From: Candidatus Berkelbacteria bacterium
GTDB lineage: Bacteria; Patescibacteriota; UBA1384; JACPKC01
NCBI GenBank assembly: GCA_016187225.1
Contig: JACPKC010000002.1
Location: forward strand, 3,387 to 67,386
DNA length: 64,000 nt
Direction of reading: 5' to 3'
Shown: positions 1-64,000 of the stretch, one piece after another
Layout: every line of letters begins with the position of its first letter
Position numbering within the stretch: position 1 is the stretch's first letter
Made by a program: the position numbers and the translations under genes
Notes under the pieces: model-generated
The model's input: only the letters and a program-made list of their open reading frames with translations
Databases searched by the model: none
Told to the model about the DNA's origin: nothing

Positions 1-408
1 CTGAAAATTTGCTAACACCTCGTTTTTTTGCTCGCTCACCGCAGGCGTCGATGGCGCCTTGTCGGCTTCAATCTCGATCAATTTGCGAGCATACGAAAAA
101 CTTGTGCCCGAACAAACGGCGAGTGAAAGCGCCATGCCTTGAGCGGCGCCAAATTCGTTCAAAAAACGCGACAGGTCAGGATTCTCCGGATTCGGCGTGG
201 CAAGTTTAAGATTTGCGCCAGCGCGCAAGTAAGGTATAAGGAGATACTTTGAAATTGATTCTTCGGGAATGACATGCAGGATAGTGCGAGAAAATGGGTA
301 GTCGACTAGATTTACATATTGTAAGCGCAGACGCTCGGCAAGCGCTTGCGCTTCGCGTTCCTCCTCATCGCGATTTACGTTTTGCACCATCGAACGCACA
401 TCAAACAT
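1..408 (-). CDS. Type II secretion / type IV pilus assembly ATPase (GspE/PilB family), N-terminal domain only; gene continues past the left window edge
   Basis: Reverse-strand translation from ATG at 408 gives MFDVRSMVQNVNRDEEEREAQALAERLRLQYVNLVDYPFSRTILHVIPEESISKYLLIPYLRAGANLKLATPNPENPDL..., the pattern of the T2SSE_N/MshEN domain (LxxPYVDL ... IP ... P). It does not appear in the ORF track because it is truncated by the window edge. Confidence 0.45.
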   Translation of the reverse strand, partial: MFDVRSMVQNVNRDEEEREAQALAERLRLQYVNLVDYPFSRTILHVIPEESISKYLLIPYLRAGANLKLATPNPENPDLSRFLNEFGAAQGMALSLAVCSGTSFSYARKLIEIEADKAPSTPAVSEQKNEVLANFQ

Positions 409-488
409 CAACCCTCCACTTCTCCACTTACTTTACCATACGGATTCGAGTATATTGCGAAATGAGTTCCATATCAAAAGGAGGAAGC

Positions 489-1178
489 ATGCCGGAGACA
501 ATGACTCCGTCGGAAGCGCAAGAAGCGGCGCCAGATGGGAAGAAGCCAATTGAAAATGCCCCTACTCATCCAGCGCTCGGTGGCAACGATAAGGCCAGAG
601 AATTAGCTCGAGATCTTGCAAGGGCGGCTGACGGAGAGACGCTTGTCGAGCCCACATTGCCCCCATTTAGTGGATTTGGAAAGCCCTCCACCAAAGAAGA
701 CCCATTGGCGCTTCATTTGCCTAAAAGTCCAGGCGAGGCAGGCGTTAGCGAAACAATTCAGCCTTTGGCGAACGATGGTGTTTTAAGCCCAGTCGATCTG
801 GCCAGTTTCCCCGCCCAACTTGCGCCTGTCGTTCAAGAACTTGTTGCCCTTATCCCGGATAATCTGCATCTTAAAATCGGTAGCTGGGAACAGCCGCAAG
901 CATCGGGCAAAGGTATCGAAGTTATTCCTTTCTTTGTTGAGAAGGATGGAAAGTTTGAAAAAATTGGCGAAGACCAGTTTCAGGCTCTAATCAGTAAGTT
1001 GTCGAATAAGGATAAAAATTCCATCACGCTTGCGCATAAAAACCTCGCGCAAGCCGCCCAGGAATATGTCAACTCGATGCAAATCTCGACGCGACCAGCG
1101 CCTGCCGAGAACAAGGGTGAATCAAAAGGAATTTTGGGTCAGGTTCGTTCTTGGTGGAATCGCCTACGAGGCAAGTGA
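489..1178 (+). CDS. hypothetical protein (acidic, Pro/Ala-rich N-terminus, no TM)
   Basis: ORF 294..1178. Start reassigned to the in-frame ATG at 489, preceded by AAAGGAGG 6 nt upstream. No recognisable motif. Confidence 0.5.
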   Translation: MPETMTPSEAQEAAPDGKKPIENAPTHPALGGNDKARELARDLARAADGETLVEPTLPPFSGFGKPSTKEDPLALHLPKSPGEAGVSETIQPLANDGVLSPVDLASFPAQLAPVVQELVALIPDNLHLKIGSWEQPQASGKGIEVIPFFVEKDGKFEKIGEDQFQALISKLSNKDKNSITLAHKNLAQAAQEYVNSMQISTRPAPAENKGESKGILGQVRSWWNRLRGK

Positions 1179-1274
1179 GAAAAAATCTGGTTCAGATTGA
1201 CATTTCCCTCCTGATATGATACAAATTTTTGTCCTTTAAGCAAGGGCGAAAATTTTTTATTGGAGGGTTTTACA

Positions 1275-2204
1275 ATGAGATACTTTTTTCGCGAGCCGTT
1301 TTGGGTGATCGTAATGGCCATCTTTCTCGTGGGGCAGGCGAAGGCGTATACATCGCTCTACAGTCCGGCAGATTACCTTCTGCCGATCGTCGTCGAACGC
1401 CCGGAGCAAAGCGGGAGCCGGTCGGTGAATGAAAAGAAGCTCCAGGAGGGCATCGAGCGACGAGTCAGGGCGAACGGCTGGCCGTACGAGGAAGAGCCGC
1501 GTGCGTTTTACGCTTTCAAAATTTCGTATGAAATTTTGGCCGAGGGCGATGAGTCGCGGCGGCGATCTTCAACCTTTCGTTATCAGGTGCCGGAGTTTTA
1601 TTCAACCTGGGATCGGAAGGGTAAGATGCGAACTCATGTTCGCACGCGCACCGTCTCGAGCACGCAACGCGACTCCCAACACCTCAAGGGTTACACCTTC
1701 GAGGTGAATGGTCGAGTGATCGATCAGGATGGGAGAACGATTCTTGAAGCCTGGCGGAGCGTGCCTTGGGTTGTGCGCCCACGGGCGTCGAATTCGAGCT
1801 CCTACCGCGGAATAGGTGGGAGCGAGTCGAGTAGCGTCACGCGCCGCGCCAACTCAGACGCGATCGAGTCCCATCAGCTCGACAGAGCGATGGACGATCT
1901 CATGGGCGATCTGACCGCCCAACTCACTCGCAAGGTTGCCGCGGGTGAGATTGCGAGAGTGTCTCGCGTATCGCGGGGCGGGCCATCGGGGCGAGAAGGT
2001 GTAGTACCGGAAAGTATCCGGTGCTCCTCGGAAGCAGTGGTGCTTCTCGAGGCCTGCCCAGAAACGGCTGAGAAGATTCGTGCCATCCTTGTGCGCGGCA
2101 ACCAACCGCGCTTCACGCGAGCGCAAACCGGCGAGCGGTTTTGGGTGTTACGCGAGGCTCAAAACGAGCCTCGCGGCACCTTTGAAATGGTGCGCATAAA
2201 GTAG
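1275..2204 (+). CDS. hypothetical secreted protein (signal peptide, Arg-rich, higher GC than neighbours)
   Basis: ORF 1260..2204. ATG at 1275 after GGAGGG. N-terminus MRYFFREPFWVIVMAIFLVGQAKA is a signal peptide. Followed by a terminator hairpin. Confidence 0.5.
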   Translation: MRYFFREPFWVIVMAIFLVGQAKAYTSLYSPADYLLPIVVERPEQSGSRSVNEKKLQEGIERRVRANGWPYEEEPRAFYAFKISYEILAEGDESRRRSSTFRYQVPEFYSTWDRKGKMRTHVRTRTVSSTQRDSQHLKGYTFEVNGRVIDQDGRTILEAWRSVPWVVRPRASNSSSYRGIGGSESSSVTRRANSDAIESHQLDRAMDDLMGDLTAQLTRKVAAGEIARVSRVSRGGPSGREGVVPESIRCSSEAVVLLEACPETAEKIRAILVRGNQPRFTRAQTGERFWVLREAQNEPRGTFEMVRIK

Positions 2205-2209
2205 CAAGT

Positions 2210-2258
2210 AGCTTTTTTATCGGCCTGTCAGCGTGTGTCTGTAGGCCGGTTTTTTATT
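2210..2258. terminator. bidirectional rho-independent terminator between convergent genes
   Basis: CGGCCTGTCAGCGTGTGTCTGTAGGCCG hairpin (2221-2248) flanked by AGCTTTTTTAT upstream and GTTTTTTATT downstream. Confidence 0.5.
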
Positions 2259-3474
2259 CTGGAACGAAAACAGTCCAGACGCGGCCATTGTCGTCCGGCA
2301 CCGCATCTTGATAAAGCTCTTCACCCGTACTGGCATTTTTGATCGTAACCGGCAGATCCGGTGGTAATTGAAGTGTAGCCGTGCCACTGCTATTCGTTAT
2401 CACTTCATCGATTTTTTGCCCGCCAGTATAGATTTCAAGGAGTTGATTAGGTTCAGTTTGATTCGTGTTTTTATTATTAGTAGTGATTAGCGTTAGACTC
2501 ACTGTCTGGCGCGTGTGATCAAGTGTCACCTTACTTTCCTTGCCTTCTTCAACAAAGGCGGGACTAATAAGATTACCCTCTTCGTCGTAGATATCGACCT
2601 CGCCGGGTGCGACTTCCTCAACCGTGTCTTGTCCATTGGAGTCGGTGATGACTTCGTGAACAACGTCGGACTTGCGTTCCTTAACGCGCAATTTTACAGC
2701 CGGCGCCCCACTCTTGAGTTGAATCTTAACTTTTCCCGCCTTAATACTGGGCGTTGCCCCGCCGCCGCCAACACTGACTTGATTCCCGCCAGGGCTTAAA
2801 TCGACGTTGGAGCTCCCGGGTGAGATCGAAGGTGTAATATCGGGCGCGTTGAAAGTGGTATCGGCGACGCCTAGAACCTGGAGAATATAAATTCCGATTG
2901 GCCACGCGAGAACAACGAGAGCAATGCCAATGACCGATTCAGTCAGCATGCTTTTTGCGGCCTTGCTTTGCGTGTCGTCGCCGGCGGCTGTGAGATAGCG
3001 AATCCCGCTTCCCAAAAAAAGAATCATAAAAATTACCGTGGCGGCGATTACGACCAGATTCCAGATTTTTGGAAAAGACGTACCGATATCATGGAAAATT
3101 GGGGGCAAGCTTTCGGGCGGTTCGAGGGCGAGCCCGACATTACCTTCTTGGCCAGTTTGTGTTGCCCCGCCCCCAGCGCTTTCACCGGAAAGTTTTTGCA
3201 TTATATTACCTAGAGTACCCTTTACGCCTTCTACCGCATCATTAATCCCTTTACCAGTGTTTTTAGGTATTTGCCCAAGTGATTTTAAGCTATCGTTAAT
3301 TGATTCCAAGATGGCGCTAGAGCCATCTTTAGCGTCAGCGGGTTCTGTTTTTCCAGCCGCACCACTTTCCCCCCCGGGGTCATCTCCAGCCTGGACTGTC
3401 GATATCGAGAATATCGGGGAAAATACAAAAACAAAGAAGAGTAAGCAATAATAAATAAAACAATAACTCTTCAC
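2254..3474 (-). CDS. secreted protein with long Gly/Ser-rich ectodomain and C-terminal two-helix VirB2/TrbC-pilin-like hairpin (paralog 1 of array)
   Basis: Signal peptide MKSYCFIYYCLLFFVFVFSPIFSISTVQA. Hairpin IWNLVVIAATVIFMILFLGSGIRYLTAAGDDTQSKAAKSMLTESVIGIALVVLAWPIGIYIL shares the motif YLxxAG(D/N)xxxxKxAK...aw..G with five downstream paralogs. Confidence 0.55.
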   Translation of the reverse strand: MKSYCFIYYCLLFFVFVFSPIFSISTVQAGDDPGGESGAAGKTEPADAKDGSSAILESINDSLKSLGQIPKNTGKGINDAVEGVKGTLGNIMQKLSGESAGGGATQTGQEGNVGLALEPPESLPPIFHDIGTSFPKIWNLVVIAATVIFMILFLGSGIRYLTAAGDDTQSKAAKSMLTESVIGIALVVLAWPIGIYILQVLGVADTTFNAPDITPSISPGSSNVDLSPGGNQVSVGGGGATPSIKAGKVKIQLKSGAPAVKLRVKERKSDVVHEVITDSNGQDTVEEVAPGEVDIYDEEGNLISPAFVEEGKESKVTLDHTRQTVSLTLITTNNKNTNQTEPNQLLEIYTGGQKIDEVITNSSGTATLQLPPDLPVTIKNASTGEELYQDAVPDDNGRVWTVFVPE

Positions 3475-3499
3475 GTTTTACCCCTCGCTCGTAACCAAT

Positions 3500-3895
3500 T
3501 TACTCAACCGTTGTGGGGATGCTGTCGCTTGTCACGCCTTCGATTCCCAAGAGACGCAGAACATAGGTGCCAACTGCCCAGGCGGTTACCACGAGCACCA
3601 AGCCAACCACGGCGTCGAGCATGAGCGCCCGCGCTTTTTTCACCTGCTCTTCATTGCCGGAAGAGGCAAGATACATAATGCCGCCAACCAGAAAAAGAAT
3701 TACAAACACCACGCCCGCTACGATGATGGCGATATCGAAGATGGATTCGATTGTGCCTTCAAAAGTCGTGAATTTATTCGGAATTTTATCGGGTTGTTCG
3801 ATCGTTTGCCCAAAGGCAACCGCCGGCATGGCCCAGCTCGAAACAGCTAAAATCTTGACTAAACTTTCCCTCTGTCGCATTAACCAGACTGTCAT
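3500..3895 (-). CDS. VirB2/TrbC-pilin-like small membrane protein (paralog 2)
   Basis: 131 aa: signal peptide, then IAIIVAGVVFVILFLVGGIMYLASSGNEEQVKKARALMLDAVVGLVLVVTAWAVGTYVL (TM-loop-TM). Confidence 0.6.
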   Translation of the reverse strand: MTVWLMRQRESLVKILAVSSWAMPAVAFGQTIEQPDKIPNKFTTFEGTIESIFDIAIIVAGVVFVILFLVGGIMYLASSGNEEQVKKARALMLDAVVGLVLVVTAWAVGTYVLRLLGIEGVTSDSIPTTVE

Positions 3896-3922
3896 AAATC
3901 CTCCTTTGATAAATATATATAT

Positions 3923-4244
3923 TTAGCCGCCGATATCGATTGAACCAATCCCAAGCAAACCCAAAACGTAGTTGCCCACGGCCCACGCAATCACAATAAT
4001 CACCATCCCGATCACGGCATCAATTAAAAGCTGTTTGGCTTTTTTAGTTTGTTCATCGTTACCCGCATTAGTTAAGTACATTATCTGGCGGATCAATATT
4101 TTGCAAAACTTGCCCGCCACCGCTGGCGCTTTCGCCTGTCGACTTCACACTTGGCGCGCCTGGCGCAGTCTTAGCCGCTTTCGCCAAAACGAGTGACGGC
4201 GCAAGAAACACAATTAATGAAATTAAGGAAATAAATTTTCGCAT
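3923..4244 (-). pseudogene. frameshifted or truncated copy of the paralog at 5976..6605 (signal-peptide ORF and C-terminal pilin-like ORF in different frames)
   Basis: Reverse ATG at 4244 encodes signal peptide MRKFISLISLIVFLAPSLVLAKAAKT... and stops after 59 codons. In another frame, 3923..4120 encodes MYLTNAGNDEQTKKAKQLLIDAVIGMVIIVIAWAVGNYVLGLLGI, identical to the C-terminus of the 5976..6605 product. Confidence 0.5.
3943..4083. repeat. about 140-bp segment identical to 5991..6130 (pilin-paralog C-terminal module)
   Basis: Direct string match AACCAATCCCAAGCAAACCCAAAACGTAGTTGCCCACGGCCCACGCAATCACAATAATCACCATCCCGATCACGGCATCAATTAAAAGCTGTTTGGC...GTTAAGTACATTA present at both loci. Confidence 0.85.
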
Positions 4245-4259
4245 AGCCCTCCAGCCTAT

Positions 4260-4580
4260 TTATTGAATGCCCAGATCAAGTTTGCCCGCCTCGCCAATGC
4301 CGAGGAGTTGCAAGATATATGTGCCTATCGCCCAGGCAATCACGACAATAATCAAACCCACGATCGCATCCACCAACAGTTTTTTGGCTTTATTCGTGTT
4401 TTCCTCGTTGCCGGCGGCCACAAGATACTGAATGCCGCCAATTAAAAAAAGCAGAACGAAAATCACCCCGGCCAAAGTGATGCCGATGTTAAAAAAAGCG
4501 CTGATCGCGTCCGAGATATTGGTAAATTCCGTGCCACGTAATTTATTTGGCGTATCGACGCTTTGGGCGAGTTGAATCAT
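4260..4580 (-). CDS. VirB2/TrbC-pilin-like small membrane protein (paralog 3, no obvious signal peptide)
   Basis: 106 aa: ITLAGVIFVLLFLIGGIQYLVAAGNEENTNKAKKLLVDAIVGLIIVVIAWAIGTYIL. Confidence 0.6.
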   Translation of the reverse strand: MIQLAQSVDTPNKLRGTEFTNISDAISAFFNIGITLAGVIFVLLFLIGGIQYLVAAGNEENTNKAKKLLVDAIVGLIIVVIAWAIGTYILQLLGIGEAGKLDLGIQ

Positions 4581-4670
4581 TTTTCTTGCCTCTATAAGTT
4601 TATAATGCCACTATACCATACTCGTTTCGTCGAGCGTATTTCTCCACAGAGGTGGTGAATTGCCAGTGTC

Positions 4671-5117
4671 CTAGGGTTCCAACTTAATCGCGTCCGGCAG
4701 TATGAACGAGGCGGCGAGAAATTTGAGAAACATATAGGAGCCAAAGACCACGCCGATACCGAGTAAAGTATATAAGATGCCCATTTTAGCCGCTTGTGCT
4801 TGAGTGGCGTTTCCACTCGAGGTAACAAGCTTGTAGCCATTTAAGATCAGAAAAATCAGGGCGATTGCCAGAACAAACCTAATCATTGCGTTCGCGATCG
4901 CTTTCAAAAATATCATAATATTTTCAAAGGTTTGTTCTTTTGGGTCGCTAACAATGCTCCAGTCGATACCAAAAAGATTTTGATCAGCGGCGTGCGTAAG
5001 TTGAGGAATGAGAAAAACGGCAAAAAGAAAAATTAAGCCTATCAAGAAGGTTTTTGACTGAACACGTTTTACCAGTTGGTAGGTTTTGGTTCGCAATGAC
5101 ATTTTTTCCTCACTCAA
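4671..5117 (-). CDS. VirB2/TrbC-pilin-like membrane protein (paralog 4, divergent)
   Basis: 148 aa. Signal peptide ends ...LTHA. Two C-terminal helices around TSSGNATQAQAAKM. Confidence 0.5.
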   Translation of the reverse strand: MSEEKMSLRTKTYQLVKRVQSKTFLIGLIFLFAVFLIPQLTHAADQNLFGIDWSIVSDPKEQTFENIMIFLKAIANAMIRFVLAIALIFLILNGYKLVTSSGNATQAQAAKMGILYTLLGIGVVFGSYMFLKFLAASFILPDAIKLEP

Positions 5118-5979
5118 TAAAGCGTTTTAAGACTTCGAGAATACCATAAGCGGTGAGCACAACGACGGCGCCCATAATTGCAAACAACATGCCGTTTTTA
5201 GCTTCTTTAGTCGCATCGGTATCGCCAGCGCCCAAAAGATAGCGGAAAGCATTTATCATAAAGAAAACCAGCGTTACCAGGCCAAGAAGAATGATCAAGA
5301 TGTTGGGGATGCTCGAAGTGACTAGGGTTTCAATCGAATCGACGTTTAAAACACTTTTCAAATCTATCTCGCTGATTGGCGTGATAACTACCTTCGGGCT
5401 GGGTGGAAGAGTTGTGCCCTTACTGCTCCCGCCCAGGCCGCCGTTTCTGCTACTACCTCCGCCGCCCCCACTCCCACCACTTCCTCCATCAGCCCCCCCG
5501 CCAGTCCACGGAAACTGCCAGCCGTTACCAGACCCGCCATCAATCCCATTATTAAGATCTGATTCCGTAAACAGATCATCATTTGGACCATCGTCAAACC
5601 ACCAGCGGCTATAATCATCATCTGTCATTTCCCAATCATTGTCGCCATCGTTGCTTCCTACGCCGCTCTCGCTCCCAGATCCGCCATCAATTCCATATTC
5701 AAAAGGCAATCTTACGTTGTCATCATTGCCCGTGTACCAGCTGTTATCTTGATTCGGAACATCGTCAAACCATGAGCGATTATCATCTTGATCGGCAGAA
5801 GAAAATCCACCACTATTGTCCTCATTATATGGCAAGTACCAGCCGTTATATGGGTTAAATGAAGCTTGAATTGGAAAGCGAATGTTGGAATAGACAAATG
5901 CGCTTACTCCAACCAAGCCAGTCAAGCCGAGGATGAATAGTCGAAGCTTAATTTTTTTATTGAGAGAGAATTTTTTCAT
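5110..5979 (-). CDS. secreted protein with Asp/Trp/Gly-rich low-complexity ectodomain and C-terminal pilin-like hairpin (paralog 5)
   Basis: Signal peptide MKKFSLNKKIKLRLFILGLTGLVGVSAFVYS. Repeats of the type WFDDxPN..W and a (GGS)n run. C-terminus FRYLLGAGDTDATKEAKNGMLFAIMGAVVVLTAYGIL. Confidence 0.6.
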   Translation of the reverse strand: MKKFSLNKKIKLRLFILGLTGLVGVSAFVYSNIRFPIQASFNPYNGWYLPYNEDNSGGFSSADQDDNRSWFDDVPNQDNSWYTGNDDNVRLPFEYGIDGGSGSESGVGSNDGDNDWEMTDDDYSRWWFDDGPNDDLFTESDLNNGIDGGSGNGWQFPWTGGGADGGSGGSGGGGGSSRNGGLGGSSKGTTLPPSPKVVITPISEIDLKSVLNVDSIETLVTSSIPNILIILLGLVTLVFFMINAFRYLLGAGDTDATKEAKNGMLFAIMGAVVVLTAYGILEVLKRFIE

Positions 5980-6605
5980 AAACTAATTAAACCAATCCCA
6001 AGCAAACCCAAAACGTAGTTGCCCACGGCCCACGCAATCACAATAATCACCATCCCGATCACGGCATCAATTAAAAGCTGTTTGGCTTTTTTAGTTTGTT
6101 CATCGTTACCCGCATTAGTTAAGTACATTACGCTTTGAAAACTGGAACCTAGATCTGGCGCACCAATTTGAAGGATTGCGTTCCCACCAGTGCCACTTGT
6201 TCCACCACCATTGCTACCACCATTTGAATTTGCGCCGCCACTCGCGGCTTTATTAGGTGATCCACCTGACGAGGAACCGTTTTGAGCTAAAAGCCCTCCT
6301 TGCTGACGAATTTCATCAAGGCCTGGCGCCGGGTCTACGTCATCGGGGCGGCTAAGTGGCCTAAGTTCATTCCTACCGAGCGAGGTGTTGGTAAGACCCC
6401 CGTTAAATTCGGCGTCAATTTTATCTTGCGCATCCCCGCCCTCACTAATCATTCCACCATCAACCCAAGCTGGGGATTGAACTGGATCAGCTGAAGCGGT
6501 AAAACTAATTTTAGAGTAAGCAAAGGCGCTGGCGCTGATTAGACCCGTCAGTCCGAGGGCAAAAAGTCGAAGCTTAATTTTTTTGTTGAGATAAATTTTT
6601 TTCAT
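5976..6605 (-). CDS. secreted protein with Gly/Ser/Asn-rich ectodomain and C-terminal pilin-like hairpin (paralog 6)
   Basis: Signal peptide MKKIYLNKKIKLRLFALGLTGLISASAFAYS is nearly identical to that of paralog 5. C-terminus MYLTNAGNDEQTKKAKQLLIDAVIGMVIIVIAWAVGNYVL. A 4-nt overlap with the upstream gene start suggests translational coupling. Confidence 0.6.
   Translation of the reverse strand: MKKIYLNKKIKLRLFALGLTGLISASAFAYSKISFTASADPVQSPAWVDGGMISEGGDAQDKIDAEFNGGLTNTSLGRNELRPLSRPDDVDPAPGLDEIRQQGGLLAQNGSSSGGSPNKAASGGANSNGGSNGGGTSGTGGNAILQIGAPDLGSSFQSVMYLTNAGNDEQTKKAKQLLIDAVIGMVIIVIAWAVGNYVLGLLGIGLISL
5991..6130. repeat. second copy of the about 140-bp identical segment (see 3943..4083)
   Basis: Direct string match. 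Confidence 0.85.
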
Positions 6606-6651
6606 ATCAAAGATTGTTGTATCGTTTTGTCTCCTCGCGATAATAAATCAC

Positions 6652-8052
6652 TCACTCACCCTGTAAAATGGCAGAAATTTTTTGAGCCGCTTCTTCAATG
6701 GCATTTTGTGGCGCCTGACTCTTGGTGCCCACGCGTTGAATTAAGTCGCGGAAAATTGTGTCAACTTTGTCGGGACGTTTCGTTTTATACCAACTCTTTG
6801 CCGTCTGTTGCTGATATGCAAACGGATTACCGCTCTCGCCTCGATCTAAAACGGTGGGCGGTTCTTCTTCGGGTTTAGGATCAGGCCGTTTTGTTGCCGA
6901 ACGATAAGGATTACCGCGCTCAATCACCAAATTTTTTAACACCTCCCAGGCTAGAGTGGGATTTTTGGTATTTTTTGTGACCGTTTCAATATAGTACGAA
7001 GCATAGTCGACCGGCGTATCGATGTCGCGCACCTGCGGCAGAGGTATGGATGAATATTTGAGTGTCGGCGCGAGCTGGTTAAAGATTAGTTCGTAGTATT
7101 GAAAGCCAAAAATCATCGCCGCCTTGCCTTCAATAAAAGCCTGAACATCGCCTGGCATAGAGGTGTTCCAGGAATAGTAAGATTTGGCTGGATCGGCAAA
7201 ACCGGTAAAGCGTTCTAATGCCTCTGTGCCCTTGAAAACAGTTTGGCCAACGGCATTTTTAACGCCTAAATGAAAGCTTGCGTTGGTGTGCTCGGGCGAA
7301 ACCATCTCGGCGCCGTTTTGGAGCATGAGCGCGTAGACAACGTCTTCGGCGCGCGAAATGTTGTTGGCGGTGCCGGCGGCGAGACCAGAGACGCTAATAC
7401 TCCCATCGGGATTTTTTTCAGTGAGAAGTTCAACCGCGCGCTGGAGCTTGTCGTAGGTATTGAGCGGATCGCGGAGCAAGTCAGCCTCTTCATCGCGGTC
7501 GACATCTTCGAGTTCAGAGATTTTTTTGTTGAAAACGGCGGTGTTTTTCCAGATGCCGAGGGTGTCAACATAGTAAGGCAAGCCATAAATGCTTCCATCG
7601 TACACCACATCTTGCGTAACGACCGGGGCAAACAGGGCTTTGAGGGCATCTTCATCGGTTTGATTGCTGTTTTTACCGAGGAGACCATTGGGCATCGGGA
7701 CGAGTTTATTCTTGTGTCGCGGAAGCCAATCGTTACGGATCGACCAAATATCCGGCCCCTCGCCCGCGGCGAGCGCTTCAGCGGTAGTCAGTTCGAACTC
7801 GCTCGCGCTCATGAGTGTGTATTCAAGTGTGATCGCGGGATTGTCGCGCTCGAACTCCTCGATAATCGGTTCAAAAACCTCGGCGCTATCAAAGGTGCGC
7901 CAGATCTTGAGCGTGACTGGTTCGGTTTGGCCAGCGATGCCGCTACTTTGACTGCTTGAAGATTTCCGGCCGATACAGCCAGTTAAGAGTATTGGAATCA
8001 AGGCAAGCGCTAAAGCTCGCCCAAACCATTTAATTGGAGTTTTCTGACTCAC
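6652..8052 (-). CDS. ABC-transporter-type extracellular solute-binding lipoprotein (sugar-binding family 1-like)
   Basis: Lipobox LLTGC after MSQKTPIKWFGRALALALIPI. Body KIWRTFDSAEVFEPIIEEFERDNPAITLEY...GLPYYVDTLGIWKN is typical of SBP_bac_1 proteins. No permease gene adjacent. Confidence 0.65.
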   Translation of the reverse strand: MSQKTPIKWFGRALALALIPILLTGCIGRKSSSSQSSGIAGQTEPVTLKIWRTFDSAEVFEPIIEEFERDNPAITLEYTLMSASEFELTTAEALAAGEGPDIWSIRNDWLPRHKNKLVPMPNGLLGKNSNQTDEDALKALFAPVVTQDVVYDGSIYGLPYYVDTLGIWKNTAVFNKKISELEDVDRDEEADLLRDPLNTYDKLQRAVELLTEKNPDGSISVSGLAAGTANNISRAEDVVYALMLQNGAEMVSPEHTNASFHLGVKNAVGQTVFKGTEALERFTGFADPAKSYYSWNTSMPGDVQAFIEGKAAMIFGFQYYELIFNQLAPTLKYSSIPLPQVRDIDTPVDYASYYIETVTKNTKNPTLAWEVLKNLVIERGNPYRSATKRPDPKPEEEPPTVLDRGESGNPFAYQQQTAKSWYKTKRPDKVDTIFRDLIQRVGTKSQAPQNAIEEAAQKISAILQGE

Positions 8053-8080
8053 TTCCCCTCCGTATTTACATTACATTGTA

Positions 8081-8959
8081 TCACGCGCGCAGAACTTTAA
8101 TGAGAAACTCACGAAACTCTGCTTTGAGATCTTCGCGTTTGAGAGCGAATTCAACAACGGTTTTCAGGTACTCCAATTTATTGCCGGTGTCATAGTAGCG
8201 GCCGCCGGCGATCTCTCGAACATAAGCTTTCCGTTTTTTACTCAAAGCATCGATCGCATTGGCAAGAAAAATCTCGTTGCCGTGACCGGGGCGGGTGTGC
8301 TCAAGCTCAGTAAAAATGTCCGGCGTTAGCACATAACAACCATCGGCTAAAAGATCAGAAGGCGCTTCATTGGGCAACGGTTTTTCGACCAAACGATTCA
8401 AGATTGAAGTGTGCGGCGTTCTGGTTGGAGTGATGTCAAAAATTCCATAGCGGCTGGCATCCTCTTCTCGGGCAAGTTTGACGCCTGACAGAACCGGCTC
8501 GCCGAACTCTTGAAATGTTTCCAAGCACTGTTTCAGCCTTGGAGTTTCCGCCCAGGTAAATTGATCACCCCAAAGAACGGCAAACGGTTCGTCGCCAATC
8601 ACATGTCGAGCGTTCAAAACCGGTGTGCCGTTGCCGTAAGGACCTTTTTGGCGAATGTAGACAAAATTAGCCATCTCGGCGATTCGGCGCACCTCTTCGA
8701 TTTGGCTCTGTTTCTCGGCTGCTTCGAGACGTTTTTCCAGCTCGAATGGATAATCGAAGTGATCTTCAATCGAGCGTTTATGCCAGCCAGTGACGATAAT
8801 AATGTCTTCGATGCCCGAGGCGACAGCCTCTTCCACGACATATTGAATGACTGGTTTATCAACAACCGGAAGCATCTCTTTTGGCATTGCCTTGGTGGCG
8901 GGTAAAAAACGAGTTCCAAATCCTGCCGCCGGAATGACGGCTTTGCGAACCTTGGCCAT
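8081..8959 (-). CDS. galU: UTP--glucose-1-phosphate uridylyltransferase
   Basis: MAKVRKAVIPAAGFGTRFLPATKAMPKEMLPVVDKPVIQYVVEEAVASGIEDIIIVTG is the canonical GalU N-terminus. Length 292 aa. Confidence 0.9.
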   Translation of the reverse strand: MAKVRKAVIPAAGFGTRFLPATKAMPKEMLPVVDKPVIQYVVEEAVASGIEDIIIVTGWHKRSIEDHFDYPFELEKRLEAAEKQSQIEEVRRIAEMANFVYIRQKGPYGNGTPVLNARHVIGDEPFAVLWGDQFTWAETPRLKQCLETFQEFGEPVLSGVKLAREEDASRYGIFDITPTRTPHTSILNRLVEKPLPNEAPSDLLADGCYVLTPDIFTELEHTRPGHGNEIFLANAIDALSKKRKAYVREIAGGRYYDTGNKLEYLKTVVEFALKREDLKAEFREFLIKVLRA

Positions 8960-8971
8960 AACACCTCTTCA

Positions 8972-9367
8972 CTAGCGCGTTTTAATTGTCAGACGGCGCG
9001 CGCGAGTCTTGGTAAGTTTGGGAATTGTGATTGTGAGAATGCCGTTTTTAAGGTCGGCGTTGGCGTTGTCGGCATCCACCGAGGTGGGCAGAACATACGA
9101 CCGCGAAAATGAACCCCAGTAACACTCTTGAACGAAATAGTTTTCACGTGTAATCGTATCGCCAAACTGGCGTTCGCCTTTGATCGTGACCATGTCGTCG
9201 GTGATGGCAATGTCGAGGTTTTCAGGCAAAACACCAGCAATTGGCGCCTTAATAACCACCGAGTCTTCAGTTTGATAGGCGTCGATTGCCAATTGCCCGC
9301 CGCTATCTTCTTCCAACCAGTCGTCGCTGGCCACATCCGTAGTTTGTTTGTCTGTCATTAAACCCAT
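8972..9367 (-). CDS. Hsp20/alpha-crystallin family small heat-shock protein
   Basis: Alpha-crystallin domain: AIDAYQTEDSVVIKAPIAGVLPENLDIAI...GSFSRSYVLPTSVDADNANADLKNGILTITIPK. Confidence 0.85.
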   Translation of the reverse strand: MGLMTDKQTTDVASDDWLEEDSGGQLAIDAYQTEDSVVIKAPIAGVLPENLDIAITDDMVTIKGERQFGDTITRENYFVQECYWGSFSRSYVLPTSVDADNANADLKNGILTITIPKLTKTRARRLTIKTR

Positions 9368-9422
9368 GCCGCCTCCTCTATTTATATATTAGAGAGGCAA
9401 TGAGTAATAGGCAAGAGATGAT

Positions 9423-10124
9423 TTAGGGCGCTTCATCATAGGCGAGGGTAAGAGCGGCGCGTTCGCGAAAGCCAGCTTGGGCAAGACAGCGAGCGGCTTC
9501 GGCAAGAGTGGCGCCAGTAGTGCAAATATCATCGATCAGTAAAACAGGCCCTTGAATTTCAGGGCCTGTCCATTTAAAAACGCCGCTCACATTTTTTTGC
9601 CGCTCGCGGCGCGAAAGCCCAACTTGACTCCGCGTTTCTTGGATTCGCTGAAGTTGAGTCCTGACAGGTATGTGAGTTAACTCGGAGAGGGCGCGAGCAA
9701 GTAGAAAAGCTTGATTATAACCACGGGATCGCAAACGCTGGGGGCTGATTGGGATTGGAATGAGCGCCGACCAAGACGTGTGTTTAAGAATAGTTTGCCA
9801 ACGACTATATGCATGAGCCGCAAACTCGTCGAAGGCGGCCGAGAGCCCCTGATATTTTAACTTGTGGAGAGCGCGTTTCAGGGGTTGTTTTTGGTAACTC
9901 CCGAAACAGCCAAGCGCCTTGAGGTTCAGAGATTGTTGGTGCGTTTTGCACAGCGCGTTCGGCGCGAACGTAGTTCGTCGACAAATCTGGCATTGAGTTG
10001 GCGAGAGCGAGAGCGCGCTTTCATGAATACAAGTTTTGCAAAACCAATTTCCTCGTCGCTGGCAACCTAGACAAAAGGTTGGGCAGAGACAATCTCCAAT
10101 TTCATTAAAAATAAGTTTAAGCAT
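9423..10124 (-). CDS. comFC: ComF-family protein (ComFC-like phosphoribosyltransferase with N-terminal Cys-rich zinc finger)
   Basis: CxxC...CxxC pairs at the N-terminus. PRTase motif VLLIDDICTTGATLAEAARCL. Confidence 0.75.
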   Translation of the reverse strand: MLKLIFNEIGDCLCPTFCLGCQRRGNWFCKTCIHESALSLSPTQCQICRRTTFAPNALCKTHQQSLNLKALGCFGSYQKQPLKRALHKLKYQGLSAAFDEFAAHAYSRWQTILKHTSWSALIPIPISPQRLRSRGYNQAFLLARALSELTHIPVRTQLQRIQETRSQVGLSRRERQKNVSGVFKWTGPEIQGPVLLIDDICTTGATLAEAARCLAQAGFRERAALTLAYDEAP

Positions 10125-10167
10125 ACGCGGGCTTTACTCTTATCTTTTCACCAGAGATGATATTAAC

Positions 10168-10788
10168 ATGAGTTCGCAGTCAGCGCCGATCGCAAATTTT
10201 TTTAGCAATCGTTTGGCTTATGTCGTTTCGGCTCTCTTTAGTCCATTCTTAATTTTGCCGGCGTTAATTGTCGCCGCAACCTGGCGTGTTGCCGCCTCCC
10301 CGCCGCAATTTGTAGCTTGGGTCGGCATCCCCTTCCTTTTTCTCTTTATCATACCGACCGCTTATATTGCGAACGAAGTTCGAGCGCGGCGGATGAGCGA
10401 TATTCATATTATGGTCCGCGAACAGCGCGCGATGGCATTTTTAGTTTTTCTAGTTTCGGCCGCCGTTGCGATTGGCATCTACTGGTGGATAAAAGTTCCC
10501 GCGTCGCTCCTTATTTTAGGCGTTGTTGTTTTCTTAAATGCGTTATTTGCGGCTTTCATTACGCTTTTTTGGAAGATCAGCATTCATGCCTGGGTGCTTT
10601 CGGGTGCGGTCACGGCCTTTGCGCTGATTGTCGATTCGCCTTTTGCCTGGTGGATTTTACTTTTTATTCCGCTCGTCATTTGGTCGCGAATCTATCGCGG
10701 CCGCCACACAGTTTTGCAAGGGTTGATGGGGGCATTGATTGGCGCGAGCGCCACTTATGCGCTCTATCTTCTAATTCGGAGCACTTAG
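10168..10788 (+). CDS. polytopic membrane protein, PAP2 (type-2 phosphatidic-acid phosphatase)-like candidate
   Basis: ORF 10036..10788, start moved to ATG 10168. Six hydrophobic segments. KISIHAW (SxH) and SRIYRGRHTVLQG resemble PAP2 motifs 2 and 3 (SRx5Hx3D with D replaced by Q). Confidence 0.4.
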   Translation: MSSQSAPIANFFSNRLAYVVSALFSPFLILPALIVAATWRVAASPPQFVAWVGIPFLFLFIIPTAYIANEVRARRMSDIHIMVREQRAMAFLVFLVSAAVAIGIYWWIKVPASLLILGVVVFLNALFAAFITLFWKISIHAWVLSGAVTAFALIVDSPFAWWILLFIPLVIWSRIYRGRHTVLQGLMGALIGASATYALYLLIRST

Positions 10789-10843
10789 AATTAGAACTTA
10801 GTCGAAAAGTGAGAAAGTTCTAAATTTGCTATAATAAATATAT

Positions 10844-13800
10844 ATGCGTTGGCTCGACCGAGCGATCATATTTTTTTCTGCACTCTTGAGCGCAGTCTTG
10901 ATGGTAATTCCGCAAAGTGTTGCGGCGGTTGATTTTAATTCTTCAAATATTATTTCCAACAGTGAGTTTATCGATACAAATTCAATGACCGCGCCGGAAA
11001 TTCAGCGTTTCTTGGAAGACCGGGGCGGTTTTTTAAAAGATTTTACAGAAAACGGCCGCTCGGCCGCGCAAATCATTTACGATGCCTCTCACGGTTACGG
11101 TGATGCTTCGGGCGCGATCAACGGCATCGCGCTGACAACGAGTACCGGCACGGTGAGTCCGAAAGTGATCCTGGTCACCCTTCAAAAAGAGCAAAGTCTG
11201 CTGACAATGACATCCCAAAACGACAGCGCCTTGCGGGCGGCGATGGGCTATGCTTGTCCGGATTCGGGCGGGTGTAACTCTAACTATGCTGGTTTTACCA
11301 AGCAAGTTGAGAACGGCGCTTGGCAGTTGCGCTATAACTATGAGCGTTCACAGGCTACAGGCTTTGGCGATTATCAAGTGGGTCAATCATTTTGTTTTGA
11401 CGATTTTAACGGCACTAACTGCGGCACATATGAAAATCGCGCCACCGCCGCGCTCTACCGCTACACGCCGCATGTTTATAATGGGAACTACAATTTCCAT
11501 AATCTCTACTACAACACCTACAACTTCACTGGGCCGGAGTTCGCGGCGACCCTAATTTCTTGGTCAAGTTCGGCTGGGCTTTATCAGTATCCTTCGGTAA
11601 GCAGTGGTCAGGATGCCACCTTGCAGGTCACACTGCGAAATATGGGGCGCACGACTTGGCAAAGAGGGGCGGTGAATTTAGGCACGGAACAGAATCGCGA
11701 CCGCATCACCGGTTTCAATCGTGGAACGGGCTGGCGATCAGGAAATCGAGTTTCGTTGGTTGAAGTCTCGGTTGCGCCGGGTGAAAATGGCACCTTTAAT
11801 TTTGTGGTTTCGCCGCCTTATTCTCTTCAAAGCGGCACTTATCGAGAACACTTCCGCCTCGTGGCCGATGGCATCAGCTGGTTTGGGCCAGAGTTATTCT
11901 GGGATATTTCAGTGACGGCGAGTTATCAGGCATCAGTCAGTTCATGGTCAACTTCAAGCGGTTCGCATACTTATCCAAGCGTAACTCGGGGCGGAAATGG
12001 CACAAATATAATTTTGAGAGTTCAAAATACTGGCGCGGCAATTTGGCAGAGAGGGACGGTGAATTTAGGCAGTGATCAGCCGCGCGATCGCGGCACGGGC
12101 TTTTTGCGCGAGTCGGGCACTGGAGTGGCTTCGGGCTGGGTCTCACAGAATCGAATCCAGATGCAAGAGAGTTCAGTCCCGCCTGGTGAAACAGCGACTT
12201 TCTCCTTCTGGCTTCAAGCGCCATCGAATATGCGCCCGGGGACTTACCGAGAACACTATCGTCTGGTGGCGGATGGATTAGATTGGTTCGGACCCGAGTA
12301 CTACTGGGATTTTGATTTTCCTTTGGAGTCAAAACAGATTGCTCTAATTGACGACTCTCCAGCTCGGAAAGTTCAAGTGGGCGAGGAAACCACTCACCAC
12401 TCACCACTCATCACTCACCTGCTTACTTTCAGCGAATCGCCAGATGCGGTAAAACTCGCTTGCGCTCTTAATCTTTCTGAAGATGCGGTCGAAATTAATC
12501 AGGCAACTCAAACCGCTATTATCTCGGGTGAGATTCCTGATTTGAGCAAGCTGGCCGCCGTGTTGCCAACCCTCGAGAGTGTGGAAGCCGATGAGCCAAT
12601 TCGAATCTTCTCAACCCCGAATGACCCCAGGTATAGTAGTCAGGCAACGACTTTCTCGCAAATGAACATGCAAGCCGGCTGGGATTACGTGCAGGGCAAA
12701 ACGAGCGCTGTCATTGCCGTCATTGATACCGGCGTAGACGGAACGCACGAAGATTTAACCGGCAAGGTATTGGCAGGCAGAAATATCTCGGCCAATACCG
12801 CGATCGCGGCTAATACTGACTCGGATGACAATGGGCATGGCACGAATATCGCCGGCATCGCGGCGGCGGGCGGCGATAATTCCATTGGAATGACAGGGGT
12901 TGATTGGCAGGCGCGAATTTTGCCAATCAAAGCTTTCAATAGTGATGGATTGGCAGAGACTTCAGATATCGTTTCGGCGATTGAGTATGCTATTAATCAG
13001 AATGCGACCGTGATTACGATGAGTTTTGGTCGCTCAACACCTTCAGATGCGTTAGAAGCGGCGGTTAATAGCGCCGCCAGTCGCGGCATTCTTCTTGTCG
13101 CGGCGGCTGGCAATACGGGCGAGAGTTCAGTTTACTATCCCGCGGCTTATGAAAATGTGATTGCGGCCGGCGCCGTGCAGGCCGATAATGCTCGTGCCAG
13201 TTTTTCTAATTACGGTAGCGCTCTTGATTTAATGGCGCCGGGTGTTTCAGTAATCGCAACTGCCGACGGCGGGGGGTATGAAGCCGTGAGCGGCACGTCA
13301 TTTGCTGTGCCTTTCATTGCTGGCATCTCAACCTTGGTGAAGGATTTTCATAGTAGCGCCAGTGCGAGTGATGTAACGAGTATTTTAAACTCGACGGCCA
13401 CCAAGGTTAGCGGTATGAACGGCAATCTGCGAACCGATGAATATGGCAACGGTGTTGTGAATTTAGCCGATGCGCTTGTTAGCGCTGGAGACTATCAGGC
13501 TTCGACAATTTCTTGGTCAACCAGTAACGGTTTATTTACCTATCCAACTCTCTCTTTGGGTGGCAGTGGCGCGAATGTCATTCTCACAGTGCGAAATACC
13601 GGTACCTCGCGCTGGTTTCGCGATCTGGTGCATCTAGGCGCCGATCAGCCGCGCGATCGCGGCACGGGCTTTTTGCGCGAGTCGGGCACTGGAGTGGCTT
13701 CGGGCTGGGTCTCACAGAATCGAATCCAGATGCAAGAGAGTTCAGTCCCGCCTGGTGAAACAGCGACTTTCTGGATTAGATTGGTTCGGACCCGAGTACT

Positions 13801-14237
13801 ACTGGGATTTTCGGGTTTTATCAGAACTCGATGGGTATGGAGCAAGCACCTTAAACTGGTCAACCTCGGATGGACTTTTTACCTATCCAAGTGTTATTCG
13901 AGGTGGAGCTGGCACGAATATCGTGTTACGGGTCCGGAATACCGGCACAACGACCTGGATACAAGAGACTGTTCATCTAGGCGCCGATCAGCCGCGCGAT
14001 CGCGGCACGGGCTTTTTGCGCGAGTCGGGCACTGGAGTGGCTTCGGGCTGGGTCTCACAGAATCGAATCCAGATGCAAGAGAGTTCAGTCGCTCCGGGTG
14101 AAACCGCCACCTTTTCATTTTGGTTACAAGCGCCGTCCGGAATGAGTCCGGGCACCTATCATGAACACTTCAAAGTCGTAGCCGATGGTCTGGGTTGGTT
14201 TGGTTCAGAAGCGTACTGGGATGTTATCGTGAGATAA
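10844..14237 (+). CDS. large secreted S8 subtilisin-family peptidase with internal I9-like propeptide and five Ig-like/beta-sandwich repeats; reading frame interrupted near 13773
   Basis: Signal peptide MRWLDRAIIFFSALLSAVLMVIPQSVAA. Catalytic triad contexts AVIDTGVDGTHEDL, DNGHGTNIAGIAAAG and GTSFAVPFIAGI. Repeat unit ...NLGxDQPRDRGTGFLRESGTGVASGWVSQNRIQMQESSVPPGETATFSFWLQAPS..GTYREH(Y/F)RLVADG..WFGPE occurs at least five times. ORF 10844..14101 and ORF 13755..14237 are joined by an apparent 73-bp deletion relative to the repeat copy at 12204. Confidence 0.75.
12074..12203. repeat. 130-bp perfect intragenic repeat, copy 1
   Basis: Identical to 13643..13772, and to 13986..14090 over 105 bp. 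Confidence 0.85.
13643..13772. repeat. 130-bp perfect intragenic repeat, copy 2 (ends at the deletion/frameshift junction)
   Basis: String identity with copy 1. Downstream sequence rejoins the repeat unit 73 nt later than in copy 1. Confidence 0.85.
13986..14090. repeat. 105-bp perfect intragenic repeat, copy 3
   Basis: String identity with copies 1 and 2. Confidence 0.85.
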
Positions 14238-14296
14238 GGCGCAAATCACTAGATCAACACTACGGTCTAATTCACTTCATTGGCCTTGAACTAGAT

Positions 14297-15181
14297 ATGT
14301 CTCTACAGAATCAGCACAAACAAGCTCAACAGGCGCTTTATGACGCTCATCTCCTCGATGATCTTGCCGCGGGCGCCGGAACCTTTGGATTTCGCAAGCC
14401 CAAGTTATTGCGCGATCTCGCTTTTGCGCGTTGGCTTGCCCGCCTTGAACTTAAAAGCGGTGAGCAAGTGCTGGATGTTGGTTGTAATGCCGGCGCTCGA
14501 CTTGAAGCTCTTCGGCGCGAATACGGGATCGAGGGCACGGGCATTGATCTTTCGCCGAAGACAATTGCGCTTGGCCAAAAACATTTTCCAGCGTTGACCC
14601 TTCAGGTGGGAGACGCCGAACTTTTGCCTTATCAGGAAAATTCTTTTGACACAGTCATTAGTTTCGAAACCTTTGAGCATCTGCCCAACCCTGGCAAGGC
14701 GTTGGCAGAAATCGGTCGTGTTGTTAGGCCTGGTGGTTGGGTGTTGATTTACGCTATTTCACGACGCAATGCTGGCACTTGGCATTGGCTTCAATCTAAG
14801 TTGAGCGGCGGTCGCTTGGGCACGGGCGCCTTGCGCGATCATCTTCCCGAACTTCTTGTTCCACCAGAATGCTTTCCAGCTTGGTCTCAAAAAGCGGGAC
14901 TCAAGATCCAACAGAGAGGTCTTTTGCATCAATTTTTTACCCTTTTGCATGATGAACCTTGGAGCGCCTTCCTCGCAACACTTGCCCCCAAACGCTCTCG
15001 GCCACGACTTGATACAATAAAAATGGCAGGCAATCTACCTCGCGCGCCGGGCAAGTTTTTTATGCTCTACCGCGTCTGGCTTCATGGCATGGAGATTGTC
15101 ATGAGTCTTTTGGATTTACCCTGGCAAATGGCACGAGTAAGCGATGGTATTTTTGTTTTATTGAAAAAACAAGAATTGTGA
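14297..15181 (+). CDS. class I SAM-dependent methyltransferase
   Basis: Motif I VLDVGCNAG. Post-I and II regions IDLSP...DAELLPYQENSFDTVISFETFEHLPNPGKALAEIGRVVRPGGWVLI. Confidence 0.8.
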   Translation: MSLQNQHKQAQQALYDAHLLDDLAAGAGTFGFRKPKLLRDLAFARWLARLELKSGEQVLDVGCNAGARLEALRREYGIEGTGIDLSPKTIALGQKHFPALTLQVGDAELLPYQENSFDTVISFETFEHLPNPGKALAEIGRVVRPGGWVLIYAISRRNAGTWHWLQSKLSGGRLGTGALRDHLPELLVPPECFPAWSQKAGLKIQQRGLLHQFFTLLHDEPWSAFLATLAPKRSRPRLDTIKMAGNLPRAPGKFFMLYRVWLHGMEIVMSLLDLPWQMARVSDGIFVLLKKQEL

Positions 15182-16722
15182 TTAGGAGGGGCAAGATCTT
15201 GAAGCGTCAAAGTATTATCTCGGGATTCATCTTCGGGCTACTTTTAGGCGTACTTGGACTTCGTCTTTACCTCTTGTTTTGGGGCTATTTTCAATATGAA
15301 TTTATTGTGCCGCCGGGGGGAGATCCAGCTGTTCATTTACAATTTATCAATGCGATTCAGCGTGGCACGTTTCAAATTGGCGCCTATCCGCCGGCTTTTC
15401 ATTTTATTGTTGCCTGGCTCGCACAAGCGCTGGCCTTGCCCACAGTTACAATTTTAATTCTCGTCGGTCCCTTTTTAGTTGTATTGCCGGCGCTCGCGGT
15501 GTTTTTGCTCGCTCGAGCTTGGTTTGATCGCGTTACTGCGCTCTTGGCGGCCGCTCTAATTGGCCTGACTGGCGCGAGTCCGATTCTCGCTTATATGGAT
15601 GGGAATTATCCAAATTTAATCGCTGGCGGCTTCTTCCTGATCCTTGGCATTACGGCGCTTGTTCTGGGGCTACGGAAACAGCCAGTTTTTTACAGCACAC
15701 TTGCGAGCCTGTCTTTTTTAGCGGTGGCTTTATTCCATCACCTTACTTACGGTCTTCTGCTTGCGATTCTAGTGGTTTACTTCCTCGCTCTGTGGATTTT
15801 GAAATGGTTTAAAATTGGCTCGGTGCCATATTTGCGAACTGTGAGCTGGATAGTGTTGCCCTCGCTCTTGCTCACCGTCGCAGTCGCTCTTCTCTTGGCT
15901 GGGCCCGAAGTGATCTTGCCGGCGCTCCGCGATCTTTTAGGCGGTCAGCCGCCATCTATTTTTGATTCAGCGCTTCGAACGCCAATTCGTCTAGGGCAAT
16001 ACAATGAAATTGTTGGTCCGGTTGTGGTGGTGAGCGGTATTTTGGGTATCATCTTTTTGATTCAGCGCCGTGATTTGCCTTGGGAACGTCGACTCTTCTT
16101 GCTCCTTTGGATTGGGATTGTGTTTGCTCTTTCACGAACTCAATTTTCTGGTCTGCCAGCGCGATTTGCGCGAGAACTCGGCATCCCCTTGGCGCTTTCG
16201 GGTGGACTTTTGGGCACATCGCTCATGAAACTTTCAACCGATCGTTCTCATCAATTGGCAAGTGGAGCGATTCTCGCTCTCTTCCTGGTTTCGCAAACAG
16301 TGATGCTCACAACTGGCCCAGCCCAACTCCCCGAATCCTTTAGTCGACTCATCTGGTTTGACAAATCTGACCAAGAGAAGCTTGCTTATCTTGAAGACTT
16401 GCCAGTGGGAAGCCGAATTTTGGCGACACCCAGCTCGCCCTACTATGAAGCTCTGTTACCGGAGTATAAATTTTCCGCACTCGCGGCAATGGATCTCACG
16501 AATGAGCGTAAGACCGGGCAATTAATTCAATCCCGCGCCGACTATTTGTTTGTAGATACCTTGCCGGCGACTAATCCTGATCCAATTGCGTATCCATATT
16601 TTGCCAACTACGATCGGGCGCGAGTCGCCCTTGAAAATTATAGTGGAGCGAGAATTATCAAGACCTTCGCGGATGGTTCAGTTGTGAAACGCGTGATCGC
16701 CACCTTGCCAGCCGTGCAGTAA
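15178..16722 (+). CDS. polytopic membrane protein, putative GT-C-type glycosyltransferase or polymerase
   Basis: More than 10 hydrophobic segments followed by a soluble C-terminal domain of about 150 aa. Start overlaps the upstream stop (ATGA). Confidence 0.4.
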   Translation: MIRRGKILKRQSIISGFIFGLLLGVLGLRLYLLFWGYFQYEFIVPPGGDPAVHLQFINAIQRGTFQIGAYPPAFHFIVAWLAQALALPTVTILILVGPFLVVLPALAVFLLARAWFDRVTALLAAALIGLTGASPILAYMDGNYPNLIAGGFFLILGITALVLGLRKQPVFYSTLASLSFLAVALFHHLTYGLLLAILVVYFLALWILKWFKIGSVPYLRTVSWIVLPSLLLTVAVALLLAGPEVILPALRDLLGGQPPSIFDSALRTPIRLGQYNEIVGPVVVVSGILGIIFLIQRRDLPWERRLFLLLWIGIVFALSRTQFSGLPARFARELGIPLALSGGLLGTSLMKLSTDRSHQLASGAILALFLVSQTVMLTTGPAQLPESFSRLIWFDKSDQEKLAYLEDLPVGSRILATPSSPYYEALLPEYKFSALAAMDLTNERKTGQLIQSRADYLFVDTLPATNPDPIAYPYFANYDRARVALENYSGARIIKTFADGSVVKRVIATLPAVQ

Positions 16723-16814
16723 GAAGTAGATGGTGAGTGACGAGAGTTTTTTATTCGAGCTTGTCGAGAATCACCCTTTACTATCTATTACTCACTCTTC
16801 ATTATTTATTAAGA

Positions 16815-17951
16815 ATGAAGATCGCCATTATTTTGGGCACGCGCCCAGAAATTATTAAACTCGCCCCAATTCTTCGTCGCATCCAGGCGTCCGAGAATGA
16901 GCTTATGCTCATCCATACTAATCAGCACTACTCGGCAAATATGGACGGGGTATTCTTTAAGGAATTAGCTTTGCCAGCGCCAGACTCTAATCTTGGGGTT
17001 GGTTCAGGTACGCATGGCGCTCAAACTGGTTTAATGCTTGCCAGGCTCGAGAAGGCGTTGAACATGAATCGACCGGACGCAGTTCTAGTTCAGGGAGATA
17101 CTAATACAGTTTTAGCAGGCGCCTTGGCGGCGGTGAAGCTTGGTATTCAAGTCGGTCACGTGGAAGCGGGGCTTCGAAGTTACGACCGAACGATGCCGGA
17201 AGAGATCAATCGCGTTCTGACCGACCATGCGGCCGATATTTTATTTGCGCCCACTCAAAATGCGGCCCAGCTTTTACATGCCGAAGGTATTCCTAGCGAA
17301 CGAATCGAGGTTACTGGTAATACGATCGTGGATGCAATAAACGATCATCGTGAGTTAGTCAATTCACGTTCGTATATTCTATCCACGCTAAAGCTAGAGC
17401 CTCGAGGTTATTTGCTTTTAACCCTGCATCGGCCAGCGAATGTTGACCGACGAGAAACGCTCGCTGAAATTATTATAGGAATCACGAACGTGGCACGAAT
17501 AACTCAACTGCCGGTAGTCTTTCCGGCGCATCCTCGAACAGTTAAACAGCTTGAGCAATTCAAGCTCACGCTTCCGGTTTCATTTCGTCAAATTAAGCCA
17601 ATCGGCTACCTAGATTTTCTAGGCTTAGAAGCAAATGCCGAGCTTATTCTCACGGACTCCGGCGGAATTCAAGAAGAAGCCTGTGTCCTGCGAGTGCCTT
17701 GCGTGACCATCCGAGAAAACACCGAACGTCCCGAAACTCTGGCAGTAGGCGCTAACGAATTGGCAGGTCTAACCTCAATCGGCATTCAAGCGGCGAGTGC
17801 CAAAATGCTTGCGCAAGCTCGAACTTGGCAAAATCCTTTTGGCGATGGTCGCGCGAGCGATCGAATTCTTCACAAATTATCCACAAGGTTTTCCACACTG
17901 CCTGCAACGGGCTTTGCTAGTGTTAAGGGTCATGGCGACCACAACTTCTAA
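16815..17951 (+). CDS. UDP-N-acetylglucosamine 2-epimerase (WecB/NeuC family)
   Basis: MKIAIILGTRPEIIKLAPI...HTNQHYS...LVQGDTNTVLAGALAAVKLGIQVGHVEAGLRSYDRTMPEEINR is canonical Epimerase_2. Confidence 0.85.
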   Translation: MKIAIILGTRPEIIKLAPILRRIQASENELMLIHTNQHYSANMDGVFFKELALPAPDSNLGVGSGTHGAQTGLMLARLEKALNMNRPDAVLVQGDTNTVLAGALAAVKLGIQVGHVEAGLRSYDRTMPEEINRVLTDHAADILFAPTQNAAQLLHAEGIPSERIEVTGNTIVDAINDHRELVNSRSYILSTLKLEPRGYLLLTLHRPANVDRRETLAEIIIGITNVARITQLPVVFPAHPRTVKQLEQFKLTLPVSFRQIKPIGYLDFLGLEANAELILTDSGGIQEEACVLRVPCVTIRENTERPETLAVGANELAGLTSIGIQAASAKMLAQARTWQNPFGDGRASDRILHKLSTRFSTLPATGFASVKGHGDHNF

Positions 17952-19578
17952 AGCCGAAGTTTTAAGGCGAGCTTTGGCGCGGCAAGCGCCGGTGTTGGCG
18001 CTTGAAGCGCACGACGCTCCATCAGCTAAAATCGTTGAAGAAGCCGGTTTCGATGCCGTTTGGGCTTCAGGTTTGACGATTTCTATTACTCACGGCGTCC
18101 CCGATCTCGGTCTTTTAGATCGATCTGAAATGCTCACGACCGTGAAATGCATAAATGACGCCACAACCCTGCCGGTGATTGTTGATGTCGATGATGGTTA
18201 TGGCGGCATTCGAAATGTGATTCAACTTGTTAAGGAATGCGAGGCGATCGGTGTTGCGGCAATTATTATTGAAGAAAAAGGGCGAACAACCAAGGCCAAT
18301 TCCCTTGATCAAAATGCGCATCACTCTTTGGAAGAGATTGACGTTTTCTCGGCAAAACTTAGAGCCGCTAAGCAATATCAACGCTCGCCTCACTTTCTCG
18401 TGGTGGCCCGGATTGAGGCCTTGATCGCGGGTTTGTCCGTTGAAGAAGCGCTAAAGCGCGCCAATACCTATACAGATGCGGGTGCAGATGCGATCGTGAT
18501 TCACTGGAACAAAAAAGATCCCAGTTTAGTTTACAATTTTATCGATCAGTTTAAGGATCGGGTGCCGGTAATTGTCATCCCAACGAGTTATAGCCAGATT
18601 CCTGCCTCGGAACTTGCCAGTCGCGGCGTTAAGCTAGTGATCTATGCCAACCATCTAAGACGGGCCTCAATCACAACGATGCGCGCGATTGCTGCCCGGA
18701 TTCGAAATGATGAGCGCACCTCTGAAGTGGAGGCTGAAATCGCTTCGGTGAAAGATCTTTGGAATATGGTTGGCACACACGAGGTCATGGCCTACGAAGA
18801 ACGCTTACTGCGAGAAAGCAAGGCGCCGATCAATGCTCTTATTCTCGCGGCCGGAGAGACTAAGGAGCTTGGGCGAATCACCGACTTGCCGGTCGCGCTC
18901 ATGCAGATCAATAAGAAGAGTTTCCTTGAGTGGCAGGCACATGCATATCGGGCGGTTGGCGTTGAGGCGGTTGGCGTCGTGACCGGTTGGCGAGCCGAGA
19001 AAATCACTCTGCCCGGGTTTACCTATATTAAGAATCCTGACTATGCCAAAACAGGAATCTATCATACCCTTCAAAAGGCAAAAAAATTTTTGACCGCCGA
19101 GACCCTAGTGTCTTATGGCGATATTTATTTTTCGGATGATCCAGTGCGTCGCATTCTCGTTGAACTTGAGAATGGGCAAGCTGATATCGTCATCGCCGTC
19201 GACCCGAATATAAAATATGGTCTTGTCTCTAATGACAAAGAGCTGGTTATGACCGAGGAAGAAACCTCGTCATTGGGAAGTCGGATGGCGCATCTATCGG
19301 AAAAACCGCGTGTCCTCAAGGTGAGCAAGAAGCTAGTTGGCAACGCGATCGCGGGCGAGTTTATCGGTTTGGCTGGTTTTTCCAAATCAGCAATAACCGC
19401 CTTATTACTTTTGCCTGAATCTCAACCTGAAACAGACTGGCGCCAGGCGGATTTATGTGACGCGCTTAATACCTTGATTGCTCAAGGAATTCAAATTCGG
19501 GCAATTCCAGCGCCGTTCTGGTATGAAATTGATAAAACCGCTGACGTGCTTAATCTTTTAAGCACCAGTATGGTTTAG
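17932..19578 (+). CDS. pepM: phosphoenolpyruvate mutase fused to a C-terminal MobA-like nucleotidyltransferase (phosphonate cytidylyltransferase-type)
   Basis: The N-terminal 290 aa resemble characterised PEP mutases: EAGFDAVWASGL, DVDDGYGG, VARIEALIAGLSVEEALKRANTYTDAGADAIVIH, PTSY, LVIYANH. The C-terminal INALILAAGETKELGRITDLPVALMQI and GDIYFSD are NTP-transferase motifs. Confidence 0.8.
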   Translation: MATTTSKAEVLRRALARQAPVLALEAHDAPSAKIVEEAGFDAVWASGLTISITHGVPDLGLLDRSEMLTTVKCINDATTLPVIVDVDDGYGGIRNVIQLVKECEAIGVAAIIIEEKGRTTKANSLDQNAHHSLEEIDVFSAKLRAAKQYQRSPHFLVVARIEALIAGLSVEEALKRANTYTDAGADAIVIHWNKKDPSLVYNFIDQFKDRVPVIVIPTSYSQIPASELASRGVKLVIYANHLRRASITTMRAIAARIRNDERTSEVEAEIASVKDLWNMVGTHEVMAYEERLLRESKAPINALILAAGETKELGRITDLPVALMQINKKSFLEWQAHAYRAVGVEAVGVVTGWRAEKITLPGFTYIKNPDYAKTGIYHTLQKAKKFLTAETLVSYGDIYFSDDPVRRILVELENGQADIVIAVDPNIKYGLVSNDKELVMTEEETSSLGSRMAHLSEKPRVLKVSKKLVGNAIAGEFIGLAGFSKSAITALLLLPESQPETDWRQADLCDALNTLIAQGIQIRAIPAPFWYEIDKTADVLNLLSTSMV

Positions 19579-19594
19579 TTAGCAAGGAGGGTGT

Positions 19595-20758
19595 GTGGCA
19601 GTCGAACCAGTTAAATTTTGGCAAGCGCTTGAAAAAGAGAATCTCGGTCCAATTTTTCAAGTTCCATGCTCGATATTCAAAAATTTTCTGAACTTTTGTT
19701 ATGACACCGACAAGGAAGTCTACAATCCGGTTCATGAAGGCATTGCCCTAGTTCAAGCTTCGGGCGCTTATCTTGCTACCGGTAAATTGCCGATCGTGAT
19801 GCTTCAAAATTCCGGTTTTGGCAATCTTTTGAATCCCCTCACCTCATTGAATCAGGTTTATGACATCCCTGCTTTGCTGATGATGAGTTGGCGCGGAGCG
19901 GATGGTCGAGGCACTGATGCGCCGGAACATGATGAAATGGGAACCATGTTCTTAAAAATTCTTAAGGCGGCGAATGTTGCCTCTGAAATACTTGATGAGA
20001 GACATTTCGGCGAGCAAATTTATAAGTCGAGCCAACTCGCTCAAAGCCAACGTCGCCCGACCGCGTTAATTCTTAAAAAAGATTTTTTTGCGCCCTACCA
20101 AGCACGCCAATCACACATCTCTCCAGCGCAAGAATTCACACGGCATCACGTGATCTCGGTGATAAAAAATTGGTTTGGCGAGCGAGCGATTTACCTTTCT
20201 TCGACTGGCTTCCCAAGCCGAGATTCGTTTAACGTTCGCGATACGCCCGATTTTTACATCATGGGTTCAATGGGCTATACGGGCGCACTCGGCTTACATA
20301 TTGCAAAATCAAACGACCGTCCAGTTGTGCTCTTCGAAGGCGATGGCAGTGTTTTAATGCATATCGGCGCACTCGCTTCAATTGCGGCGCTTAAGCCAAA
20401 AAATCTGATCCATTTTGTTTTAGATAACGAAGCTTATGATTCAACCGGTTTCCAGCCATCGCTAAGCAAAGGCATCGATTTGTGTAAAATTGCGGAAGGT
20501 TTCGGCTACACGTATACATTGAACGTTCGTGAAGAAAATGATTTAAGGACTCTTCTCGCAACCGTGGAATCAATTAAAGGACCGATCTTGATCCGCGTCA
20601 AGGTGGGGCAGGTTCATACAAAGACTGGCCAACGCGTTTCGGATAAGTATTCTCCAGTTCAGATTACAGATCGTTTTATGGAGAATTTGCGATCTGGCTA
20701 TCTTGGCATTCAAGAGTCAGGCAATCAAGCGCGTGACGTGGTTGAGGTTAATGTCTAA
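19595..20758 (+). CDS. ppd: phosphonopyruvate decarboxylase (thiamin-diphosphate enzyme; sulfopyruvate decarboxylase is the closest alternative)
   Basis: 387 aa. ThDP motif GDGSVLMHIGALASIAALKPKNLIHFVLDNEAY (GDG-x26-NN). Positioned directly after pepM. Confidence 0.7.
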   Translation: MAVEPVKFWQALEKENLGPIFQVPCSIFKNFLNFCYDTDKEVYNPVHEGIALVQASGAYLATGKLPIVMLQNSGFGNLLNPLTSLNQVYDIPALLMMSWRGADGRGTDAPEHDEMGTMFLKILKAANVASEILDERHFGEQIYKSSQLAQSQRRPTALILKKDFFAPYQARQSHISPAQEFTRHHVISVIKNWFGERAIYLSSTGFPSRDSFNVRDTPDFYIMGSMGYTGALGLHIAKSNDRPVVLFEGDGSVLMHIGALASIAALKPKNLIHFVLDNEAYDSTGFQPSLSKGIDLCKIAEGFGYTYTLNVREENDLRTLLATVESIKGPILIRVKVGQVHTKTGQRVSDKYSPVQITDRFMENLRSGYLGIQESGNQARDVVEVNV

Positions 20759-21852
20759 TGCCCTGGTCGTACCATCTGCCTACACAGATCACGTTCGGTG
20801 AAGGCGTATTTCGCGATATTGATCGGTGGTGGTTAGCTAAACTGGGGCGGCGTGTCGGCTTGATCACGAGTCCATCTCAACAAGCGCGGGCGGTTGAACT
20901 TAAGGTTTGTGCGCGTTGGGATAAGATTACTTCCAACCCATCGGTTGCGACGCTTCAATCTTTGATTAAATGGGTTAAGTCAGAATCCCTCACCGGCCTA
21001 GTTGCTCTTGGCGGCGGCAGTGTGATCGACAGCGCCAAGGTTGCTTCAGTCCTGGCTTGCCAAGACATCTCACTTGTTGAAGCGCTCACCCGAAAAACTC
21101 AATTAGTCGCTCGACACTTGCCACTTATTGCTTGCCCGACCACTGCCGGCACAGGCGCAGAGGTTACGAAATGGGCAACGGTTTGGGGCGACGATCTTCG
21201 CAAGTATTCATTTGAGCATGAACTTGCTTATCCACTTCAGGCGGTCATCGACCCAGAGCTGACTTATTCATTGCCCCGTCAAATTACGGCCTCAACCGGC
21301 TTGGATGCATTTGCGCAAGCGATCGAAGCCTATTGGTCGCGTAATACTCAACCGCTCTCGCAAACCTTGGCGCTTCGTGCGATCGAGCTGATTTACGCCA
21401 CTTTGCCAAAAGCAGTCGATCAGCCAAAAGATGGCACAGCGCGTCACGACATGGCGCTTGGCTCGCTCTTGGCCGGACTCGCCTTTACCGGCACGCGCAC
21501 AACGGCCTGCCACGCCATTTCTTATCCAATGACCGCTCATTTCGGTGTGCCGCATGGCTTTGCCGTTGCTCTCACTCTTCCAAACATGCTCCGTTTCAAC
21601 GCCGAATCCTTCGTCAATTTTTCTACGTTCGTGAAGGCACTAGATGCAGATTCGATCGAAGCGGCCGCGAAACGCATTGAGCAGTTGATGCAAGTAGTAG
21701 GCGCGCCAACTACTTTAGCCGCCGCCAAGGTGCCTAAAACAGGCTTGCAAACTATTCTTGATGAGGGCTTTCATCCCGACCGCGTTATTCACAATCCTCG
21801 CGAACTTGACAGACAGTCGTTATCCGAGATGCTAACTAAAATTGCAAACTAG
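20758..21852 (+). CDS. group III iron-containing alcohol dehydrogenase (candidate phosphonoacetaldehyde reductase giving 2-hydroxyethylphosphonate)
   Basis: GGGSVIDSAKVAS and the Fe-ADH His cluster HAISYPMTAHFGVPHG. Start overlaps the ppd stop. Confidence 0.65.
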   Translation: MPWSYHLPTQITFGEGVFRDIDRWWLAKLGRRVGLITSPSQQARAVELKVCARWDKITSNPSVATLQSLIKWVKSESLTGLVALGGGSVIDSAKVASVLACQDISLVEALTRKTQLVARHLPLIACPTTAGTGAEVTKWATVWGDDLRKYSFEHELAYPLQAVIDPELTYSLPRQITASTGLDAFAQAIEAYWSRNTQPLSQTLALRAIELIYATLPKAVDQPKDGTARHDMALGSLLAGLAFTGTRTTACHAISYPMTAHFGVPHGFAVALTLPNMLRFNAESFVNFSTFVKALDADSIEAAAKRIEQLMQVVGAPTTLAAAKVPKTGLQTILDEGFHPDRVIHNPRELDRQSLSEMLTKIAN

Positions 21853-21860
21853 GAGGTTGG

Positions 21861-22598
21861 ATGCAGGCTTTAATCGTTGCGGCGGGCCGTTCGTCTAGAC
21901 TCTATCCGTTGACTCTCAAGACTCCGAAAACCCTGCTGTCGGTTGGCGAAGCGAGTTTAATTGAACGGTCGGTTCAAGCGTTGACTGCGGTTGGCGTTGA
22001 TCGGTTAGTGGTGATAACGGGCTTTGAAGCCGAGCAGATTGAATCAGCCTTGGGCGATCGGGCGAGCTACGTTCGAAACGAAAACTTTGCCACAACCAAT
22101 AATTTGGCAAGCTTACTGATTGGATCGCAAGCGCTTGATCTGTCAGAACCCTGGCTCTACCTTCATGCCGATTTAATTTATCATCCGCGCTTACTTGAAA
22201 ATACATTAAAAGCGCCGGGTGAAGTGGTTTTCTTAGTTGACCAACAGTCAATCGGCGAAGAAGAAATGAAAGTTCGGATCAAGGATGGGCGAATTATTGA
22301 AGCCAACAAGGCGATTCCGCTTAAGGAAGCCGCTGGTGAATGGACGGGAATTATCAAGTTTAATCCAGAGGGTGCGGCATGGTATCTGCCAGCGGTCGAG
22401 AAAGCAGTCGCGACTGATCCAACCAAATATGACTGCGTGGTCGTTCGTGATCTTGCCGCCGCCGGATATACAATTAGCGTTGCCTCGACTGAAGGCTTAC
22501 CGTGGCGCGAGGTTGATTTTCCAGAAGATCTTGCCGCCGCCCGGGAGATCGCCAAGGAGATTCCATGGCCAGTTCCATCCCTTCAGTTCGCGAATTGA
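21861..22598 (+). CDS. MobA/LicC-like nucleotidyltransferase (second cytidylyltransferase candidate)
   Basis: MQALIVAAGRSSRLYPLTLKTPKTLL...VDRLVVITG. Confidence 0.6.
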   Translation: MQALIVAAGRSSRLYPLTLKTPKTLLSVGEASLIERSVQALTAVGVDRLVVITGFEAEQIESALGDRASYVRNENFATTNNLASLLIGSQALDLSEPWLYLHADLIYHPRLLENTLKAPGEVVFLVDQQSIGEEEMKVRIKDGRIIEANKAIPLKEAAGEWTGIIKFNPEGAAWYLPAVEKAVATDPTKYDCVVVRDLAAAGYTISVASTEGLPWREVDFPEDLAAAREIAKEIPWPVPSLQFAN

Positions 22599-23329
22599 TT
22601 CCAATTATTCAAAAACGAAACTACGAGACCGCGACTACTTTTCAACTTGTTCATTTTCGTATTTCTCCTTACCTAACTCGCATCCTTTTGATGTTGAACA
22701 TCTCTGCTAATGCGACGACTCTAATCGCGCTCTTAATTGGTCTTATGTCGGTGTTTGCGCTTGTGCGACTGGTCAATAGCCCGCATCTTGTTTTAATTAG
22801 CGCACTGCTTTTTCAACTTCATTACCTGTTTGATTGCTCCGATGGTGAAATTGCTCGATTTCGCAAAACCCAAAGCCCGGCTGGCAAGTACGCCGACCTA
22901 TTTTTGCACCTTTTTGTTTACCCGATTTTTTTCCTTTCGATGGGTTGGGGGGCAACGAATGCGACTGGGAATCCATATTTTTTGCTTCTAGGCGGGATCA
23001 GCGCGGTTGGAGCGCTCTGGTACGACCACCTCTGGTTCGATTCTGGGCCGGATCCGGCATCCTTGACTCCAGTCAAAATGCCAAGCGTGACAATCGCAAA
23101 AAGAAAGTCAGCCCTAACTTTATTCATTGAACGGTCGTCGATTGTATGGAGCTTTCCCCTAATTGCTAATGTGTTTGGTCTTGTTGGAGTTTTGGTAAGT
23201 GCGTTAGGTAGCCTTGAACCGCTCTTTTGGTTTCTTTGGTTCTACGGCATTTCGTATCCGCTCTTCAGTGTTTTTACTGCTTGGCGCGTTCATCGCAATC
23301 TCGTAAAAACTTATGCTAAGCGCTCATAG
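22565..23329 (+). CDS. membrane CDP-alcohol phosphotransferase family protein
   Basis: DCSDGEIARFRKTQSPAGKYADLFLH matches DG-x2-AR-x8-G-x3-D-x3-(D/H). Five or six TM segments. Confidence 0.55.
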   Translation: MASSIPSVRELIPIIQKRNYETATTFQLVHFRISPYLTRILLMLNISANATTLIALLIGLMSVFALVRLVNSPHLVLISALLFQLHYLFDCSDGEIARFRKTQSPAGKYADLFLHLFVYPIFFLSMGWGATNATGNPYFLLLGGISAVGALWYDHLWFDSGPDPASLTPVKMPSVTIAKRKSALTLFIERSSIVWSFPLIANVFGLVGVLVSALGSLEPLFWFLWFYGISYPLFSVFTAWRVHRNLVKTYAKRS

Positions 23330-23389
23330 CCGCACCAGTATATCTGGTTAGCATGCGCCCGATCATGCCTCAAGCACCTGGGAGTTTAC

Positions 23390-25078
23390 ATGGCTCGCGA
23401 GCGGAAACAGAAAAAACCCATTCTTGTAATTCTTGAGGACCCGACTTGTCTCGATCGCATCCACAATGCAATTCATCCTCATGAACAAGACCAGATACTC
23501 TATTTGCCTCTGAATGATTCAAGTTATCGAGCGCTTCAGTCGGCCAATTTGCCAAGTGTCGATCTTACCTCGCTTCAATGGAAGTCGTTTATTGGCATGG
23601 ATGATGAGGCTAGAAAACTTGCTCGTATTTCTATAAACAAAAATAAGAAGGTTTTGCACGGTCAAGAGATTACCCAAGTGCTTGAGTGGCCGCTAAGTTA
23701 TCTCTTTGCGTATCTATTAAAAAGAATCTGGATAATCGATTGGGCAATTCGAAGTTACAAGCCAGGCCAGATTATTTTTTGTATTCCAAAAAACAAGTTC
23801 CAACTTTCAGATGATCTATCATTTTCAGAATCAAGTTTAATCGGAAGTCGTTTAGCGTTGCTTTTGGCGCGCCGGAGTTCTCTGCCGTACAAAATGATCC
23901 GGGTGCGACAAAAAATGGCCTTTGATTTCCTCCGACCTCTCCGTTTAATATACCGTTGGTGGCGCTCGCAACGCTTCCCAGAAATCCCGTTGAAGCGGTT
24001 TGATGTCTTGGTCGCTCCAGCCGTAAAAGAGGCATCCTTTTCAGCGTTCAAGGGCAAAAATATCAACAGACTGACAAGTTATGGCTTACCTCTCCCTCTT
24101 TTTTCGCATGAACAGTTTCAATTTCCGCCGCTTCGTTACAGAGGCATATCGCTTAATTCGATTTTGAATTCCACAGCTAAGCAGGTTGGTCGAACGTTGC
24201 GGAGTTATCGCGCGTTTTTCGAGCGTGTTTCGGCCGCTCTCGCTTTTGCTCATGCCGAATTTGTAATTGCGAGCGAAGACACCAGCGCTTTTGGAAAATC
24301 TCTTGTTCTTGCCGCTAAATCCCAAGGGATTCGTTCAGTGGTTAGCCAGCATGGGGTCACAGGTCACCCGATTGGTTTTATTCCACTCACGGCCGATAAG
24401 TTTATGGCGTGGGGGCAAATTTCGCGAGATTGGCTAATAAAACACGGAGTGCCAGCTAAACGAGTGAGTGTTACAGGGCATCCAGCGTTTCAGGCTCATC
24501 AGGTTGATAGAACTCGTCGAGCTATACATCGAACGAACGTGAATAAAATGTTGAAGTTAGCGAGCAGGGCAAAATTAGTTGTGCTCACCACGCAAGTGAT
24601 TGAGGAACGATACTGTTTCCCTAATTATCATGTAAATTGGTGGGAAAATACGCCGTTTATTCAGGACGTAATCAACGCTGTGCTGGATATTGATTTAGCG
24701 GTTTTAGTGATCAAACCTCATCCCTCGGATGAAGGAATGGAAAAAATTATTGAAAGCTTAATCACTCGCGAACGAGTCAAGATTGTGCGGACGATACCGA
24801 CGCCAGAATTACTCGAAGCCGCTGATGTGGTGGTTACAGCTTGGTCAACGACTGGTCTTGAAGCTCTCGCCGTTGGGACGCCGGTCGTGTGGCATAACCC
24901 AGCGCGTCGGCCTGACTATCTCGGCTATCGTCCGTACATGAAGCATATTGAGGCGAAGAATCCACTCGAACTCACTGCGCTTATCCGCCAGGCAATCAAA
25001 TACCCGCTTCATTACCTCAAATCAGCTAAGACTGTAGAATATCTTAAGGATTACTTCAGCGTTCCACATCTCCATTAA
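23390..25078 (+). CDS. GT-B-fold transferase, TagF/CDP-glycerol glycerophosphotransferase-like candidate
   Basis: The C-terminal half has VLVIKPHPSDE...VVTAWSTTGLEALAVGTPVV, reminiscent of Glyphos_transf/capsule phosphotransferases. The N-terminal half is unassigned. Confidence 0.35.
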   Translation: MARERKQKKPILVILEDPTCLDRIHNAIHPHEQDQILYLPLNDSSYRALQSANLPSVDLTSLQWKSFIGMDDEARKLARISINKNKKVLHGQEITQVLEWPLSYLFAYLLKRIWIIDWAIRSYKPGQIIFCIPKNKFQLSDDLSFSESSLIGSRLALLLARRSSLPYKMIRVRQKMAFDFLRPLRLIYRWWRSQRFPEIPLKRFDVLVAPAVKEASFSAFKGKNINRLTSYGLPLPLFSHEQFQFPPLRYRGISLNSILNSTAKQVGRTLRSYRAFFERVSAALAFAHAEFVIASEDTSAFGKSLVLAAKSQGIRSVVSQHGVTGHPIGFIPLTADKFMAWGQISRDWLIKHGVPAKRVSVTGHPAFQAHQVDRTRRAIHRTNVNKMLKLASRAKLVVLTTQVIEERYCFPNYHVNWWENTPFIQDVINAVLDIDLAVLVIKPHPSDEGMEKIIESLITRERVKIVRTIPTPELLEAADVVVTAWSTTGLEALAVGTPVVWHNPARRPDYLGYRPYMKHIEAKNPLELTALIRQAIKYPLHYLKSAKTVEYLKDYFSVPHLH

Positions 25079-25375
25079 ACTGACAAATATTCGTTGCCAT
25101 ACCCGAGGCACTCTTCATCCAGCAACTCGAAGGACCTCAACCCTGGATGGGCCTGGGTTCGATTGCCTGGGTCGGGCCAGAGATTGAACCTTCAGGCGAT
25201 GCCGAAGGCGAGGTCGGTCGGAGACGGTGGGTCTCGATCGGAGACTTGGAGGGTGAGCTCAAGGAGCATCCAGAGCATTTTATGGGGTTTCATTACCCCG
25301 TACTGCTTTGGGCGGTGAACCTATTGAGAAAACCCGTCGCCACATCGGCGACTAACCAATAGAATCATCCAAAGT

Positions 25376-25404
25376 GAGGCGTTTTTCACGACGCCTCTTT
25401 TCTT
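25376..25404 (+). terminator. rho-independent terminator
   Basis: GAGGCGTTTTTCACGACGCCTC hairpin followed by TTTTCTT. Confidence 0.5.
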
Positions 25405-25698
25405 ATTAGAGAGAACTCGGACGTGAGTTCGGAGGTCAAATCTGCCTACTCGTAGCAAATACTCTCATGCGAATCATTAGTCTCTGCCACAGTGTGTACC
25501 AGCACCAGTCCCACATCGTCTGAAGAACGAAGTGCCGCCACAAGTTCCTCAAGGCGTACGTCAGGCGAATCTAGACAAGAGTTTTGCCGGTTATCCATAT
25601 TCCGTCAGAATGTTGAAGTGAAAACATATCCCCAGTCTACATTGGAATACACTTGATACCATTGTGCTAGATTTAAACAAAAGAGGGGAAATATTTTT

Positions 25699-26763
25699 AT
25701 GATGACTCGCGCAAGGCTTTTAAGTTTAGTAGGCGGGCTGGGTATATTGGGCCTCATGGGCGTGGGCATCGCTTTAAATAGATCAGAGGCTTCCTCAATC
25801 ACAGAGAATTTTTTTGTTCAGCCCCAAGAAGGTGTCGAAGCGCTTACTGTGACTGCGACGTATGCTGATTACCTGTTAATCGAGGGTACAGAACTTACCT
25901 TCCAGTTTGATAGGGAGACGACGATCGTTAATCCCTCGGGGCAGAACATTGGCTCTGTGAAGTATACGACCGTGACTCACCGCTATCAGAAGCCAGGGAA
26001 TTATTCCGTCAAGCTTATTGCGAAAATTCCCCTCGGAGACGGAAAGATTCTCACGAAAATAGTCCGAAAACGTGTCAAAGTAAGTAAGATCAAGCCCGGC
26101 CAATACTTTTCCATTGAACCCCCATCCGGTCTGGCCCCGCTCGGCATTAAGGCAGTGTACGCAGACTACTTCATGATTGAAGACACGAAGCTCGTCTTTG
26201 ATTTTGGAGATGGCACGGTCAGTGAGGACAGCGGAAACTACAGCAACAACACAGGCTCGGTTAAATACACTACCGCTTTTCATCGCTACAACGAGCCAGG
26301 CAAGTACACGGTTGGTCTCACGGTGAAAACACCTATCGGCGGCGATGAATTTCGTGAAAAAACCGTGAAAAAAGTGGTAAGGGTACAGCAGGGCGACTTA
26401 GTGTTACCTGTGCCGACTATTCGTAAACTCTATATGACTGGTCAGGGAACATTGCCGCGAACAGAAATAACTATTGAGCCTCGTATTCGATTGTCTGGGC
26501 GCGAAGCGCGTGGAGTATACATTGAAGGGACATCGATCACCGAACAAACTAATTTCGACGTCTGTTTGACGAATGAAGCATTCTCTCTACGAGCGGAATG
26601 CGAACAACTCGGTGTTTTTGGCACATTTAACAATAACGGTGGGTTCGACTGGTTCCTGTGGTTTCCAGACACTCTTTTCACACAGAAAGGCAACTATGTC
26701 ATCGAGGGGAGAGCACAGGGTTCAGTGCAAGCGTCAACACTTCTTGAAATTGTACGAGAATAG
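25699..26763 (+). CDS. secreted protein with two PKD-like domains
   Basis: Signal peptide, then two units ending VKYTTVTHRYQKPGNYSVKLIAK and FDFGDGTVSEDSG..VKYTTAFHRYNEPGKYTVGLTVK (PKD consensus FxDGS..H.Y..G.Y.V.L.V). Two hairpins lie downstream. Confidence 0.6.
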   Translation: MMTRARLLSLVGGLGILGLMGVGIALNRSEASSITENFFVQPQEGVEALTVTATYADYLLIEGTELTFQFDRETTIVNPSGQNIGSVKYTTVTHRYQKPGNYSVKLIAKIPLGDGKILTKIVRKRVKVSKIKPGQYFSIEPPSGLAPLGIKAVYADYFMIEDTKLVFDFGDGTVSEDSGNYSNNTGSVKYTTAFHRYNEPGKYTVGLTVKTPIGGDEFREKTVKKVVRVQQGDLVLPVPTIRKLYMTGQGTLPRTEITIEPRIRLSGREARGVYIEGTSITEQTNFDVCLTNEAFSLRAECEQLGVFGTFNNNGGFDWFLWFPDTLFTQKGNYVIEGRAQGSVQASTLLEIVRE

Positions 26764-26940
26764 TACGAACTTTCTACTTACATAACGCAACAAAAGAGCA
26801 TGCGTTCTCTTTTGTTGATGAATAGACCTGCAATTTTGTTTTAAAGAGCGCTCGCCAGGGCGCTCTTTACTTGTCTAATGCCGTGACGATACTTGGCAAG
26901 TTAAATACTCCTTGATAGCCTAACCGTGAGTTAGGAGGCG

Positions 26941-27090
26941 ATGGTGACTTTGGCACAGAAAATTGTTGCTGTTATCTCGGCACGGATCGAGTCAAAGCGA
27001 CTCGTGAAAAAAATATTCAAGAAATTGCTGGCAAGCCGCTTGTAACTTGGGCATTTGAAACAAGGCCGCGTCGCAATGTACTTACACGAT
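26941..27090 (+). pseudogene. N-terminal remnant of an acylneuraminate-cytidylyltransferase paralog (frameshift in an A7 run, then truncated)
   Basis: AGGAGG followed by ATG MVTLAQKIVAVISARIESKRLVKK, then a +1 shift gives KNIQEIAGKPLVTWAFE. About 80 percent nucleotide identity to the start of the intact gene at 27707. Confidence 0.5.
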
Positions 27091-27706
27091 TACTTTAGTA
27101 CTGGCGCACGCTTCGGTTGAATCACGCCCGGTTTAGGCGTAAACTCCAGACGTTTCGTTGGGAACCACCGGCAAGTCGGTGAATTTAATAGATTGGAGGA
27201 AAATGCGATATGAACGTTATCGCATGTTCCAAAGACCCTGGAGGGTTCAATAATCTCCTCCCCGTGTTGACCCGCACTCTTCCCGGAGACCGGTTTTCTC
27301 CAGTTCCAGTTGGAGAACGGCAATCTGGCGGAGCATCCGCTCGTGGCGAGCGGATGTGTTATGAAAGCAACGAATCTCGCCGAGTTGATCAATCAAGTGG
27401 TCATGGCGCTTGATGGGGATCTCGGTTCGAGAATTCTTGCTTCCCAGGAGGGCTACTACCGACTTGATGGCATGAACGCGGAGCGGTTTTGCCATCTGCT
27501 CCGGGATTTGGGGCACTGCAGCTTACAGCGTAGCGACCCCTTTCTCGTGAGGTCAGGTCTGTTCGATTGCCAAACTTACAGTTCGGTAGGTTTATAACCT
27601 ACCACATCGCGGGCCTTCGGGCCCGCTTCTACGTTTAGCCCACCTTGCATCAGTCATGACATGTGCTAGCATCAGGAAAATATCCAAGCAACAAAGGAGG
27701 GATTGC

Positions 27707-28291
27707 GTGTCATCTCCAAAGGTCAAACGTCCAAAAATCGTTGCTGTTATTCCGGCGCGGATTGGTTCGAAACGACTTCCTAAGAAGAATATCCAAGTGA
27801 TTGGTGGTCTTCCGTTGGTTGCGTGGGCCATCAAAACCGCCCAGGCAACCAAGCTTATCGACGACGTCTACGTTTCAACAGAGAGTGATGAGGTGGCCAC
27901 AATCGCTCGCCAATACGGCGCCAAGGTACTTGATCGGCCCGAGGAGCTGGCCGGTGATACGATCCGTATGCAGGACGTTGCACGCCAGGTTATGACCGAG
28001 CTCGCGGATATTGATGTCCTTGTCTTAGTTGGCGCGAATACGCCTGGCTTGCCACCTGAAACGCTCGACGCCGCAATCCAAAAGCTCCTCGACCACAGCC
28101 GCTGGGAAATTCGAAGTGTTGACAAAGACGGCCTTGAGCATTTCATGTTTTGGATTATGACTCGGCAAGCCTGTTTTTGGGATGGTCTCTCCGTCTATTT
28201 TGGTGTTCAAGAAACAGGTGTCGAGGAGATTCATACACCTGAAGACCTGGAACGTGTCCGCGCGATCCTTGAACAGAAAATTATTGCATGA
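27707..28291 (+). CDS. neuA: acylneuraminate (nonulosonic acid) cytidylyltransferase, short form
   Basis: GTG start 6 nt after AAAGGAGGG. KIVAVIPARIGSKRLPKKNIQVIGGLPLVAWAIK is the CTP_transf_3 signature. Confidence 0.7.
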   Translation: MSSPKVKRPKIVAVIPARIGSKRLPKKNIQVIGGLPLVAWAIKTAQATKLIDDVYVSTESDEVATIARQYGAKVLDRPEELAGDTIRMQDVARQVMTELADIDVLVLVGANTPGLPPETLDAAIQKLLDHSRWEIRSVDKDGLEHFMFWIMTRQACFWDGLSVYFGVQETGVEEIHTPEDLERVRAILEQKIIA

Positions 28292-28947
28292 GACTAAGTG
28301 TCATTGTGACCAATTATAATCTTGGCAGACAGCTTGGCCGATGTTTGCGGAGCTGTTTGGCGCAAGCTTTCCCCCGAGATGAATATGAAGTCATTGTGGT
28401 CGATGATTGCTCGACCGACTTCTCGCACAATATTCTCGAGGCCTTTGGGAATGAGATTAAGGTTATCAAGCTTGGTAAGAATGTGGGTGTTGCGGCAGCT
28501 TCAAACATCGGGATTCAGCGCTCGCTTGGTATGTATGTGATTCGAGTTGACGCCGACGACTATATTAACCAAAACTTATTTCTGTTTATGAGCGAGATTC
28601 TGACATATAACAAAGATATTGGCTTTGTTTACTGTGATCTGATGAAAGTAGCTGAAAACGAACAGCAACTTGGCAAAGTCGACCGAAGTGTCTTGGAAAA
28701 TTTGTATCACCATGGCGCTGGAGTAATGTTTCGTAAATCTCATCTCGAAGAAGTTGGCCTTTACGATGAAAAATTTCGCAATGCCGAAGATTACGACCTC
28801 TTAAAGCGCCTCATGAAGAGCTACACAGGTTTTCACCTACCCTTGCCGTACTATCGGTACGTAAGGCACGCCAACAATATGACCAACGATCAAGTCGGTC
28901 GGCTTGAATGGAACAAATTAGTGGAGGAGAAACATGCGACGCATTAA
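28288..28947 (+). CDS. glycosyltransferase family 2
   Basis: MRLSVIVTNYNLGRQLGRCLRSCLAQAFPRDEYEVIVVDDCSTD...DADD. Confidence 0.8.
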   Translation: MRLSVIVTNYNLGRQLGRCLRSCLAQAFPRDEYEVIVVDDCSTDFSHNILEAFGNEIKVIKLGKNVGVAAASNIGIQRSLGMYVIRVDADDYINQNLFLFMSEILTYNKDIGFVYCDLMKVAENEQQLGKVDRSVLENLYHHGAGVMFRKSHLEEVGLYDEKFRNAEDYDLLKRLMKSYTGFHLPLPYYRYVRHANNMTNDQVGRLEWNKLVEEKHATH

Positions 28948-30052
28948 GGTTGGGAAGCACTATATTTCAGACGCCGATTCGGTGTTTATTTTGCCCGAGG
29001 CGGGCGTGAATCATAATGGGTCACTCAAGCGAGCGAAGGATCTCATTCAAAAGGCGGCCGAGGCTGGCGCCCAGGGCATTAAGTTCCAAACTTATAAGGC
29101 GGAGACGCTTGTTACCAAGAGTGCTCCCCGCTTCTGGGACTGGGAAGGTGAACAAAAGAAGGAGGGGACGCAGTTTGATTCCTACAGCATTCTCGACAAA
29201 CTGCCGTGGCACGCCTACAAGGATCTCTCGTCGTACGCAAACGAGCTTGGCATCGAGTTTATTTCGACGCCGTTCGATGAGAAAGCGGTCGATATGCTCG
29301 ACGCGCTTGGCTCCCCGGCGTTCAAGATCGCTTCGTCTGATCTCACCTACTTACCGTTTTTGCGCTACGTCGCCAAAAAAGGCAAACCGATTTTTCTCTC
29401 AACTGGCGCGGCCACGCTCGGCGAGGTTGAGGAAGCGATCCGAACGATTGAAGCGGCTGGCAATCGCCAGATCGTGGTGATGCACTGTACACTTTGCTAT
29501 CCGACCGAACCGAAGGATGCGAACTTGAGGATTATTCAAACACTTCGTCGCACGTTTGGCTACCCAGTTGGCCTCTCGGACCACACTATGGGTACGGCAA
29601 TTCCGCCCGCCGCCGTTGCCCTTGGAGCCAGGTTGATCGAGAAACACTACACAGTTGATAAAACCCTCGGTCTCTCCGCCGATCACTGGCTCTCGATCGA
29701 CCCGATCGAACTCAAGCAGATTGTCGAGCATGTCAAACAAGTTCAAATCGCTCTTGGCACCGATGAAAAGCGAGTTTTCCCTGCCGAAGAGCATACTTAC
29801 CTATACGATAAGCGGAGCTTGGTGAGCACGCAGGCGATCAAAAAAGGTGAGGAAATTACGACTTCGATGCTGACTGGCAAGCGCCCGGGCACTGGCATCC
29901 CAACCAAGTTTTTTGATCTCATCGTTGGTAGCGCGGCGCAACTGGATATTCCCGAAGACACCACGTTGACTTGGGATATGGTAACCCAGCGCACTCCACT
30001 TGAGTTTGAAACGCTTCGTTCGCCAGCGGCTCGCATTCCTGAAATCGTTTAA
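28934..30052 (+). CDS. neuB: N-acetylneuraminate synthase family (NeuB/PseI/LegI-type nonulosonic acid synthase) with C-terminal SAF domain
   Basis: FILPEAGVNHNGSLKRAKDLIQKAAEAGAQGIKFQTYKAETL...KIASSDLTYLPFLRYVAKKGKPIFLSTGAATLGEVEEAI...GLSDHTMG. Confidence 0.85.
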   Translation: MRRIKVGKHYISDADSVFILPEAGVNHNGSLKRAKDLIQKAAEAGAQGIKFQTYKAETLVTKSAPRFWDWEGEQKKEGTQFDSYSILDKLPWHAYKDLSSYANELGIEFISTPFDEKAVDMLDALGSPAFKIASSDLTYLPFLRYVAKKGKPIFLSTGAATLGEVEEAIRTIEAAGNRQIVVMHCTLCYPTEPKDANLRIIQTLRRTFGYPVGLSDHTMGTAIPPAAVALGARLIEKHYTVDKTLGLSADHWLSIDPIELKQIVEHVKQVQIALGTDEKRVFPAEEHTYLYDKRSLVSTQAIKKGEEITTSMLTGKRPGTGIPTKFFDLIVGSAAQLDIPEDTTLTWDMVTQRTPLEFETLRSPAARIPEIV

Positions 30053-30068
30053 CGCTAGGCGAGAATCT

Positions 30069-31061
30069 ATGGCTCGAACGCAACGCGTCCGGTGTAATCT
30101 GTGTGGCGCCGCTGTTGCTCGCTTGTGGTATCAAGCGGGTGAGTTTACATATGTAACTTGCCAAGTATGTAATTTGCACTACCTCAATCCTCAACCAACG
30201 CTCGAGATACTTGTTAATGAATACTACACGGACGACGCCTACTTTTCGTGGTATTACGATGGCGGCTACACTGCTCAAGAAGAAGCTATGCTTGCAAGTT
30301 ATCGGCAGACTGTGCGCGAGATTGTTTATGAGGCTGGAATCCAAAAGGGTCAACTCCTAGATATTGGCTGTGGCAGTGGCTATCTCATGGTCGTTGCCCG
30401 TGAGCTGGGGTTTGAGGTGGAGGGCATCGAGCCCGGCAAATCGGTGGCCGAGCATGGTCACAAGAAGTTTGGTCTCAAAATCCACATTGCTCCGCTTGAA
30501 GAAGTGAAATTAGCGCCCGAGAGCTACGATTTGGTGGTGATCGAAAGCACGCTTGAACACATGCTCGACCCTTTCGATACCTTGAAGCGAATTGCCCGCA
30601 TACTTCGTCCTGGTGGCGTGGTGTTTATAAAAGTGCCGAACGCAAATGTTACGCTTACTAGCCGAGCAGTTCGAGCTTCAGAGATTGAGGAAAATACGCC
30701 GTTCCACACTTACTACTTCACGCCCCAAACGCTTTCAATGTTGACTCGCAAAGTTGGTCTGTGGCCAATCTCGCTTAACACCGCTCTTCATTTTTCAGTC
30801 CCGTTCCGCCTAAGACAATGGTGGGAAGAGCAACGTGAACGTCGAATGAAGCGCGGTTATGTTGTTTCCCATTTGGAACGAAAATTAAATCCAAAGAGAT
30901 TTGCGTCTTCTCCAGCAACCCTGCTCGATCGTTTTGTCGGCGCCATGATCGATATTGGAGCAGTGCGACTTGGGACTCCGCTCTGGCGGGCAATTGATAG
31001 AATACCCCTAGCGCAAAAGGGTCATACAATTAGCTTATGGGCCCGCAAGGAAGTTTTATGA
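30069..31061 (+). CDS. class I SAM-dependent methyltransferase with N-terminal Cys4 zinc ribbon
   Basis: CNLCGAAV...CQVCNLHY, then LDIGCGSGYL and LRPGGVVFIKVPN. Confidence 0.75.
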   Translation: MARTQRVRCNLCGAAVARLWYQAGEFTYVTCQVCNLHYLNPQPTLEILVNEYYTDDAYFSWYYDGGYTAQEEAMLASYRQTVREIVYEAGIQKGQLLDIGCGSGYLMVVARELGFEVEGIEPGKSVAEHGHKKFGLKIHIAPLEEVKLAPESYDLVVIESTLEHMLDPFDTLKRIARILRPGGVVFIKVPNANVTLTSRAVRASEIEENTPFHTYYFTPQTLSMLTRKVGLWPISLNTALHFSVPFRLRQWWEEQRERRMKRGYVVSHLERKLNPKRFASSPATLLDRFVGAMIDIGAVRLGTPLWRAIDRIPLAQKGHTISLWARKEVL

Positions 31062-31774
31062 GCGCCTTTGATCAGGCCATTCGTTACGTTAAATACCTTA
31101 CTGGTTCTCTCTCGGGTCAACGCTTGTTTGGCCAGGAATATATTGATTATCGAATAAATCACGACTTAAAGCGCGCTGACCAGCAGAAGGTCTGGGAAGA
31201 ATGGGGCAAGGCTAATTATTACCAGCAAAGGGCGGCCGACCCGCCGAGCGATCAGACGATCTTCAATGTGATTAAACGCGCTCGAGCCAAGCGTGTGCTG
31301 GAGGCCGGCGTTGGTTATGGCCGAAATTTGAAACATATTCATGCGACCATTAGCCCGGATATTCAACTCGCTGGCGTTGATTTTGCCGAAAGTATGCTCA
31401 AGCATGCCCGTCAATTTCTAGGTGATATTCCGACCGAATTGGTGCGAGGTGACATTACTGACCGACTCCCCTTCTCCGATCAAGTTTTTGACGTGGTTTT
31501 TACTTCGGGCACACTTCAGCACATTGGTCCAGATTCAATCGATCAGGTTTATCAGGAGTTATGCCGCCTAACTAAAAATTATTTGGTCCTAGTTGAAGCC
31601 GATCAGCCGGGTTATGGAAATGGAAAGCTGATTGCCGAACACTGGTTTAAGGATCATATCTATAGTTACCACCACGATGAGAATTTGAGAGCGTTAGGCT
31701 GGGTGATTGAATCGAATGCAAGGCCAAAAGGGAATCCAAATGCCCGGGTTGTAGTTGCGAAACGGTTCTTATGA
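31058..31774 (+). CDS. class I SAM-dependent methyltransferase
   Basis: VLEAGVGYGRNL ... FDVVFTSGTLQHIGPD. ATGA overlap with the upstream stop. Confidence 0.75.
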   Translation: MSAFDQAIRYVKYLTGSLSGQRLFGQEYIDYRINHDLKRADQQKVWEEWGKANYYQQRAADPPSDQTIFNVIKRARAKRVLEAGVGYGRNLKHIHATISPDIQLAGVDFAESMLKHARQFLGDIPTELVRGDITDRLPFSDQVFDVVFTSGTLQHIGPDSIDQVYQELCRLTKNYLVLVEADQPGYGNGKLIAEHWFKDHIYSYHHDENLRALGWVIESNARPKGNPNARVVVAKRFL

Positions 31775-33291
31775 TTGTGGTCCTGAACCCGACTGGATCG
31801 AACTCCCGGATTGAGTTTGGATCCTCTGATCCTCGAATGTACCGCACGTTGCCCGGGAACTTTTTGGCGCTCCATGAGCTCCTGATCGCCCGAACAATTC
31901 CGCATACTGTTCTTCCTTCCCGAATTCTTACCGATGTATCGCCCGACAAATTTCCAGGCGCTTGGCTCGTTGTGCCGATTGGAAAGTACTCGTTTCATGA
32001 GAGGCGGGCGCTCCACGGCCTCTTGAATCGTCTTTCAGGTGTAATTATGGTTGATCCTCGTCTGCAAAAAGAATTTCCTCCGGGGCCGCGCATCCTTCAT
32101 CTCAAAGAAGATCTTGGGCAGTCACTTTTTCGTCGCTATGCAGTCAAGACACAGAAACCAAAACGATTTTCTCGCAAAACAGTGCATTTTGGCTACACGT
32201 TCGATCCTGATGAGCATGGTCATGCCGCACCTGATCAGGAACCGGAGCAATTTCGGTTACTGGCGGAATTTTTTGCCTCGACCGGCTATCCATTAGTTGT
32301 GGCCGGTGTCTCGCCCGCTGTAAAATCTTGGTCAATTGGCCACGACACCGAGGATCAGAAATGCTTGCGTTCGGGTAAAAAGATTGTCGAGTTCAACCAG
32401 TCTTATGGCGTCCGGTCTACTTTTTATCTTCGCCAGTTCATGGGCTTGGGTGATTTTACCGATCACCATTTTTATAAAATTCAAAAACCGTACACGCCAC
32501 AAGAAGCGTTTCGTGCCCTTAGTCGTCAGGGCACGGAGTTTGGTTATCACGGTGAAAGCGCCACTTGGATTGCTCTTCGTGCTGGCGGATTGCCGGCCGT
32601 TGAGAGTCACGGTATCGCCTTGTCCTATCTCCGGCGTGAGTTGTCTGAAGAGCAGATTCAAGTTGGTTCAACACACATGGGTAACCACGGCGAGGTTTAT
32701 CCGCAAGACTTTCGCGCGTTGGCACAAAACCGAATTACTCTCTGGCGGAACTCATTCCGTTTCAATGGTCTGACACCGATGCGACCTTATTTACTCTACG
32801 ATCGTGAGGGGAATACTCTATCTGGAATCTGGGGGCAGATGGATGATGTGATCGACGATTTAGCCAATCTCACTCTGGAGAGGCCGAACCATCTTGGCCA
32901 CCCGCCGCAACTCAACCAAAAAAGGTTGGAACGAGCGATCGAGACTCTTAAATCAGCTCCCGACGGCCACCTCTTCTTTCATTCTCACCCGCATAATTTT
33001 GACGACGTTGCAGGCACGCCCAAGAATTATGCGGCAGTTTACCAAGCGCTGAAGCAGGCCGAGTTTAGTAATATTACCAGTAACGAACTTGTTGGGTATT
33101 GGCAAAAACGGAGCCAGGTTGTGTTGCAACCTGTGGCGATGGGGTCTGGGGCGCGAGTAAGAGTGCGAAACAGTTTTTCTGGGCTTGTCTTGGCGTGCTA
33201 CGCTCAAGCGGCGCTCGAGGACGAGACCGGTACGGCGCTTCGCACTCGCATCCTCTACCGTACTCATCCTACGATCGTTCAAGTAATATGA
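31771..33291 (+). CDS. hypothetical protein (weak resemblance to NodB/CE4-type deacetylases)
   Basis: 506 aa, ATGA-coupled start. SIGHDTED and HSHPH resemble NodB motifs TFDDG and H(S/T)xxH, but not convincingly. Confidence 0.4.
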   Translation: MIVVLNPTGSNSRIEFGSSDPRMYRTLPGNFLALHELLIARTIPHTVLPSRILTDVSPDKFPGAWLVVPIGKYSFHERRALHGLLNRLSGVIMVDPRLQKEFPPGPRILHLKEDLGQSLFRRYAVKTQKPKRFSRKTVHFGYTFDPDEHGHAAPDQEPEQFRLLAEFFASTGYPLVVAGVSPAVKSWSIGHDTEDQKCLRSGKKIVEFNQSYGVRSTFYLRQFMGLGDFTDHHFYKIQKPYTPQEAFRALSRQGTEFGYHGESATWIALRAGGLPAVESHGIALSYLRRELSEEQIQVGSTHMGNHGEVYPQDFRALAQNRITLWRNSFRFNGLTPMRPYLLYDREGNTLSGIWGQMDDVIDDLANLTLERPNHLGHPPQLNQKRLERAIETLKSAPDGHLFFHSHPHNFDDVAGTPKNYAAVYQALKQAEFSNITSNELVGYWQKRSQVVLQPVAMGSGARVRVRNSFSGLVLACYAQAALEDETGTALRTRILYRTHPTIVQVI

Positions 33292-34793
33292 CACTCGCGC
33301 AAAAATTTCTCACAAGTGTTTCCTGGAATTTTGTCGGTAAAATCGCGGGTCTGATTTTAGGCACGCTAAGTTCCATTGTAGTCGCCCGTCTCTTGGGCCC
33401 AGTGGCTTATGGTGAGTTAACCGTTCTCTTGGCTGTGATCGGTACTATCCCCGTCTTTCTTTATTTCGGTTTCGAAGAGTTGCTCACGATTGTGGTGCCA
33501 ACGCTCGTGGCCAAACGTGAAAAAATGGCCATCCGTCAGCTAATTTGGTCGGCGTTGATTGGTCGAGTCGGGATCATTCTGCTCCTCGCGGTCGTTGTTC
33601 TCATTTTCGACAATCAACTCATGACCTTGTTTGGTCACCCCGAATTTACTCAGTACACGCCGTATATTATATTGTCGCTCATCGTGAGCGCGATCACTTC
33701 TCTTCTGATGGGTGTGGCGCGGTCTTTTTTTGCCTATCGGACGATTACGATTACTGAAACACTGGCGCAAGTTAGTCAACTGATTTTAGTTATCGTGTTG
33801 CTCCCAGCCGGTTACGGAGTGGTTGGGGTTCTGATCGCCATGCTGATCGGCCAGGCCGGGGCGGCCATTATCCTCGGTGTGAACACTAATGTTTTTCGTT
33901 CCGGTCTGGTTCGGCGGCCATCATTTCCTAGGAAGCATGTTCGGCTCGCGCTCGCGCTTTGGCTCGTTGGACTGATTGGCTACGTGCTTGGCAAGCAACT
34001 TGATGTAATTATGTTAGGCGCCTTGCGCGTGCCACTTGAAGAGATCGGTTTTTACGGTCTGGCGTTTGGATTCGCCGAGATGCTTTACGTGTTTTCGCTT
34101 GGGTTTGGAGCGATCGCCCAAAGCGCTTTCTCGGATATTTTTGGTCGATCTGGCGCGCCTGGACTTCACGTCGTCTGGCCAGTCGTGGCCAAAGTTGAGC
34201 AACTTCTGATTGTGCCGATTTATATCTTCGCAGTCATTTGGGCGCCAGTAATTTTAGAAGGACTTTACGGCCAGGCTTTCTTGGCGGCCGTGCCAATTTT
34301 CCGACTATTGGCGACACTGCGAATCGTTTATGTGGCCACCAGCGCAAGCTATGCCTCGCCCGTTTTTTACTTATTCGGGCGCAAGAAATTGGCTGTTTCA
34401 CTGCGTTTCTTGGCAGGTGCGGGAAACTTTGTTGGTAACTTAATTCTTATTCCTTTTCTTGGAGTCTTTGGCGCGGTTTGGGCAACAGGTTTATCAACGG
34501 CAGTGATTGGAGTGGTCGAGGTCGCGGTCGTCTATCGTCTTCTGCGCGCTCTGCCACCGATTGGATTCTTTCTGAAATTAGTTTTGATGTTCGGTCTGTC
34601 CGGCGCCTTAACGCTTCTCTTGCCTCTCACGGGCATTTCCGCTCTTCTTATTGCCCTGTTGATATATATCGCCTTGGCCATCTGGCTTGCCACTTGGTTG
34701 AAGTTATTCACTCAAGAAGAAGCGGCGATGGTTGAAGCGGCCTCGGCCGAATTTGGGCGGCTCGTCCGAGGCTTTACACATGCAGGTAAATAG
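33288..34793 (+). CDS. wzx: Wzx-type polysaccharide/oligosaccharide flippase (MOP superfamily)
   Basis: MTLAQKFLTSVSWNFVGKIAGLILGTLSSIVVARLLGPVAYGELTV and about 12-14 TM segments. ATGA-coupled start. Confidence 0.75.
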   Translation: MTLAQKFLTSVSWNFVGKIAGLILGTLSSIVVARLLGPVAYGELTVLLAVIGTIPVFLYFGFEELLTIVVPTLVAKREKMAIRQLIWSALIGRVGIILLLAVVVLIFDNQLMTLFGHPEFTQYTPYIILSLIVSAITSLLMGVARSFFAYRTITITETLAQVSQLILVIVLLPAGYGVVGVLIAMLIGQAGAAIILGVNTNVFRSGLVRRPSFPRKHVRLALALWLVGLIGYVLGKQLDVIMLGALRVPLEEIGFYGLAFGFAEMLYVFSLGFGAIAQSAFSDIFGRSGAPGLHVVWPVVAKVEQLLIVPIYIFAVIWAPVILEGLYGQAFLAAVPIFRLLATLRIVYVATSASYASPVFYLFGRKKLAVSLRFLAGAGNFVGNLILIPFLGVFGAVWATGLSTAVIGVVEVAVVYRLLRALPPIGFFLKLVLMFGLSGALTLLLPLTGISALLIALLIYIALAIWLATWLKLFTQEEAAMVEAASAEFGRLVRGFTHAGK

Positions 34794-34842
34794 TGAAGGG
34801 TAAAGAGAGAGTTGTTAGTCACGGAAACAAAAGGAGTTAATA

Positions 34843-35802
34843 ATGCCATCAGTTGCATTAATTATTCTCAATTGGAATGGGTATCACGATACGGCGCCAT
34901 GCTTTGAGTCGCTCCGCAAAAGCCGAGGCGTCAATTTTGAGATTTATCTTGTTGATAATGGTTCAGCCAACAAAGAAGCGGCGCGGCTTGAAAAGGAATT
35001 CTGCGATCTGCCCTTGCGCGTGATTGCACTGCCGGAAAATCTTGGCTTTGCCGCCGGTAATAATCGTGGCCTTGAAATTGCGCTTAAAGCGAAGGCGAAG
35101 TACTTTTTACTTCTTAACAACGATACGATTATCCCTACGGATTTCCTCAAAAAAATGGTGACTGCGATGGAAGCCGACCCAACCCTTGGCGTTTTGGGCG
35201 CGGTCAACCTTTACGAAGCTGATCGAAAGCGGATTTGGTATACCGGCGGGTATCTTAATCGGTCGACGGCGGATTTTACCGACCCTCGGCACAACACTAC
35301 TTATATACCCAGTGATCGAATTGAGCCAACAGACGACGTGGCGGGTTCGTCTCTCATGATTACCCGCACGGCCCTGGAACAAGTTGGCCTCCTTGACGAA
35401 CGATTTTTTAATAACTTTGAGGAGAGCGATCTTTGTTTGCGAGTTCGGGATGCGGGTTACCGAATTGCCTGCCATATGGGCGCTTTTATCTACCATAAAG
35501 TTTCGGCCGCGACCGGTAGCACAGGGCCCGCGAAAATCGATATCAATGAGTATTTCTTTCATCGCAACAAAGTGCTTTTTTTGCGTAAGCATTGGTCGTT
35601 TTTTGCCGGCGCGCCAGTTTTGGCTTGGCATTCGATCATGAGTTTGCGTCGGTATCGCTACGCTCGTTCTCGTGGCAACCGAGCCGCCCCGCTTATTCTT
35701 TGGGGTTTGCGGGATGGTTTTAAGCAGAACTACTGGAAGGGTAGCCTCCCTGCGATTATCGAATGGCGCAAATCTTTTCCTCAACAACCGGTGAAGGCAT
35801 AA
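34843..35802 (+). CDS. glycosyltransferase family 2
   Basis: ALIILNWNGYHDTAPCFESL...YLVDNGSAN...LPENLGFAAGNNRG. Confidence 0.8.
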   Translation: MPSVALIILNWNGYHDTAPCFESLRKSRGVNFEIYLVDNGSANKEAARLEKEFCDLPLRVIALPENLGFAAGNNRGLEIALKAKAKYFLLLNNDTIIPTDFLKKMVTAMEADPTLGVLGAVNLYEADRKRIWYTGGYLNRSTADFTDPRHNTTYIPSDRIEPTDDVAGSSLMITRTALEQVGLLDERFFNNFEESDLCLRVRDAGYRIACHMGAFIYHKVSAATGSTGPAKIDINEYFFHRNKVLFLRKHWSFFAGAPVLAWHSIMSLRRYRYARSRGNRAAPLILWGLRDGFKQNYWKGSLPAIIEWRKSFPQQPVKA

Positions 35803-35829
35803 AAAAACCACCCAGTTTAGCCTGGGTGG
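35801..35829 (-). terminator. rho-independent terminator for the convergent minus-strand gene
   Basis: CCACCCAGTTTAGCCTGGGTGG hairpin with an A7 run on the plus strand (U-run on minus). Confidence 0.5.
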
Positions 35830-35836
35830 TCACTGG

Positions 35837-36553
35837 TCAGGCCAGTATCAATTTCCCCTTCCCCCCACTCGCAAGCCAGCCGAGGAAGCGACAGGTCGCA
35901 AGGCAGGAGCGACCATCCTTGAGCAGGAGCGCCTCCTGCCAAGGAATAAACCGACTGCCGAGAATCTTCTCGGCCATCCCCTTGCTGGCCGCTCGATACA
36001 AACCAGAGCGGAGCCGGAGTCGACCCTCTCGCTCTTCGAGCTCCTGCTCGAGCATCTCGAGGGCGAAGTAGTGGGTGCCCTCATCGTCCCCGCCCGCTTC
36101 CAGGATGGTCGGTTGCGGGTTGCCTGGCCCGCCCGGCAGTTTTTTGATCCGCTCCTCGAGACGAGGGAGATCAGCCAACTCTTCGGCGACCTCTTCGGTC
36201 GCCGCTTCGAAGTGAGTCTTGCCGGGATCTAAGAACCCTTGCGGGTATTCCCCGATCGCCTTTCCCAGCGTTGCCCTGGGCTGGTCGACAACGCCAAGAT
36301 AGAGTTGATCGCTATACCAGGCGTACGGGACAGTGACCGCCCCGCCTCCGCCCGGTTCGCGCCAGCGGAGCGTGTCGTAACCACCTGGGTCCCAGCCATA
36401 GGTAACCTGGATTTTCATCCTGTCGTTTATTAGGCGTGCCGAACGCACTGGGTTGGCGTACGACTCATCATTGATTTCGAGGCGCCAACCGCGTTTTCCC
36501 TGCATCTCTAACGGAATTTCCGCCAGAGTCTGACTGATCAATGCTTCTTGCAT
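35837..36553 (-). CDS. hypothetical protein, GC-rich, loosely Nudix-like
   Basis: 238 aa. GFLDPGKTHFEAATEEVAEELADL only approximates the Nudix box. Local GC is clearly above the flanking glycan genes. Confidence 0.4.
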   Translation of the reverse strand: MQEALISQTLAEIPLEMQGKRGWRLEINDESYANPVRSARLINDRMKIQVTYGWDPGGYDTLRWREPGGGGAVTVPYAWYSDQLYLGVVDQPRATLGKAIGEYPQGFLDPGKTHFEAATEEVAEELADLPRLEERIKKLPGGPGNPQPTILEAGGDDEGTHYFALEMLEQELEEREGRLRLRSGLYRAASKGMAEKILGSRFIPWQEALLLKDGRSCLATCRFLGWLASGGKGKLILA

Positions 36554-36734
36554 GACGCATCGATCCCCCTTCTTGTATTTATTCAGGCTATAAAGCCTAA
36601 CCTGATTCTAGGGGGGGGTGACTATTTGTCAACGACAAAAATGACTTTATCAAGGTAATCCACTTTTTCGGCTTGCCAAGTTGGTTAGCATAAGCTAACG
36701 TCCAGAACAAAGCTTAAAGATCAAAAGGAGGCGT

Positions 36735-37238
36735 ATGAGCTCGACGGCAACAGCTGAAAAAGTCAGTCTGATAACTCACCAATCAGGGGCAATTGATGAT
36801 GTTAAGGTCGTTGACCTGACGATGCATCTTGATGACCGTGGTTATTTGTACGAGATTATCCATCGCACCGATCCGTACATTGCGAAGTTCGGCCAGGTAT
36901 ATCTAGTTGGTAATATGACTCGCGGCACGATCCGTGCCTTTCATAAGCATGAAAAACTGTGGGACTACTTTTGTATCGTCCATGGTTCAGCCAAGTTCGC
37001 GTTGGTCGACGATCGCCCGGATTCATCGACCTATGGCAATATCCGAACGATTGTTTTGAACTCAAAAAAGCCCCAGATGATCGTTGTGCCCCCCGGCGTG
37101 CATCACGGTTGGATGGGGCTTGAAGACGACACGATTTTGGTTTCAGTTGGAAGCGAAGTCTATAATAAAGATAATCCAGACGAAGAACGAGTCCCGTTCG
37201 ACTCGTTTGGTTATGATTGGTCGGTAAAGTTTAAGTAA
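36735..37238 (+). CDS. cupin-fold sugar-nucleotide epimerase/isomerase (RmlC or FdtA-like)
   Basis: DDRGYLYEI and RGTIRAFHKHEK (RG.H.H). AAAGGAGG RBS. Confidence 0.55.
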   Translation: MSSTATAEKVSLITHQSGAIDDVKVVDLTMHLDDRGYLYEIIHRTDPYIAKFGQVYLVGNMTRGTIRAFHKHEKLWDYFCIVHGSAKFALVDDRPDSSTYGNIRTIVLNSKKPQMIVVPPGVHHGWMGLEDDTILVSVGSEVYNKDNPDEERVPFDSFGYDWSVKFK

Positions 37239-37253
37239 TACCGAGGAGGGAAC

Positions 37254-38342
37254 ATGATCCTGGTCACAGGTGGAGCTGGCTACATTGGCGCAGTCGTTGT
37301 CCACCAACTCTTAGAGCGAGGCGAGGCAGTTCGGATTTTTGACAAACTTTTCTTTACCGAGGCGCCGCTCAAAGGGGTGCGTGACAAGATTGAGCTCGTC
37401 CAGGGCGATATTCGAACGATTGACCCCTCTGTTCTTGAAGGAGTAACCGCGATTATTCATGCCGCCGGACTTTCCAACGACCCGACGGCAGAATACAACC
37501 CGCAGGCGAACCACGAAATGAACACGGTCGCGACCGAACGTCTGGCCAAACTCGCTAAAAGCATGGGCATTAAGCGATTCATCTTTGCCTCGTCATGTTC
37601 GATTTACGACAAAGGTTTTAATGCCGAGGATATTCTGCAAGATGAAACGGCTGTGCTCAAACCTCGCGCCGCCTACTCGGTCTCGAAGTACCAGGCCGAG
37701 CAGATTCTTCTTAAAATGGCTGACGAGCATTTTAAACCAGTTATTTTTCGCCAAGGGACAGTCTATGGCTATAGCCCTCGGATGCGCTACGACCTGGTGG
37801 TCAATACATTCGTTAGAGACGCGCTGACCAAAGGTCGACTGACGGTTAACGCCGGTGGCGAAATGTGGCGGCCACTGATCGACGTCACCGACATTGGGCT
37901 TGCCTATCTAACCGCGCTAACAGTGCCAGTCGATAAAATCGGTGGGCAGATTTTCAATTTGAGTTACAAGAACTATCGCGTTCTTGAGCTTGCCCATTGG
38001 GTCCGTGAAGCGCTCAAAGACGAGGCCCATATTGATATCGACGTGGACTACACCAACTACAACACCCGTTCCTACCGAGTTTCCACGACGAAGACCGAGC
38101 GACTCCTCGGTTTCCGGCCCAAGGTTTCCGTTAAAGACTCGGTGCTCTACATGATTGAAAAAATCCGTGAAGAAAAAAAGACTGACTTTGAAAACCCGAT
38201 TTACTACAACATCAAGTGGATGACATTCCTCGATGAAACTGAACGATTGCTCAAAAAAATCGGCAGTGTCTATGACTTACCCGAGGCAGACAAGGCTACT
38301 CTTGGCGCAAAACTAGCAATTAAAGAGCCAGTCACCAAATGA
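37254..38342 (+). CDS. NAD-dependent epimerase/dehydratase (extended SDR)
   Basis: MILVTGGAGYIGAVVV ... YSVSKYQAE. Confidence 0.8.
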   Translation: MILVTGGAGYIGAVVVHQLLERGEAVRIFDKLFFTEAPLKGVRDKIELVQGDIRTIDPSVLEGVTAIIHAAGLSNDPTAEYNPQANHEMNTVATERLAKLAKSMGIKRFIFASSCSIYDKGFNAEDILQDETAVLKPRAAYSVSKYQAEQILLKMADEHFKPVIFRQGTVYGYSPRMRYDLVVNTFVRDALTKGRLTVNAGGEMWRPLIDVTDIGLAYLTALTVPVDKIGGQIFNLSYKNYRVLELAHWVREALKDEAHIDIDVDYTNYNTRSYRVSTTKTERLLGFRPKVSVKDSVLYMIEKIREEKKTDFENPIYYNIKWMTFLDETERLLKKIGSVYDLPEADKATLGAKLAIKEPVTK

Positions 38343-39238
38343 AGGCTCGCCCGACCATGATTATAGGAGCGAACGGCGCGCTTGGCTCCGATTTAGTACT
38401 TGCCTATGGCAACGAAGCTTTAGCCGTGACGCATGCCGAGTTAGAAGTTGGTGATGAATCGAGGGTGCAAGCCTATCTTAAAAAAGCGAATCCCCAAGCG
38501 GTAATTAATACCGCGGCTTATCACCAACTAGATGAGTGTGAACGCAACCCCGCTCAAGCTTTCGCCGTCAATGCGCTTGGCGCTTTATATGGAGCGCGCG
38601 CGTGCGCTGAAATTGGCGCCAAGTTTCTTTATGTGAGCACTGATTATGTCTTCGATGGCGCTAAGCAAAAACCTTATCTTGAAACTGACAAACCGAATCC
38701 AGAGAGTGTTTATGCCGTGAGCAAATTAGCCGGCGAACAATTTGCCCTTCATTACAACGACAAAGCTTATGTCGTCCGCACTTGCGGTCTCTATGGTGCC
38801 ACGCCTTCGCGTGTTAAAGGCACAAATTTTGTTTTGACGATGCTCAAATTGGCTCGTGAAAAGGGAATGGTCTCGGTAGTGGACGACCAGTTTATAACGC
38901 CAACCTCCACCCGCGACCTGGCAAATCAAATTAAGCGCATCCTTGAGGATGGCCAACCGGGTCTCTACCACGCAACCTCGGCCGGGAGTTGTAGCTGGTA
39001 CGAGTTTGCCGAAGCTATTTTTGTCGAGGCGTCAATGTCAATTGAGTTGAGGCGTAACCAAACTGATCTAGCCACTCTCGCTGTCAAGCGTCCCACCTAT
39101 TCTGTTTTAGAAAATCAGGCCCTTAAAGATCAGAGGATCGATATCATGCGTTCCTGGCGAGACGCGCTCAAAGACTATCTGCGCGATTTACTAGCCTCGC
39201 AATCTCCCCATGCCCCATCCGAAGCTCTCGCGGCTTGA
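38339..39238 (+). CDS. dTDP-4-dehydrorhamnose reductase-like NAD(P)H-dependent sugar reductase (RmlD family)
   Basis: MIIGANGALGSDL...VINTAAYHQLDECERNPAQAFAVNALG...YVSTDYVFDG. Confidence 0.7.
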   Translation: MKARPTMIIGANGALGSDLVLAYGNEALAVTHAELEVGDESRVQAYLKKANPQAVINTAAYHQLDECERNPAQAFAVNALGALYGARACAEIGAKFLYVSTDYVFDGAKQKPYLETDKPNPESVYAVSKLAGEQFALHYNDKAYVVRTCGLYGATPSRVKGTNFVLTMLKLAREKGMVSVVDDQFITPTSTRDLANQIKRILEDGQPGLYHATSAGSCSWYEFAEAIFVEASMSIELRRNQTDLATLAVKRPTYSVLENQALKDQRIDIMRSWRDALKDYLRDLLASQSPHAPSEALAA

Positions 39239-39947
39239 AGCCTACGTCGCTGGCCGTTTCGATGATCTAGCAGGTAATGCGGAGATGTTTCCGGAAGATC
39301 TCGCGCTAGATGATTGGCAGTGGCTGGCAGTTGTTAAAGTACTCGCTCCAATCAGCGGTCAGACTGTGCTCGATGCCGGTTGCGCTAAGGGGAAGTTCGT
39401 CGCTCGCCTTGAGGCGGAAGGAGCGAAAGCGATAGGAATCGACTTGAGTCCGGCTCTGCTTGCGGCGGCGCGAGCGCGCGGATTGAGGGCTAGATTTCTT
39501 GAAGGATCAGTCACCGCCTTGCCCTTTGAAGATGAGTCGTTTGACGCGGTGATTTGCATTGAGGTTTTAGAACATGTGCCGGAACTTGAGCGCGCGCTCA
39601 AAGAATTAGGTCGCGTCTTGCGGCCTGGCGGCAGTTTGGTGGTGATCGACAAAAATAGGGCTGGGCTTCACCCCGAGTGGCCGTATCCAGCCGCCCTTTA
39701 TAAATGGTGGGGAGAACGCAGAGGGCGCTGGATGTACTCACTTGACGCGCCGATTCAAGAGACATGGTTTACCGCAAGTGGATTGAAAGATATGCTTGCA
39801 AAACAAGTTGGCCCAACCGAAGTTTCGTTTCCTCGCCGTTTTACTCGGACCTTGACCGCTCGACTAACTCGCCTGTTACCTCTTTTGTCGTATGATCTTT
39901 TGTGGCATTCACAAAAACGAGTAAAGAATACATCTATTAAAGAATAA
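39210..39947 (+). CDS. class I SAM-dependent methyltransferase
   Basis: VLDAGCAKG...FDAVICIEVLEHVPELERALKELGRVLRPGGSLVV. Confidence 0.75.
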   Translation: MPHPKLSRLEAYVAGRFDDLAGNAEMFPEDLALDDWQWLAVVKVLAPISGQTVLDAGCAKGKFVARLEAEGAKAIGIDLSPALLAAARARGLRARFLEGSVTALPFEDESFDAVICIEVLEHVPELERALKELGRVLRPGGSLVVIDKNRAGLHPEWPYPAALYKWWGERRGRWMYSLDAPIQETWFTASGLKDMLAKQVGPTEVSFPRRFTRTLTARLTRLLPLLSYDLLWHSQKRVKNTSIKE

Positions 39948-39954
39948 CAGACTT

Positions 39955-41028
39955 ATGAATTGCCAAAAGATCACGAAGTGGCTACTCGATTGCCAGTTGA
40001 CGGACGGCCATTACGCTGGGGGATTACTTGAAGGCGAAGACGTGCGCACCGGCAACTACGAGTTCGTTTATTTTGAAACGACCGGGTATCTCCTCACTTA
40101 TTTAGTGAATGAATACCAGGCAACCCGTGAGGAGATTTTTTTACATCGGGCCAAGCAGGCCGTTCAATTTTTGACCGCAAATCTTACCCGTTGGGGACTC
40201 CCCTACACCCTTGATCCAAAGAGTAGCAAGCTAGATCGCCGAGTATTCACCTTTGATAACGCAATTATTATTAGTGGACTCTTGGATCTTTTCACTGTTA
40301 CCAAACTAACACGTTATCGGGCATTGGCTCTATTGATTTCCAGGCCGTTGATTAAATCGATGATTCGCACTGATGGGACTGTGCGGGCGTATCGTGATCT
40401 TCAGACAGGGCGAGTGACGCATTCGGGCACTGATTTTGCCACCGACGAGAGCTGTATTCATATTAAGGATTCGATCGCGCTCTTAAAGCTTGCACGGGCC
40501 ACTGGTCGAGGCAAATATCGTACACTGGCTGAACGGCTATTGGCGACCGCGCCCAGCTTTCAACGGCCAGACGGCAGTTTTCTGGTGCATAAGAACGGTA
40601 GTTTTGTTTTTTCCCATGCTCACTGCTACGCCACCGAAGGTTGTCTGTATGGTTACTTATCAACTGGGAGCAAAGAGTATCTCAAATGGGCGTGTGCCGC
40701 TGGCGATTACTTGAGTAGCGCTCAAGCCTGGACGGGGGGCATCTACCAATATGAACGATCTGGTCAAACAGCGGCTGATGCTACATCTCAAGCGATCAGA
40801 ATTTGGCGCTCGCTCGATTTAATCACCGGACGTCCCGCGTACGGAGCCAATATTAAGCGAGCATTGGCTTATCTTGATCGAATGCAAGCCGCTCAGGGTG
40901 GGCTTCGCTATACTCAAGGTCGCTTTTTGGGTCGCTCTCCTATCCTTTACACCTGGGTGTCGATGTTTGCCCGCTCCGCTCAATGCTTGACAGGATCTCC
41001 CGCGCCGCTCATCAATGAGATCTACTAA
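39955..41028 (+). CDS. hypothetical protein
   Basis: 357 aa with no motif I can assign. Sits inside the glycan operon. Confidence 0.45.
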   Translation: MNCQKITKWLLDCQLTDGHYAGGLLEGEDVRTGNYEFVYFETTGYLLTYLVNEYQATREEIFLHRAKQAVQFLTANLTRWGLPYTLDPKSSKLDRRVFTFDNAIIISGLLDLFTVTKLTRYRALALLISRPLIKSMIRTDGTVRAYRDLQTGRVTHSGTDFATDESCIHIKDSIALLKLARATGRGKYRTLAERLLATAPSFQRPDGSFLVHKNGSFVFSHAHCYATEGCLYGYLSTGSKEYLKWACAAGDYLSSAQAWTGGIYQYERSGQTAADATSQAIRIWRSLDLITGRPAYGANIKRALAYLDRMQAAQGGLRYTQGRFLGRSPILYTWVSMFARSAQCLTGSPAPLINEIY

Positions 41029-42185
41029 TGGGCTCGTCTTGTAATTCTCTGCAATGCATCCTCATGATTCCGCACGGAACCGATCCGTTTGTCGTTGTTC
41101 GGGGCGATGTGCTGGCTGACGCCTTGGGTCGGAAGCAGGGTGTCACGGCCTATACGCTCAAAATCAACTCTGGTCAACCCAAGACGCTCGGCGAGAAGGT
41201 CAAGTTTTTTTTTAGTAATCTGGCACGGCCGATTTCAGTCGTGCAAAACGACCTCAAAGATTACGATGTTATTGTTCCCTATCTCTTTTTACCCGTTGCG
41301 CCGTGGTCGATTTGGCTGATCCGGTTTTTCGCCCGCTGGCAAGTAAGCCGCGTGATTCAGCTTATTCAGCCAAAGTTCGTAATAAATGCGTCTTACTTTT
41401 CGTTTTCGGTTACTCCAAGCCGTTACTATCGCCTAATCTACGACCTGGTGGATGATTTCGACGGCTCACCGCGTGAAGGTTGGTTCGATCGATCAGTTCG
41501 TCAATTTGTGGGGCGCGAACTTAAGTCGGCTGATGAGATTTGGACGATCTCACTCGGCCTCATGTCTAAACTTAAGCAGGTTGGCTACCAAACGATTCGC
41601 TATGTGCCGAATGGCACCACGGTTGATAAATTTCGCACAGTTTCTGATACAAAAATTTCGGCCCTTCGGCGCAAACTTGGAGTCACAAATAAAACTGTGA
41701 TTGGATACATCGGCAACCATGCTTCTTGGTCTGGGATCGATTTTGTTCTTGATCTCGCCCGAAAGGTGCCTAAAAATTGGATTTTTCTCGTTGTCGGTGG
41801 TGGATCAGAAGTCGACAAGCACAAAGCGACTGCGCCAAAGAACATGAAATTTATAGGGCCAGTTTTACCTAGCGAAGTCGCAACCTATTTCCGGTTGACT
41901 GACATTGGCATTCTGCCATTTATTCGGATGCCGTTTACGGATAATGCGCTTCCAATCAAAGTGATCGAATATGGCGCGGCCCGCAAGCTCTTAATCGCCG
42001 AACGTCTAACCGAGTTGCAACGTTTAAGATTTCCTCACGTTGTATTTCCTAAACGCCGGTCGGTTGCCGCCTGGTTAGCCGCCTTGAAAACTACTCGCCG
42101 CACGCGGTGGCAGGCAGGCTGGGATCAAACAATTGAGGCCTTTGACTGGAACGAAATTGCCAAAAAGATCCCGCTTGATTATTAG
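41028..42185 (+). CDS. glycosyltransferase family 1 (GT4-like)
   Basis: C-terminal GT-B domain VIGYIGNHASWSGIDFVLDLARKVPKNWIFLVVGGG. Confidence 0.6.
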   Translation: MGSSCNSLQCILMIPHGTDPFVVVRGDVLADALGRKQGVTAYTLKINSGQPKTLGEKVKFFFSNLARPISVVQNDLKDYDVIVPYLFLPVAPWSIWLIRFFARWQVSRVIQLIQPKFVINASYFSFSVTPSRYYRLIYDLVDDFDGSPREGWFDRSVRQFVGRELKSADEIWTISLGLMSKLKQVGYQTIRYVPNGTTVDKFRTVSDTKISALRRKLGVTNKTVIGYIGNHASWSGIDFVLDLARKVPKNWIFLVVGGGSEVDKHKATAPKNMKFIGPVLPSEVATYFRLTDIGILPFIRMPFTDNALPIKVIEYGAARKLLIAERLTELQRLRFPHVVFPKRRSVAAWLAALKTTRRTRWQAGWDQTIEAFDWNEIAKKIPLDY

Positions 42186-42194
42186 TAAACACAT

Positions 42195-42938
42195 CTAATG
42201 CTTGGGTTTCCAAATCTCAATGACAGTCAGATGCCCGAATAAAGAGCGCGCCAGGTGGTGTTTAAGCGTATTGCGCCCAAACAGGTTCATGAGTCGCTTG
42301 CCGAGCGGTAGGAACCACCAGCCGACAACTGGGTTGTATGACCAAACTTTAGCCTGTGGGATTTGGGCGATTTGAACGAGGCGCCGGGCACGGGCTGGGT
42401 GGATATCATCTTCATAGCCGTAGACCCAGCGGCGAGTGATAATTAGGAGCGCTTTGGCGATTGTATAGGGCAGATCGAGTGGATTTGGCACGAGAATAAA
42501 CGTTACGCCGCCTGGCTTGGTAGCTCTATACATCATCTTCATGAGCGCGAGCTTGCCTTCATCGACAAAGTGTTCAATGACGCCGCCATTCCAAACTAAG
42601 TCGTAAGCGCCAAGAGAGTGTTTGAGCGCCAGAGCATCATCCTCGATAAGGGTTACGGGTAGATTCGCTTTGGCAAAAGCCTGACTTGCGAACTTGAGGG
42701 CTTTTGGCGAGAGGTCGAGGAGTGAAACTTGAGCGCCGGCGCGAGCGAGTTCGAGCGAGCTTAAACCAGAACCAGCGCCAACTTCAAGGACTGTTCGACC
42801 CGACCAATCTGGATATAGCGCCTTGACGGTCTCGACGTTGGCTTCGTTATCAACGCCGCTATAACTTTTGGGATCATAGTCTTGGGAGACAGCGTCCCAA
42901 ACTTCAACAACGTCAGCCTGTTGGTACTGATTTGCCAT
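42195..42938 (-). CDS. class I SAM-dependent methyltransferase
   Basis: VLEVGAGSGLSSLELARAGAQVSLLDLSP...GGVIEHF...TKPGGVTFILVPN. Confidence 0.75.
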   Translation of the reverse strand: MANQYQQADVVEVWDAVSQDYDPKSYSGVDNEANVETVKALYPDWSGRTVLEVGAGSGLSSLELARAGAQVSLLDLSPKALKFASQAFAKANLPVTLIEDDALALKHSLGAYDLVWNGGVIEHFVDEGKLALMKMMYRATKPGGVTFILVPNPLDLPYTIAKALLIITRRWVYGYEDDIHPARARRLVQIAQIPQAKVWSYNPVVGWWFLPLGKRLMNLFGRNTLKHHLARSLFGHLTVIEIWKPKH

Positions 42939-43023
42939 AAATTAAGGGTAAAGAGCAAAGAGTGATGAGTAAAGAGGTGCGTATGTGCTCGGTGCATTTG
43001 CAATCAAGTTGATCTGGTGCTTG

Positions 43024-43857
43024 TTAAATAGCGGCTGGAATTGGAGTGTGTTCGCCGCGCTCGGCGACGAGAAAAATCGTTTGGCGGCCAGAGGGCATGA
43101 GTTGAGAAGCTAGATAAAGCAGTCTGCCAATCGGTGATCGATCGGGGCGGTACCAAAAGGTCATTGCTTCGAGTGTAGTCAAGCCTGAATCGGCCAGGAG
43201 GCGTTTGAGTCGGCGAATATCATAATAAACGATGTGACCCCAGAGCCCATCCTCGCGATTTGCCCGACCGTCACCCCAATAACCCAAATCGCCATTGCCG
43301 CGAAGCAAGCTCAAACGTGAGCCAAGACTGGCTAAATTGGGAGTCGTGAGAATTATAATCCCGTTAGGCGCTAATCGATCGCGGATCGCTTCAAGAGAAC
43401 GCAAGAGGGTGGTGTGATCGAGATGTTCGGCAATTTCTGTAAACAGAATCACATCATAGATTTTGTCGCCATACAGCTTTTCATCCTCGGTGAAATCAGA
43501 CAGTTCGAGCTTAATTTCATACTCGGCGAGCATTTTTTTGAGAGTTTTATTTTCAAGATATGGGCTGGTCGGAGATTCAAAAACAGTCCAATCGATCGGA
43601 TAACGCTTAGCTAGATAACTGGCAATTGCGAAATCTTGGTGACCGCAAGCAAGTCCGGAGGCGTTCAGAATTCGGAGCTTGTCCTTGGATCTGATTCGGG
43701 CAAAATGCTCAATCGCATCGATGCTTTTAGCGTGGCGAATTGCGCTTGAATGCGCCCAGGATCGAGCTAAGGCGAGGTTAGCCTGACCGACAATTTTGCG
43801 TTCTACCAAATAGCAGAGAGGTTCAATTTCGTTAATGATGGCTTGCGTTGCTGACAT
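43024..43857 (-). CDS. class I SAM-dependent methyltransferase
   Basis: ILNASGLACGHQ ... YDVILFTEIAEHLDHTTLLRSLEAIRDRLAPNGIIILTTPN. Confidence 0.65.
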   Translation of the reverse strand: MSATQAIINEIEPLCYLVERKIVGQANLALARSWAHSSAIRHAKSIDAIEHFARIRSKDKLRILNASGLACGHQDFAIASYLAKRYPIDWTVFESPTSPYLENKTLKKMLAEYEIKLELSDFTEDEKLYGDKIYDVILFTEIAEHLDHTTLLRSLEAIRDRLAPNGIIILTTPNLASLGSRLSLLRGNGDLGYWGDGRANREDGLWGHIVYYDIRRLKRLLADSGLTTLEAMTFWYRPDRSPIGRLLYLASQLMPSGRQTIFLVAERGEHTPIPAAI

Positions 43858-43946
43858 ATTGGCACACCGTTATTTACGCGCGGGGCTCTTTACGACTATG
43901 GGGTTGCTTCGTTACGCTCGCCACGTCACATGTAAGGTAGTACAAG

Positions 43947-46058
43947 ATGAAACGAAGTACAATCATTGCGAAACGCCTGACGATCGGTCTTGATGGTCGA
44001 GCGTTCACTGAGCCACTCACCGGTCTGGGCCAGCTAGCGGCTGAAATTATTCTTGAACTTATACGCCGTCGGGATCGAATTATTATCTTTACAGATCAGC
44101 CGCCGCTTCCAGTTTATCGACGCTGGCTGGGTCGATCGGTGCGGTGGATCATTAGGCCCGCGCCTTTTCGCTGGTGGTGGGAGCTATTCACTTTGCCTCG
44201 TTTACTCCGTGCTTACCCCGTTCAGGTTTATCATGCAACTGGCAATCAGGGCGCGCCGCTCTTTGGATCAACGCCATCGGTGCTGACTGTTCATGATTTA
44301 ATTCCGCTCCGTCGCGCAACATCAGGCTCGCTGATCGACCGGCTATACGCTCGTTTTGTAACTCGCCCGCTTATCGCGCAAAGCGTACGGCGCGCTGTAC
44401 GCATCACCACGGTTTCACGTGCGACTCGGGCTGAATTGGTTGCTCAATTTCCGGCCATAACGCTTGAGAAACTTTCGGTCGTCTACAATGGTTTGCCGAC
44501 TCAAACTTATCCCGCGCTCGGACCAAAAAATAATTTTCATCTGCCCTTGGGTCCATACCTACTCTTTTTTGGCGGCTTCGACCGACGCAAGCAGATTCTA
44601 GAGCTCATCGAAGCTTTTGAAAGTATTGCTCGCAATCAGCCCAGTCTTTCACTTATTTTAGCGGGGCAGAAGAATCATTATTTCGAAACTGAAGTCGCAT
44701 CTCGTTTGGCGCGCTCGTCTTTGGCGAGGAGAATTATTTGTCCGGGCTACGTCGATGACCGCACGCTTAATCGTCTCATTAAAAAGGCGATCGCGATTAT
44801 TTATCCGTCGGCGGCCGAAGGTTTTGGTTTGCCGGTACTGCGTGCTTACGCCGCTGGCAAGCCGCTTGTTGCAACTGATCTACCATGTTTTCGCGAACTT
44901 CTTGGCTCAAAAGCGCCGCTCATATCATTGCCCGTCACGCCCGCCTCACTTGCCGCCGCGCTTGAAACGACTCTCGCGAATCCCGCAGAGAGCGCTCCAG
45001 TTAGAGATTCAAGGTTCTCCTGGCGTCGTTCGGCGCGTTTATTTCGTACGCTGTATCAAGAGGTATCAGTTCGAACGCCGCGCGTCGAATCGGCTTTGCG
45101 CCACCTTGCCACAACCTCGCAAGTAAAAACCCAACAAGTTTCCTTAATCGCAACTTTTTGGAATGAGGCTCACAGTATCGAAGCGTTTATCGATTCGATT
45201 GCCGCCCAAACTCGTCGACCCGATGAAGTTGTTTTAGTTGATGGCGGCTCAACCGATGACACTGTTGAGCGCATTCTAAAACGCAAAAAGCGAGAAAAAA
45301 ATCTCAAAATTCGTCTTGAGATCGTGCCCGGAAATCGATCAGTTGGTCGGAATCGCGCGATCGCGCTTGCCCGCTATCCAATTATTGCCGCGACCGACGT
45401 TGGTTGCACTCTCGCCCCAGAGTGGCTCGAAGAAATCATTCAGCCATTCGAGGAAAATCAGGCGACAGTTTGGGTGAAGGGCTGGTATCAAGTATTGGCG
45501 CACACGCCTTGGCAGAAAGTTATTGGTATCTTTCTGGTGCCGCCGCTTGGTCGAGTCAATCCAGTCAACTTTTTACCTTCGACGCGTTCAGAAGCATTTA
45601 CAAAAACGGCTTGGGCGCTGGCGGGCAAATTCGACCCACGCTTGAATCACAATGAAGACACCCCCTTTGCCCTGGAACTCCAGCGCCTCGGTGGCCATTC
45701 TGTCTTCACACCCTTTGCCTACGTTTATTGGGAACCGCCCGCGACGCCAACTGCAATGTATCGGGTTCTGCGACGTTACGCGGTGGGCGATGGCGAGTCC
45801 GGCGTCTGGACACTTCAATTTACTATCGCTTCTTTGCTTATCATTTTATCCTTGGGATTGATTACTCTAGGCTTACTGGGCTTGCAGTTCGCTTGGTTTG
45901 GGTTGGGATTGCTTTGGCTCATTTATCTTTTCGCGGTCTATCTGGATCACCCCAGGCTCCATTTGGCGGATTGGTGGCGGGTGGCGATTACTCGAATTCT
46001 GATTCTCGTCGCCATTATTAGCGGCTATATCAGTGGCTGGAGGAAAAGAATCAGATGA
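43947..46058 (+). CDS. bifunctional glycosyltransferase (N-terminal GT4, C-terminal GT2) with C-terminal TM anchor
   Basis: GT4: LLFFGGFDRRKQILELIEAF...PSAAEGFGLPVLRAYAAGKPLVATDL. GT2: VSLIATFWNEAHSIEAFIDSIAAQTRRPDEVVLVDGGSTDDT. Two C-terminal hydrophobic helices. Confidence 0.7.
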   Translation: MKRSTIIAKRLTIGLDGRAFTEPLTGLGQLAAEIILELIRRRDRIIIFTDQPPLPVYRRWLGRSVRWIIRPAPFRWWWELFTLPRLLRAYPVQVYHATGNQGAPLFGSTPSVLTVHDLIPLRRATSGSLIDRLYARFVTRPLIAQSVRRAVRITTVSRATRAELVAQFPAITLEKLSVVYNGLPTQTYPALGPKNNFHLPLGPYLLFFGGFDRRKQILELIEAFESIARNQPSLSLILAGQKNHYFETEVASRLARSSLARRIICPGYVDDRTLNRLIKKAIAIIYPSAAEGFGLPVLRAYAAGKPLVATDLPCFRELLGSKAPLISLPVTPASLAAALETTLANPAESAPVRDSRFSWRRSARLFRTLYQEVSVRTPRVESALRHLATTSQVKTQQVSLIATFWNEAHSIEAFIDSIAAQTRRPDEVVLVDGGSTDDTVERILKRKKREKNLKIRLEIVPGNRSVGRNRAIALARYPIIAATDVGCTLAPEWLEEIIQPFEENQATVWVKGWYQVLAHTPWQKVIGIFLVPPLGRVNPVNFLPSTRSEAFTKTAWALAGKFDPRLNHNEDTPFALELQRLGGHSVFTPFAYVYWEPPATPTAMYRVLRRYAVGDGESGVWTLQFTIASLLIILSLGLITLGLLGLQFAWFGLGLLWLIYLFAVYLDHPRLHLADWWRVAITRILILVAIISGYISGWRKRIR

Positions 46059-47131
46059 AAGTTCTTTTTCAGTGTCGAAAAAACTTAAACACCTACGCTG
46101 GCGGTGATCGCGTGCAAATTCTTGCTACTCAAGTCGCCTTGAAAAAATTAGGTATTGAGGCTCAACTCTCGCTCGGAGAGCCGCCAGCTTTGGACGGAAT
46201 TGATGTGGTGCATGTTTTTAATCCGCTCTTGGTCTCCGCGCGAATTCTCAAGCAGGCAAAAATCGCTGGCGTGCCAGTGGTCGTTTCCTCAATCTTTTGG
46301 CCAATGGGCGAGTATTTTCGTGCTTATAAAGATTTTACCCGTACCTTGATAACACTCCGACCCACCAACTGGGTTTCTGCCAGTCTTGAGATGGGCTTGC
46401 GTTATTTAACTTATACCTACGCTTGGAACCCATTTATCGAACATCGCCTCACTCACTTTTTGTCGCAGGCTGATCTTGTCCTGCCAAATTCAAGCGCGGA
46501 AGGCGAGATGATCGAGTCACGGTTAAAGGTTAAAACTCCTTGGCGAGTTGTGCCGAATGGCATCGATCCACTCTTAAAAGTAAAAAAGATGGTTTCACTT
46601 CCCTCTCTCTTGAAAAAAATAAAAAACTATATTCTCTGCGTCGGTCGTCTGGAGCTCCGAAAAAATCAGCATCTTTTAATTCAGGCGCTTTCGGGTATCC
46701 AGGTTCCTCTCGTTTTGGTGGGTAATCGAACCGTGAGCCCAAGTTACACCCGCGTCTGCGAAAAATTGGCGCGCCAGCACAATCAAACGTATTTTATCGA
46801 TCATCTACCTCAAGAAGCTTTGCCACTTGTCTACCAGCGAGCCCGTGTCCACGCTCTGCCTTCATGGTATGAAACGCCCGGACTTGCCTCGCTCGAAGCG
46901 GCGCTGGCCGGTTGTCGCATTGTGACGACCTCTACAGGCGGCCCGCGGGAATATTTCGGTAAAGAAGCATTTTATTGTCAGCCGAACGATCCTGGATCAA
47001 TCAAAAACGCAGTTTTACAAGCCCTAGCCGCTCCCATTTCATCTCGGCTTCAAGAGCGAATCAAGTTAAACTATACTTGGAAACAGACTGCTATCAAGAC
47101 ATTGGCAGGGTATCGGGCGGCACAACGCTAA
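46055..47131 (+). CDS. glycosyltransferase family 1 (GT4)
   Basis: ILCVGRLELRKNQHLLIQAL...PSWYETPGLASLEAALAGCRIVTT. Confidence 0.75.
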   Translation: MKVLFQCRKNLNTYAGGDRVQILATQVALKKLGIEAQLSLGEPPALDGIDVVHVFNPLLVSARILKQAKIAGVPVVVSSIFWPMGEYFRAYKDFTRTLITLRPTNWVSASLEMGLRYLTYTYAWNPFIEHRLTHFLSQADLVLPNSSAEGEMIESRLKVKTPWRVVPNGIDPLLKVKKMVSLPSLLKKIKNYILCVGRLELRKNQHLLIQALSGIQVPLVLVGNRTVSPSYTRVCEKLARQHNQTYFIDHLPQEALPLVYQRARVHALPSWYETPGLASLEAALAGCRIVTTSTGGPREYFGKEAFYCQPNDPGSIKNAVLQALAAPISSRLQERIKLNYTWKQTAIKTLAGYRAAQR

Positions 47132-49070
47132 TCAGCCACCCGACTTCCAATTCTTCCATAAAGGTAATGCCATCGGCAACCGGTCGGAAATTTTCTTCGT
47201 AGATTCCAAAGGGCGCATCGGAGGGGACAGAGTAGGTAAAACGAAAAGTTCCAACCTTGCCCGGCTCAACACGACGTTCTTGTAAGCGGATTCGATTTGA
47301 GCTCAACCAGCCGCTGGTTTCAATCGCTGATCTTGAGAATTTATTCAAAGCCGGTATGCGATCTTGAGGCAGATTCGTGGCCAAATGCACTAGATCATCA
47401 TCCCAATACGTGCTCCCAGTGTTTTTAAGAGTGACTTCAAAAGCAAGCGTCGTGCCAGGCGTTACATTGACTTCGCGAGCTGATTGTTGCACAAGCTCGG
47501 CATGATAAGCTGTGGCTTCGAGCAAGGGCGGTGTAAGATTAATACATTCGGCAAAAACCGAATTAGAAGTTGTAAGAACCGCTTGGTCATTTAAGCGATA
47601 AAGTTGGCTGACACCATCGATGTAGATCAACTCGACGCCAGCGAGAGTCTTGAGGACATTGCCAACGCAATCGAGGTCGCTTGTTGAGGCCTTCCAGTCG
47701 GGTTTGAGGAGAAGAGCATATTCAATGGGATAACCATAACCGGTGGTAAAGAATGACTCGCCAGTGAAGATTGCTCGTTGCGTCATTGGTCTTTGCAGAG
47801 CCGATAAAAAGTAGGTGGAAACGAGGGAAACATTGCTAATGATATGCTCATCTTGCTGAATAATTGCCTGCAAGTCAGAGACAGATTTCAAATGTTCCAA
47901 GGTCATATAGTTAGAGCCGGTGGCAATCCGAGCATTCATTTCTTGAGCGTATGGAATTGGGAAAATCAAAATTGCCGTCACAAGCGTTAAGGCCAACGGG
48001 CGCGCTTTTATTTTTAATAAAGCATTCAGCCCGATCGCGCCAGCGACCGCCAAAAAAGGGATCGATTCATAAAGAAAGCGACTCGGGTAAAAATAAAAAC
48101 CGACCCGCGGTAAAAATGATAGGGCGAAGCTCACTAGCACCCAGGTGACTGAAAAGATCAGTGCTTGACGTCGCATTTGATTGTTTTTTTTAATCACAAC
48201 GCCGAGGCCAAAGAGAGCAAGGAGTGAAAGGGGTAGACCAAGAGCGACGACGTAACCAGGCAGAGTGATGAATTCGCGAAACGGCCCAGGCTCCCAATAG
48301 GTTGGGACACTCACAATATACTCAATTGTCTGCCAAGGCGCTCGGATCAATTCCGGCCAACGCCAAAGCGCCACTCCGTTTGCCACAACGAACACAAAGA
48401 TCAGCCACCATTTTCTGCGGATCTTATGCAAGAGCGTTTTCCTCTCCGGCCAGGCGAACATGAAGAACGTGATGACGGCAACCGGTACAAAAAGCATAAA
48501 TGAGAGCGATTTATGAGTGAGATACAGTAAGATGCCAGTTAAAAGATAGATCAGCAAGACGGCACTTAAGCGTCTTTTGCGTGTCAGAAAAAGCGCTACA
48601 CAGCCAACAATTAGAAAAGCGAGAAAATTAGCCAGAGTTGCGCTGTTAATCAAAAAAAGCATGCCAAATGAAGTTGCAAGGAGAATTGGGATAGCGGCGA
48701 TCAAGCCATCAAGACGTTTTGCGAGTAACCCTAAAACAGTCGCAATCGCAACCAAAATTCCGAGTTCGAGCAATGAAAAGAGCGGGTAATCAAAGTCGAG
48801 TTGCCCACCAGTGAGATACCAGAGTCCACTTAAAAGCGCGACCGGCAAGGGGCTTTCATACGGCACGCGACCATAGGGCGCAATTCCTTCGTGAGTCGGC
48901 AAGAGCCGATGGGCGCGGACAGCTTCAACGGCATCGATGATGTAGGTATTGGCATCGGCGCCGGGCGGCGTTGGCTTACTGAAAGTGGGCGTTAGAATCA
49001 ACCCGGCCAGAATTAGACTCAAGCCAAATAACAACCACTCAACGCTTATTTTACGAAGCGCTCTTATCAT
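47094..49070 (-). CDS. polytopic GT-C-type membrane glycosyltransferase-like protein with C-terminal Ig-like domain homologous to the S8-protease repeats
   Basis: About 13 TM segments. C-terminus VTPGTTLAFEVTLKNTGSTYWDDDLVHLATNLPQDRIPALNKFSRSAIETSGWLSSNRIRLQERRVEPGKVGTFRFTYSVPSDAPFGIYEENFRPVADGITFME aligns with the repeat unit of 10844..14237. Confidence 0.5.
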   Translation of the reverse strand: MIRALRKISVEWLLFGLSLILAGLILTPTFSKPTPPGADANTYIIDAVEAVRAHRLLPTHEGIAPYGRVPYESPLPVALLSGLWYLTGGQLDFDYPLFSLLELGILVAIATVLGLLAKRLDGLIAAIPILLATSFGMLFLINSATLANFLAFLIVGCVALFLTRKRRLSAVLLIYLLTGILLYLTHKSLSFMLFVPVAVITFFMFAWPERKTLLHKIRRKWWLIFVFVVANGVALWRWPELIRAPWQTIEYIVSVPTYWEPGPFREFITLPGYVVALGLPLSLLALFGLGVVIKKNNQMRRQALIFSVTWVLVSFALSFLPRVGFYFYPSRFLYESIPFLAVAGAIGLNALLKIKARPLALTLVTAILIFPIPYAQEMNARIATGSNYMTLEHLKSVSDLQAIIQQDEHIISNVSLVSTYFLSALQRPMTQRAIFTGESFFTTGYGYPIEYALLLKPDWKASTSDLDCVGNVLKTLAGVELIYIDGVSQLYRLNDQAVLTTSNSVFAECINLTPPLLEATAYHAELVQQSAREVNVTPGTTLAFEVTLKNTGSTYWDDDLVHLATNLPQDRIPALNKFSRSAIETSGWLSSNRIRLQERRVEPGKVGTFRFTYSVPSDAPFGIYEENFRPVADGITFMEELEVGWLISVVPPDTLPMS

Positions 49071-49079
49071 TGAGCTAGA

Positions 49080-50261
49080 TTATAGCAAGTCGGCGACGCG
49101 GAGCAGTAGTTGGGCAATTGGTTGCCAGGCGTAGTGTTCGCGAACAAGTTTTTGCATCTTTCTCACCTCTTGAACGCGTTGTTTTTCGGATAATGTGAGG
49201 ATAGCTTGGGCAATGGACGCGCCAATTTGTTCGGGTTGATCCATATTGATCGGGTGACCACCTATATCGCGCAAAACATAACGCAAAGATTTTCGGTCAG
49301 CAAGAATCGGATAACAGCCACCTGCAATCGCCTGCAAAACTACGATTCCAAAACCCTCATTAAGAGAGGGAAAGACTAGAAAATGAGCGCTCTGACAGTA
49401 TTTGACAAGCATTTCATCGCTAACTTTGCCGGCAAAGGTGACGGCCTGGCCAAGTTTTTCTTTTGAAACCTGCACTTCCAAAGTTGATTGATAACCTTGA
49501 TCTTCACCCACGATTGTTAGTCGAGCTTTGGGACGTTTTTTGAGAATCTTTTTCAGGGCCTGAATTGCATACTGCGCGCCCTTATACTCAACTAATCGCC
49601 CAATAAACAAAAGTTCAAGCTGATCCGCGCGCCGGGCGGCCGAATTGCCTGCGAATTGAGCTGAATCGACGCCGACCGGAATGACGTGAATTTTTTCGCG
49701 TTTGGCGCCTAAAGCTAGATATTCCTCAACATTCGCATCAGTCAGAGCGATGAGCGCATCATAAGAATTCAGCATATGCCTACCCAGAGTGCGATCGTGC
49801 AAGTTTAAGGCTAGTCGGGCCGCTAATGATTGATGAGGCTGGGTTAAATCATAACCCGAGAGAACAAGTTTAGGGCGCCGAGCGCGCTGGGGCAAAAGCG
49901 GATAAAGCGGCTCAAAAAAAGTATAGCCGTGCGCATGAATGAGATCGAAATCTTCCTTATGCTTGCGCACCCAGGCATAGAGGGCTGGCGTCCACATGCC
50001 GGTATAAAATTGAAAGCGGGGCGGGAAACGTAAGACCCGAACCTTGGAGCGCTCCTCGTTCTCGAGTTGAGCTGGATACGTTGAGCGACGTATCCAGCCT
50101 CGGGCGGTCCAACCAAAAACATCAAATTGATTCAGCGAGGTCGTGGTGACAACGGTCACTTCATGACCAAGCTCGCCGAGCGTCCAGGCAATGTGAGCGG
50201 CGGTGCTTTGCGATCCGCCAATCGAGGGTGGGAAGCGGTGGACAAGTTCAAGGATTTTCAT
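49080..50261 (-). CDS. glycosyltransferase family 1 (GT4)
   Basis: MKILELVHRFPPSIGGSQSTAAHIAWTLGELGHEVTVVT ... EGFGIVVLQAIAGGCYPI. Confidence 0.8.
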   Translation of the reverse strand: MKILELVHRFPPSIGGSQSTAAHIAWTLGELGHEVTVVTTTSLNQFDVFGWTARGWIRRSTYPAQLENEERSKVRVLRFPPRFQFYTGMWTPALYAWVRKHKEDFDLIHAHGYTFFEPLYPLLPQRARRPKLVLSGYDLTQPHQSLAARLALNLHDRTLGRHMLNSYDALIALTDANVEEYLALGAKREKIHVIPVGVDSAQFAGNSAARRADQLELLFIGRLVEYKGAQYAIQALKKILKKRPKARLTIVGEDQGYQSTLEVQVSKEKLGQAVTFAGKVSDEMLVKYCQSAHFLVFPSLNEGFGIVVLQAIAGGCYPILADRKSLRYVLRDIGGHPINMDQPEQIGASIAQAILTLSEKQRVQEVRKMQKLVREHYAWQPIAQLLLRVADLL

Positions 50262-50302
50262 ATGAGGGAGTGTGAGTGCATTTTCGTTTATTCCTAAAAG
50301 AA

Positions 50303-51412
50303 TTATGCAATGAGTTCGCTATAGAGCATGAGATGACTGGCAACAGACGCATCCCAGGAAAAACTTCTTCTTTTAATCTTATCAAATTTATTTCGTTGCG
50401 CTAATTTGAGGGCGCGTGCGAGGGCTTGACTGTTGCCAGTTTCGAAAAAGATTACCTTGCCCGATACAACTTCTGGCAAGGAGCCAGCGCGACTCGCAAT
50501 GATTGGTCGGTCCATGGCGCAGGCTTCAGCCGCACTGAAGCCGAAGCCCTCGGCAAGCGAGGGCACAACTACACAGTCGGCGCTCGCTAGAATCCTAGGC
50601 AAGCGCGCTCGAGGCAGTGGTGGGCGTAAGGTAATTTTTGTTTGCAGTCCTAGGCGTTGAATCTGTTGCTCGATGGCGCGGTAACCAGCTTTGGGATCTT
50701 GACCCAAGATCAAGAGTAAGTGCGCCTTGACTGGTTGGGTCTGCATCGCGTCGATGAGCAAGCTAACACCTTTAGAGATGCCTGGTCGACCAAAGTACAG
50801 AAAAAGAAACTTTCGCGCATAACCTAGCCTATTTTTTTCATGTTCGTGATGATAGCGAGTTGGGGCAAAGAGTTTTTCATCGATGCCGTTGTGGATGATG
50901 CGAACTTTTTTTTTGGCGCCGCGCAGGGCGATCAGGTCTCTTGAGGTTGCCTGTGAGACGGCAATGAATTGGTCGAAAGGGAGACGCAGAATGAGTTGTT
51001 CAATGAGAAAATAGATCAGCGCGAGCGGGAAGGTAAGGTCGTAGTGGAACCAGCGTCGTCCCCAGACTTCATGCACCGTAACGACCACCGGTTTTCGAAG
51101 CAATTTTCCTGCTAAAAATGCGGGCAGGGCGGCATTGTAGGTAGTCGTATGAATAAGATCAGCGCTCCGCGCGTGCTTAAAAATAGTTGGTAGCGCGAGA
51201 CAAGTAAACCAGTAGCGGCGTGAAAATGGTGGTGTAGCGACGCGCCGAATTGTTATTCCGCGCCAGTTCTCGATGAGTGCGTTATTTGGCAGACGAGTGG
51301 CGATCGCCATAAGAGTATGATTTTTAACGAGTCGTGTCGCCAGCTCTTCGAAAAGCACAGTCACGCCGCCGACGAACGGGTAAAAATGTTCCAACACAAA
51401 GAGAATCTTCAT
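50303..51412 (-). CDS. glycosyltransferase family 1 (GT4)
   Basis: MKILFVLEHFYPFVGGVTVLFEELATRL ... EGFGFSAAEACAMDRPIIAS. Start taken at the second Met of ORF 50303..51457. Confidence 0.75.
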   Translation of the reverse strand: MKILFVLEHFYPFVGGVTVLFEELATRLVKNHTLMAIATRLPNNALIENWRGITIRRVATPPFSRRYWFTCLALPTIFKHARSADLIHTTTYNAALPAFLAGKLLRKPVVVTVHEVWGRRWFHYDLTFPLALIYFLIEQLILRLPFDQFIAVSQATSRDLIALRGAKKKVRIIHNGIDEKLFAPTRYHHEHEKNRLGYARKFLFLYFGRPGISKGVSLLIDAMQTQPVKAHLLLILGQDPKAGYRAIEQQIQRLGLQTKITLRPPLPRARLPRILASADCVVVPSLAEGFGFSAAEACAMDRPIIASRAGSLPEVVSGKVIFFETGNSQALARALKLAQRNKFDKIKRRSFSWDASVASHLMLYSELIA

Positions 51413-51523
51413 GGGTAAATAGTAAGTGGTGATTAGGGATGTGTGAAGAGCCAGCAATCTTGGAGACTATTGCCTATTGCCTACTTACTTAAGTACGCTT
51501 CACTCAAATGCAAAAGGAGAACT

Positions 51524-52594
51524 ATGTCAGAAGCAGAAAAACGTGGGCAAAAACGACGGGCGCTTATCACTGGTATTACTGGCCAAGACGGTTCTTATTT
51601 AGCTGAACACTTGCTTGAATTGGGTTATGAGGTTTATGGCTTGGTCAGGGCGCTCTCGACAACCAATCATACAAACATTGCTCATCTTAAAAACAAAGTG
51701 ACACTCCTCGGAGGCGATCTTCTCGATAAAACTTCTTTGATCGCGGCGATACGCTTGGCGAATCCTGATGAAGTCTATAATCTAGCCGCTCAATCGTTTG
51801 TTCATCTTTCTTGGGAGCAACCTGTGCTAACTGCTGAATTCACGGGTCTCGGCGTACTGCGTATGCTCGAAGCAATTCGAGAAGTGAGTCCAAAGATTAA
51901 GTTTTACCAAGCCTCGTCGAGCGAGATGTTCGGTAAGGTTGTTTCTGCCCCGCAAGTTGAGACTACTCGGTTTTGGCCGAGAAGCCCTTACGCCGTTGCT
52001 AAAGTATTTGGTCATTACATAACAGTTAATTATCGCGAATCATATAATTTGTTCGCATGTTGCGGCATCTTATTTAATCATGAATCACCACGTCGAGGTC
52101 TCCAATTTGTGACACGTAAGATTACCGATGCCGTGGCGCGTATTCATCACGGTCTTGCCCAAGAGGTTCGTCTCGGCAATCTGGATGCTAAGCGTGATTG
52201 GGGGTTTGCTGGCGACTATGTGCGCGCCATGCATGCGATGCTTCAGGCTGAAAAACCAGATGACTATGTAATTGCCACGAGTGAGACGCATTCTGTTGCG
52301 GAGTTTGTTGAACAAGCTTTTCGCGTTATCGGAATAAAAGATTGGAAAAAATATGTTGCTATCGACAAAAGATTTTTACGGCCGGCAGAGGTGCAACTTT
52401 TGCGCGGCGACGCTAGTAAGGCACGTAAAGTGCTTAAATGGGAACCGAAGGTCTCCTTTTCGGAACTGGTTGAGATGATGGTTCGATCAGATATCATGCG
52501 TGTTGAGCTTGAGCTCGCACATGCTCAAACCGCTCAAGCCCTGAACCAACTTGAATCTTTTCGCCAGCCTGAAGTTCAGCAGACGCTAGGCTAA
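51524..52594 (+). CDS. gmd: GDP-mannose 4,6-dehydratase
   Basis: [44 protein letters not shown] is the canonical Gmd N-terminus. AAAAGGAGA RBS. Confidence 0.9.
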
Positions 52595-52942
52595 CTACTC
52601 TTCGCGTTTCTGGCGTGTTGAGAATTCTTGAATTGCCAAATCGGAGATGAGGTGATCAACGCGACGCTCAATTCGATCAGCCTTGAGATAAAACCGATAT
52701 GAGAGGAAGAGTAGGAATACCAAACCGATCCCAAGGATAGTGCCTTGCCCCGTGCTCGGACCGAAAATTTTTTCGCGGACTATGTCAAGTGAAGCTGGAA
52801 AGATTGCCGCCCAGGCGACGCCGATCCAGGTGAAAAGCCAAAATAGAAAAACCACAAAGGGCTCGCGACCATGACGAAATTCATCATAGGATTTAGCAAT
52901 CACAAGCGCGGCTAAAAAACCGACAATGGCAGAGGCGATCAT
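52595..52942 (-). CDS. small membrane protein, DUF2304-like (GT2 partner)
   Basis: 115 aa with 3-4 TM segments, immediately downstream of a Dpm1-like GT2 as DUF2304 proteins usually are. Confidence 0.5.
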   Translation of the reverse strand: MIASAIVGFLAALVIAKSYDEFRHGREPFVVFLFWLFTWIGVAWAAIFPASLDIVREKIFGPSTGQGTILGIGLVFLLFLSYRFYLKADRIERRVDHLISDLAIQEFSTRQKREE

Positions 52943-52948
52943 GAGTTC

Positions 52949-53713
52949 TTATCCCGATAAGGTTTTTCCAAGTAAACGGAGCAAAATGTTGATTCCATTT
53001 AAGGTCGATTGGCCTTTCTTTTTGGAGTATTCAGTGTAGATTGCTCGGATTGGGACTTCACGGATGCGCAATTTTGCCCGCTTGGCCGCGATTAAAATCT
53101 CGGTACAAATTTCATACCCGCTGGTTGAAAGTTGTAAACGCTCGAGGGCACGAAGAGTGTATGCCCGGTAGCCTGATTGAGAGTCGGTTGCGGTAATTCC
53201 ACAGACCGCCCGCAATAGCCAACTGCCGGCATCGTTCAAGATTTGTTTTAAGCGCGGCATGTTTTCACGATCTTTTTTGCGAGTGCCGAGAACGATGTCG
53301 GCTTCATCTCTGATTAAAGGCGATAAAAGATTGTGGAGCTCGTTCGGGTCGTGCTGGCCGTCGGCATCGAGGGTCACTAAATAGGTCGCATGAAGTATTT
53401 GAGCAAGTTTAAAACCGGTTCGGGTCGCCAGACCTACCCCGCTATTCAAGCGATGTTTTGCAACCCAAGCGCCGTGCGCCGTGGCAATTAGACTCGTTTC
53501 ATCGCCAGAGCCATCATCGATAACCAGGGGCTGAATTGCGTCAATGTTGGATAGGGTCTTCGGTAAAGAATTAAGCACGTTGCCAAGCGCCGCCGCTTCA
53601 TTGTAAGCGGGTATTAAAATTACCAGTCGCGCCGTGTCTAAATCAGATGTTTGCTCTTGGACAAAATTGAGGCTGTGCCCAAGTGTAACTGTTGCGACTT
53701 CCTCCCCAGACAT
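52949..53713 (-). CDS. GT2 polyprenyl-phosphate glycosyltransferase (dolichol-phosphate mannose synthase-like)
   Basis: LVILIPAYNEAAALGNVL...VIDDGSGDETS...LDADGQHDP. Confidence 0.8.
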   Translation of the reverse strand: MSGEEVATVTLGHSLNFVQEQTSDLDTARLVILIPAYNEAAALGNVLNSLPKTLSNIDAIQPLVIDDGSGDETSLIATAHGAWVAKHRLNSGVGLATRTGFKLAQILHATYLVTLDADGQHDPNELHNLLSPLIRDEADIVLGTRKKDRENMPRLKQILNDAGSWLLRAVCGITATDSQSGYRAYTLRALERLQLSTSGYEICTEILIAAKRAKLRIREVPIRAIYTEYSKKKGQSTLNGINILLRLLGKTLSG

Positions 53714-53729
53714 TTACCCTCCTGCACAT

Positions 53730-54593
53730 CTATTGACTTAATTTAAGTTGCTGATATTCGGCGGCTAGAATGACATTTGAGAGCAAGGAAACAACTGTCA
53801 TCGGACCGACGCCGCCGGGAACAGGGGTTGCAAGTCGGGACTTTGCTTTTGCCGCTTCATCAATATCGCCAACAAGTGTAGCATCCTGCTTCGCAAGTCC
53901 GACGTCAATAAGCACTGTGTTCGGTTTGATCATGTCGGCGGTGATCAGGTTGGCCGTACCAGCCGCACTCACGATTACATCGGCGTCTTGAGTGAGTTTA
54001 GTGAGGTCGCGAGTTGTCCGATCGCCAGTTTGAACTTGAGCGCCGCGAGAAGCCAGCATCCAGGCAAGCGGTCGGCCGACTAAGCGTCCTTGGCCGATAA
54101 TGGTAAATTTTTTGCCACTGATCGGAACCTTATAATATGCAAGCAGACGCAAAATTCCAAGCGGAGTGGCTGGCGGGAAGAGTTCACGCCCAGTTTCTAA
54201 GGCCGCTTCGTTAGTCGCTGTTAGCCCGTCTACGTCCTTTTCCGGCTTAATTGTATTGAGAAGTTGATCGGTATCTAAGTCGGCTGACAATGGAAGTTGG
54301 AGAATAATACCATGCACTAACTGATCCTGATTTAGATCAACCAGCGTCTTGTGAATCTGATCGTATAATGTTTGTGGTCGAGTGGAAGTTTCGAATTCAT
54401 AGACACTTACCCGAACGCCGATTGCTCTCCCGAGTTCGCTCTTGGCGCGGACGTATTTTTCTGTCCGTTCATCGGGATTAACTTTGAGGATCGCCAGATG
54501 AGGTTTAACACCTCGCTTGGCAAGCGCTCGCACACGTTCAATCAACTCTTGCTTAAGTTCTGTCGCGACAGCGCGACCGTCCATAGTGGTCAT
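53730..54593 (-). CDS. folD: bifunctional methylenetetrahydrofolate dehydrogenase/methenyl-THF cyclohydrolase
   Basis: MTTMDGRAVATELKQEL...PHLAILKVN ... GRLVGRPLAWML...PVPGGVGPMTV. Confidence 0.9.
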   Translation of the reverse strand: MTTMDGRAVATELKQELIERVRALAKRGVKPHLAILKVNPDERTEKYVRAKSELGRAIGVRVSVYEFETSTRPQTLYDQIHKTLVDLNQDQLVHGIILQLPLSADLDTDQLLNTIKPEKDVDGLTATNEAALETGRELFPPATPLGILRLLAYYKVPISGKKFTIIGQGRLVGRPLAWMLASRGAQVQTGDRTTRDLTKLTQDADVIVSAAGTANLITADMIKPNTVLIDVGLAKQDATLVGDIDEAAKAKSRLATPVPGGVGPMTVVSLLSNVILAAEYQQLKLSQ

Positions 54594-54605
54594 TCTATTG
54601 CTCGT

Positions 54606-55823
54606 TTATTTCAGCTCGCCGGGAGCGGGGAAAGTTTTTGCGAGGGCACGAACTTGGTTTTGCACTTGGCGGATAACGATATTATTTTGAGAGTTAGAGA
54701 GCACTTTATCGATTAATTCTACGATCTCAAAAATTTGTTTTTCTTTGAAGCCGCGCGTCGTTAAAGCCGGAGTGCCAAGTCGAAGACCTGAAGGATGAGT
54801 AGCTGGCGCCGGATCATCCGGAATGATATTCATATTGGCGATCAGACCTGCCTTCTCGAGGCTAATTTGCGCTTCGCGGCCGCTTATTTTTTTATTTCTC
54901 AAGTCAACTAAAACGAGATGATTTTCAGTGCCGCCGAAACACAATTCATAATTTCGCTCAACTAATGCCTTTGCCAAAATTTGAGTGTTAGTCAAAATTT
55001 GTTTGGCATAAGTTTTAAAAGATGGCCGACTTGCTTCTTCCAAGGCGATCGCCAGCGCCGCAATTTGATTTTGATGCGGACCACCTTGGAGCCCGGGGAA
55101 AACCGCCTTGTCAATTTGTTTTGAGAATGTTTTTTTACACAGAATCAGACCGCCGCGCGGGCCGCGCAGAGTTTTATGAGTAGTTGTGGTAATTATGTCA
55201 AAAACCGACCCTGGGTTATTCAGCAAGCCAGTTACGATTAGACCTGAAATATGCGAGACATCCGCCAGCGTGAGGGCGCCAACTTGATCAGCGATAGACT
55301 TTACACGTTCGTAGTCAATATCGCGCGAATAAGATGAGTAGCCAACCAAAATTAATTTTGGTTTATGTTTGCGCGCAAGCTTTTCCATCTCGGCGTAGTT
55401 GATCTTTCCTTCGAGAGTCGTCTTATAGCGTACGAACGTGTAAAGTCTAGCCGGTAGAGTGACCGGGTGGCCGTGAGTTAAGTGGCCGCCATGCGAAAGA
55501 TCCATGCCAAGAACGGTATCGCCCGGAGCAAGTAGAGCCGAGTAAACCGCCAAGTTTGCTGGCGCGCCCGAGAGTGGCTGAACATTTACATGCTCAACGC
55601 CGTAAAGTTTCTTGGCAAGATCAATTGCTCTTTGTTCAATTTCGTCAACAATGCGATTGCCCGCATAGTAGCGTTTGCCCGGGTAGCCTTCAGAATATTT
55701 ATTGGCTAGTGGTGAGCCTAGAGCGCGCAAAACCGCTTCTGACATGTGATTTTCGCTGGCAATTAAACATAGATCTTCTTGTTGGCGCAAACTTTCTTTG
55801 CGGATTAGCTGTTCAACTTTCAT
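54606..55823 (-). CDS. glyA: serine hydroxymethyltransferase
   Basis: LIASENHMSEAVLRALGSPLANKYSEGYPGKRYYAGN ... THKTLRGPRGG. Start at the internal Met (MKVEQL) because the longer ORF would overlap ugd. Confidence 0.9.
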   Translation of the reverse strand: MKVEQLIRKESLRQQEDLCLIASENHMSEAVLRALGSPLANKYSEGYPGKRYYAGNRIVDEIEQRAIDLAKKLYGVEHVNVQPLSGAPANLAVYSALLAPGDTVLGMDLSHGGHLTHGHPVTLPARLYTFVRYKTTLEGKINYAEMEKLARKHKPKLILVGYSSYSRDIDYERVKSIADQVGALTLADVSHISGLIVTGLLNNPGSVFDIITTTTHKTLRGPRGGLILCKKTFSKQIDKAVFPGLQGGPHQNQIAALAIALEEASRPSFKTYAKQILTNTQILAKALVERNYELCFGGTENHLVLVDLRNKKISGREAQISLEKAGLIANMNIIPDDPAPATHPSGLRLGTPALTTRGFKEKQIFEIVELIDKVLSNSQNNIVIRQVQNQVRALAKTFPAPGELK

Positions 55824-57150
55824 TTTTCGCTCCTTCGGTATTCGCGAGTTCAATTTGCGGCCGGCCAATTGAATCATAAACAAAACCCTGTTCCGCCATC
55901 TCACTCGGGTCATACATATTACGGCCGTCGACTATATAAGGGCGCGCAAGAGTTGCGCGAAGTTTTGCAAGATCAAGCTGACGAAATTCGTCCCATTCGG
56001 TAAGGATCACCAGTAGGTCGGCTTTCTGCGCAGTTTCGAGTGCGGTTCTGCCAAAAGTTAAGTTCTTTAAGATTTGTTCGGCTTGATGTTTGGCAACTGG
56101 ATCATAGGCTCGAATCACAGCGCCCACGCGCTGAAGTTCTTCGATAATCGCCACTGCGGGCGCATCGCGCATGTCGTCGGTTTTGGGTTTAAATGCAAGC
56201 CCCCAAACTGCAATGACTGCGCCATTAAGTTTTTTAACGCGGGCGCGAATTTTACGCACGATAAGCTGACGCTGGGAACGATTAATATCCTCAACAGCTT
56301 CTAAAATACTCGCATGCACTCCAGCGTCGTGCGCCATAGCGATCAGCGCTTGCACATCTTTTGGAAAACATGAGCCGCCGTAGCCCACACCCGCATCTAA
56401 AAAGGCTCGCTTGCCAATCCGGGCATCAAGGCGCATGCCCTCGGCAACTTTGGTGACATCGGCGCCGACACTCTCGGCAAGTTGGGCAATTGAGTTGATA
56501 AAGCTAATTTGGGTTGCAAGCATTGAATTTGAGGCATATTTGATAAGTTCGGCCGTTTTCACGTCCGTCATAAGTATAGTCGACTTCAGAGGAACGTAGA
56601 GTTTCTTCATGATACGTCGGACTCGATCATTGTCGTTCTCAATGCCAACCACCACTCGATCCGGATGCATAAAATCAGCGATCGCCGAACCCTCACGCAG
56701 GAATTCTGGATTACTCACGACCGTGAAATGTATAGATGTTTGCTCACGAATTATCCGTCCAACAAGGTCACCTGTGCCGATTGGCACCGTGCTTTTATTT
56801 ACAATAATGACAGGGCGTATTAATGCTTGGCCAATTGCTCGCGCCGCGTCCTCAACAAAGCGAAGATCGGCTCGGCCGTGTTCATCGCTGGGCGTGCCAA
56901 CGGCAATAAAGATAATCTCGGCGTCATCAACTGCGGTTTTGATATTGCTTGTAAAATGAAGGCGTTTTTCGCGTAGATTGCGAGCTAAAATCTCTTCGAT
57001 GCCTGGCTCGTAAATCGGGCTTTTGCCTGTGTTTAAAGAATCGATTTTTTTTTGATCAATATCAACGCCGATGACCTCATTACCCAAATCGGCCAGGCAT
57101 ACGGCTTGGACTAAGCCAACGTAGCCAGTGCCAATAACCGCAAGCTTCAT
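55813..57150 (-). CDS. ugd: UDP-glucose 6-dehydrogenase
   Basis: MKLAVIGTGYVGLVQAVCLADLGNEVIGVDID...GGSCFPKD. Confidence 0.85.
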   Translation of the reverse strand: MKLAVIGTGYVGLVQAVCLADLGNEVIGVDIDQKKIDSLNTGKSPIYEPGIEEILARNLREKRLHFTSNIKTAVDDAEIIFIAVGTPSDEHGRADLRFVEDAARAIGQALIRPVIIVNKSTVPIGTGDLVGRIIREQTSIHFTVVSNPEFLREGSAIADFMHPDRVVVGIENDNDRVRRIMKKLYVPLKSTILMTDVKTAELIKYASNSMLATQISFINSIAQLAESVGADVTKVAEGMRLDARIGKRAFLDAGVGYGGSCFPKDVQALIAMAHDAGVHASILEAVEDINRSQRQLIVRKIRARVKKLNGAVIAVWGLAFKPKTDDMRDAPAVAIIEELQRVGAVIRAYDPVAKHQAEQILKNLTFGRTALETAQKADLLVILTEWDEFRQLDLAKLRATLARPYIVDGRNMYDPSEMAEQGFVYDSIGRPQIELANTEGAKNES

Positions 57151-58103
57151 TTGCGCTCCAGCTGGAGCTGGGCGCGCACCCATTCGAGAGTCTGTTTCAG
57201 ACCTGTTTCGAGTTGCACTTCTGGTTGCCAGTTGAGGAGTTTTCGAACTTTGGCAATATCCGGTTTGCGGCGCTTAATATCGTCGGGACGCGCTGGGCCA
57301 TTCTCGATTAGAGACCGACTGCCTGAAAGTTTAATTACTGTTTCGGCAAATTCGCGCACTGAATGCTCGTCTGGATTGCCAAGATTAACAACTTCATTGC
57401 GTGTCAATTTAGCCTGATCGAGCATGCTCAATAATCCTCGAATCAAATCATCAACGTAGCACGCTGAACGTGTTTGACTGCCATCGCCATCAAGAACGAG
57501 AGGTTCATCCTTAAGAGCTCGAACCGCAAATTCACCGATCATTCGACCATCGTGAAGCGCCATTTTTGGCCCGTAAGTGTTAAAGATTCGCACCATGCGC
57601 ACATCCAACTCTGGAAATTCGTGGGCATAAGTTGTGATAATCGTCTCCCCAATTCGTTTGCCTTCTTTGTACGGCGCGTGCGCGCCCCGCGGATTTACAT
57701 TGCCCCAATAAGTTTCTTTTTGAGGGTGTTCAAGCGGCTCGCCGTAAATTTCTGATGTCGAAGTGTGCAACAATTTAGCGTCTTTTTGGAGGGCAAATTT
57801 GAGAACGTTGGGAATGCCTAAAGTATTGGTTTCGATCGTTTCAATTGGATGTTTAACGTAGTGAATCGGACTCGCAATGCAGGCAAGATTCCAGATATAA
57901 TCTATATCTTCTACGATCGTGAGAGGTATCCGAACATCGTGTTCAACGATGCTTAAAGGTTGGCCGTCAAACGAGGCGAGATTTTGACGTGAACCGACAC
58001 GGAAATTATCTAAAATAATTACGCGTTCTCCACGGGCAAGTAACGCACTCGCAAGGTTTGAACCCAAAAAACCCGCACCCCCGGTGATTAATGAGGTTGG
58101 CAT
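57147..58103 (-). CDS. uxs: UDP-glucuronate decarboxylase (UDP-xylose synthase)-like SDR
   Basis: MPTSLITGGAGFLGSNLASALLARGERVIILDNFRVGSRQNL. 318 aa. ATGA-coupled to ugd. Confidence 0.75.
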   Translation of the reverse strand: MPTSLITGGAGFLGSNLASALLARGERVIILDNFRVGSRQNLASFDGQPLSIVEHDVRIPLTIVEDIDYIWNLACIASPIHYVKHPIETIETNTLGIPNVLKFALQKDAKLLHTSTSEIYGEPLEHPQKETYWGNVNPRGAHAPYKEGKRIGETIITTYAHEFPELDVRMVRIFNTYGPKMALHDGRMIGEFAVRALKDEPLVLDGDGSQTRSACYVDDLIRGLLSMLDQAKLTRNEVVNLGNPDEHSVREFAETVIKLSGSRSLIENGPARPDDIKRRKPDIAKVRKLLNWQPEVQLETGLKQTLEWVRAQLQLERK

Positions 58104-58115
58104 GGTTTTATGTTA

Positions 58116-58667
58116 CTAGAACTTCAGCCAGCGCATCAAGCGATCGGTAAAAATTTCACCTCGAGTCATTTGCTCCGGTAGATGGTTGCGTAGTCGGGCG
58201 CGTAGTTCGACTGGTTCAACGTGGGCAAGATGAATGGTGCGCACCGGCAGAAATTTTAGGGTTGTTTCGAGATAAAGATGCGGATTGCCAGCTTTGGCTG
58301 TAATCCAAAATGATTTAAGTTGATCCCAATCATAAAATTTTTCACCTGCCTTAAAGCCGTGTTCGTCAATTGAATAACGTACCATGACCGGTTTTTGACG
58401 TGATTGCTGATAAAACACTACGGCGGCCAGTGCAACCACCAGCATCGCCGAATAATCTCGCATAAAATAAAAAACAATGATGAAAAACGCGGCTACCGCT
58501 AATAAACCAACAACCCATAGCCAGCTCTTTTCAAAATACACAAATTCGGGCGCTTCCCACGCAAGCCAACTTCCCTCTCTCTGGAGGGTACCTGAAAGCT
58601 CATCAACTGCGCCTGTTCCCTTTTTAGGCCTATGTTTTTTAGGCTTCACTGCACTCTTCCCTTCCAT
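58116..58667 (-). CDS. hypothetical membrane protein
   Basis: Basic N-terminus and two TM segments (WLWVVGLLAVAAFFIIVFYF, AMLVVALAAVVF). Confidence 0.45.
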   Translation of the reverse strand: MEGKSAVKPKKHRPKKGTGAVDELSGTLQREGSWLAWEAPEFVYFEKSWLWVVGLLAVAAFFIIVFYFMRDYSAMLVVALAAVVFYQQSRQKPVMVRYSIDEHGFKAGEKFYDWDQLKSFWITAKAGNPHLYLETTLKFLPVRTIHLAHVEPVELRARLRNHLPEQMTRGEIFTDRLMRWLKF

Positions 58668-58730
58668 GATTATGCTAACAAAGGTAGCATGGACAGGCAA
58701 TATACTATCTGATACTTTGCTGGGTTGTTG

Positions 58731-58820
58731 GGAGAGGTGCGTGAGCGGTTGAAACGAGCGGTCTTGAAAACCGCCAGGGGTGCAAGCTCCTCGTGGGTTC
58801 GAATCCCACCCTCTCCGCCA
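58731..58820 (+). tRNA. tRNA-Ser (anticodon UGA), type II with long variable arm
   Basis: Acceptor GGAGAGG/CCTCTCC, anticodon loop CTTGAAA, long variable arm, T-arm GTGGGTTCGAATCCCAC, encoded CCA. Confidence 0.8.
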
Positions 58821-58879
58821 ATAACCATTACACTTTTGAGAGAGCGTCTTTGGTTATTATTGATTAATACTGATCACCT

Positions 58880-59785
58880 ATGTATTACGATTCAGAACAT
58901 AGTATTGAAAATGTAGTTTACCTTGACGATCATCGAGTATTATCGAAACTTGTTGAAAAAGCACGAGAAACTGATGACTGGGAACCCTTGACTGATGAGA
59001 TAATGGCTAGTTCTCACAGGCGAGATGAAGCAGAGCTTGCGAAAGTGAGAGGTGTTATTGCCACGGCAATTCGTCACGACGAACTGAATAATTTCAGTGA
59101 TATCTCCGCTCGGAGGCAAAACCAATTGAAACCCCATGGGACCGAGCGAGAGGAGCTGGTCGGAAGAATCGTCCCCTTTTCTCATTCGACAGGTGAATAT
59201 TCCCAAGTCGCTCAAGTAATTGTTGGACCTTGGGGAGCAGAGCCAAGCGGAGACGTGATTGAAGCTCAATTACCGCCCCGTGAAATCGAGCCAATCCCAG
59301 AACTGGTGACTGACCTCTACGAAGTTATGGGACGAACATTCCCCGAAACTTTTCCTGACACCGCTGAAGGTTGGAGAAGGGCATACGATTTTCCTGAAGA
59401 GCAACCTGCCCGAATTATAGCCTTAGACGAATTAAGCAATTTCTTACAGGAGAGCCAGAATCAAAGATTAAAAACCGGTCAAGTAATTGTTCGCATTGCG
59501 GATCACTCGAATCCTAGAACTGTCAGTGTCATCGAGATGCCGATTAATCATCTAATGCTTGCGATTGGCGTTGCGTCAGACGCCGGCTCTCTTTATCAGG
59601 AGCTATACAATTGCCTTGCAGAATGTCCAGTTGATCGAGATTTGCATCGGTTTGCAATGCATTGGCGTAATAGTTCTCCCAATCACCCCAGGCGCCGTGC
59701 ATTTGAGCGAGAAATTAGGACTGGTGGGGCGATGCATGTGCTGGCATATTCTGTAAAAAAGAAATTAATCTCTAGCTTAATTTAA
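58880..59785 (+). CDS. hypothetical protein encoded between two tRNA-Ser genes
   Basis: 301 aa, no recognisable motif. Confidence 0.5.
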
Positions 59786-59789
59786 ATTT

Positions 59790-59879
59790 GGTGAGGTGCC
59801 GGAGTGGCCGAACGGGTTCGCTTGGAAAGCGAATGTGCGAGCAATCGTACCGTGGGTTCGAATCCCACCCTCACCGCCA
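59790..59879 (+). tRNA. tRNA-Ser (anticodon GGA), type II
   Basis: Acceptor GGTGAGG/CCTCACC, anticodon loop TTGGAAA, long variable arm, T-arm GTGGGTTCGAATCCCAC, CCA. Confidence 0.8.
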
Positions 59880-59908
59880 GTAGAAACTTCACGATTTGAA
59901 AGGGTTGC

Positions 59909-59941
59909 TCCGCGCGGCCGCAAGGCGGCCGCGCGGAGCGT
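59909..59941. repeat. perfect 15-bp-stem GC-rich hairpin just 3' of tRNA-Ser(GGA)
   Basis: GCTCCGCGCGGCCGC-AAGG-CGGCCGCGCGGAGC, embedded in an unusually GC-rich stretch of about 100 bp. Confidence 0.6.
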
Positions 59942-60217
59942 TAGCGGAGGCGGGCGGCGGGGCGGGTCAATCCGTTTTCCGCTCGAAAAAAGTTCGCGCA
60001 AAGGGTATAATTTCACCGCCAGTTGGGAAAAGCCGAGCGTTCAGATGATTGTAAAAATTTCTAAAGCTCTCGGTGTTTCTGTTGAGGATTTACTAAAATT
60101 AAGAAAGAATTTACCCCAAAGAAAAACTATGAAATCGTCTTTTCCGCCAGCCGAGCCCAGAGTGTTCCGTTCGGATATTCTCAAACAGACACCGCCAATG
60201 AATCAGCTAAAAATAAG

Positions 60218-61291
60218 ATGAAGCGTATCGAAAGTTTTCTGGCGACGATCGAAAAAGTTTTTGCCAATATGGACACACGTACTTTTTGGCCGCTAAATGG
60301 TGGTCAAATCGGCGCCTATTTTGAGGTTGCCGAAGCACTCGACATTTATAAACGATTAATGGCTTTACGGACTCGAAAAGATCTGGCGGCGATTGCTAAA
60401 CTCTTGCCGCCGCCGGATATCTTGCGCAACTTCATTGAGAATAATGGTTTGATCGGTTTAAAAGTTGCACACCAGTTAAAATTGGCTGATATTGACAGTC
60501 GGGCACGCACTGATTACTTACTTTTTCTCTTTGATCTGCTGGCCGAGAAGACCCAGAACGATATTTTTTGCCATGATGGCAAAAATCTGCTTTTGACACA
60601 GGGTGAAATTGATCATCTTCTCGCCACGATGCGCTGGCAAGTCGTTGAAAAAACATTGGAGCAGAAAACACTTGCTAATCTTATCATTACCGCTAGTCAA
60701 TTTGCCTACAGTCTCTACTATGATATTTACATGGTGGGCGGTTTTTATCTCCATGGACCATACGATGTTGCTCGGCGTTTTGGACGCAATGCCATCTTGA
60801 TCATTCGTGATTATCACAATCTCAAGCCACACTTACTCTGGCCCGAACTTCGACTCGATTTGAATTCACTGCGATTGTTTACGATTTATCGTGGCCTAGA
60901 TTTTAAGATTAACTTTGCCAATCATCCCGACTCCACGACTTCAGTTGCTGATAAGCTCATCGCCTACTACGCTGAACTTGACAGCCGACGCCTTAAGCAT
61001 GATGACATTCCGGCACTCACTGATAAGCTAGAGCAGTTAGCTACGATTCAGGCTCGAACGATCATGGCATGGTCGGATCATAAGAAAGTAAAAAAAGGCG
61101 CAGAGATTGCTTACTATCTCTTTCGAAATTTCAGAATTGCTACAGGTACCGATTGGTCGCCACCAATCGATGTTAAGCAGACGATCGACAGCTTTGGCGA
61201 TGAATTTATCAAACGTTTCCATTATTTTGAAGCGCCGCCCGGGCTAGCTCATTGGCGCAAAATATTTGACCCGAGGATTGATTATTATTAA
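60218..61291 (+). CDS. hypothetical protein
   Basis: 357 aa, soluble, no motif recognised. Confidence 0.5.
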   Translation: MKRIESFLATIEKVFANMDTRTFWPLNGGQIGAYFEVAEALDIYKRLMALRTRKDLAAIAKLLPPPDILRNFIENNGLIGLKVAHQLKLADIDSRARTDYLLFLFDLLAEKTQNDIFCHDGKNLLLTQGEIDHLLATMRWQVVEKTLEQKTLANLIITASQFAYSLYYDIYMVGGFYLHGPYDVARRFGRNAILIIRDYHNLKPHLLWPELRLDLNSLRLFTIYRGLDFKINFANHPDSTTSVADKLIAYYAELDSRRLKHDDIPALTDKLEQLATIQARTIMAWSDHKKVKKGAEIAYYLFRNFRIATGTDWSPPIDVKQTIDSFGDEFIKRFHYFEAPPGLAHWRKIFDPRIDYY

Positions 61292-61355
61292 ATAAACCCA
61301 CATCCGTATTATTGCCAGCCAGAACAGTCAAATGGCTTACGGTGACATTAGTCAA

Positions 61356-62444
61356 TTAACGCATGTACGTTACGAAGCCGCTCGATGGAAAAGTGTCTGG
61401 GCAGGCAGAGGTGTTGGCGAAATAAACCGCTAAAGAATCTCGGGTAAGGAGTTTAAAGTAGACGATGCCATCTTGATTAGCATAGCAATGCTCATTTGTT
61501 ACCTCGGTCGGGTCCTTAAAAGTTGGATTTGTTTTTCCGATTCGATAAAAATCTCGATCTTGAAGACCAACAATTCTAACTTCATCCGGAGAAGTAAAAG
61601 TTGAAATTCCTAAATATGCCTCACTGTTATAAAACGCCTCAACTGGTGACGAAAACCAACTGCCACTAATGGTGCCTATAATATCTTGGTTCAGCGATCC
61701 GCAATTTTGCGGTTTGTCTCCGTATGTTTCACCTTCAAATCGAAGCTTGGCATAATAACGTTCTTTTTTTGGGAAAAAGTCGTAAGGGCAAATCGCGTGC
61801 CGCAAGCGGAGATGGCTCATGAATCGTGCTGGATTGGCAAATGTATTCTCTTGTCGCAGATCATAGAGCCCAAAATCCCAGATATTGTTTGGATAATTAC
61901 CACTGGTGTATGCCACCACTTCGCCCGCGGCAATGTCAACGTTCGTTTTCAATTCAATTGATTTACTCTCGGCGCTAGGCGTGGCAGGAAATACCTTGCG
62001 TATAGCCTCAATCGGATCTGTGATGTGATCAAATTTAAGGAAGTAGTCGCAAGAGGCTTGAAAAATAAGCGCATACTCATCCTGGCCACTGGCATTGCGA
62101 AAATTACCCGAAATGAGCGTTAAGACAGTCGGCGCGTAGATGGCAATTTTTTTACTCGGATTCTCAAACGCTATGAAAGTATGGCTACGCAGTTCGCCAG
62201 AATTCACCGAGCCTAGAGGCGCAATGCCGTTTATTCGATCTAGTTCGGTAAAATCATAGGTAAATTGGAGTTGATCAATTTTTCTACAGTTATCTGTAGC
62301 TCTAAATTCTCCGAGTTTTTCTGTTTGGGAATTTATTTGCGTCAAAGGCGTCGTATCTTTAATGAAGGTGACTGCGACCGCGCCGGCAATCAAAAGAATG
62401 ATGATAATCGTTATCCAAAATATGCGTTTAATCCATCGAGTCAT
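61356..62444 (-). CDS. hypothetical secreted/membrane-anchored protein
   Basis: N-terminal anchor MTRWIKRIFWITIIIILLIAGAVAV. Cys-containing ectodomain. Confidence 0.5.
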   Translation of the reverse strand: MTRWIKRIFWITIIIILLIAGAVAVTFIKDTTPLTQINSQTEKLGEFRATDNCRKIDQLQFTYDFTELDRINGIAPLGSVNSGELRSHTFIAFENPSKKIAIYAPTVLTLISGNFRNASGQDEYALIFQASCDYFLKFDHITDPIEAIRKVFPATPSAESKSIELKTNVDIAAGEVVAYTSGNYPNNIWDFGLYDLRQENTFANPARFMSHLRLRHAICPYDFFPKKERYYAKLRFEGETYGDKPQNCGSLNQDIIGTISGSWFSSPVEAFYNSEAYLGISTFTSPDEVRIVGLQDRDFYRIGKTNPTFKDPTEVTNEHCYANQDGIVYFKLLTRDSLAVYFANTSACPDTFPSSGFVTYMR

Positions 62445-62578
62445 AACATTAGTTTACCATGCCTAACGGGCTGGGGATCGGTACGCCTGCGGCGATCCCG
62501 CCAAGTTGCTTCGTCGCCCTTGGCTCCTCGCGATGACGAAAGTGAGAAAGTCCTATATAGTAATAAAAAGGAGGCGCT

Positions 62579-63049
62579 ATGAAACCGATGTTACCACGGG
62601 ATAGATCAATTGCTTTTCCTAAAAGAATCGGTTGGCTGATACTTGTTCTATTAGTTTATTTCGATGCAATCTTTACCGTGATAATCGGCAAAGAAGGCAA
62701 TCCGCTTTGGCAAATTTTTACCAATCGTTATGGCATTTGGACAGATTTGATTGCTCCTATTCCTGTGTTATTAGCCCTTTACGTCGGCATTTTATTGCTC
62801 ACGCCAATTGTTAGAAGATTTGACCGCTATCCTAATTCGCATGAAGTCATATTGACCAATTTAATTATTGTCTACGCGATTTACGACCTTTACTTTATTT
62901 TGAATTTTGTCGGTTTTCCTCTGGCAGTTGATTTTTTTGCATCAAAAATCAAGTTGATTATCGCTCTGCTTGTGCCTGGCATTATTCCTTACAATATTTT
63001 TTTGGAGTATAGATTATTAAAACAAAAAAATTCCTCGAATAGTTTATGA
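62579..63049 (+). CDS. small polytopic membrane protein
   Basis: 156 aa with four hydrophobic segments. Confidence 0.5.
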   Translation: MKPMLPRDRSIAFPKRIGWLILVLLVYFDAIFTVIIGKEGNPLWQIFTNRYGIWTDLIAPIPVLLALYVGILLLTPIVRRFDRYPNSHEVILTNLIIVYAIYDLYFILNFVGFPLAVDFFASKIKLIIALLVPGIIPYNIFLEYRLLKQKNSSNSL

Positions 63050-63813
63050 AAATTTGGAAAGCAATTTTTGGGGGTATTGTAATAATAGGTGTGTTCGGTG
63101 TCGTTGGATTTCTAAAGTTTCAAGCAGGGGCAGATCTCGTCAATCCGCCTCAATTTATTCAAGCTGATTTTATTGATCTCGATAAAATTTACTCGATTTC
63201 CAAATTTCGTTCCGGCGCGGGGCATGATTTTTCAGGCAATGGCGAGAAATGCCGGAGCATGAAGCACTATTTCAATGTCCAAGATTCGTCGGAAAAATTT
63301 GCGGTCTGGGATAAAAACAATGGTTTGCCGCCTCCGCCGGTTGCTGGTTCGGCGATAGATATTTTCAGTCCGGTTGACGGCAAAATTGTTAAGGTCGAGG
63401 TGGAGCAGACGCCGATCGGCCAGCAAGTTTATATTTCGCCGGAAAAGGCGTCAGAGTTTACAGTGCGCTTATTCCATATTTATTTACTGCCGGAGATTAA
63501 AAAAGGTTCGCAAGTTAAAGCTGGTCAAAAAATTGGCGAAATTGGCAAATACCAGAATACTGATATTGCTATTTCCACTGGATTGATCGGTCGAACGTTT
63601 ATCTCTTACTTTCAAGCTTTGCCGGAGAACATTTTTGTAAAGTATCAAGCCCGCGGCGTAGTCAGTCGCAATGAGCTGATTATCACTAAGGAGCAACGTG
63701 ATGCCCAACCCCTGCAATGTAATGGTGAGCAGTTTGCCAAGAAATATGATTCAATTGCGCCGGAAGCAAACTATGTGTATTTAAGCGGCTGGCAAAATCC
63801 TGTTAGCTACTAG
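63046..63813 (+). CDS. hypothetical secreted protein
   Basis: Signal/anchor MKIWKAIFGGIVIIGVFGVVGF. ATGA-coupled to the upstream gene. Confidence 0.5.
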   Translation: MKIWKAIFGGIVIIGVFGVVGFLKFQAGADLVNPPQFIQADFIDLDKIYSISKFRSGAGHDFSGNGEKCRSMKHYFNVQDSSEKFAVWDKNNGLPPPPVAGSAIDIFSPVDGKIVKVEVEQTPIGQQVYISPEKASEFTVRLFHIYLLPEIKKGSQVKAGQKIGEIGKYQNTDIAISTGLIGRTFISYFQALPENIFVKYQARGVVSRNELIITKEQRDAQPLQCNGEQFAKKYDSIAPEANYVYLSGWQNPVSY

Positions 63814-63887
63814 GATTAGCGCCTTGTATTTAGGGTGAGTCTATGTTTTAATTTGCGCACTTATTTAGCCTAGGAGGTTTAAGAAAT

Positions 63888-64000
63888 TGGAAAAATTCGA
63901 TATCCGTGGGTTGCAGGTCAAGCTGGCGGAGCCAGAGATTTACTTTCACGACGAACGACTCGGAGGAGCACCCGACATCCTATGTGGCTTCCTGCGTGAT
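63888..64000 (+). CDS. 5' end of a CDS running off the right window edge (TTG start after AGGAGG)
   Basis: AGGAGG at 63872, then LEKFDIRGLQVKLAEPEIYFHDERLGGAPDILCGFLRD. Confidence 0.3.

Follow-up and report, generated by a model that had tools for sequence, protein, structure and literature searches.

A run of six closely spaced or overlapping genes was found on the forward strand at 17932-25078 of the window, the 64-kb stretch of DNA analysed here, which derives from a public Candidatus Berkelbacteria MAG (CPR phylum). These genes encode a PEP mutase (PepM) fused to a nucleotidyltransferase (NTase) domain, a phosphonopyruvate decarboxylase (Ppd), an Fe/Zn alcohol dehydrogenase (ADH), a stand-alone NTase, a CDP-alcohol phosphotransferase (CDP-OH transferase) and a TagF-like protein (Table 1). 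Pfam and NCBIfam searches recovered all the domains named in an initial annotation of the region at the positions given there. The gaps from the upstream WecB gene to the TagF-like gene are -20, 16, -1, 8, -34 and 60 nt: the WecB gene overlaps the PepM start (20 nt), the Ppd stop codon shares 1 nt with the start of the ADH gene, and the CDP-OH transferase gene overlaps that of the stand-alone NTase (34 nt). This close spacing from WecB onward agrees with the shared operon proposed initially, as does a hairpin downstream that is the probable end of the transcription unit. Because HMM E-values range down to 1e-58 to 1e-92 and the genes have an operon structure, chance can be excluded.

Table 1. 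Features of the phosphonate operon and its surroundings, in positions of the 64-kb window
Feature	Position	Strand	Model, accession or basis
Three T4SS_pilin genes	2254-6605		PF18895 (Pfam)
Class I SAM-dependent methyltransferase, 294 aa, at the head of the closely spaced run	14297-15181	+	Methyltransf_11, 84 bits
Polytopic membrane protein, 507 aa	15199-16722	+	
UDP-GlcNAc 2-epimerase, non-hydrolysing, WecB/MnaA type, 378 aa	16815-17951	+	TIGR00236
PEP mutase domain (residues ~1-300) with C-terminal NTP_transf_3 (~302-548)	17932-19578	+	GenBank MBI2589436.1
PepM gating loop, E114-E-K-G-R-T-T-K-A-N-S124	18271-18303	+	HMMER alignments to Mytilus PepM, 5unc and PPH
Fused NTase domain, degenerate nucleotide-binding signature (AAGETKELGRITDLPVAL)	18835-19578	+	
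Ppd, ThDP enzyme, 387 aa, TPP_enzyme_N/C	19595-20758	+	TIGR03297
Group III (Fe/Zn) ADH, 364 aa, probable phosphonoacetaldehyde reductase, PhpC type	20758-21852	+	TIGR03405
PntC/LicC-type NTase, 245 aa, probable CTP:2-HEP cytidylyltransferase	21861-22598	+	PF12804, 56.9 bits
CDP-OH transferase (CDP-alcohol phosphotransferase family), membrane protein of 254 aa	22565-23329	+	PF01066, 36.5 bits (gathering score 22)
GT-B protein, TagF/TarL/KpsC-like, 562 aa	23390-25078	+	GenBank MBI2589441.1 (HYW32_00180)
71-aa ORF, last before the terminator	25147-25362	+	
Strong hairpin resembling an intrinsic terminator, stem of 8 bp with 5 G-C pairs, T-rich tail	25376-25397	+	
CMP-nonulosonate synthetase-like (CTP_transf_3), GT2 and NeuB genes	27707-30052	+	Pfam

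The operon lies within a glycan locus of about 45 kb that contains WecB, a Wzx flippase, GT2 and GT4 enzymes, several methyltransferases and ORFs with no match to any family. The WecB assignment is clear (TIGR00236, 393 bits, above the cut-off of 210; NeuC only 74.5 bits). The methyltransferase at the head of the run has the DVU_1556 family as its top NCBIfam match, under the cut-off, and its gene stops 17 nt short of that of the 507-aa membrane protein. A hydropathy scan of the latter shows at least nine hydrophobic segments within residues 1-370, followed by about 135 aa of soluble C-terminal sequence; the protein gave no Pfam or NCBIfam match even at E=5, and its AF2 single-sequence model has a pLDDT of 46, too low to be of use. 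The 71-aa ORF had no Pfam match.

The contig was assembled independently and identically, with the same gene order, from SRR12113424 and SRR12113420, and its GC content is even over the whole window. High protein divergence is usual for CPR, and every protein tested is strongly divergent from all others in a database of 5.8 billion proteins. The three T4SS_pilin genes belong to a family typical of CPR genomes. These observations make it extremely unlikely that the contig is mis-binned or chimeric, in which case the unusual lineage would drop out of the interpretation, although neither rRNA nor ribosomal-protein markers occur in the window, where two tRNA-Ser genes were all that was found, and the lineage label comes from the annotation of the public MAG.

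The fusion ORF matches PF13714 PEP_mutase (197 bits) and PF12804 NTP_transf_3 (44 bits), and its closest relative in the database is only 38% identical; identity to any known PepM reaches 38-40% at most. The top NCBIfam match of the mutase domain is the PepM model TIGR02320, at 286 bits under its cut-off of 319.55, versus 204 for phosphonopyruvate hydrolase (PPH) and 142 for methylisocitrate lyase. In pairwise search, the domain matches the solved PepMs 5unc (209 bits) and 1m1b (205 bits) only slightly better than a solved PPH (200 bits). The motifs reported initially were placed at residues 85 (DVDDGYGG), 158 (VARIEALIAG), 184 (GADAIVIH), 217 (PTSY) and 238 (YANH). The catalytic residues of Mytilus PepM (W44, S46, G47, L48, D58, D85, D87, E114, K120, N122, S123, L124, R159 and H190) are all conserved, and the PepM-type Asn is retained where PPH has Thr. 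A phylogeny placed the domain inside the PepM/PPH clade, well apart from methylisocitrate lyase; within the PepM/PPH/group-B clade it gave no grouping above 45% bootstrap.

The gating loop reads EEK-X6-NS versus the diagnostic EDK-X5-NS, with a one-residue insertion and a D115E change; none of about 200 relatives compared, from 120 homologous proteins and 77 GTDB loci, shares it. Together with the score under the PepM cut-off, this loop could indicate that the domain is not a working mutase, and that the NTase, CDP-OH transferase and TagF-like enzymes build an ordinary phosphodiester decoration, a teichoic-acid-like polyol- or alcohol-phosphate, or use imported HEP. The weak top NCBIfam matches of the stand-alone NTase and CDP-OH transferase pair, to IPCT/DIPPS and archaetidylinositol-phosphate synthase, would suit a phosphodiester, as would the family profile of the TagF-like protein, which matches TarL and TagF. 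However, besides the intact catalytic residues, the loop sequence is identical in the two independent assemblies and the gene has no stop codon or frameshift. The PepM motif is also altered in the large EDN-X5-CS group, where Ppd is nonetheless still adjacent in 16 of 20 loci; this suggests that variation in the gating loop is tolerated. In addition, the intact and translationally coupled Ppd and ADH would lack a substrate without PepM, and no polyol-phosphate synthase was found in the window. We therefore regard a non-working mutase as quite improbable.

The fused NTase domain is degenerate. Its top solved match is LicC (1jyk), with an E-value of only 2.8e-4, and both the GxGxR Arg and the PK Lys are absent; most canonical PepM-NTase fusions are degenerate in the same way. 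The domain is probably non-catalytic or regulatory, and with these two canonical catalytic residues missing, the likelier activator is the stand-alone NTase, which is probably the active one of the two. It also matches NTP_transferase, carries the canonical AAGRSSRL...TPK signature and has as its top solved match 6pd1, the PntC domain of Treponema Tde1415 (E=2.8e-13, residues 2-226). PntC chemistry is established, and in Tde-PntC two Glu residues contact the AEP amine (PMC6697681). These align with His and Val in the stand-alone NTase, which fits a non-amine substrate.

The ThDP enzyme matches the Ppd model TIGR03297 at 308.5 bits, just below the cut-off of 312.5, versus 132.5 and 79.9 for the beta and alpha subunits of sulfopyruvate decarboxylase and less than 37 for acetolactate synthase. 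Its ThDP motif, at residue 249, is GDG-X26-NE and not GDG-x26-NN as first read. The ADH carries GGGSVIDSAK at residue 85, as annotated, and has TIGR03405 (Phn_Fe-ADH) as its top match, at 265 bits under the cut-off of 423.7, with lactaldehyde reductase at 191. Thus a phosphonate-specific NCBIfam model ranks first for each of PepM, Ppd and ADH, yet all three stay under the equivalog cut-offs. The closest solved structure to the ADH is 6jko/6jkp (188 bits), which PMC13576164 identifies as a sulfoacetaldehyde reductase; according to the same paper, ADHs of the PhpC type convert HEP and phosphonoacetaldehyde into each other.

A phosphonate end product other than HEP, such as 2-AEP, methylphosphonate or a hydroxylated or methylated derivative, would be possible if the enzymes were encoded outside the 64-kb window or by the unassigned ORFs and methyltransferases of the locus. 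AEP is also the commonest branch, found in 56% of neighbourhoods (PMC8942020). This seems very improbable here. Family searches recognised no aminotransferase, MpnS-like, HepD-like or cupin oxygenase gene in the 64 kb, in line with the initial reading; the top match of the ADH, its overlap with Ppd and the replaced AEP-amine residues of the NTase likewise point to a HEP-type product, as had been proposed over AEP and methylphosphonate. So do the ADH-bearing related loci, which form a recurring HEP-type set. In our comparison of 82 loci with PepM-NTase fusions (80 from GTDB, plus L001 and L002), Ppd adjoins the fusion in 69, and an Fe-ADH homologue does so in 11, all with a canonical PepM. The same gene set is found around canonical PepM in other phyla. 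The order ADH, NTase, CDP-OH transferase, TagF-like is repeated in L019, from a MAG labelled archaeon UBA543, where the TagF-like gene is followed by NeuB, CTP_transf_3 (NeuA-like) and GT2 genes, though in another internal arrangement. In L063, the HEP module is repeated and flanked by NeuB and a NeuA-like gene. In other lineages, too, the NeuB/NeuA-like/GT2 module accompanies the HEP module.

The initial assignment of a CDP-alcohol phosphotransferase holds at the family level, whereas its motif is not canonical: the signature is D90xxD93GxxAR-x8-G107xxxD111xxxH115, with His replacing the fourth Asp. This variant is common to five of the seven detectable homologues. The closest relatives occur in glycan loci without PepM, beside GT2, UbiA, MraY-like, Alg14 and GT4 genes. 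The TagF-like protein was originally described as a TagF-like GT-B enzyme, and the profile of its family (2613 relatives found) does reach TarL 8va1 (E=2.3e-12), Cps3D and TagF as top matches, with PF04464 (Glyphos_transf) matched by 28 of 40 members. The 562-aa query itself, however, matches Capsule_synth (KpsC/KpsS-like; 41.5 bits, gathering score 20) and had no Pfam match to Glyphos_transf. The group uses CMP- or CDP-linked donors, and homologues adjoin PepM in L016 and L019. Since a cyanobacterial relative sits in a CMP-Kdo locus, the enzyme may not touch the phosphonate, and from its relatives it could equally be a CMP-nonulosonate transferase. This donor ambiguity, the EEK-X6-NS motif, the sub-cut-off scores and the degenerate fused NTase are caveats that go beyond the initial annotation.

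With the same chemistry up to CMP-HEP, the product could instead be a phosphonolipid, with HEP as head group on diacylglycerol or another lipid alcohol, and the TagF-like and glycan genes would then belong to a separate pathway. CDP-OH transferases classically make lipid head groups and adjoin about half of the PepM-NTase loci. The described core cluster of PepM-PntC fusion, second PntC and CDP-OH transferase (Burkholderiales 'CDP-OH', group 1 phosphonolipid) is predicted to yield such lipids (PMC8942020). We consider this outcome unlikely for the present operon: the nearest relatives of the His-variant transferase are in glycan loci, the operon itself lies inside one with WecB, Wzx and many glycosyltransferases, the succession of CDP-OH transferase, TagF-like and NeuB genes is kept in L019, and no lipid-synthesis gene was found in the window.

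Taken together, the sequence data make it fairly probable that the operon encodes HEP-branch phosphonyl tailoring, leading from PEP through 2-HEP and CMP-HEP to an envelope glycoconjugate in Candidatus Berkelbacteria. Family membership and gene order point to the steps up to CMP-HEP. The PepM domain would convert PEP to phosphonopyruvate, and Ppd would decarboxylate this to phosphonoacetaldehyde, pulling the unfavourable mutase equilibrium. The translationally coupled ADH would then form 2-HEP, and the stand-alone NTase would use CTP to produce CMP-HEP. More tentatively, the CDP-OH transferase may release CMP from CMP-HEP and place the HEP-phosphonyl group on a membrane-anchored acceptor, at a hydroxyl of either a lipid or a lipid-linked glycan. 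The TagF/KpsC-like enzyme may use a CMP-linked donor to add further HEP units or a nonulosonic acid, the product of the neighbouring NeuB and NeuA-like genes, and the rest of the glycan locus would assemble and export the phosphonate-bearing product. The model scores, the 6pd1 match and the recurring gene set favour the route of the initial annotation, from PepM, Ppd and Fe-ADH to 2-HEP, cytidylyl activation and surface transfer. If true, this would be phosphonate surface decoration in a tiny-genome CPR bacterium. In the literature searched, no paper connected pepM or phosphonate synthesis with CPR, Patescibacteria or Berkelbacteria, in keeping with the claim of an unreported trait; the pathway type is already known, with this lineage and several of its enzyme variants not previously known.

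One of the nearest known systems is the phosphonyl tailoring (Pnt) pathway with PntC of Treponema denticola (Tde1415), Atopobium rimae and Olsenella uli (Rice et al. 2019, PMC6697681). The two share the PepM-PF12804 NTase fusion, a second NTase one or two genes off, Ppd, a CMP-activated phosphonate and nearby cell-surface glycan genes. The Pnt clusters make AEP with an aminotransferase and use LicD-like transferases, whereas the Berkelbacteria operon has the Fe-ADH, the CDP-OH transferase and the TagF/KpsC-like protein, does not conserve the AEP-contacting Glu and belongs to a CPR lineage. The Burkholderiales_CDP-OH family (Yu et al. 2013; Li & Horsman 2022, PMC8942020) has a related core, with Ppm-PntC fusion, Ppd, second PntC and CDP-alcohol phosphatidyltransferase. 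That core adds AEPT and an alpha-ketoglutarate/Fe(II) oxygenase, both absent here, and its predicted product is a 1-hydroxy-AEP lipid, while an ADH stands at the branch point in the present operon. The transferase here is a short His-variant of the kind seen in glycan loci, and its surroundings are glycan genes and not lipid genes.

In Stackebrandtia nassauensis and Glycomyces sp., both Actinobacteria, PepM, Ppd and a PhpC-type ADH likewise lead to 2-HEP, which is reported to be esterified to an exopolysaccharide (Yu et al. 2014, via PMC8942020 and PMC13576164). Methyltransferases are present in the Berkelbacteria locus, and the HEP-containing phosphonoglycans of the two genera reportedly carry methylated sugars. 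Wall teichoic acid and TagF-like capsule systems (TagD or TarI, TagF, TarL, Cps3D, MnaA) follow a matching logic: an alcohol-phosph(on)ate is CMP-linked by an NTase and then transferred by a GT-B enzyme of the TagF/TarL type, and a WecB/MnaA-type epimerase is encoded in the same operon. Their donor is CDP-glycerol or CDP-ribitol, whereas that of Berkelbacteria would be the phosphonate CMP-HEP; the PF04464 match is missing from the Berkelbacteria query, a CDP-alcohol phosphotransferase is extra, and no homologues of TagO, TagA or TagB were identified in the operon. Finally, Fom1 of Streptomyces wedmorensis is also a PepM-NTase fusion, in a pathway that cytidylylates HEP to CMP-HEP (PMC6697681). 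Its cytidylyltransferase domain is N-terminal, of PF01467 and active, whereas the fused domain here is C-terminal, of PF12804 and without canonical catalytic residues, and the Fom1 pathway ends in a secreted antibiotic, in contrast to the surface decoration proposed for Berkelbacteria.

Ten densely packed ORFs were found on the + strand at about 14.3-25.4 kb, and the functions given to them here are predicted from sequence and context. The operon would lead from PEP through phosphonopyruvate (PnPy) and phosphonoacetaldehyde to 2-hydroxyethylphosphonate (HEP), CMP-HEP and an envelope glycoconjugate. From the WecB gene through the 71-aa ORF, the spacings are -20, 16, -1, 8, -34, 60 and 68 nt, and the start codon of the Fe-ADH overlaps the stop of the Ppd gene. 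A terminator-like hairpin lies 3' of the run and is the strongest in the scanned 14.5-kb stretch (13500-28000). Profile searches with Pfam and NCBIfam confirmed all domains named in the initial annotation, and the peptide motifs quoted there were all found, except that the ThDP motif given as GDG-x26-NN is actually GDG-X26-NE. The 507-aa membrane protein has no family match in Pfam up to E=5 and none in NCBIfam; it has at least nine TM segments and a soluble C-terminal domain, a topology compatible with GT-C, and its single-sequence AF2 model has a pLDDT of 46.2. Weak NCBIfam matches, either best or secondary, were obtained for the operon methyltransferase (DVU_1556 family methyltransferase, 84 bits) and the stand-alone NTase (DVU_1551 family NTP transferase, 50 bits). 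These families take their names from neighboring Desulfovibrio vulgaris genes, and the pairing may reflect a related conserved cassette.

Features of the window and of related loci
Feature	Sequence	Position	Strand
ORFs with PF18895 domain (three)	window	2254-6605	-
S8 subtilase with the overlapping ORF	window	10844-14237	
ORF overlapping the subtilase	window	13755-14237	
Methyltransferase	window	14297-15181	+
507-aa polytopic membrane protein	window	15199-16722	+
WecB-type UDP-GlcNAc 2-epimerase	window	16815-17951	+
PepM-NTase fusion	window	17932-19578	+
ThDP decarboxylase (Ppd)	window	19595-20758	+
Fe-ADH	window	20758-21852	+
Stand-alone NTase	window	21861-22598	+
CDP-alcohol phosphotransferase (short His-variant)	window	22565-23329	+
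562-aa GT-B protein	window	23390-25078	+
71-aa ORF	window	25147-25362	+
Hairpin	window	25376-25397	
ORF without Pfam/NCBIfam match	window	31771-33291	
ORF without Pfam/NCBIfam match	window	39955-41028	
ORF without Pfam/NCBIfam match	window	47094-49070	-
ORFs without Pfam/NCBIfam match	window	60218-62444	
Short His-variant transferase	L005	6001-6825	
Short His-variant transferase	L006	6001-6702	
Short His-variant transferases	P0122-P0125, P0128		
Locus of the MAG labeled 'archaeon UBA543' (L019)	DAPM01000017.1	147-9629	
Distant homolog of the 562-aa protein (P0131, Cyanobacteria FACHB-63)	L087	10001-11539	
EDN-X5-CS loci	L001/L002, L007, L011, L016, L024, L027, L031, L033, L035, L038, L043, L045-L047, L049, L061, L074, L081, L082, L084		

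The PF13714 (Pfam) match of the PepM domain scores 196.9 bits (gathering score 31.5) and spans positions 2-239 of the 240 in the profile. Among the NCBIfam models, TIGR02320 scores highest (286.4 bits; PPH 204, PrpB 142, CPEP mutase 81) but stays short of its curated cut-off, 319.55, and NCBI accordingly gives the protein no more than the general name 'isocitrate lyase/PEP mutase family protein'. Its best PDB matches are solved PepMs. In HMMER alignments to 1m1b and 5unc, the Mytilus PepM residues D58, D85, D87, E114, K120, N122, S123, R159 and H190, which we take to be the catalytic and Mg-binding set, are all identical. The gating loop, which is E114-E-K-GRTTKA-N-S or EEK-X6-NS, has a one-residue insertion and a D115E change relative to the canonical EDK-X5-NS, and this form is absent from all 120 homologs and from the 77 GTDB loci among the matches listed. 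The loop ends in K-A-N-S, against K-D-T-S in the phosphonopyruvate hydrolase (PPH) 2dua; an Asn or a Thr before the loop Ser is the criterion dividing PepM from PPH, and the Asn is kept. Identity of the domain to any relative is about 43% at most, and the nearest protein to the fusion among 5.8 billion is 38% identical. An NJ tree with 200 bootstraps, a check foreseen in the initial annotation, placed the domain inside the PepM/PPH clade and far from methylisocitrate lyase but did not resolve its position within the clade; grouping with PPH was seen in 0 of 200 bootstraps. The Ppd gene follows PepM directly. Taken together, the domain is likely to form C-P bonds. A catabolic function as PPH, with the ADH as HEP dehydrogenase, was rejected because the loop Asn is kept, Ppd lies downstream and biosynthetic PepMs typically carry such an NTase fusion; moreover, no phnW/X/Y/A genes and no transporter are present.

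The EDK-X5-NS motif is the filter used in the main phosphonate surveys (PMC6697681, PMC8942020), which would thus discard this PepM, and published producer censuses would have missed it since it fails both this filter and the NCBI equivalog cut-off. A large coherent set of PepM-like/NTP_transf_3 fusions also deviates from EDK-X5-NS, with the motif EDN-X5-CS (EDN-x-FPK-R-CS). These proteins are dropped by the standard motif filter too, and would likewise escape such censuses. They make up 61 of the 120 closest database proteins (P0002-P0120) and 20 of the 78 motif-classified loci among the matches listed, which comprise 77 GTDB loci and L001, a locus of this group. In the NJ tree, the group is monophyletic at 95%; its 'KRCS' resembles the lyase loop 'KRCGH'. 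Among the matches listed, a Ppd homolog adjoins the fusion in 16 of the 20 EDN-X5-CS loci, so the loop variation seems compatible with a PnPy-producing context, and Fe-ADH occurs in none of the 20. The neighbors in L001/L002 are an aldehyde dehydrogenase, a long CDP-OH transferase and LPG_synthase_TM.

The ThDP enzyme had been set against sulfopyruvate decarboxylase and acetolactate synthase in the initial annotation, and the NCBIfam scores favor Ppd: 308.5 bits with TIGR03297, narrowly below the cut-off of 312.5, versus 132.5 (sulfopyruvate decarboxylase beta), 79.9 (alpha) and at most 37 bits (acetolactate synthase). For the ADH, a putative phosphonoacetaldehyde reductase of the PhpC/FomC/DhpG type, the best model is TIGR03405, the phosphonate-associated Fe-ADH (265.3 bits, but below the cut-off of 423.7), followed by lactaldehyde reductase (191) and SarD sulfoacetaldehyde reductase (143). 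The closest solved structure, 6jko/6jkp, has the same Asp/Gln metal-site variant and is a sulfoacetaldehyde reductase, acting on the sulfonate analog of phosphonoacetaldehyde (PMC13576164). Despite this structure, a sulfonate pathway composed of sulfopyruvate decarboxylase and sulfoacetaldehyde reductase was rejected by the HMM scores. PhpC-type enzymes are very divergent, and are specific for HEP and phosphonoacetaldehyde (PMC13576164). An ADH homolog adjoins PepM-Ppd in 11 of 80 related PepM-NTase loci among the matches listed, always with a canonical PepM, which agrees with the 8.5% HEP branch of PMC8942020. No aminotransferase was found anywhere in the 64-kb window, and the AEP transaminase is thus missing from it, as noted previously.

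Two nucleotidyltransferases of family PF12804 are present. The stand-alone NTase (56.9 bits, Pfam) has as its best solved match 6pd1, the PntC domain of Treponema Tde1415 (E=2.8e-13, full length), with MurU, LicC and IPCT next, and its signature AAGRSSRL...TPK is the canonical G-x-x-x-R...P-K. The NTase fused to PepM (18835-19578; 44 bits) has LicC as its best PDB match, at 2.8e-4 only, and its signature reads AAGETKELGRITDLPVAL, with both Arg and Lys missing. Among the fused domains compared (P0004-P0025), most of those joined to a canonical PepM likewise lack the GxGxR Arg and 'PK' Lys found in LicC/PntC-type enzymes; those of the EDN-X5-CS group retain PK. This degenerate NTase may explain the second canonical PntC in many clusters. 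Here, the canonical signature and PntC match of the stand-alone enzyme, together with the degenerate fused domain, make the former the putative enzyme of CMP-HEP formation. The fused NTase is non-canonical and probably not a canonical catalyst, being perhaps regulatory or nucleotide-binding only. In Tde-PntC, E104 and E196 contact the AEP amine (PMC6697681). A low-identity alignment places His and Val of the stand-alone NTase at these positions, which fits a substrate without an amine.

The assignment of the next gene to the CDP-alcohol phosphotransferases stands at the level of the Pfam family (PF01066, 36.5 bits; gathering score 22), but its motif ends in His and not in Asp. D90, D93, G94, A97, R98, G107 and D111 are kept and the fourth Asp is His115, giving DxxDGxxAR-x8-GxxxDxxxH against the full D1xxD2GxxAR-x8-GxxxD3xxxD4. 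Very few relatives are detectable. The His is common to five of seven, and the two relatives with N-terminal NTase-like extensions retain the Asp, as does the counterpart in L019, the locus of a MAG labeled 'archaeon UBA543'. Members of the short His-variant subfamily come from a bacterium and a Bathyarchaeota MAG, where they lie in glycan loci. Two His-variant relatives are in glycan loci without PepM, one by GT2 and UbiA and the other with MraY-like, Alg14, methyltransferase and GT4 neighbors. CDP-OH transferases in general are beside about half of the PepM-NTase loci among the matches listed, and PMC8942020 describes them as part of a 'CDP-OH' family of phosphonate clusters.

The 562-aa protein, previously described as a TagF-like GT-B, itself matches PF05159 Capsule_synth, the KpsC/KpsS-like family of CMP-Kdo transferases (41.5 bits, gathering score 20; partial, residues 374-502), and not PF04464 Glyphos_transf, the family of TagF/TarL-like CDP-alditol phosphotransferases, and single-sequence phmmer gave no PDB match even at E=10. 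The TagF-like character appears at the family level. The 2613 relatives are mostly 600-650 aa long and have a common C-terminal half; a profile of 40 members matches TarL (2.3e-12), the TagF-like capsule polymerase Cps3D (2e-9), TagF (5e-9), UDP-GlcNAc 2-epimerases and, more weakly, KpsC (2e-5), and PF04464 is matched by 28 of the 40. Two His are near-invariant, H321 (QHG) and H444 (KPHP), and KPHP aligns with TarL KMHP. An AF2 model built on three aligned sequences reached a pLDDT of 43.8. The relatives of this protein all use CMP- or CDP-linked donors, and its own donor is ambiguous. CMP-HEP is indicated by homologs that directly adjoin PepM-type genes in L016, an EDN-X5-CS locus, and L019. 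A CMP-ulosonic acid is indicated by the position of the gene between the CDP-OH transferase and NeuB/NeuA-like genes, in the window and in L019, and by the cyanobacterial homolog P0131, which lies in a Kdo-synthesis locus. This distant homolog is found amid KdsD-, KdsB-, KdsA- and KdsC-like genes, which suggests that part of the family of about 2600 members transfers CMP-activated ulosonic acids.

Similar gene sets recur in other lineages. L019, whose MAG is unclassified in NCBI taxonomy, encodes a canonical PepM-NTase together with a split Ppd on one strand and, on the other, has Fe-ADH, NTase (40% identical to the window NTase), CDP-OH transferase, TagF-like, NeuB, CTP_transf_3 and GT2 genes. 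The first four, from ADH to TagF-like, are in the window order and the last three differ, being CTP_transf_3, GT2 and NeuB in the window. This near-complete synteny and bacterial-looking flanks (GT9 heptosyltransferase, PfkB and FemAB-like genes) point to horizontal transfer or a mis-binned contig. In a Marinamargulisbacteria locus (L063), NeuB and a NeuA-like gene are found by PepM-NTase, Ppd, NTase, ADH and CDP-OH transferase, and an Omnitrophota locus (L009) has PepM-NTase, Ppd, ADH, NUDIX, cytidylate kinase, CDP-OH transferase, GT2 and GDP-mannose dehydratase. That these genes recur in unrelated lineages speaks for a joint function, and suggests that HEP may end on, or beside, a nonulosonate-containing glycan. 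In the window, a single large glycan locus fills the remainder to about 58 kb and contains a CMP-NulO-synthetase-like gene, GT2, NeuB, several methyltransferases, a Wzx flippase, dTDP- and GDP-sugar enzymes, many GT4 and GT2 genes and a UDP-sugar dehydrogenase.

The PepM fusion and the 562-aa protein are 100% identical to MBI2589436.1 and MBI2589441.1 (HYW32_00180), from an 82-kb contig of a Candidatus Berkelbacteria MAG; Berkelbacteria is a CPR candidate phylum. The gene order was independently recovered in assemblies from SRR12113424 and SRR12113420, and GC content is flat over the entire window. Three successive ORFs (406, 289 and 209 aa) each encode a terminal T4SS_pilin domain (PF18895), which we assume to be characteristic of CPR genomes, and thus support the assignment of the lineage. 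The window contains no rRNA or ribosomal-protein markers, and two tRNA-Ser genes only. None of the at least 80 PepM-NTase loci listed by the contig profile search was labeled CPR, and the source genome was likewise not among the matches listed. The initial annotation considered the trait unreported in such a lineage, and no paper on pepM or phosphonate biosynthesis in Patescibacteria, Berkelbacteria or CPR turned up in the literature searched; PMC11066067 names CPR-side and phosphonate topics, but separately only.

The operon follows the logic of the established phosphonyl-tailoring scheme (PMC6697681), and its genes combine the HEP branch with the 'CDP-OH' cluster family (PMC8942020). The 'Burkholderiales_CDP-OH' core has seven genes: Ppm-PntC, Ppd, AEPT, an alpha-KG oxygenase, a second PntC and two phospholipid genes (PMC8942020). 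Ppm-PntC, Ppd, the second PntC and one CDP-OH transferase are found in the window, whereas AEPT and the alpha-KG oxygenase are absent from its 64 kb, which places it outside this core. PMC8942020 and PMC13576164 cite HEP esterified to polysaccharide in Stackebrandtia, Glycomyces and marine DOM. Given this scheme and these known esters, the operon belongs to a known kind of system. Its novelty lies in the lineage, the non-canonical PepM loop that escapes standard filters, the His-variant transferase and the association of TagF-like and NeuB genes.

It is conceivable, though rather improbable, that HEP takes the place of glycerol- or ribitol-phosphate in an envelope polymer of this CPR bacterium, one that resembles teichoic acid or contains nonulosonates. 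As a CDP-alcohol isostere with a free hydroxyl of its own, CMP-HEP would then be the substrate of the His-variant transferase acting as primer enzyme, the TagF/TarL-like enzyme would be the extender, and the phosphonate-ester linkages would resist phosphodiesterases. The ADH-PntC-CDP-OH transferase-TagF-like-NeuB-NeuA-GT2 cassette would be a mobile module of CPR, Margulisbacteria and an archaeal MAG. If this is true, a working EEK-X6-NS PepM and the EDN-X5-CS group would mean that more enzymes in nature form C-P bonds than the standard filter counts.

CPR bacteria, whose very small genomes encode little biosynthesis, presumably live attached to host cells. For genomes so small, spending ten genes on diverting PEP to an envelope C-P decoration that withstands phosphatases would be notable as a surface trait, and could bear on host attachment, resistance to phages and enzymes, or phosphorus storage. 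The operon would also place groundwater CPR among the sources of environmental HEP-type phosphonates. To our knowledge, the transferases acting after CMP-phosphonate formation are still poorly defined, and the conserved order of CDP-OH transferase and TagF-like genes, with NeuB alongside, offers concrete candidates for this step.

Ten ORFs of the window that lack a Pfam match also have none in NCBIfam. Several sizable ORFs in or beside the glycan locus (506, 357, 658, 357 and 362 aa) match neither database, and one of 357 aa gives faint alpha/alpha-toroid-like matches only. Upstream of the operon, a 1085-aa S8 subtilase with Ig-like domain repeats has an apparent frameshift near 13.75 kb and ends in ~130 residues of low-complexity read-through. 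The repeat continues in the overlapping ORF (…LDWFGPEYYWDF…GETATFSFWLQAPS…), and the break is either a pseudogene, an assembly error in the repeat or a real frameshift.

Follow-up and report, generated by a model that had tools for sequence, protein, structure and literature searches.

A probable, divergent PEP mutase-nucleotidyltransferase fusion with a variant gating-loop signature, predicted to head a cell-surface phosphonate operon in Berkelbacteria

Does a gene whose gating-loop signature departs from the EDKx5NS motif of PEP mutases (PepM) still encode a PEP mutase, and if so, what would it be doing in a Berkelbacteria (CPR) genome? The gene in question lies in the window that we analysed, a 64,000-nucleotide stretch of the Candidatus Berkelbacteria contig JACPKC010000002.1, and its parts are as follows.

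17932 (ATG)..19578, + strand: pepM-NTase fusion gene, 548 aa (PF13714 197 bits, PF12804 44 bits, TIGR02320 286.6 bits)
17932-18819, + strand: PEP mutase domain, approximately residues 1-296
18829-19575, + strand: MobA-like nucleotidyltransferase domain, approximately residues 300-548
18265..18306, + strand: variant gating-loop signature I-I-E114-E115-K116-G117-R-T-T-K121-A-N123-S124-L (translation and HMMER alignment)

The product is identical to NCBI MBI2589436.1, with Pfam PEP_mutase (PF13714) covering residues 13-257 at 197 bits (profile positions 2-239 of 240) and NTP_transf_3 (PF12804) covering residues 302-426 at 44 bits, such that the fused nucleotidyltransferase reported by the first-pass annotation is real. 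Within this fusion of PEP_mutase and NTP_transf_3, the forward strand from 18262 to 18306 encodes the 15-residue string IIIEEKGRTTKANSL, whose first Ile is coded 3 nt upstream of 18265, at 18262-18264, and whose remaining residues are read from the codons ATT ATT GAA GAA AAA GGG CGA ACA ACC AAG GCC AAT TCC CTT. These residues run from the end of barrel strand beta4 into the active-site gating loop, of which they form the N-terminal half. HMMER alignment with solved PepMs revealed no gap through residue 116 followed by a single one-residue insertion, which places EEKgRTTKANS against EDK-RFPKVNS or EDK-LFPKTNS. The signature is thus E-E-K-x6-N-S, differing from EDK-x5-NS by Glu for Asp115 and by one added residue following Lys116, and the exact E-D-K-x5-N-S regular expression finds no match. 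The first-pass annotation had described this substitution and this insertion, both accurately by the codons and the alignment, but had missed a third change, in which the Phe-Pro of the canonical xFPKxNS loop (present in 102/102 canonical fusion homologs) is replaced by Thr-Thr. Asp115, Phe and Pro are each found in 102/102 of those homologs, and the insertion in 0/102.

We evaluated whether the variant could be a sequencing or assembly artefact arising at the short homopolymer runs within GAAGAAAAAGGG; an error at this site was one of the refuting conditions that the first-pass annotation had named. The A5 and G3 runs are all that speaks for an artefact, and the difference is in-frame and spans several residues (Asp to Glu, one residue gained, and Leu/Phe/Pro to Arg/Thr/Thr). 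Independent Logan assemblies of two different runs, SRR12113424 and SRR12113420, match the motif DNA and its surroundings (15.5 kb and 12 kb) at 100% identity. Because the NCBI MAG and these assemblies, three from two runs, agree over 12-15.5 kb, we reject a sequence error at the level of assemblies and consider the chance of an artefact negligible.

To place the mutase domain, we first compared it with Mytilus PepM, using the residue roles compiled in a review (PMC7916636). All 13 residues with an assigned role (W44, S46, G47, L48, D58, D85, D87, E114, K120, N122, S123, R159 and H190 in Mytilus numbering) are kept. The four that make up the Mg2+ site (Asp58, Asp85, Asp87 and Glu114) fall at the same positions without gaps and form invariant columns in the homolog alignment, and Lys120, Asn122, Ser123, Arg159 and His190 correspond to K121, N123, S124, R160 and H191, shifted by one residue through the insertion. 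The structure prediction that had been proposed as a check likewise matched PepM: an AF2 model of the fusion protein (pLDDT 90.9) had as its best Foldseek matches the PepM structures 1pym and 5unc (TM 0.95-0.96, rmsd 1.4-2.0 A). Confidence in this model is lowest in the gating loop, with loop pLDDT values of 82 and 63 versus 87 and 66 in a canonical PepM-NTase control for which the same alignment served as input.

Among family models, the PepM model TIGR02320 came out as top family (286.6 bits versus 204.3 for phosphonopyruvate hydrolase (PPH) and 142 for methylisocitrate lyase, prpB). The score lies below the TIGR02320 trusted cutoff of 319.55, as do those of motif-bearing PepM-type relatives (P0122 at 297.6, P0257 at 290.2 and P0213 at 294.9). 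With the loop masked, the domain scored 333 bits against the PepM-class HMM, 308 against an EDN..C-S HMM and 268 against a PPH-like HMM, and the resulting margins of +25 and +65 are within the range of genuine EDKx5NS members; in the calibration, all 58 EDN..C-S members favoured their own HMM by at least 53 bits and PPH-like members theirs by at least 133. A neighbour-joining tree built without the loop columns recovered EDK..NS sequences as the sister group in 172/200 bootstraps, and the clusters of that group include some PepM-Ppd fusions. This placement may reflect long-branch attraction, and because canonical PepMs are at least as similar to the protein as the sister group is (37-41% identity), we relied on the HMM calibration rather than on the tree.

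The surrounding genes bear on the same question and are listed here.

14195-15181, + strand: methyltransferase, upstream gene of the pepM operon
15178-16722, + strand: 514-aa protein without a family match, upstream gene of the pepM operon
16737-17951, + strand: UDP-GlcNAc 2-epimerase WecB (TIGR00236 wecB, 393 bits), overlapping the pepM start by 20 nt
19595..20758, + strand: phosphonopyruvate decarboxylase (Ppd; TIGR03297, profile positions 7-358 of 360)
20758..21852, + strand: Fe-dependent alcohol dehydrogenase (Fe-ADH), predicted phosphonoacetaldehyde reductase (TIGR03405 Phn_Fe-ADH best at 265 bits, below its cutoff of 423.7)
21861..22598, + strand: stand-alone PntC-like cytidylyltransferase with canonical AAGxxxRL and TPK signatures
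22565..23329, + strand: CDP-alcohol phosphatidyltransferase-family membrane protein (PF01066), overlapping the PntC-like gene by 34 nt
23390..25078, + strand: capsule-synthesis-type glycosyltransferase (PF05159; TIGR04396 surface carbohydrate biosynthesis protein), the operon's final large gene
25376..25397, + strand: terminator-like hairpin with an 8-bp stem and T-rich tail, the strongest in the region

The Ppd neighbour named in the first-pass annotation is real: it scores 308.5 bits against a cutoff of 312.5, carries TPP_enzyme_N and TPP_enzyme_C and begins 16 nt downstream of pepM. The ppd stop codon and the start of the Fe-ADH gene overlap by a single base, and the PntC-like enzyme has as its best solved relative 6pd1 (Tde1415 PntC; E 2.8e-13, residues 2-226). 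The CDP-alcohol transferase carries the signature DxxDGxxAR-x8-G-xxx-D, after which His (H115) replaces the last signature Asp. Overall, the operon is intact, with genes that overlap or abut, no strong internal terminator and approximately 11 kb of translationally coupled, uninterrupted ORFs free of frameshifts and stop codons, and the hairpin likely marks its 3' end. In a calibration across 80 GTDB loci, a Ppd homolog occurred within 6 kb of 14/18 EDKx5NS genes versus 0/13 PPH-like (EDKx5[TS]S) genes.

Three other class assignments were tried and rejected. The best-scoring single match, P0121, is a member of the EDN..C-S (EDN..KRCS) clade, but the loop-masked PepM HMM is preferred over that of the clade by 25 bits, and membership of this clade conflicts with the retained Lys116 and Asn123. 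An isocitrate or methylisocitrate lyase type is contradicted by a K-A-N-S-L loop that lacks Cys and any K-[KR]-C-G-H, with prpB at 142 against a cutoff of 354. PPH identity fails on the retained Asn-Ser, a TIGR02321 score of 204 against a cutoff of 374, the 65-bit loop-masked deficit and the adjacent Ppd.

A remodelled loop could still steer the enzyme to another outcome, such as hydrolysis as in PPH, or to another substrate, such as a different enolpyruvyl or oxo-acid compound, and the first-pass annotation had raised altered chemistry in these general terms. The gating loop does decide reaction outcome across the superfamily, with PepM and PPH differing mainly there (PMC7916636), and the hinge half of the loop here is unlike that of every relative examined. 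Against this, the protein keeps the Asn-Ser that sets PepM apart from PPH (Thr/Ser-Ser) and the lyases (Cys-Gly), keeps K121 and the length of the loop after Asn-Ser, and sits nearer PepM than PPH-like sequences once the loop is masked. Directly downstream of its gene lie those for Ppd, Fe-ADH and a PntC-like enzyme, a setting contrary to that of the calibration's PPH-like genes. No finding of our analysis favours altered chemistry, and we regard it as quite improbable. We think it just as improbable that Glu115, the insertion and the loss of Phe-Pro represent adaptive remodelling towards an activity new to the ICL/PEP-mutase superfamily, with the product still passing to a decarboxylase of the Ppd type.

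The reading that we favour instead is that the gene probably encodes a functional but sequence-divergent PEP mutase-NTase fusion heading a cell-surface phosphonate operon, whose catalytic activity we infer. Of the "divergent but functional PepM lineage" suggested by the first-pass annotation, the mutase part stands as the best reading, given the catalytic residues, the fold, the loop-masked class and the Ppd, Fe-ADH and cytidylyltransferase context; the "lineage" part does not (see below). From its gene content, the operon predicts surface decoration with 2-hydroxyethylphosphonate (2-HEP), with both product and acceptor being putative; because Fe-ADH is present and an AEP transaminase is absent, the prediction is for 2-HEP and not for AEP.

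Under the favoured reading, the mutase domain would convert PEP to phosphonopyruvate, with Mg2+ held directly by D85 and via waters by D58, D87 and E114, and with the phosphoryl group shuttled among R160, H191, K121, N123 and S124 beneath the closed gating loop. Ppd would then convert phosphonopyruvate to phosphonoacetaldehyde, pulling the unfavourable equilibrium forward, and Fe-ADH would reduce the latter to 2-HEP. The PntC-like enzyme, the fused NTase or both would activate this as a CMP-phosphonate, from which the CDP-alcohol transferase and glycosyltransferases would place the phosphonyl group onto a glycan or lipid alcohol. With Glu in place of Asp115, a residue gained behind K116 and Phe-Pro missing, remodelling is confined to the hinge half of the gating loop; the ligand-contacting half (K-x-N-S-L and the next ten residues) stays in register.

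To evaluate how isolated this protein is, 5.8 billion clusters were searched by word index and 1.84 billion cluster representatives exhaustively with phmmer, its own cluster was looked up, and 185,579 GTDB species genomes were scanned. The 5.8-billion-cluster, 1.84-billion-representative and 185,579-genome searches returned no relative more than approximately 45% identical and no other CPR homolog, and the cluster holding the protein has one member, with the only other copies coming from the same strain. The protein is therefore a singleton and not a demonstrated lineage, and a one-member cluster with a nearest relative at approximately 45% leaves no basis on which to show that the variant is under purifying selection. 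The search that had been suggested for the same motif variant came back empty: Glu at the second motif position occurred in 0/119 other word-search homologs and in 0/149 other representatives from the exhaustive phmmer search. Asp115 is invariant in all 268 other relatives, across the EDK, EDN, EDQ and PPH-like subfamilies, and a 6-residue spacer appeared in only one other homolog (P0224, EDKRFPKLRNS). As Asp115 is thereby more conserved than the motif-defining Lys, its replacement could matter. The literature that we searched established no structural role for this residue, and the list of PepM catalytic residues in the review (PMC7916636) does not include it.

Such isolation is also what one might see in a relic, in which the mutase domain, or possibly the operon in its entirety, would be impaired or dead in a reduced CPR genome and the motif change would be neutral decay. 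The singleton has no conserved relatives, it is altered at a position invariant in 268 relatives, and other conserved sites deviate in the same operon, including H115 in the CDP-alcohol transferase and, in the fused NTase, V321, K328 and T310, which replace the prevailing K (76/102), G (98/102) and G (78/102). These deviations are compatible with relaxed constraint, and all three phosphonate enzymes (PepM, Ppd and Fe-ADH) score below their own equivalog cutoffs. Decay, however, sits poorly with coupled ORFs that run unbroken over approximately 11 kb, the full set of assigned catalytic residues, full-length HMM matches and a confident fold prediction. Motif-bearing PepMs also score below the cutoff, and high divergence is usual for CPR proteins. 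We thus consider a relic unlikely and retain the divergent, functional mutase as the preferred reading.

These results have consequences for genome mining. Censuses of phosphonate producers (marine, soil, actinomycete and RefSeq-wide) have needed an exact EDKx5NS, often together with the TIGR02320 cutoff, and several surveys demanded the perfect motif (PMC6697681, PMC8942020, PMC8931226, PMC12723261). The first-pass suggestion that strict-motif mining would miss this gene holds: the regular expression fails and 286.6 bits is below 319.55, so the published surveys would discard it. As both filters fail even though every other mutase hallmark and a complete operon are present, the gene represents a concrete false negative. 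The same motif filter also drops a large EDN..KRCS clade (E-D-N-x-F-P-K-R-C-S loop), an uncharacterised PepM-like group that also heads Ppd-containing operons; the consequence is small for the singleton alone and larger with this clade added. A literature search of incomplete coverage found nothing relevant on motif-deviant PepMs or on PepM in CPR, and this Berkelbacteria genome is, as far as we found, an unreported case of a CPR bacterium with the potential to make phosphonates. Surface phosphonate decoration in Berkelbacteria could bear on episymbiotic attachment or phosphatase resistance. For the enzymology, an active mutase would mean that neither the Asp of the superfamily-wide Glu-Asp pair nor the hinge spacing of the gating loop is strictly required.

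Compared with known systems, the protein shares its fold (TM 0.95-0.96) and 36-39% identity with the PepMs of Mytilus edulis (1PYM, 1M1B) and Streptomyces platensis (5UNC), and like PepM (EC 5.4.2.9) it has all assigned Mg2+- and phosphoryl-binding residues, the post-Asn-Ser loop length and the coupling to Ppd. Unlike those two enzymes, it has Glu for Asp115, an added residue after Lys116 and Arg-Thr-Thr for x-Phe-Pro. PPH PalA (2DUA, 2HJP) belongs to the same superfamily and gives a pairwise score similar to that of PepM (E 4e-58), but the PPH motif pairs an EDK start with Thr/Ser-Ser in a catabolic context, whereas the Berkelbacteria protein keeps Asn-Ser and scores 82 bits lower against the PPH model than against the PepM model.

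Fusion of Ppm with a PF12804 (MobA-like/LicC-like) domain is the commonest Ppm architecture, with PntC cytidylyltransferases nearby (Rice et al. 2019, PMC6697681), and the Berkelbacteria gene follows this arrangement, with PepM N-terminal, PF12804 C-terminal and a second, stand-alone PntC-like NTase two genes downstream (21861..22598); its fused NTase differs from those fusions in being unusually divergent (V321, K328, T310). Pathways to 2-HEP include a PhpC-type Fe-ADH, the HEP cytidylyltransferase Fom1 and the HEP-bearing phosphonoglycans of Stackebrandtia (as cited in PMC8942020 and PMC12723261). The Berkelbacteria operon resembles these, judging from genes alone, in its PepM-Ppd-Fe-ADH trio, nucleotidyl activation and polysaccharide gene cluster setting, and it differs in its CPR host, in NTases that are of PF12804 type rather than the PF01467 type of Fom1, and in having a CDP-alcohol transferase as the predicted transfer enzyme.

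Translation of window positions 18265-18306 (+; codons ATT ATT GAA GAA AAA GGG CGA ACA ACC AAG GCC AAT TCC CTT) yields IIEEKGRTTKANSL, in the frame of a 548-aa ORF that runs from the ATG at 17932 to 19578, limits returned by both the NCBI and Logan gene callers; the first Ile of the motif string in the first-pass annotation corresponds to the codon immediately 5' of 18265. The product, deposited at NCBI as MBI2589436.1 under a MAG named 'Candidatus Berkelbacteria bacterium', contains two Pfam domains: PEP_mutase (residues 13-257; 197 bits) and the MobA-like NTP_transf_3, a nucleotidyltransferase (NTase; residues 302-426). HMMER alignments to the solved PEP mutases (PepM) 1M1B and 5UNC were gapless over residues 1-116 and then placed exactly one extra residue in the query (EEKgRTTKANS against EDK-LFPKTNS and EDK-RFPKVNS), so that the signature had been accurately described as an Asp to Glu change with a six-residue spacer. 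That description understates the change in the loop, where Phe-Pro has become Thr-Thr too, because Asp115, Phe and Pro are each present in 102/102 canonical PepM-NTase fusions and are all replaced (Glu, Thr, Thr) in the query. The one-residue insertion occurred in none of the same 102 aligned fusions.

An assembly or sequencing artefact at the motif, the error that the first-pass annotation had named as a refutation, is exceedingly improbable, as two Logan contigs, each assembled independently from its own run (SRR12113424 and SRR12113420), match the window at 100% identity across 15.5 kb and 12 kb, motif included, which excludes it so far as assemblies show. Such identity indicates the same strain and is thus without evolutionary information. 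The EEK-x6-NS variant is unique among the sequences examined, with Glu115 in 0/119 other homologs from a word-indexed search (103 matching EDKx5NS and 16 carrying an EDN..C-S loop) and in 0/149 further representatives recovered when phmmer was run exhaustively against 1.84 billion cluster representatives. The sole other six-residue spacer seen (EDKRFPKLRNS) belongs to P0224, a 511-aa homolog from an ENA metagenome that scores 327.6 bits with the PepM equivalog model TIGR02320, above cutoff, so that a longer spacer does not by itself disqualify a protein. The closest relatives of the query share only ~45% identity in the mutase domain, its protein cluster has one member, and scanning GTDB at one genome per species revealed no closer relative and no CPR homolog, such that the proposed variant 'lineage' is at present a single sequence.

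Evaluating the enzyme itself, alignment revealed that every residue with an assigned role in Mytilus PepM is kept, those 3' of the insertion being shifted by one: the direct Mg2+ ligand Asp85, the residues holding water ligands of Mg2+ (Asp58, Asp87, Glu114) and those acting on the phosphoryl group (Arg159, His190, Asn122, Ser123) (PMC7916636). Lys120 and the W44/S46/G47/L48 segment (Mytilus numbering) are also present, and the loop 3' of Asn-Ser equals that of PepM in length. Asp115 is absent from the ligand and catalytic residues given in the same review (PMC7916636), and its invariance in all subfamilies sampled implies a putative structural role. Among NCBIfam equivalogs, TIGR02320 scored best (286.6 bits), followed by phosphonopyruvate hydrolase (PPH; 204.3) and methylisocitrate lyase (142.2); the best score lies under the trusted cutoff of 319.55, as do those of several canonical-motif relatives. 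An AlphaFold2 model (103-sequence alignment; mean pLDDT 90.9) superposed its mutase domain best on PepM 1PYM and 5UNC (TM 0.95-0.96, rmsd 1.4-2.0 A), next on PPH and next on lyases. Gating-loop pLDDT block means were 82 (residues 111-120) and 63 (121-130), and a canonical PepM-NTase, P0025, dipped alike with the same alignment (87 and 66), so the low confidence belongs to the mobile loop and not to the variant. Altered chemistry, which the first-pass annotation had offered as an alternative, is quite unlikely, as nothing favours it and the Asn-Ser pair, Lys121, loop length and context are all mutase-like. We consider it likely, if well short of certain, that the query is a divergent, functional PepM.

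Because the single best-scoring hit of the query lay in a PepM-family clade with an EDN..KRCS loop, we classified it independently of the loop, using loop-masked HMMs built from 130 EDKx5NS, 58 EDN..C-S and 16 PPH-like (EDKx5[TS]S) sequences. The masked query scored 333 bits with the EDKx5NS (PepM) HMM, 308 with EDN..C-S and 268 with PPH-like. These margins of +25 and +65 fall within the range of EDKx5NS members (median 58 bits and 5th percentile 9 over EDN..C-S; median 93 and 5th percentile 46 over PPH-like) and far outside both other classes, whose members prefer their own HMM over that of PepM by at least 53 bits (EDN..C-S, n=58) and at least 133 bits (PPH-like, n=16); membership of either class was ruled out on this basis. 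A neighbour-joining tree without loop columns grouped the query with seven EDK..NS representatives that are themselves divergent (172/200 bootstraps; TIGR02320 290-378 bits), one of whose clusters includes fusions of PepM to phosphonopyruvate decarboxylase (Ppd). As these seven are no closer to the query in identity (37-41%), the placement is suspect, possibly reflecting long-branch attraction, and we rely on the HMM result instead.

Gene context was calibrated on 80 PepM-family loci from GTDB genomes, counting Ppd homologs that scored 80 bits or more and lay no further than 6 kb away. Such a homolog accompanied 14 of 18 EDKx5NS loci and none of 13 PPH-like loci (L024, L034, L048, L052, L063, L065, L069, L072, L074, L077, L079, L080, L084), which also had no Fe-ADH or AEP-transaminase homolog adjacent, and context thus separates synthesis by mutases from hydrolysis by hydrolases well in this family.

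The EDN..KRCS clade is large, with E-D-N-x-F-P-K-R-C-S replacing E-D-K-x-F-P-K-x-N-S (Lys116 to Asn, Asn122 to Cys), and in many members the mutase-like domain is fused to NTP_transf_3, as in the query. Its Cys aligns with PepM Asn122, which we take to be the position of the lyases' catalytic Cys (ICL/MICL K-K/R-C-G-H motif). The clade accounted for 16/120 word-search matches and 45/80 GTDB loci, counts biased by locus retrieval, and its genes were located as follows.

L003/L004 8001-9659: homolog P0044
L005 8001-9851: homolog P0015
L006 8001-10439: homolog P0023
45 of loci L007-L086: further members

Homologs of Ppd and of AEP transaminase lay within 6 kb at 26 and 22 of the 45 loci, respectively. 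The P0044 and P0015 operons carry the mutase-like gene, then split Ppd, AEP aminotransferase (TIGR03301 343 bits against a cutoff of 360.8 at the P0044 locus) and NTase. The P0023 operon encodes NTase-mutase-NTase, Ppd (TIGR03297 332.6 bits, above cutoff), Fe-ADH and CDP-alcohol transferase, the same gene order as in the window. These proteins may be mutases with Cys for Asn or may have another activity feeding Ppd; a non-exhaustive search of the searchable literature found no description of the clade.

In the window, pepM lies in a tightly packed, co-directional gene unit.

14195-15181 (+): methyltransferase
15178-16722 (+): 514-aa protein, no Pfam or NCBIfam match
16737-17951 (+): WecB epimerase, 20-nt overlap with the pepM start
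17932-19578 (+): PepM-NTase
19595-20758 (+): Ppd (TIGR03297 308.5 bits, cutoff 312.5)
20758-21852 (+): Fe-ADH, best family phosphonate Fe-ADH TIGR03405 (265 bits)
21861-22598 (+): stand-alone NTase, best solved relative the phosphonate cytidylyltransferase PntC Tde1415 (6pd1, E 2.8e-13)
22565-23329 (+): CDP-alcohol transferase
23390-25078 (+): capsule-type glycosyltransferase

The sole strong terminator-like hairpin is at 25376-25397, and the gene annotation of the window holds no AEP transaminase near pepM. The fused NTase domain (18829-19575 (+), residues 300-548) is unusually divergent, with Val321, Lys328 and Thr310 at positions occupied by Lys in 76/102, Gly in 98/102 and Gly in 78/102 homologs, respectively, and LicC was its only, weak, match among solved structures. 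The stand-alone NTase has canonical AAGxxxRL and TPK signatures and may carry the cytidylyltransferase activity.

The most serious rival is that the query is a relic under relaxed constraint, which we judge unlikely while giving it real weight. Its changed position 115 is invariant elsewhere, the fused NTase departs from several well-conserved positions, and the operon's CDP-alcohol transferase reads D90-x2-D93-G94-x2-A97-R98-x8-G107-x3-D111 and then has His115 (nt 22907-22909) at the expected last Asp of the DxxDGxxAR..G..D..D signature, an Asp that the homolog in the P0023 operon (L006 12678-13454) retains. Against decay, the ORFs are intact and overlapping across ~11 kb, and every assigned catalytic residue is retained.

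The remainder of the window is surface-glycan biosynthesis, continuing after the phosphonate operon as a long series of genes (27656-47131) that also holds many methyl- and glycosyltransferases; the locus is unusually large for a small CPR genome.

27656-28291: CMP-sugar synthetase
28934-30052: NeuB-type synthase
33099-34793: flippase
36735-39238: dTDP-rhamnose-type genes
43947-46058: 703-aa GT4+GT2 fusion

Four ORFs in or beside the glycan locus (15178-16722, 31771-33291, 39955-41028 and 47094-49070; 514, 506, 357 and 658 aa) had no Pfam match, and an NCBIfam scan, covering the 514-aa one, had none either. Directly upstream of the operon, 10844-14101 (+) encodes a subtilase (Peptidase_S8) of 1085 aa that also bears Ig-like and NPCBM-associated domains and is probably secreted or displayed on the cell surface. 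The PF18895 'T4SS pilin' domain, of a family common in CPR genomes, occurs in two proteins (2254-3474 (-) and 5110-5979 (-)), which fits the labelling of the source MAG as Berkelbacteria.

A perfect EDKx5NS match was required by Rice et al. 2019, Li & Horsman 2022, Acker et al. 2022 and a 2025 actinomycete survey, some of which demand the TIGR02320 cutoff as well (PMC6697681, PMC8942020, PMC8931226, PMC12723261). The query fails both, bearing out the expectation that a divergent, probably functional PepM would be overlooked by strict-motif mining, and is a useful documented false negative of a filter that also removes the EDN..KRCS proteins. Its PepM-NTase fusion architecture is the commonest one, and its operon is recognisably of the 2-hydroxyethylphosphonate surface-decoration type; what is new is its unique signature and unusual (CPR) host. 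A gene set with Fe-ADH and without AEP transaminase, amid surface-glycan genes, predicts that the product would be a 2-hydroxyethylphosphonate decoration of glycan or lipid, activated as a CMP conjugate. This predicted activation would follow the same CMP-conjugate logic as the Pnt pathways (PMC6697681) and Fom1 (PMC8942020).

Follow-up and report, generated by a model that had tools for sequence, protein, structure and literature searches.

A predicted nonulosonic-acid gene module preceded by two pseudogenes in a Candidatus Berkelbacteria genome

Organization of the locus

The analysed DNA (64,000 nucleotides, hereafter the window) belongs to the genome of an uncultivated Candidatus Berkelbacteria (CPR), the name also carried by public proteins of 100% identity. 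ORF prediction combined with a Pfam domain scan revealed three overlapping genes at 27707–30052, encoding in this order a cytidylyltransferase, a GT2 protein and a NeuB-family synthase with a SAF domain (Table 1). The overlaps were 4 nt between the cytidylyltransferase and GT2 genes and 14 nt between the GT2 and NeuB genes. An earlier note made from the sequence had described a NeuB-family synthase with a SAF domain and a short CTP_transf_3 cytidylyltransferase with a GT2 alone between them, and both the ORFs and the Pfam domains agreed with this description. The three genes apparently represent a compact, working gene set for the making and activation of a sialic-acid-like nine-carbon sugar. 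A gap of 943 nt (26764–27706) separates the PKD-domain gene from the live cytidylyltransferase gene. The gap is not empty, because a second pseudogene sits inside it; this GT-B pseudogene within the 0.9-kb "low-coding" stretch is the new finding of the present analysis.

Table 1. Positions of genes, pseudogenes and stem-loops in the window
Feature	Position	Strand	Evidence
Non-hydrolysing UDP-GlcNAc 2-epimerase (WecB)	16815..17951	+	NCBIfam wecB 393.3 bits (cut-off 210.15)
GT-B protein, 562 aa, candidate CMP-sugar transferase (TagB / Capsule_synth / BFO_1060-like)	23390..25078	+	Capsule_synth 41.5 bits
PKD-domain protein, 354 aa, outside the pathway	25699..26763	+	Pfam PKD 43.5 bits
Two terminator-like stem-loops after the PKD gene	26788-26817, 26842-26869	+	Fold -34.4 kcal/mol, z = -4.1
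Pseudogene 1, 5' relic of a CTP_transf_3 cytidylyltransferase	26933..27098	+	RBS AGGAGG 26933-26938, ATG 26941
Pseudogene 2, P0191-family GT-B (Glyphos_transf-like)	27195..27597	+	RBS 27195-27199, ATG 27210, stop 27595-27597
Two stem-loops at the end of pseudogene 2	27585-27603, 27609-27626 (UUCG loop)	+	Fold -30.6 kcal/mol, z = -3.2
Short ("arm-less") CTP_transf_3 cytidylyltransferase, 194 aa, presumed CMP-nonulosonate synthetase	27707..28291	+	PF02348 94.4 bits
GT2, 219 aa, conserved member of the three-gene module	28288..28947	+	Pfam Glycos_transf_2 89 bits
NeuB-family synthase with C-terminal SAF domain, 372 aa	28934..30052	+	PF03102 278.6 bits, PF08666 39.8 bits
Two SAM-dependent methyltransferases	30069-31061, 31058-31774	+	Pfam methyltransferase domains

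Proteins of the three-gene module

Both domains of the synthase exceeded the Pfam gathering scores (22.1 for PF03102 and 21 for PF08666). Alignment to 1XUU placed E22, K50, Q52, H217, H238 and R317 of the synthase at the positions of E25, K53, Q55, H215, H236 and R314 of N. meningitidis NeuB. The paper on the 1XUZ structure reportedly assigns roles to E25, K53 and Q55, to the metal-binding pair H215/H236 and to R314 of the SAF domain. Among solved structures the best relative was B. subtilis SpsE (209 bits), followed by PseI (171) and N. meningitidis NeuB (140), and 6NCS was also present among the NeuB-family matches in the PDB. The earlier assignment to the NeuB family had been set against a grouping with KDO-8-P/DAHP synthases; the profile scores gave no such grouping and the assignment held, a KDO8P/DAHP-type synthase being ruled out by a DAHP_synth_Bsub score of 16.7 bits (cut-off 267.75). 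At the level of equivalogs, the synthase fell below the cut-offs of both the N-acetylneuraminate synthase model TIGR03569 (342.4 bits against 399.65) and the PseI model TIGR03586 (303.8 bits against 340.25). NeuB relatives with 54–64% identity occurred in Parcubacteria, Paceibacterota and Kaiserbacteria, and several close homologues are labelled legionaminate synthase by JGI. The Parcubacteria orthologues (60–64% identity) adjoin a Polysacc_synt_2 dehydratase, DegT, acyl-modifying genes and Epimerase_2.

The cytidylyltransferase gene starts at GTG 27707 behind AAGGAGG, in agreement with the public gene call and with the N-termini of the family; ATG 27656 was rejected as the start. The protein belongs to a subfamily of about 24 short proteins (178–202 aa) conserved over their full length. 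In the CTP-binding N-terminal motif IPARIGSKRLPKKN, R18 and K27 were invariant in 24 sequences and correspond to Arg12 and Lys21, whose roles in CTP binding have been described (PMC2901514). The AF2 model (pLDDT 93.2) gave query-normalised Foldseek TM scores of 0.86 to 6IFD and 9T4Z, 0.81–0.82 to 9FTC and 1EYR, and approximately 0.80 to KdsB. The top structural matches were CMP-Neu5Ac, CMP-Kdn and CMP-Pse synthetases, and the fold expected for CMP-nonulosonate / CMP-Kdo synthetases could thereby be recognized in the model.

The earlier note had called this enzyme intact. The ORF is indeed intact and its subfamily conserved, but several positions of canonical enzymes are changed. All short-family members were missing the dimerisation arm (R-x-Q-[DE]-L, with the equivalents of Arg165/Gln166): aligned with eight canonical homologues of 220–250 aa, they lacked about 37 consecutive residues; Arg165 and Gln166 are essential in the N. 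meningitidis CMP-Neu5Ac synthetase (PMC2901514). At the Gln104-equivalent position the window protein reads GANTP against QANSP in the family, with Gly in place of Gln. The D-I-D motif carrying the metal-binding Asp209/Asp211 is [D/E]-[I/V]-H across the short family and E-I-H in the window copy, His replacing the second metal-binding Asp throughout. Neither the PseF equivalog cut-off (95.1 bits against 205.7) nor those of KdsB (43.6–85.7 bits against 155–281) were reached.

The GT2 protein aligned over its full length with PDB 6P61, a 228-aa entry named "Glycosyltransferase" (170 bits), for which no published function was found in the literature searched. Counterparts with 52–57% identity lie between the cytidylyltransferase and NeuB genes in loci L003, L007 and L008 and adjoin NeuB in the archaeal locus L010. 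The gene order cytidylyltransferase-GT2-NeuB was present in the metagenome loci L003–L008, mostly with overlapping or abutting genes. The Methanomassiliicoccales archaeon RumEn M1 has the order GT2-NeuB-cytidylyltransferase at 49–53% identity, and its module adjoins a polysialyltransferase/GT52-like gene.

Neighbouring genes and type of sugar

The 562-aa GT-B protein carries the "HP" motif KPHPSD, read directly from the sequence. Its NCBIfam match to surf_polysacc (49 bits) was below the cut-off, and against BFO_1060_trans (cut-off 200) it scored 41.4 bits, the counterparts in relatives reaching 89–91. In L003–L006 and L008, such counterparts of 605–631 aa are found directly upstream of the short cytidylyltransferase gene, at a distance of 4 nt in L003–L006 and approximately 100 nt in L008. 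No counterpart of the PKD gene was present between transferase and module in L003–L008. Downstream, the two methyltransferases gave a weak match (51 bits) to TIGR03587, the pseudaminic-acid-associated methylase model. A methyltransferase follows NeuB also in L008, L095 and L097, and the methyltransferases at 30069–31774 probably modify the sugar. A cluster of PEP mutase, phosphonopyruvate decarboxylase and Fe-ADH genes lies 4 kb upstream.

The epimerase at 16815 had previously been regarded as possibly NeuC-like and inseparable from WecB. Profile scores did separate the two: the only Epimerase_2 gene of the window reached 74.5 bits with the NeuC model (cut-off 235.9) and passed as WecB. The enzyme is the non-hydrolysing type and therefore not a NeuC-like supplier; it more likely supplies a ManNAc-type residue than free ManNAc.

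No Neu, Leg or Pse precursor genes were detected in the 64-kb window and the 10 kb to its right (about 74 kb), the right flank of the window containing housekeeping genes. No DegT or Aminotran genes were present among the scanned ORFs of at least 120 aa, and the SDRs scored far below the cut-offs (at most 109 bits against 475 for LegB and at most 36 against 408 for PseB). Of the sialic/pseudaminic/legionaminic-type branch proposed earlier, the membership in nonulosonate enzyme families stood but the assignment of a type did not, with the synthase below both the NeuB and the PseI cut-offs. A di-amino acid of the legionaminic/pseudaminic type is tentatively favoured. A Kdn-like or other non-amino acid is possible though more doubtful, an acid of Neu5Ac type is unlikely, and a sugar of another kind would be a surprise.

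Two pseudogenes upstream of the module

Pseudogene 1 has kept the first 41–52 codons of a cytidylyltransferase gene, of which about 41 are recognisable, the homology ending near 27062. The frame is shifted at an A7 run (27007–27013). With one extra A the frame reads MVTLAQKIVAVISARIESKRLVKKNIQEIAGKPLVTWAFET... and shares 74% identity with the resident protein across 35 aa; the repaired frame runs to a stop at 27096–27098. A local DNA alignment of 26959–27061 with 27734–27837 of the resident gene, which has the same orientation and lies 775 nt away, covered 103 columns at 71% identity and contained one gap, of 1 nt, located 5 nt ahead of the A7 run. Its score of 40 compares with 11.6 ± 1.3 (maximum 17) in 500 shuffles, and the best of 126 further real segments from the window reached 18. 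Over the same 35 residues, the relic was at most 57% identical to 23 other subfamily members and the resident protein at most 66% identical to the others; the nearest known relative of pseudogene 1 is the resident cytidylyltransferase gene. Two family positions have been substituted in the relic, the nearly invariant Gly20 by Glu and Pro16 by Ser, and the repaired peptide had no close homologue among 5.8 billion proteins. The decayed homologue with RBS and ATG, the A7 frameshift and the truncation are thus as the earlier note had reported; its figure of about 80% nucleotide identity applies to the first 44 nt only.

In pseudogene 2, codons 1–21 (to 27272) are joined, with a change of frame, to the last 75–85 codons (27271/27277–27594) of a gene whose family members are about 360 aa long. 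About 257 internal codons are gone, including the HP-motif region (RLHPR in P0191, read directly from the sequence). A phmmer search of the whole library returned P0191 (E = 1.1e-5) and P0193 (E = 4e-4). The family HMM, built from five full-length P0191-family members, matched at positions 279–352 (E = 1.1e-14), with positions 22–278 absent; positions 3–21 matched at E = 0.0015 among 53 candidate pieces, this N-terminal piece being 19 residues only. Both matches are collinear on the same strand about 5 nt apart, and tblastn and alignment further supported the assignment. Members of this family occur near nonulosonate genes elsewhere. In the Paceibacterota relative L096 an intact member of 357 aa, scoring 306 bits with the family HMM, directly follows cytidylyltransferase-GT2-NeuB, L094 has the order P0191-family member, HAD, CTP_transf_3, and in L093 NeuB lies two genes upstream of the member.

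For each of the two pairs of stem-loops, none of 200 shuffles was as stable; the pair at the end of pseudogene 2 precedes the live cytidylyltransferase gene by about 80 nt. The hairpins of the earlier description were thus found, but as four strong ones rather than two, and the stretch it took as low in coding density holds the second pseudogene. Two assemblies made independently (SRR12113424 and SRR12113420) agreed in every base of the relic stretch.

Interpretation of the locus

The locus is quite probably a live nonulosonic-sugar module (27707–30052 with 23390–25078 and 30069–31774) accompanied by a dead activation-plus-transfer gene pair (26933–27597). The NeuB-family enzyme would condense phosphoenolpyruvate with a hexose derivative to a nine-carbon keto-acid, which the short cytidylyltransferase would activate with CTP. 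The 562-aa TagB/sialyltransferase-like GT-B may attach the activated acid to a surface glycan, the GT2 may serve in acceptor synthesis or precursor preparation, and the methyltransferases would decorate the product. Family membership, fold, conserved catalytic residues and conserved gene order are shown by the results above; the reactions themselves are inferred, and most of all the nature of the hexose.

The intact P0191-family gene directly after cytidylyltransferase-GT2-NeuB in the Paceibacterota relative allows the relics to be read as a decayed activation-plus-transfer gene pair, the remnant of a second such pair. Since the cytidylyltransferase at 27707 and the GT-B at 23390 are intact and duplicate both functions, the simplest reading is that the pair, having become redundant, decayed, and that the PKD gene beside it, which was not redundant, survived. 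The pair may have come as a foreign segment inserted between transferase and module, or may be the remnant of an earlier module. The earlier note's trace of past rearrangement therefore persists as decay, but of a pair of pseudogenes rather than of a single gene end in junk DNA. The relics point to gene turnover in a cell-surface sugar locus that is otherwise fairly ordinary.

A local tandem duplication restricted to the 5' end of the resident cytidylyltransferase gene, with the rest of the 0.9 kb as featureless spacer, would account for relic and resident being mutual closest relatives over 35 residues (74% against at most 66% and 57%), in shared orientation 775 nt apart. With only 71% DNA identity over 103 nt, any such duplication would have to be old; no duplicated flanking sequence was found, and a partial duplication leaves unexplained the second, unrelated pseudogene in the spacer, which has an RBS, a start, a stop and hairpins of its own. 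This origin is considered improbable. Still less credit is given to continued use of the broken frames, whether as small proteins (34 aa from 26941, or 78 aa from ATG 27361, a called gene in public data), by programmed frameshifting at A7, or as a regulatory leader. Each relic does still have its RBS and start codon, the 78-aa ORF corresponds to the annotated product P0189, A7 is slippery and hairpins follow the second ORF. However, a frameshift at A7 would run into a stop after only 28 further codons, with no catalytic core after it, the 78-aa ORF contains no separate domain and is just the C-terminal tail of an enzyme family of approximately 360 aa, and pseudogene 1 combines mutated, nearly invariant family residues with a repaired peptide lacking any close homologue in the 5.8 billion proteins. 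An artefact of homopolymer sequencing error or chimeric assembly could be suspected in a metagenome-assembled genome, the more so as assembly L002 breaks at window position 26684, near the relics. Two other independent assemblies nevertheless span the region, without a single mismatch over 20.6 kb and 11.6 kb, and single-base errors cannot yield the truncation of pseudogene 1 or the 257-codon deletion of pseudogene 2, which makes an artefact extremely improbable.

The module might also make no nonulosonic acid at all, its product being another keto-acid or a compound tied to the neighbouring phosphonate genes. Consistent with this are a synthase below the NeuB and PseI cut-offs, a cytidylyltransferase that lacks the equivalent of the carboxylate-binding Arg165 and differs at metal- and sugar-binding positions, the failure to find precursor genes within about 74 kb, and the PEP mutase cluster 4 kb upstream. 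Against it, all catalytic and sugar-contact residues of NeuB are kept, NeuB orthologues of 60–64% identity lie inside classical di-amino nonulosonate clusters, other module-bearing loci are without phosphonate genes, the archaeal copy stands beside a sialyltransferase-like gene, and the best structural matches are CMP-Neu5Ac, CMP-Kdn and CMP-Pse synthetases; such a product is judged decidedly unlikely. A more speculative reading, rather unlikely in our estimate, would make cytidylyltransferase-GT2-NeuB a self-contained mobile pathway of CPR and Methanomassiliicoccales, giving an activated nine-carbon acid without the classical Neu/Leg/Pse precursor enzymes. The starting material would then be a common nucleotide sugar, the GT2 could as one possibility act as a nucleotide-sugar hydrolase or priming step towards a Kdn-like or 9-deoxy acid, and the cytidylyltransferase would bind its substrate in a new mode without the Arg165 arm.

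Comparison with known systems

The pairing of a NeuB-SAF synthase with a CTP_transf_3 cytidylyltransferase is likewise seen in LegI/LegF of Campylobacter jejuni and SpsE/SpsF of Bacillus subtilis, SpsE (PDB 1VLI) being the best solved relative of the window synthase. Unlike the legionaminic branch, the window has no equivalents of LegB, LegC, LegH and LegG within about 74 kb, and a small GT2 gene is wedged between the synthase and cytidylyltransferase genes. Compared with LegF/SpsF, the window cytidylyltransferase is about 40 residues shorter and without the dimerisation arm. With the NeuC-NeuB-NeuA pathway (SiaA/SiaC/SiaB) of Neisseria meningitidis the window has the NeuB catalytic residues in common, together with the fold of 1EYR and 6IFD; it differs from this Neu5Ac pathway in a synthase below the TIGR03569 cut-off, in an epimerase of WecB type and in the absence of the Arg165/Gln166 arm and Gln104. 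Genes for amino-sugar precursors are not required in the Kdn pathway, in keeping with the bare window module, and the Prymnesium parvum CMP-Kdn synthetase 9T4Z was both the best PDB sequence match of the cytidylyltransferase (72 bits) and tied for best structural match (TM 0.86), with a small margin over CMP-Neu5Ac synthetases. In contrast to that pathway, the module contains no phosphatase gene.

The Tannerella forsythia proteins Tanf_01245, TFUB4_00887 and BFO_1060 are TagB-like GT-B nonulosonate transferases with an HP motif, encoded beside CMP-nonulosonate genes and a methyltransferase, and their acceptor is a ManNAc-derived sugar (PMC5420450). The 562-aa GT-B and its counterparts gave matches to the BFO_1060 model below its cut-off (41–91 bits against 200), and a WecB gene is present in the locus. 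The window-type GT-B proteins (560–630 aa) differ from the Tannerella transferases by an extra N-terminal half, the P0191 family having only about 360 aa; P0191 itself matched no NCBIfam model, and its relative in L093 has only a faint BFO_1060 match. The entries 6P61, 6NCS and 6OEW match the GT2, NeuB and cytidylyltransferase, respectively; 6OEW is a cytidylyltransferase of Leptospira borgpetersenii, and all three presumably belong to the same Leptospira structural-genomics set.

Gene content and distribution of the module

The live module consisted of three consecutive forward-strand genes (27707-30052), which overlap by 4 nt and 14 nt and encode a cytidylyltransferase, a family-2 glycosyltransferase (GT2) and a NeuB-family synthase. 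The cytidylyltransferase was assigned the GTG start at 27707, preceded by AAGGAGG, rather than the ATG at 27656, a choice that matches both the gene call in public data and the N-termini of its relatives. Public proteins with 100% identity to the synthase and to the cytidylyltransferase carry the name Candidatus Berkelbacteria bacterium. The same triad could be found in metagenome contigs L003-L008 with 47-59% identity, and in the Methanomassiliicoccales archaeon RumEn M1 (L010 6252-9601, LJKK01000066.1), where the order was GT2, NeuB, cytidylyltransferase and the identity to the window was 49-53%. This archaeal copy of the three genes suggests transfer between domains of life. The archaeal triad was adjoined by a divergently transcribed 329-aa polysialyltransferase/GT52-like gene. 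Among solved structures, 6P61 matched the module GT2 over its full length (170 bits); the literature search found no published function for it. STT3/AglB-type oligosaccharyltransferase genes were present a few kb from the module in two metagenome contigs (L007 1055-3430 and L008 1269-3380), which hints that the sugar may be destined for proteins.

Features of the glycan locus and its surroundings
Feature	Position	Strand	Remarks
Five consecutive genes with C-terminal T4SS_pilin domain	2254-6605	-	PF18895; at the left of the window
Large ORF, 514 aa	15178-16722		
WecB epimerase	16815-17951		
PEP mutase fused to NTP-transferase domain	within 17932-23329	+	PEP_mutase 286.6 bits (cut-off 319.6)
Phosphonopyruvate decarboxylase	within 17932-23329	+	308.5 (cut-off 312.5)
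Phosphonate-type Fe-alcohol dehydrogenase	within 17932-23329	+	265 bits
Second NTP transferase and CDP-alcohol phosphatidyltransferase	within 17932-23329	+	
GT-B protein, 562 aa	23390-25078		Candidate sugar transferase
PKD gene	25699-26763		
Pseudogene 1	26933-27098		Cytidylyltransferase relic
Pseudogene 2	27195-27597		GT-B relic
Cytidylyltransferase, 194 aa	27707-28291	+	Pfam CTP_transf_3, 94.4 bits
GT2, 219 aa	within 27707-30052	+	Pfam, 89 bits
NeuB-family synthase with SAF domain, 372 aa	within 27707-30052	+	Pfam, 278.6 and 39.8 bits
Large ORF, 506 aa	31771-33291		
Large ORF, 357 aa	39955-41028		
Large ORF, 658 aa	47094-49070		

Two pseudogenes in the spacer

The fragment upstream of the module opens with AGGAGG (26933-26938) and an ATG at 26941, followed by a 34-codon frame. 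Its alignment to the live gene (26959-27061 against 27734-27837) covered 103 columns with 71% DNA identity and one single-base gap, located 5 nt ahead of an A7 run (27007-27013). The local score was 40, compared to 11.6 +/- 1.3 (maximum 17) in 500 shuffles and at most 18 for 126 real segments taken from elsewhere in the window. The second-copy fragment with a ribosome-binding site, ATG and frameshift at A7 described in the earlier note was confirmed, although the nucleotide identity of about 80% stated there held for the first 44 nt only. Adding one A restored the homologous frame, in which residues 7-41 were 74% identical to the live protein. The restored frame stops at 27096-27098, and about 140 codons are therefore gone. 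Across these 35 residues, identity to the 23 other subfamily members was 49-66% for the live protein and 43-57% for the fragment, so that each of the two is the nearest known relative of the other. The fragment has lost a nearly invariant glycine (G20E). The repaired 52-aa fragment gave no candidate in a protein search, and no close full-length relative is known. When the origin of the fragment was assessed with short- and canonical-cytidylyltransferase HMMs, the resident N-terminus itself also scored higher on the canonical model. A match of the C-terminus of the 562-aa GT-B protein at 27046-27099 (18 aa at 50%; E = 0.015 for a search of 943 nt) overlaps the homologous frame of the fragment and was therefore treated as chance. 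Two assemblies from different sequencing runs were identical to the window across the relic region, which rules out a one-off assembly error. In a third assembly (SRR12113420), contig L002 begins at window position 26684, which is 80 nt before the stop of the PKD gene and thus within its 3' end; this may reflect differences between strains, or a break in coverage, immediately upstream of the relics.

For the spacer (26764-27706), Pfam gave no match to any of its four ORFs and Rfam gave sub-threshold matches only (26500-28000). Promoter and terminator consensus counts were not above those of shuffles. Homology of the spacer ORFs came to light only by an exhaustive phmmer search of the whole 1.8-billion-protein library, in which the 95-aa ORF at 27310-27597 matched the C-terminus of P0191, a 360-aa protein (E = 1.1e-5), and a 108-aa protein, P0193 (E = 4e-4). 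A metagenome scan with P0191 alone as query found nothing, while a scan of metagenome contigs with a three-sequence alignment revealed five loci encoding P0191 relatives. A family HMM was built from P0191 and four relatives from the metagenome loci; its positions 279-352 matched 27277-27594 (E = 1e-14), and its positions 3-21 matched 27216-27272, reading VIACSKDPGGFNNLLPVLT against the CKDPGG motif of the family (E = 0.0015 among 53 pieces). The N-terminal piece follows GGAGG at 27195-27199 and an ATG at 27210. The two pieces share a strand, differ in frame and are separated by a few bases, and model positions 22-278 are absent. Judged by these matches, the spacer holds a second pseudogene, which has lost about 257 internal codons. 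The stop of this pseudogene (27595-27597) falls in the first of two strong hairpins (27585-27626). A blastx comparison of the spacer against proteins of the collected loci at first recovered the fragment only, and then also the GT-B relic once more loci were added; no homology was detected in 27099-27194 and 27628-27693. A second non-coding gap of 620 nt (25079-25698), which separates the PKD gene from that of the 562-aa transferase, contained a terminator-like hairpin (25376-25397) and, compared with the same proteins, no detectable pseudogene remnant.

Origin of the relic pair

P0191 and its relatives showed weak matches to Glyphos_transf (TagB/TagF-type GT-B). In L096, a Paceibacterota locus, the genes for cytidylyltransferase, GT2 and NeuB are immediately followed by that of an intact 357-aa family member, which scores 306 bits on the family HMM. 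The family member in L094 precedes genes for a HAD hydrolase and a CTP_transf_3 protein, and the one in L093 lies two genes downstream of NeuB. TagB-like GT-B proteins with an HP motif have been experimentally implicated as pseudaminic and legionaminic acid transferases in Tannerella forsythia, where they are encoded beside CMP-sugar genes and a methyltransferase (PMC5420450). Given these transferases and the position of the P0191 family beside nonulosonate genes, the dead region is the remnant of an activating enzyme and transferase pair. It is a two-gene relic instead of the single paralogue fragment that had been proposed; the original observation was confirmed and its interpretation partly supported.

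The intact 562-aa GT-B protein is distantly related, with Capsule_synth, surf_polysacc and BFO_1060-like matches below the cut-offs. In L003-L006 and L008, the genes of its 605-631-aa counterparts immediately precede that of the short cytidylyltransferase; in the window, the PKD gene and the two relics occupy the space between transferase and cytidylyltransferase. The PKD gene and the two relics may have been inserted as one segment between transferase and module, or may represent an older module left behind. The two redundant genes would then have decayed, while the PKD gene was retained. In L007, a 91-codon 5' relic (7712-7987) of a canonical ARGGSRGIPRKN type CTP_transf_3 gene lies directly upstream of the short cytidylyltransferase, GT2 and NeuB genes and, by reading of the sequence, appears frameshifted at AAGAAAATATGG, an A-rich run. 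It is a second, independent decayed cytidylyltransferase 5' fragment in a module-bearing metagenome contig.

The short cytidylyltransferase

The cytidylyltransferase belongs to a subfamily of approximately 24 proteins of 178-202 aa with end-to-end conservation. Its AlphaFold model (pLDDT 93) superposed on CMP-Neu5Ac, CMP-Kdn and CMP-Pse synthetases (TM 0.81-0.86), with KdsB next. Compared to canonical 220-250-aa homologues, the subfamily lacks about 37 contiguous residues, which form the dimerisation arm with the R-x-Q-[DE]-L motif, and the second metal-binding Asp is replaced by His. In the Neisseria meningitidis enzyme, the sugar carboxylate is bound by Arg165 of the arm, and the R165A variant has no activity (PMC2901514); mutating Gln104 strongly lowers activity. 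The Gln104-equivalent position is Gly in the window copy, which reads GANTP (residue about 109) against QANSP in nearly all of its subfamily, and Lys in a relative, P0123. The description of the gene as intact therefore holds for the reading frame and subfamily conservation. From its fold and gene linkage, the enzyme is predicted to act on a nonulosonate.

Candidate sugar products

The synthase was assessed by HMM cut-offs and PDB ranking. It keeps the equivalents of N. meningitidis NeuB E25, K53, Q55, H215, H236 and R314. Its HMM scores were 342 bits for NeuB (cut-off 400) and 304 bits for PseI (cut-off 340), and its best solved relative was B. subtilis SpsE. Orthologues with 60-64% identity occur in Parcubacteria, Paceibacterota and Kaiserbacteria, in clusters with Polysacc_synt_2 dehydratase, DegT, acyl-modifying and Epimerase_2 genes, and this gene content points to a 5,7-diamino (Leg/Pse-type) product. 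None of those precursor genes and no aminotransferase could be found in the window and 10 kb to its right, and SDRs scored far below the LegB and PseB cut-offs. The other GT2-triad loci equally lacked precursor genes, apart from L007, whose DegT gene set resembles a UDP-ManNAc3NAcA-type pathway. The bare triad loci and the missing precursor genes leave room for a simpler substrate, e.g. a Kdn-like sugar. The sole 2-epimerase, for which the earlier note considered a NeuC-like role that it could not distinguish from WecB, proved to be a clear non-hydrolysing WecB. By analogy with the TagB and Tannerella systems, it may provide a ManNAc-type acceptor.

Neighboring genes

A phosphonate branch, 4 kb upstream of the module, looks like a route to nucleotide-activated 2-hydroxyethylphosphonate attached to lipid or glycan; among the papers listed in the literature search, none linked PEP mutase to candidate phyla radiation (CPR) bacteria. 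The T4SS_pilin paralogue array fits a CPR genome, of which such arrays are typical. The four large ORFs had no Pfam match at E < 0.001, and the 514- and 506-aa ORFs had no NCBIfam match either; the latter directly follows two methyltransferases downstream of NeuB.

Significance and comparison with known systems

Hosts, partners and phages recognise cells in ways shaped by sialic-acid-like sugars. Since CPR bacteria live attached to other cells, their surface chemistry matters. No literature containing both 'nonulosonic' and 'Patescibacteria' was found, none of the papers listed in a search on nonulosonate terms mentions the candidate phyla radiation, and a large NeuB phylogeny paper does not mention CPR (PMC8208679); in the literature searched, no discussion of such sugars was found for this lineage. 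The region presents a minimal, portable module, with evidence of the same module in an archaeon and a cytidylyltransferase that lacks a part considered essential in those enzymes that have been studied. It also provides a clear case of redundancy-driven decay within a glycan locus, with L007 as a second, independent example. The practical gain is better annotation, namely two pseudogenes, one corrected start and WecB rather than NeuC, together with a defined question for enzymology; a new principle is not claimed. The pathway type is well known and the synthase is already named in public annotation. The locus is a known kind of nonulosonate synthesis and activation module, unusual in its compact form with an arm-less cytidylyltransferase and an embedded GT2.
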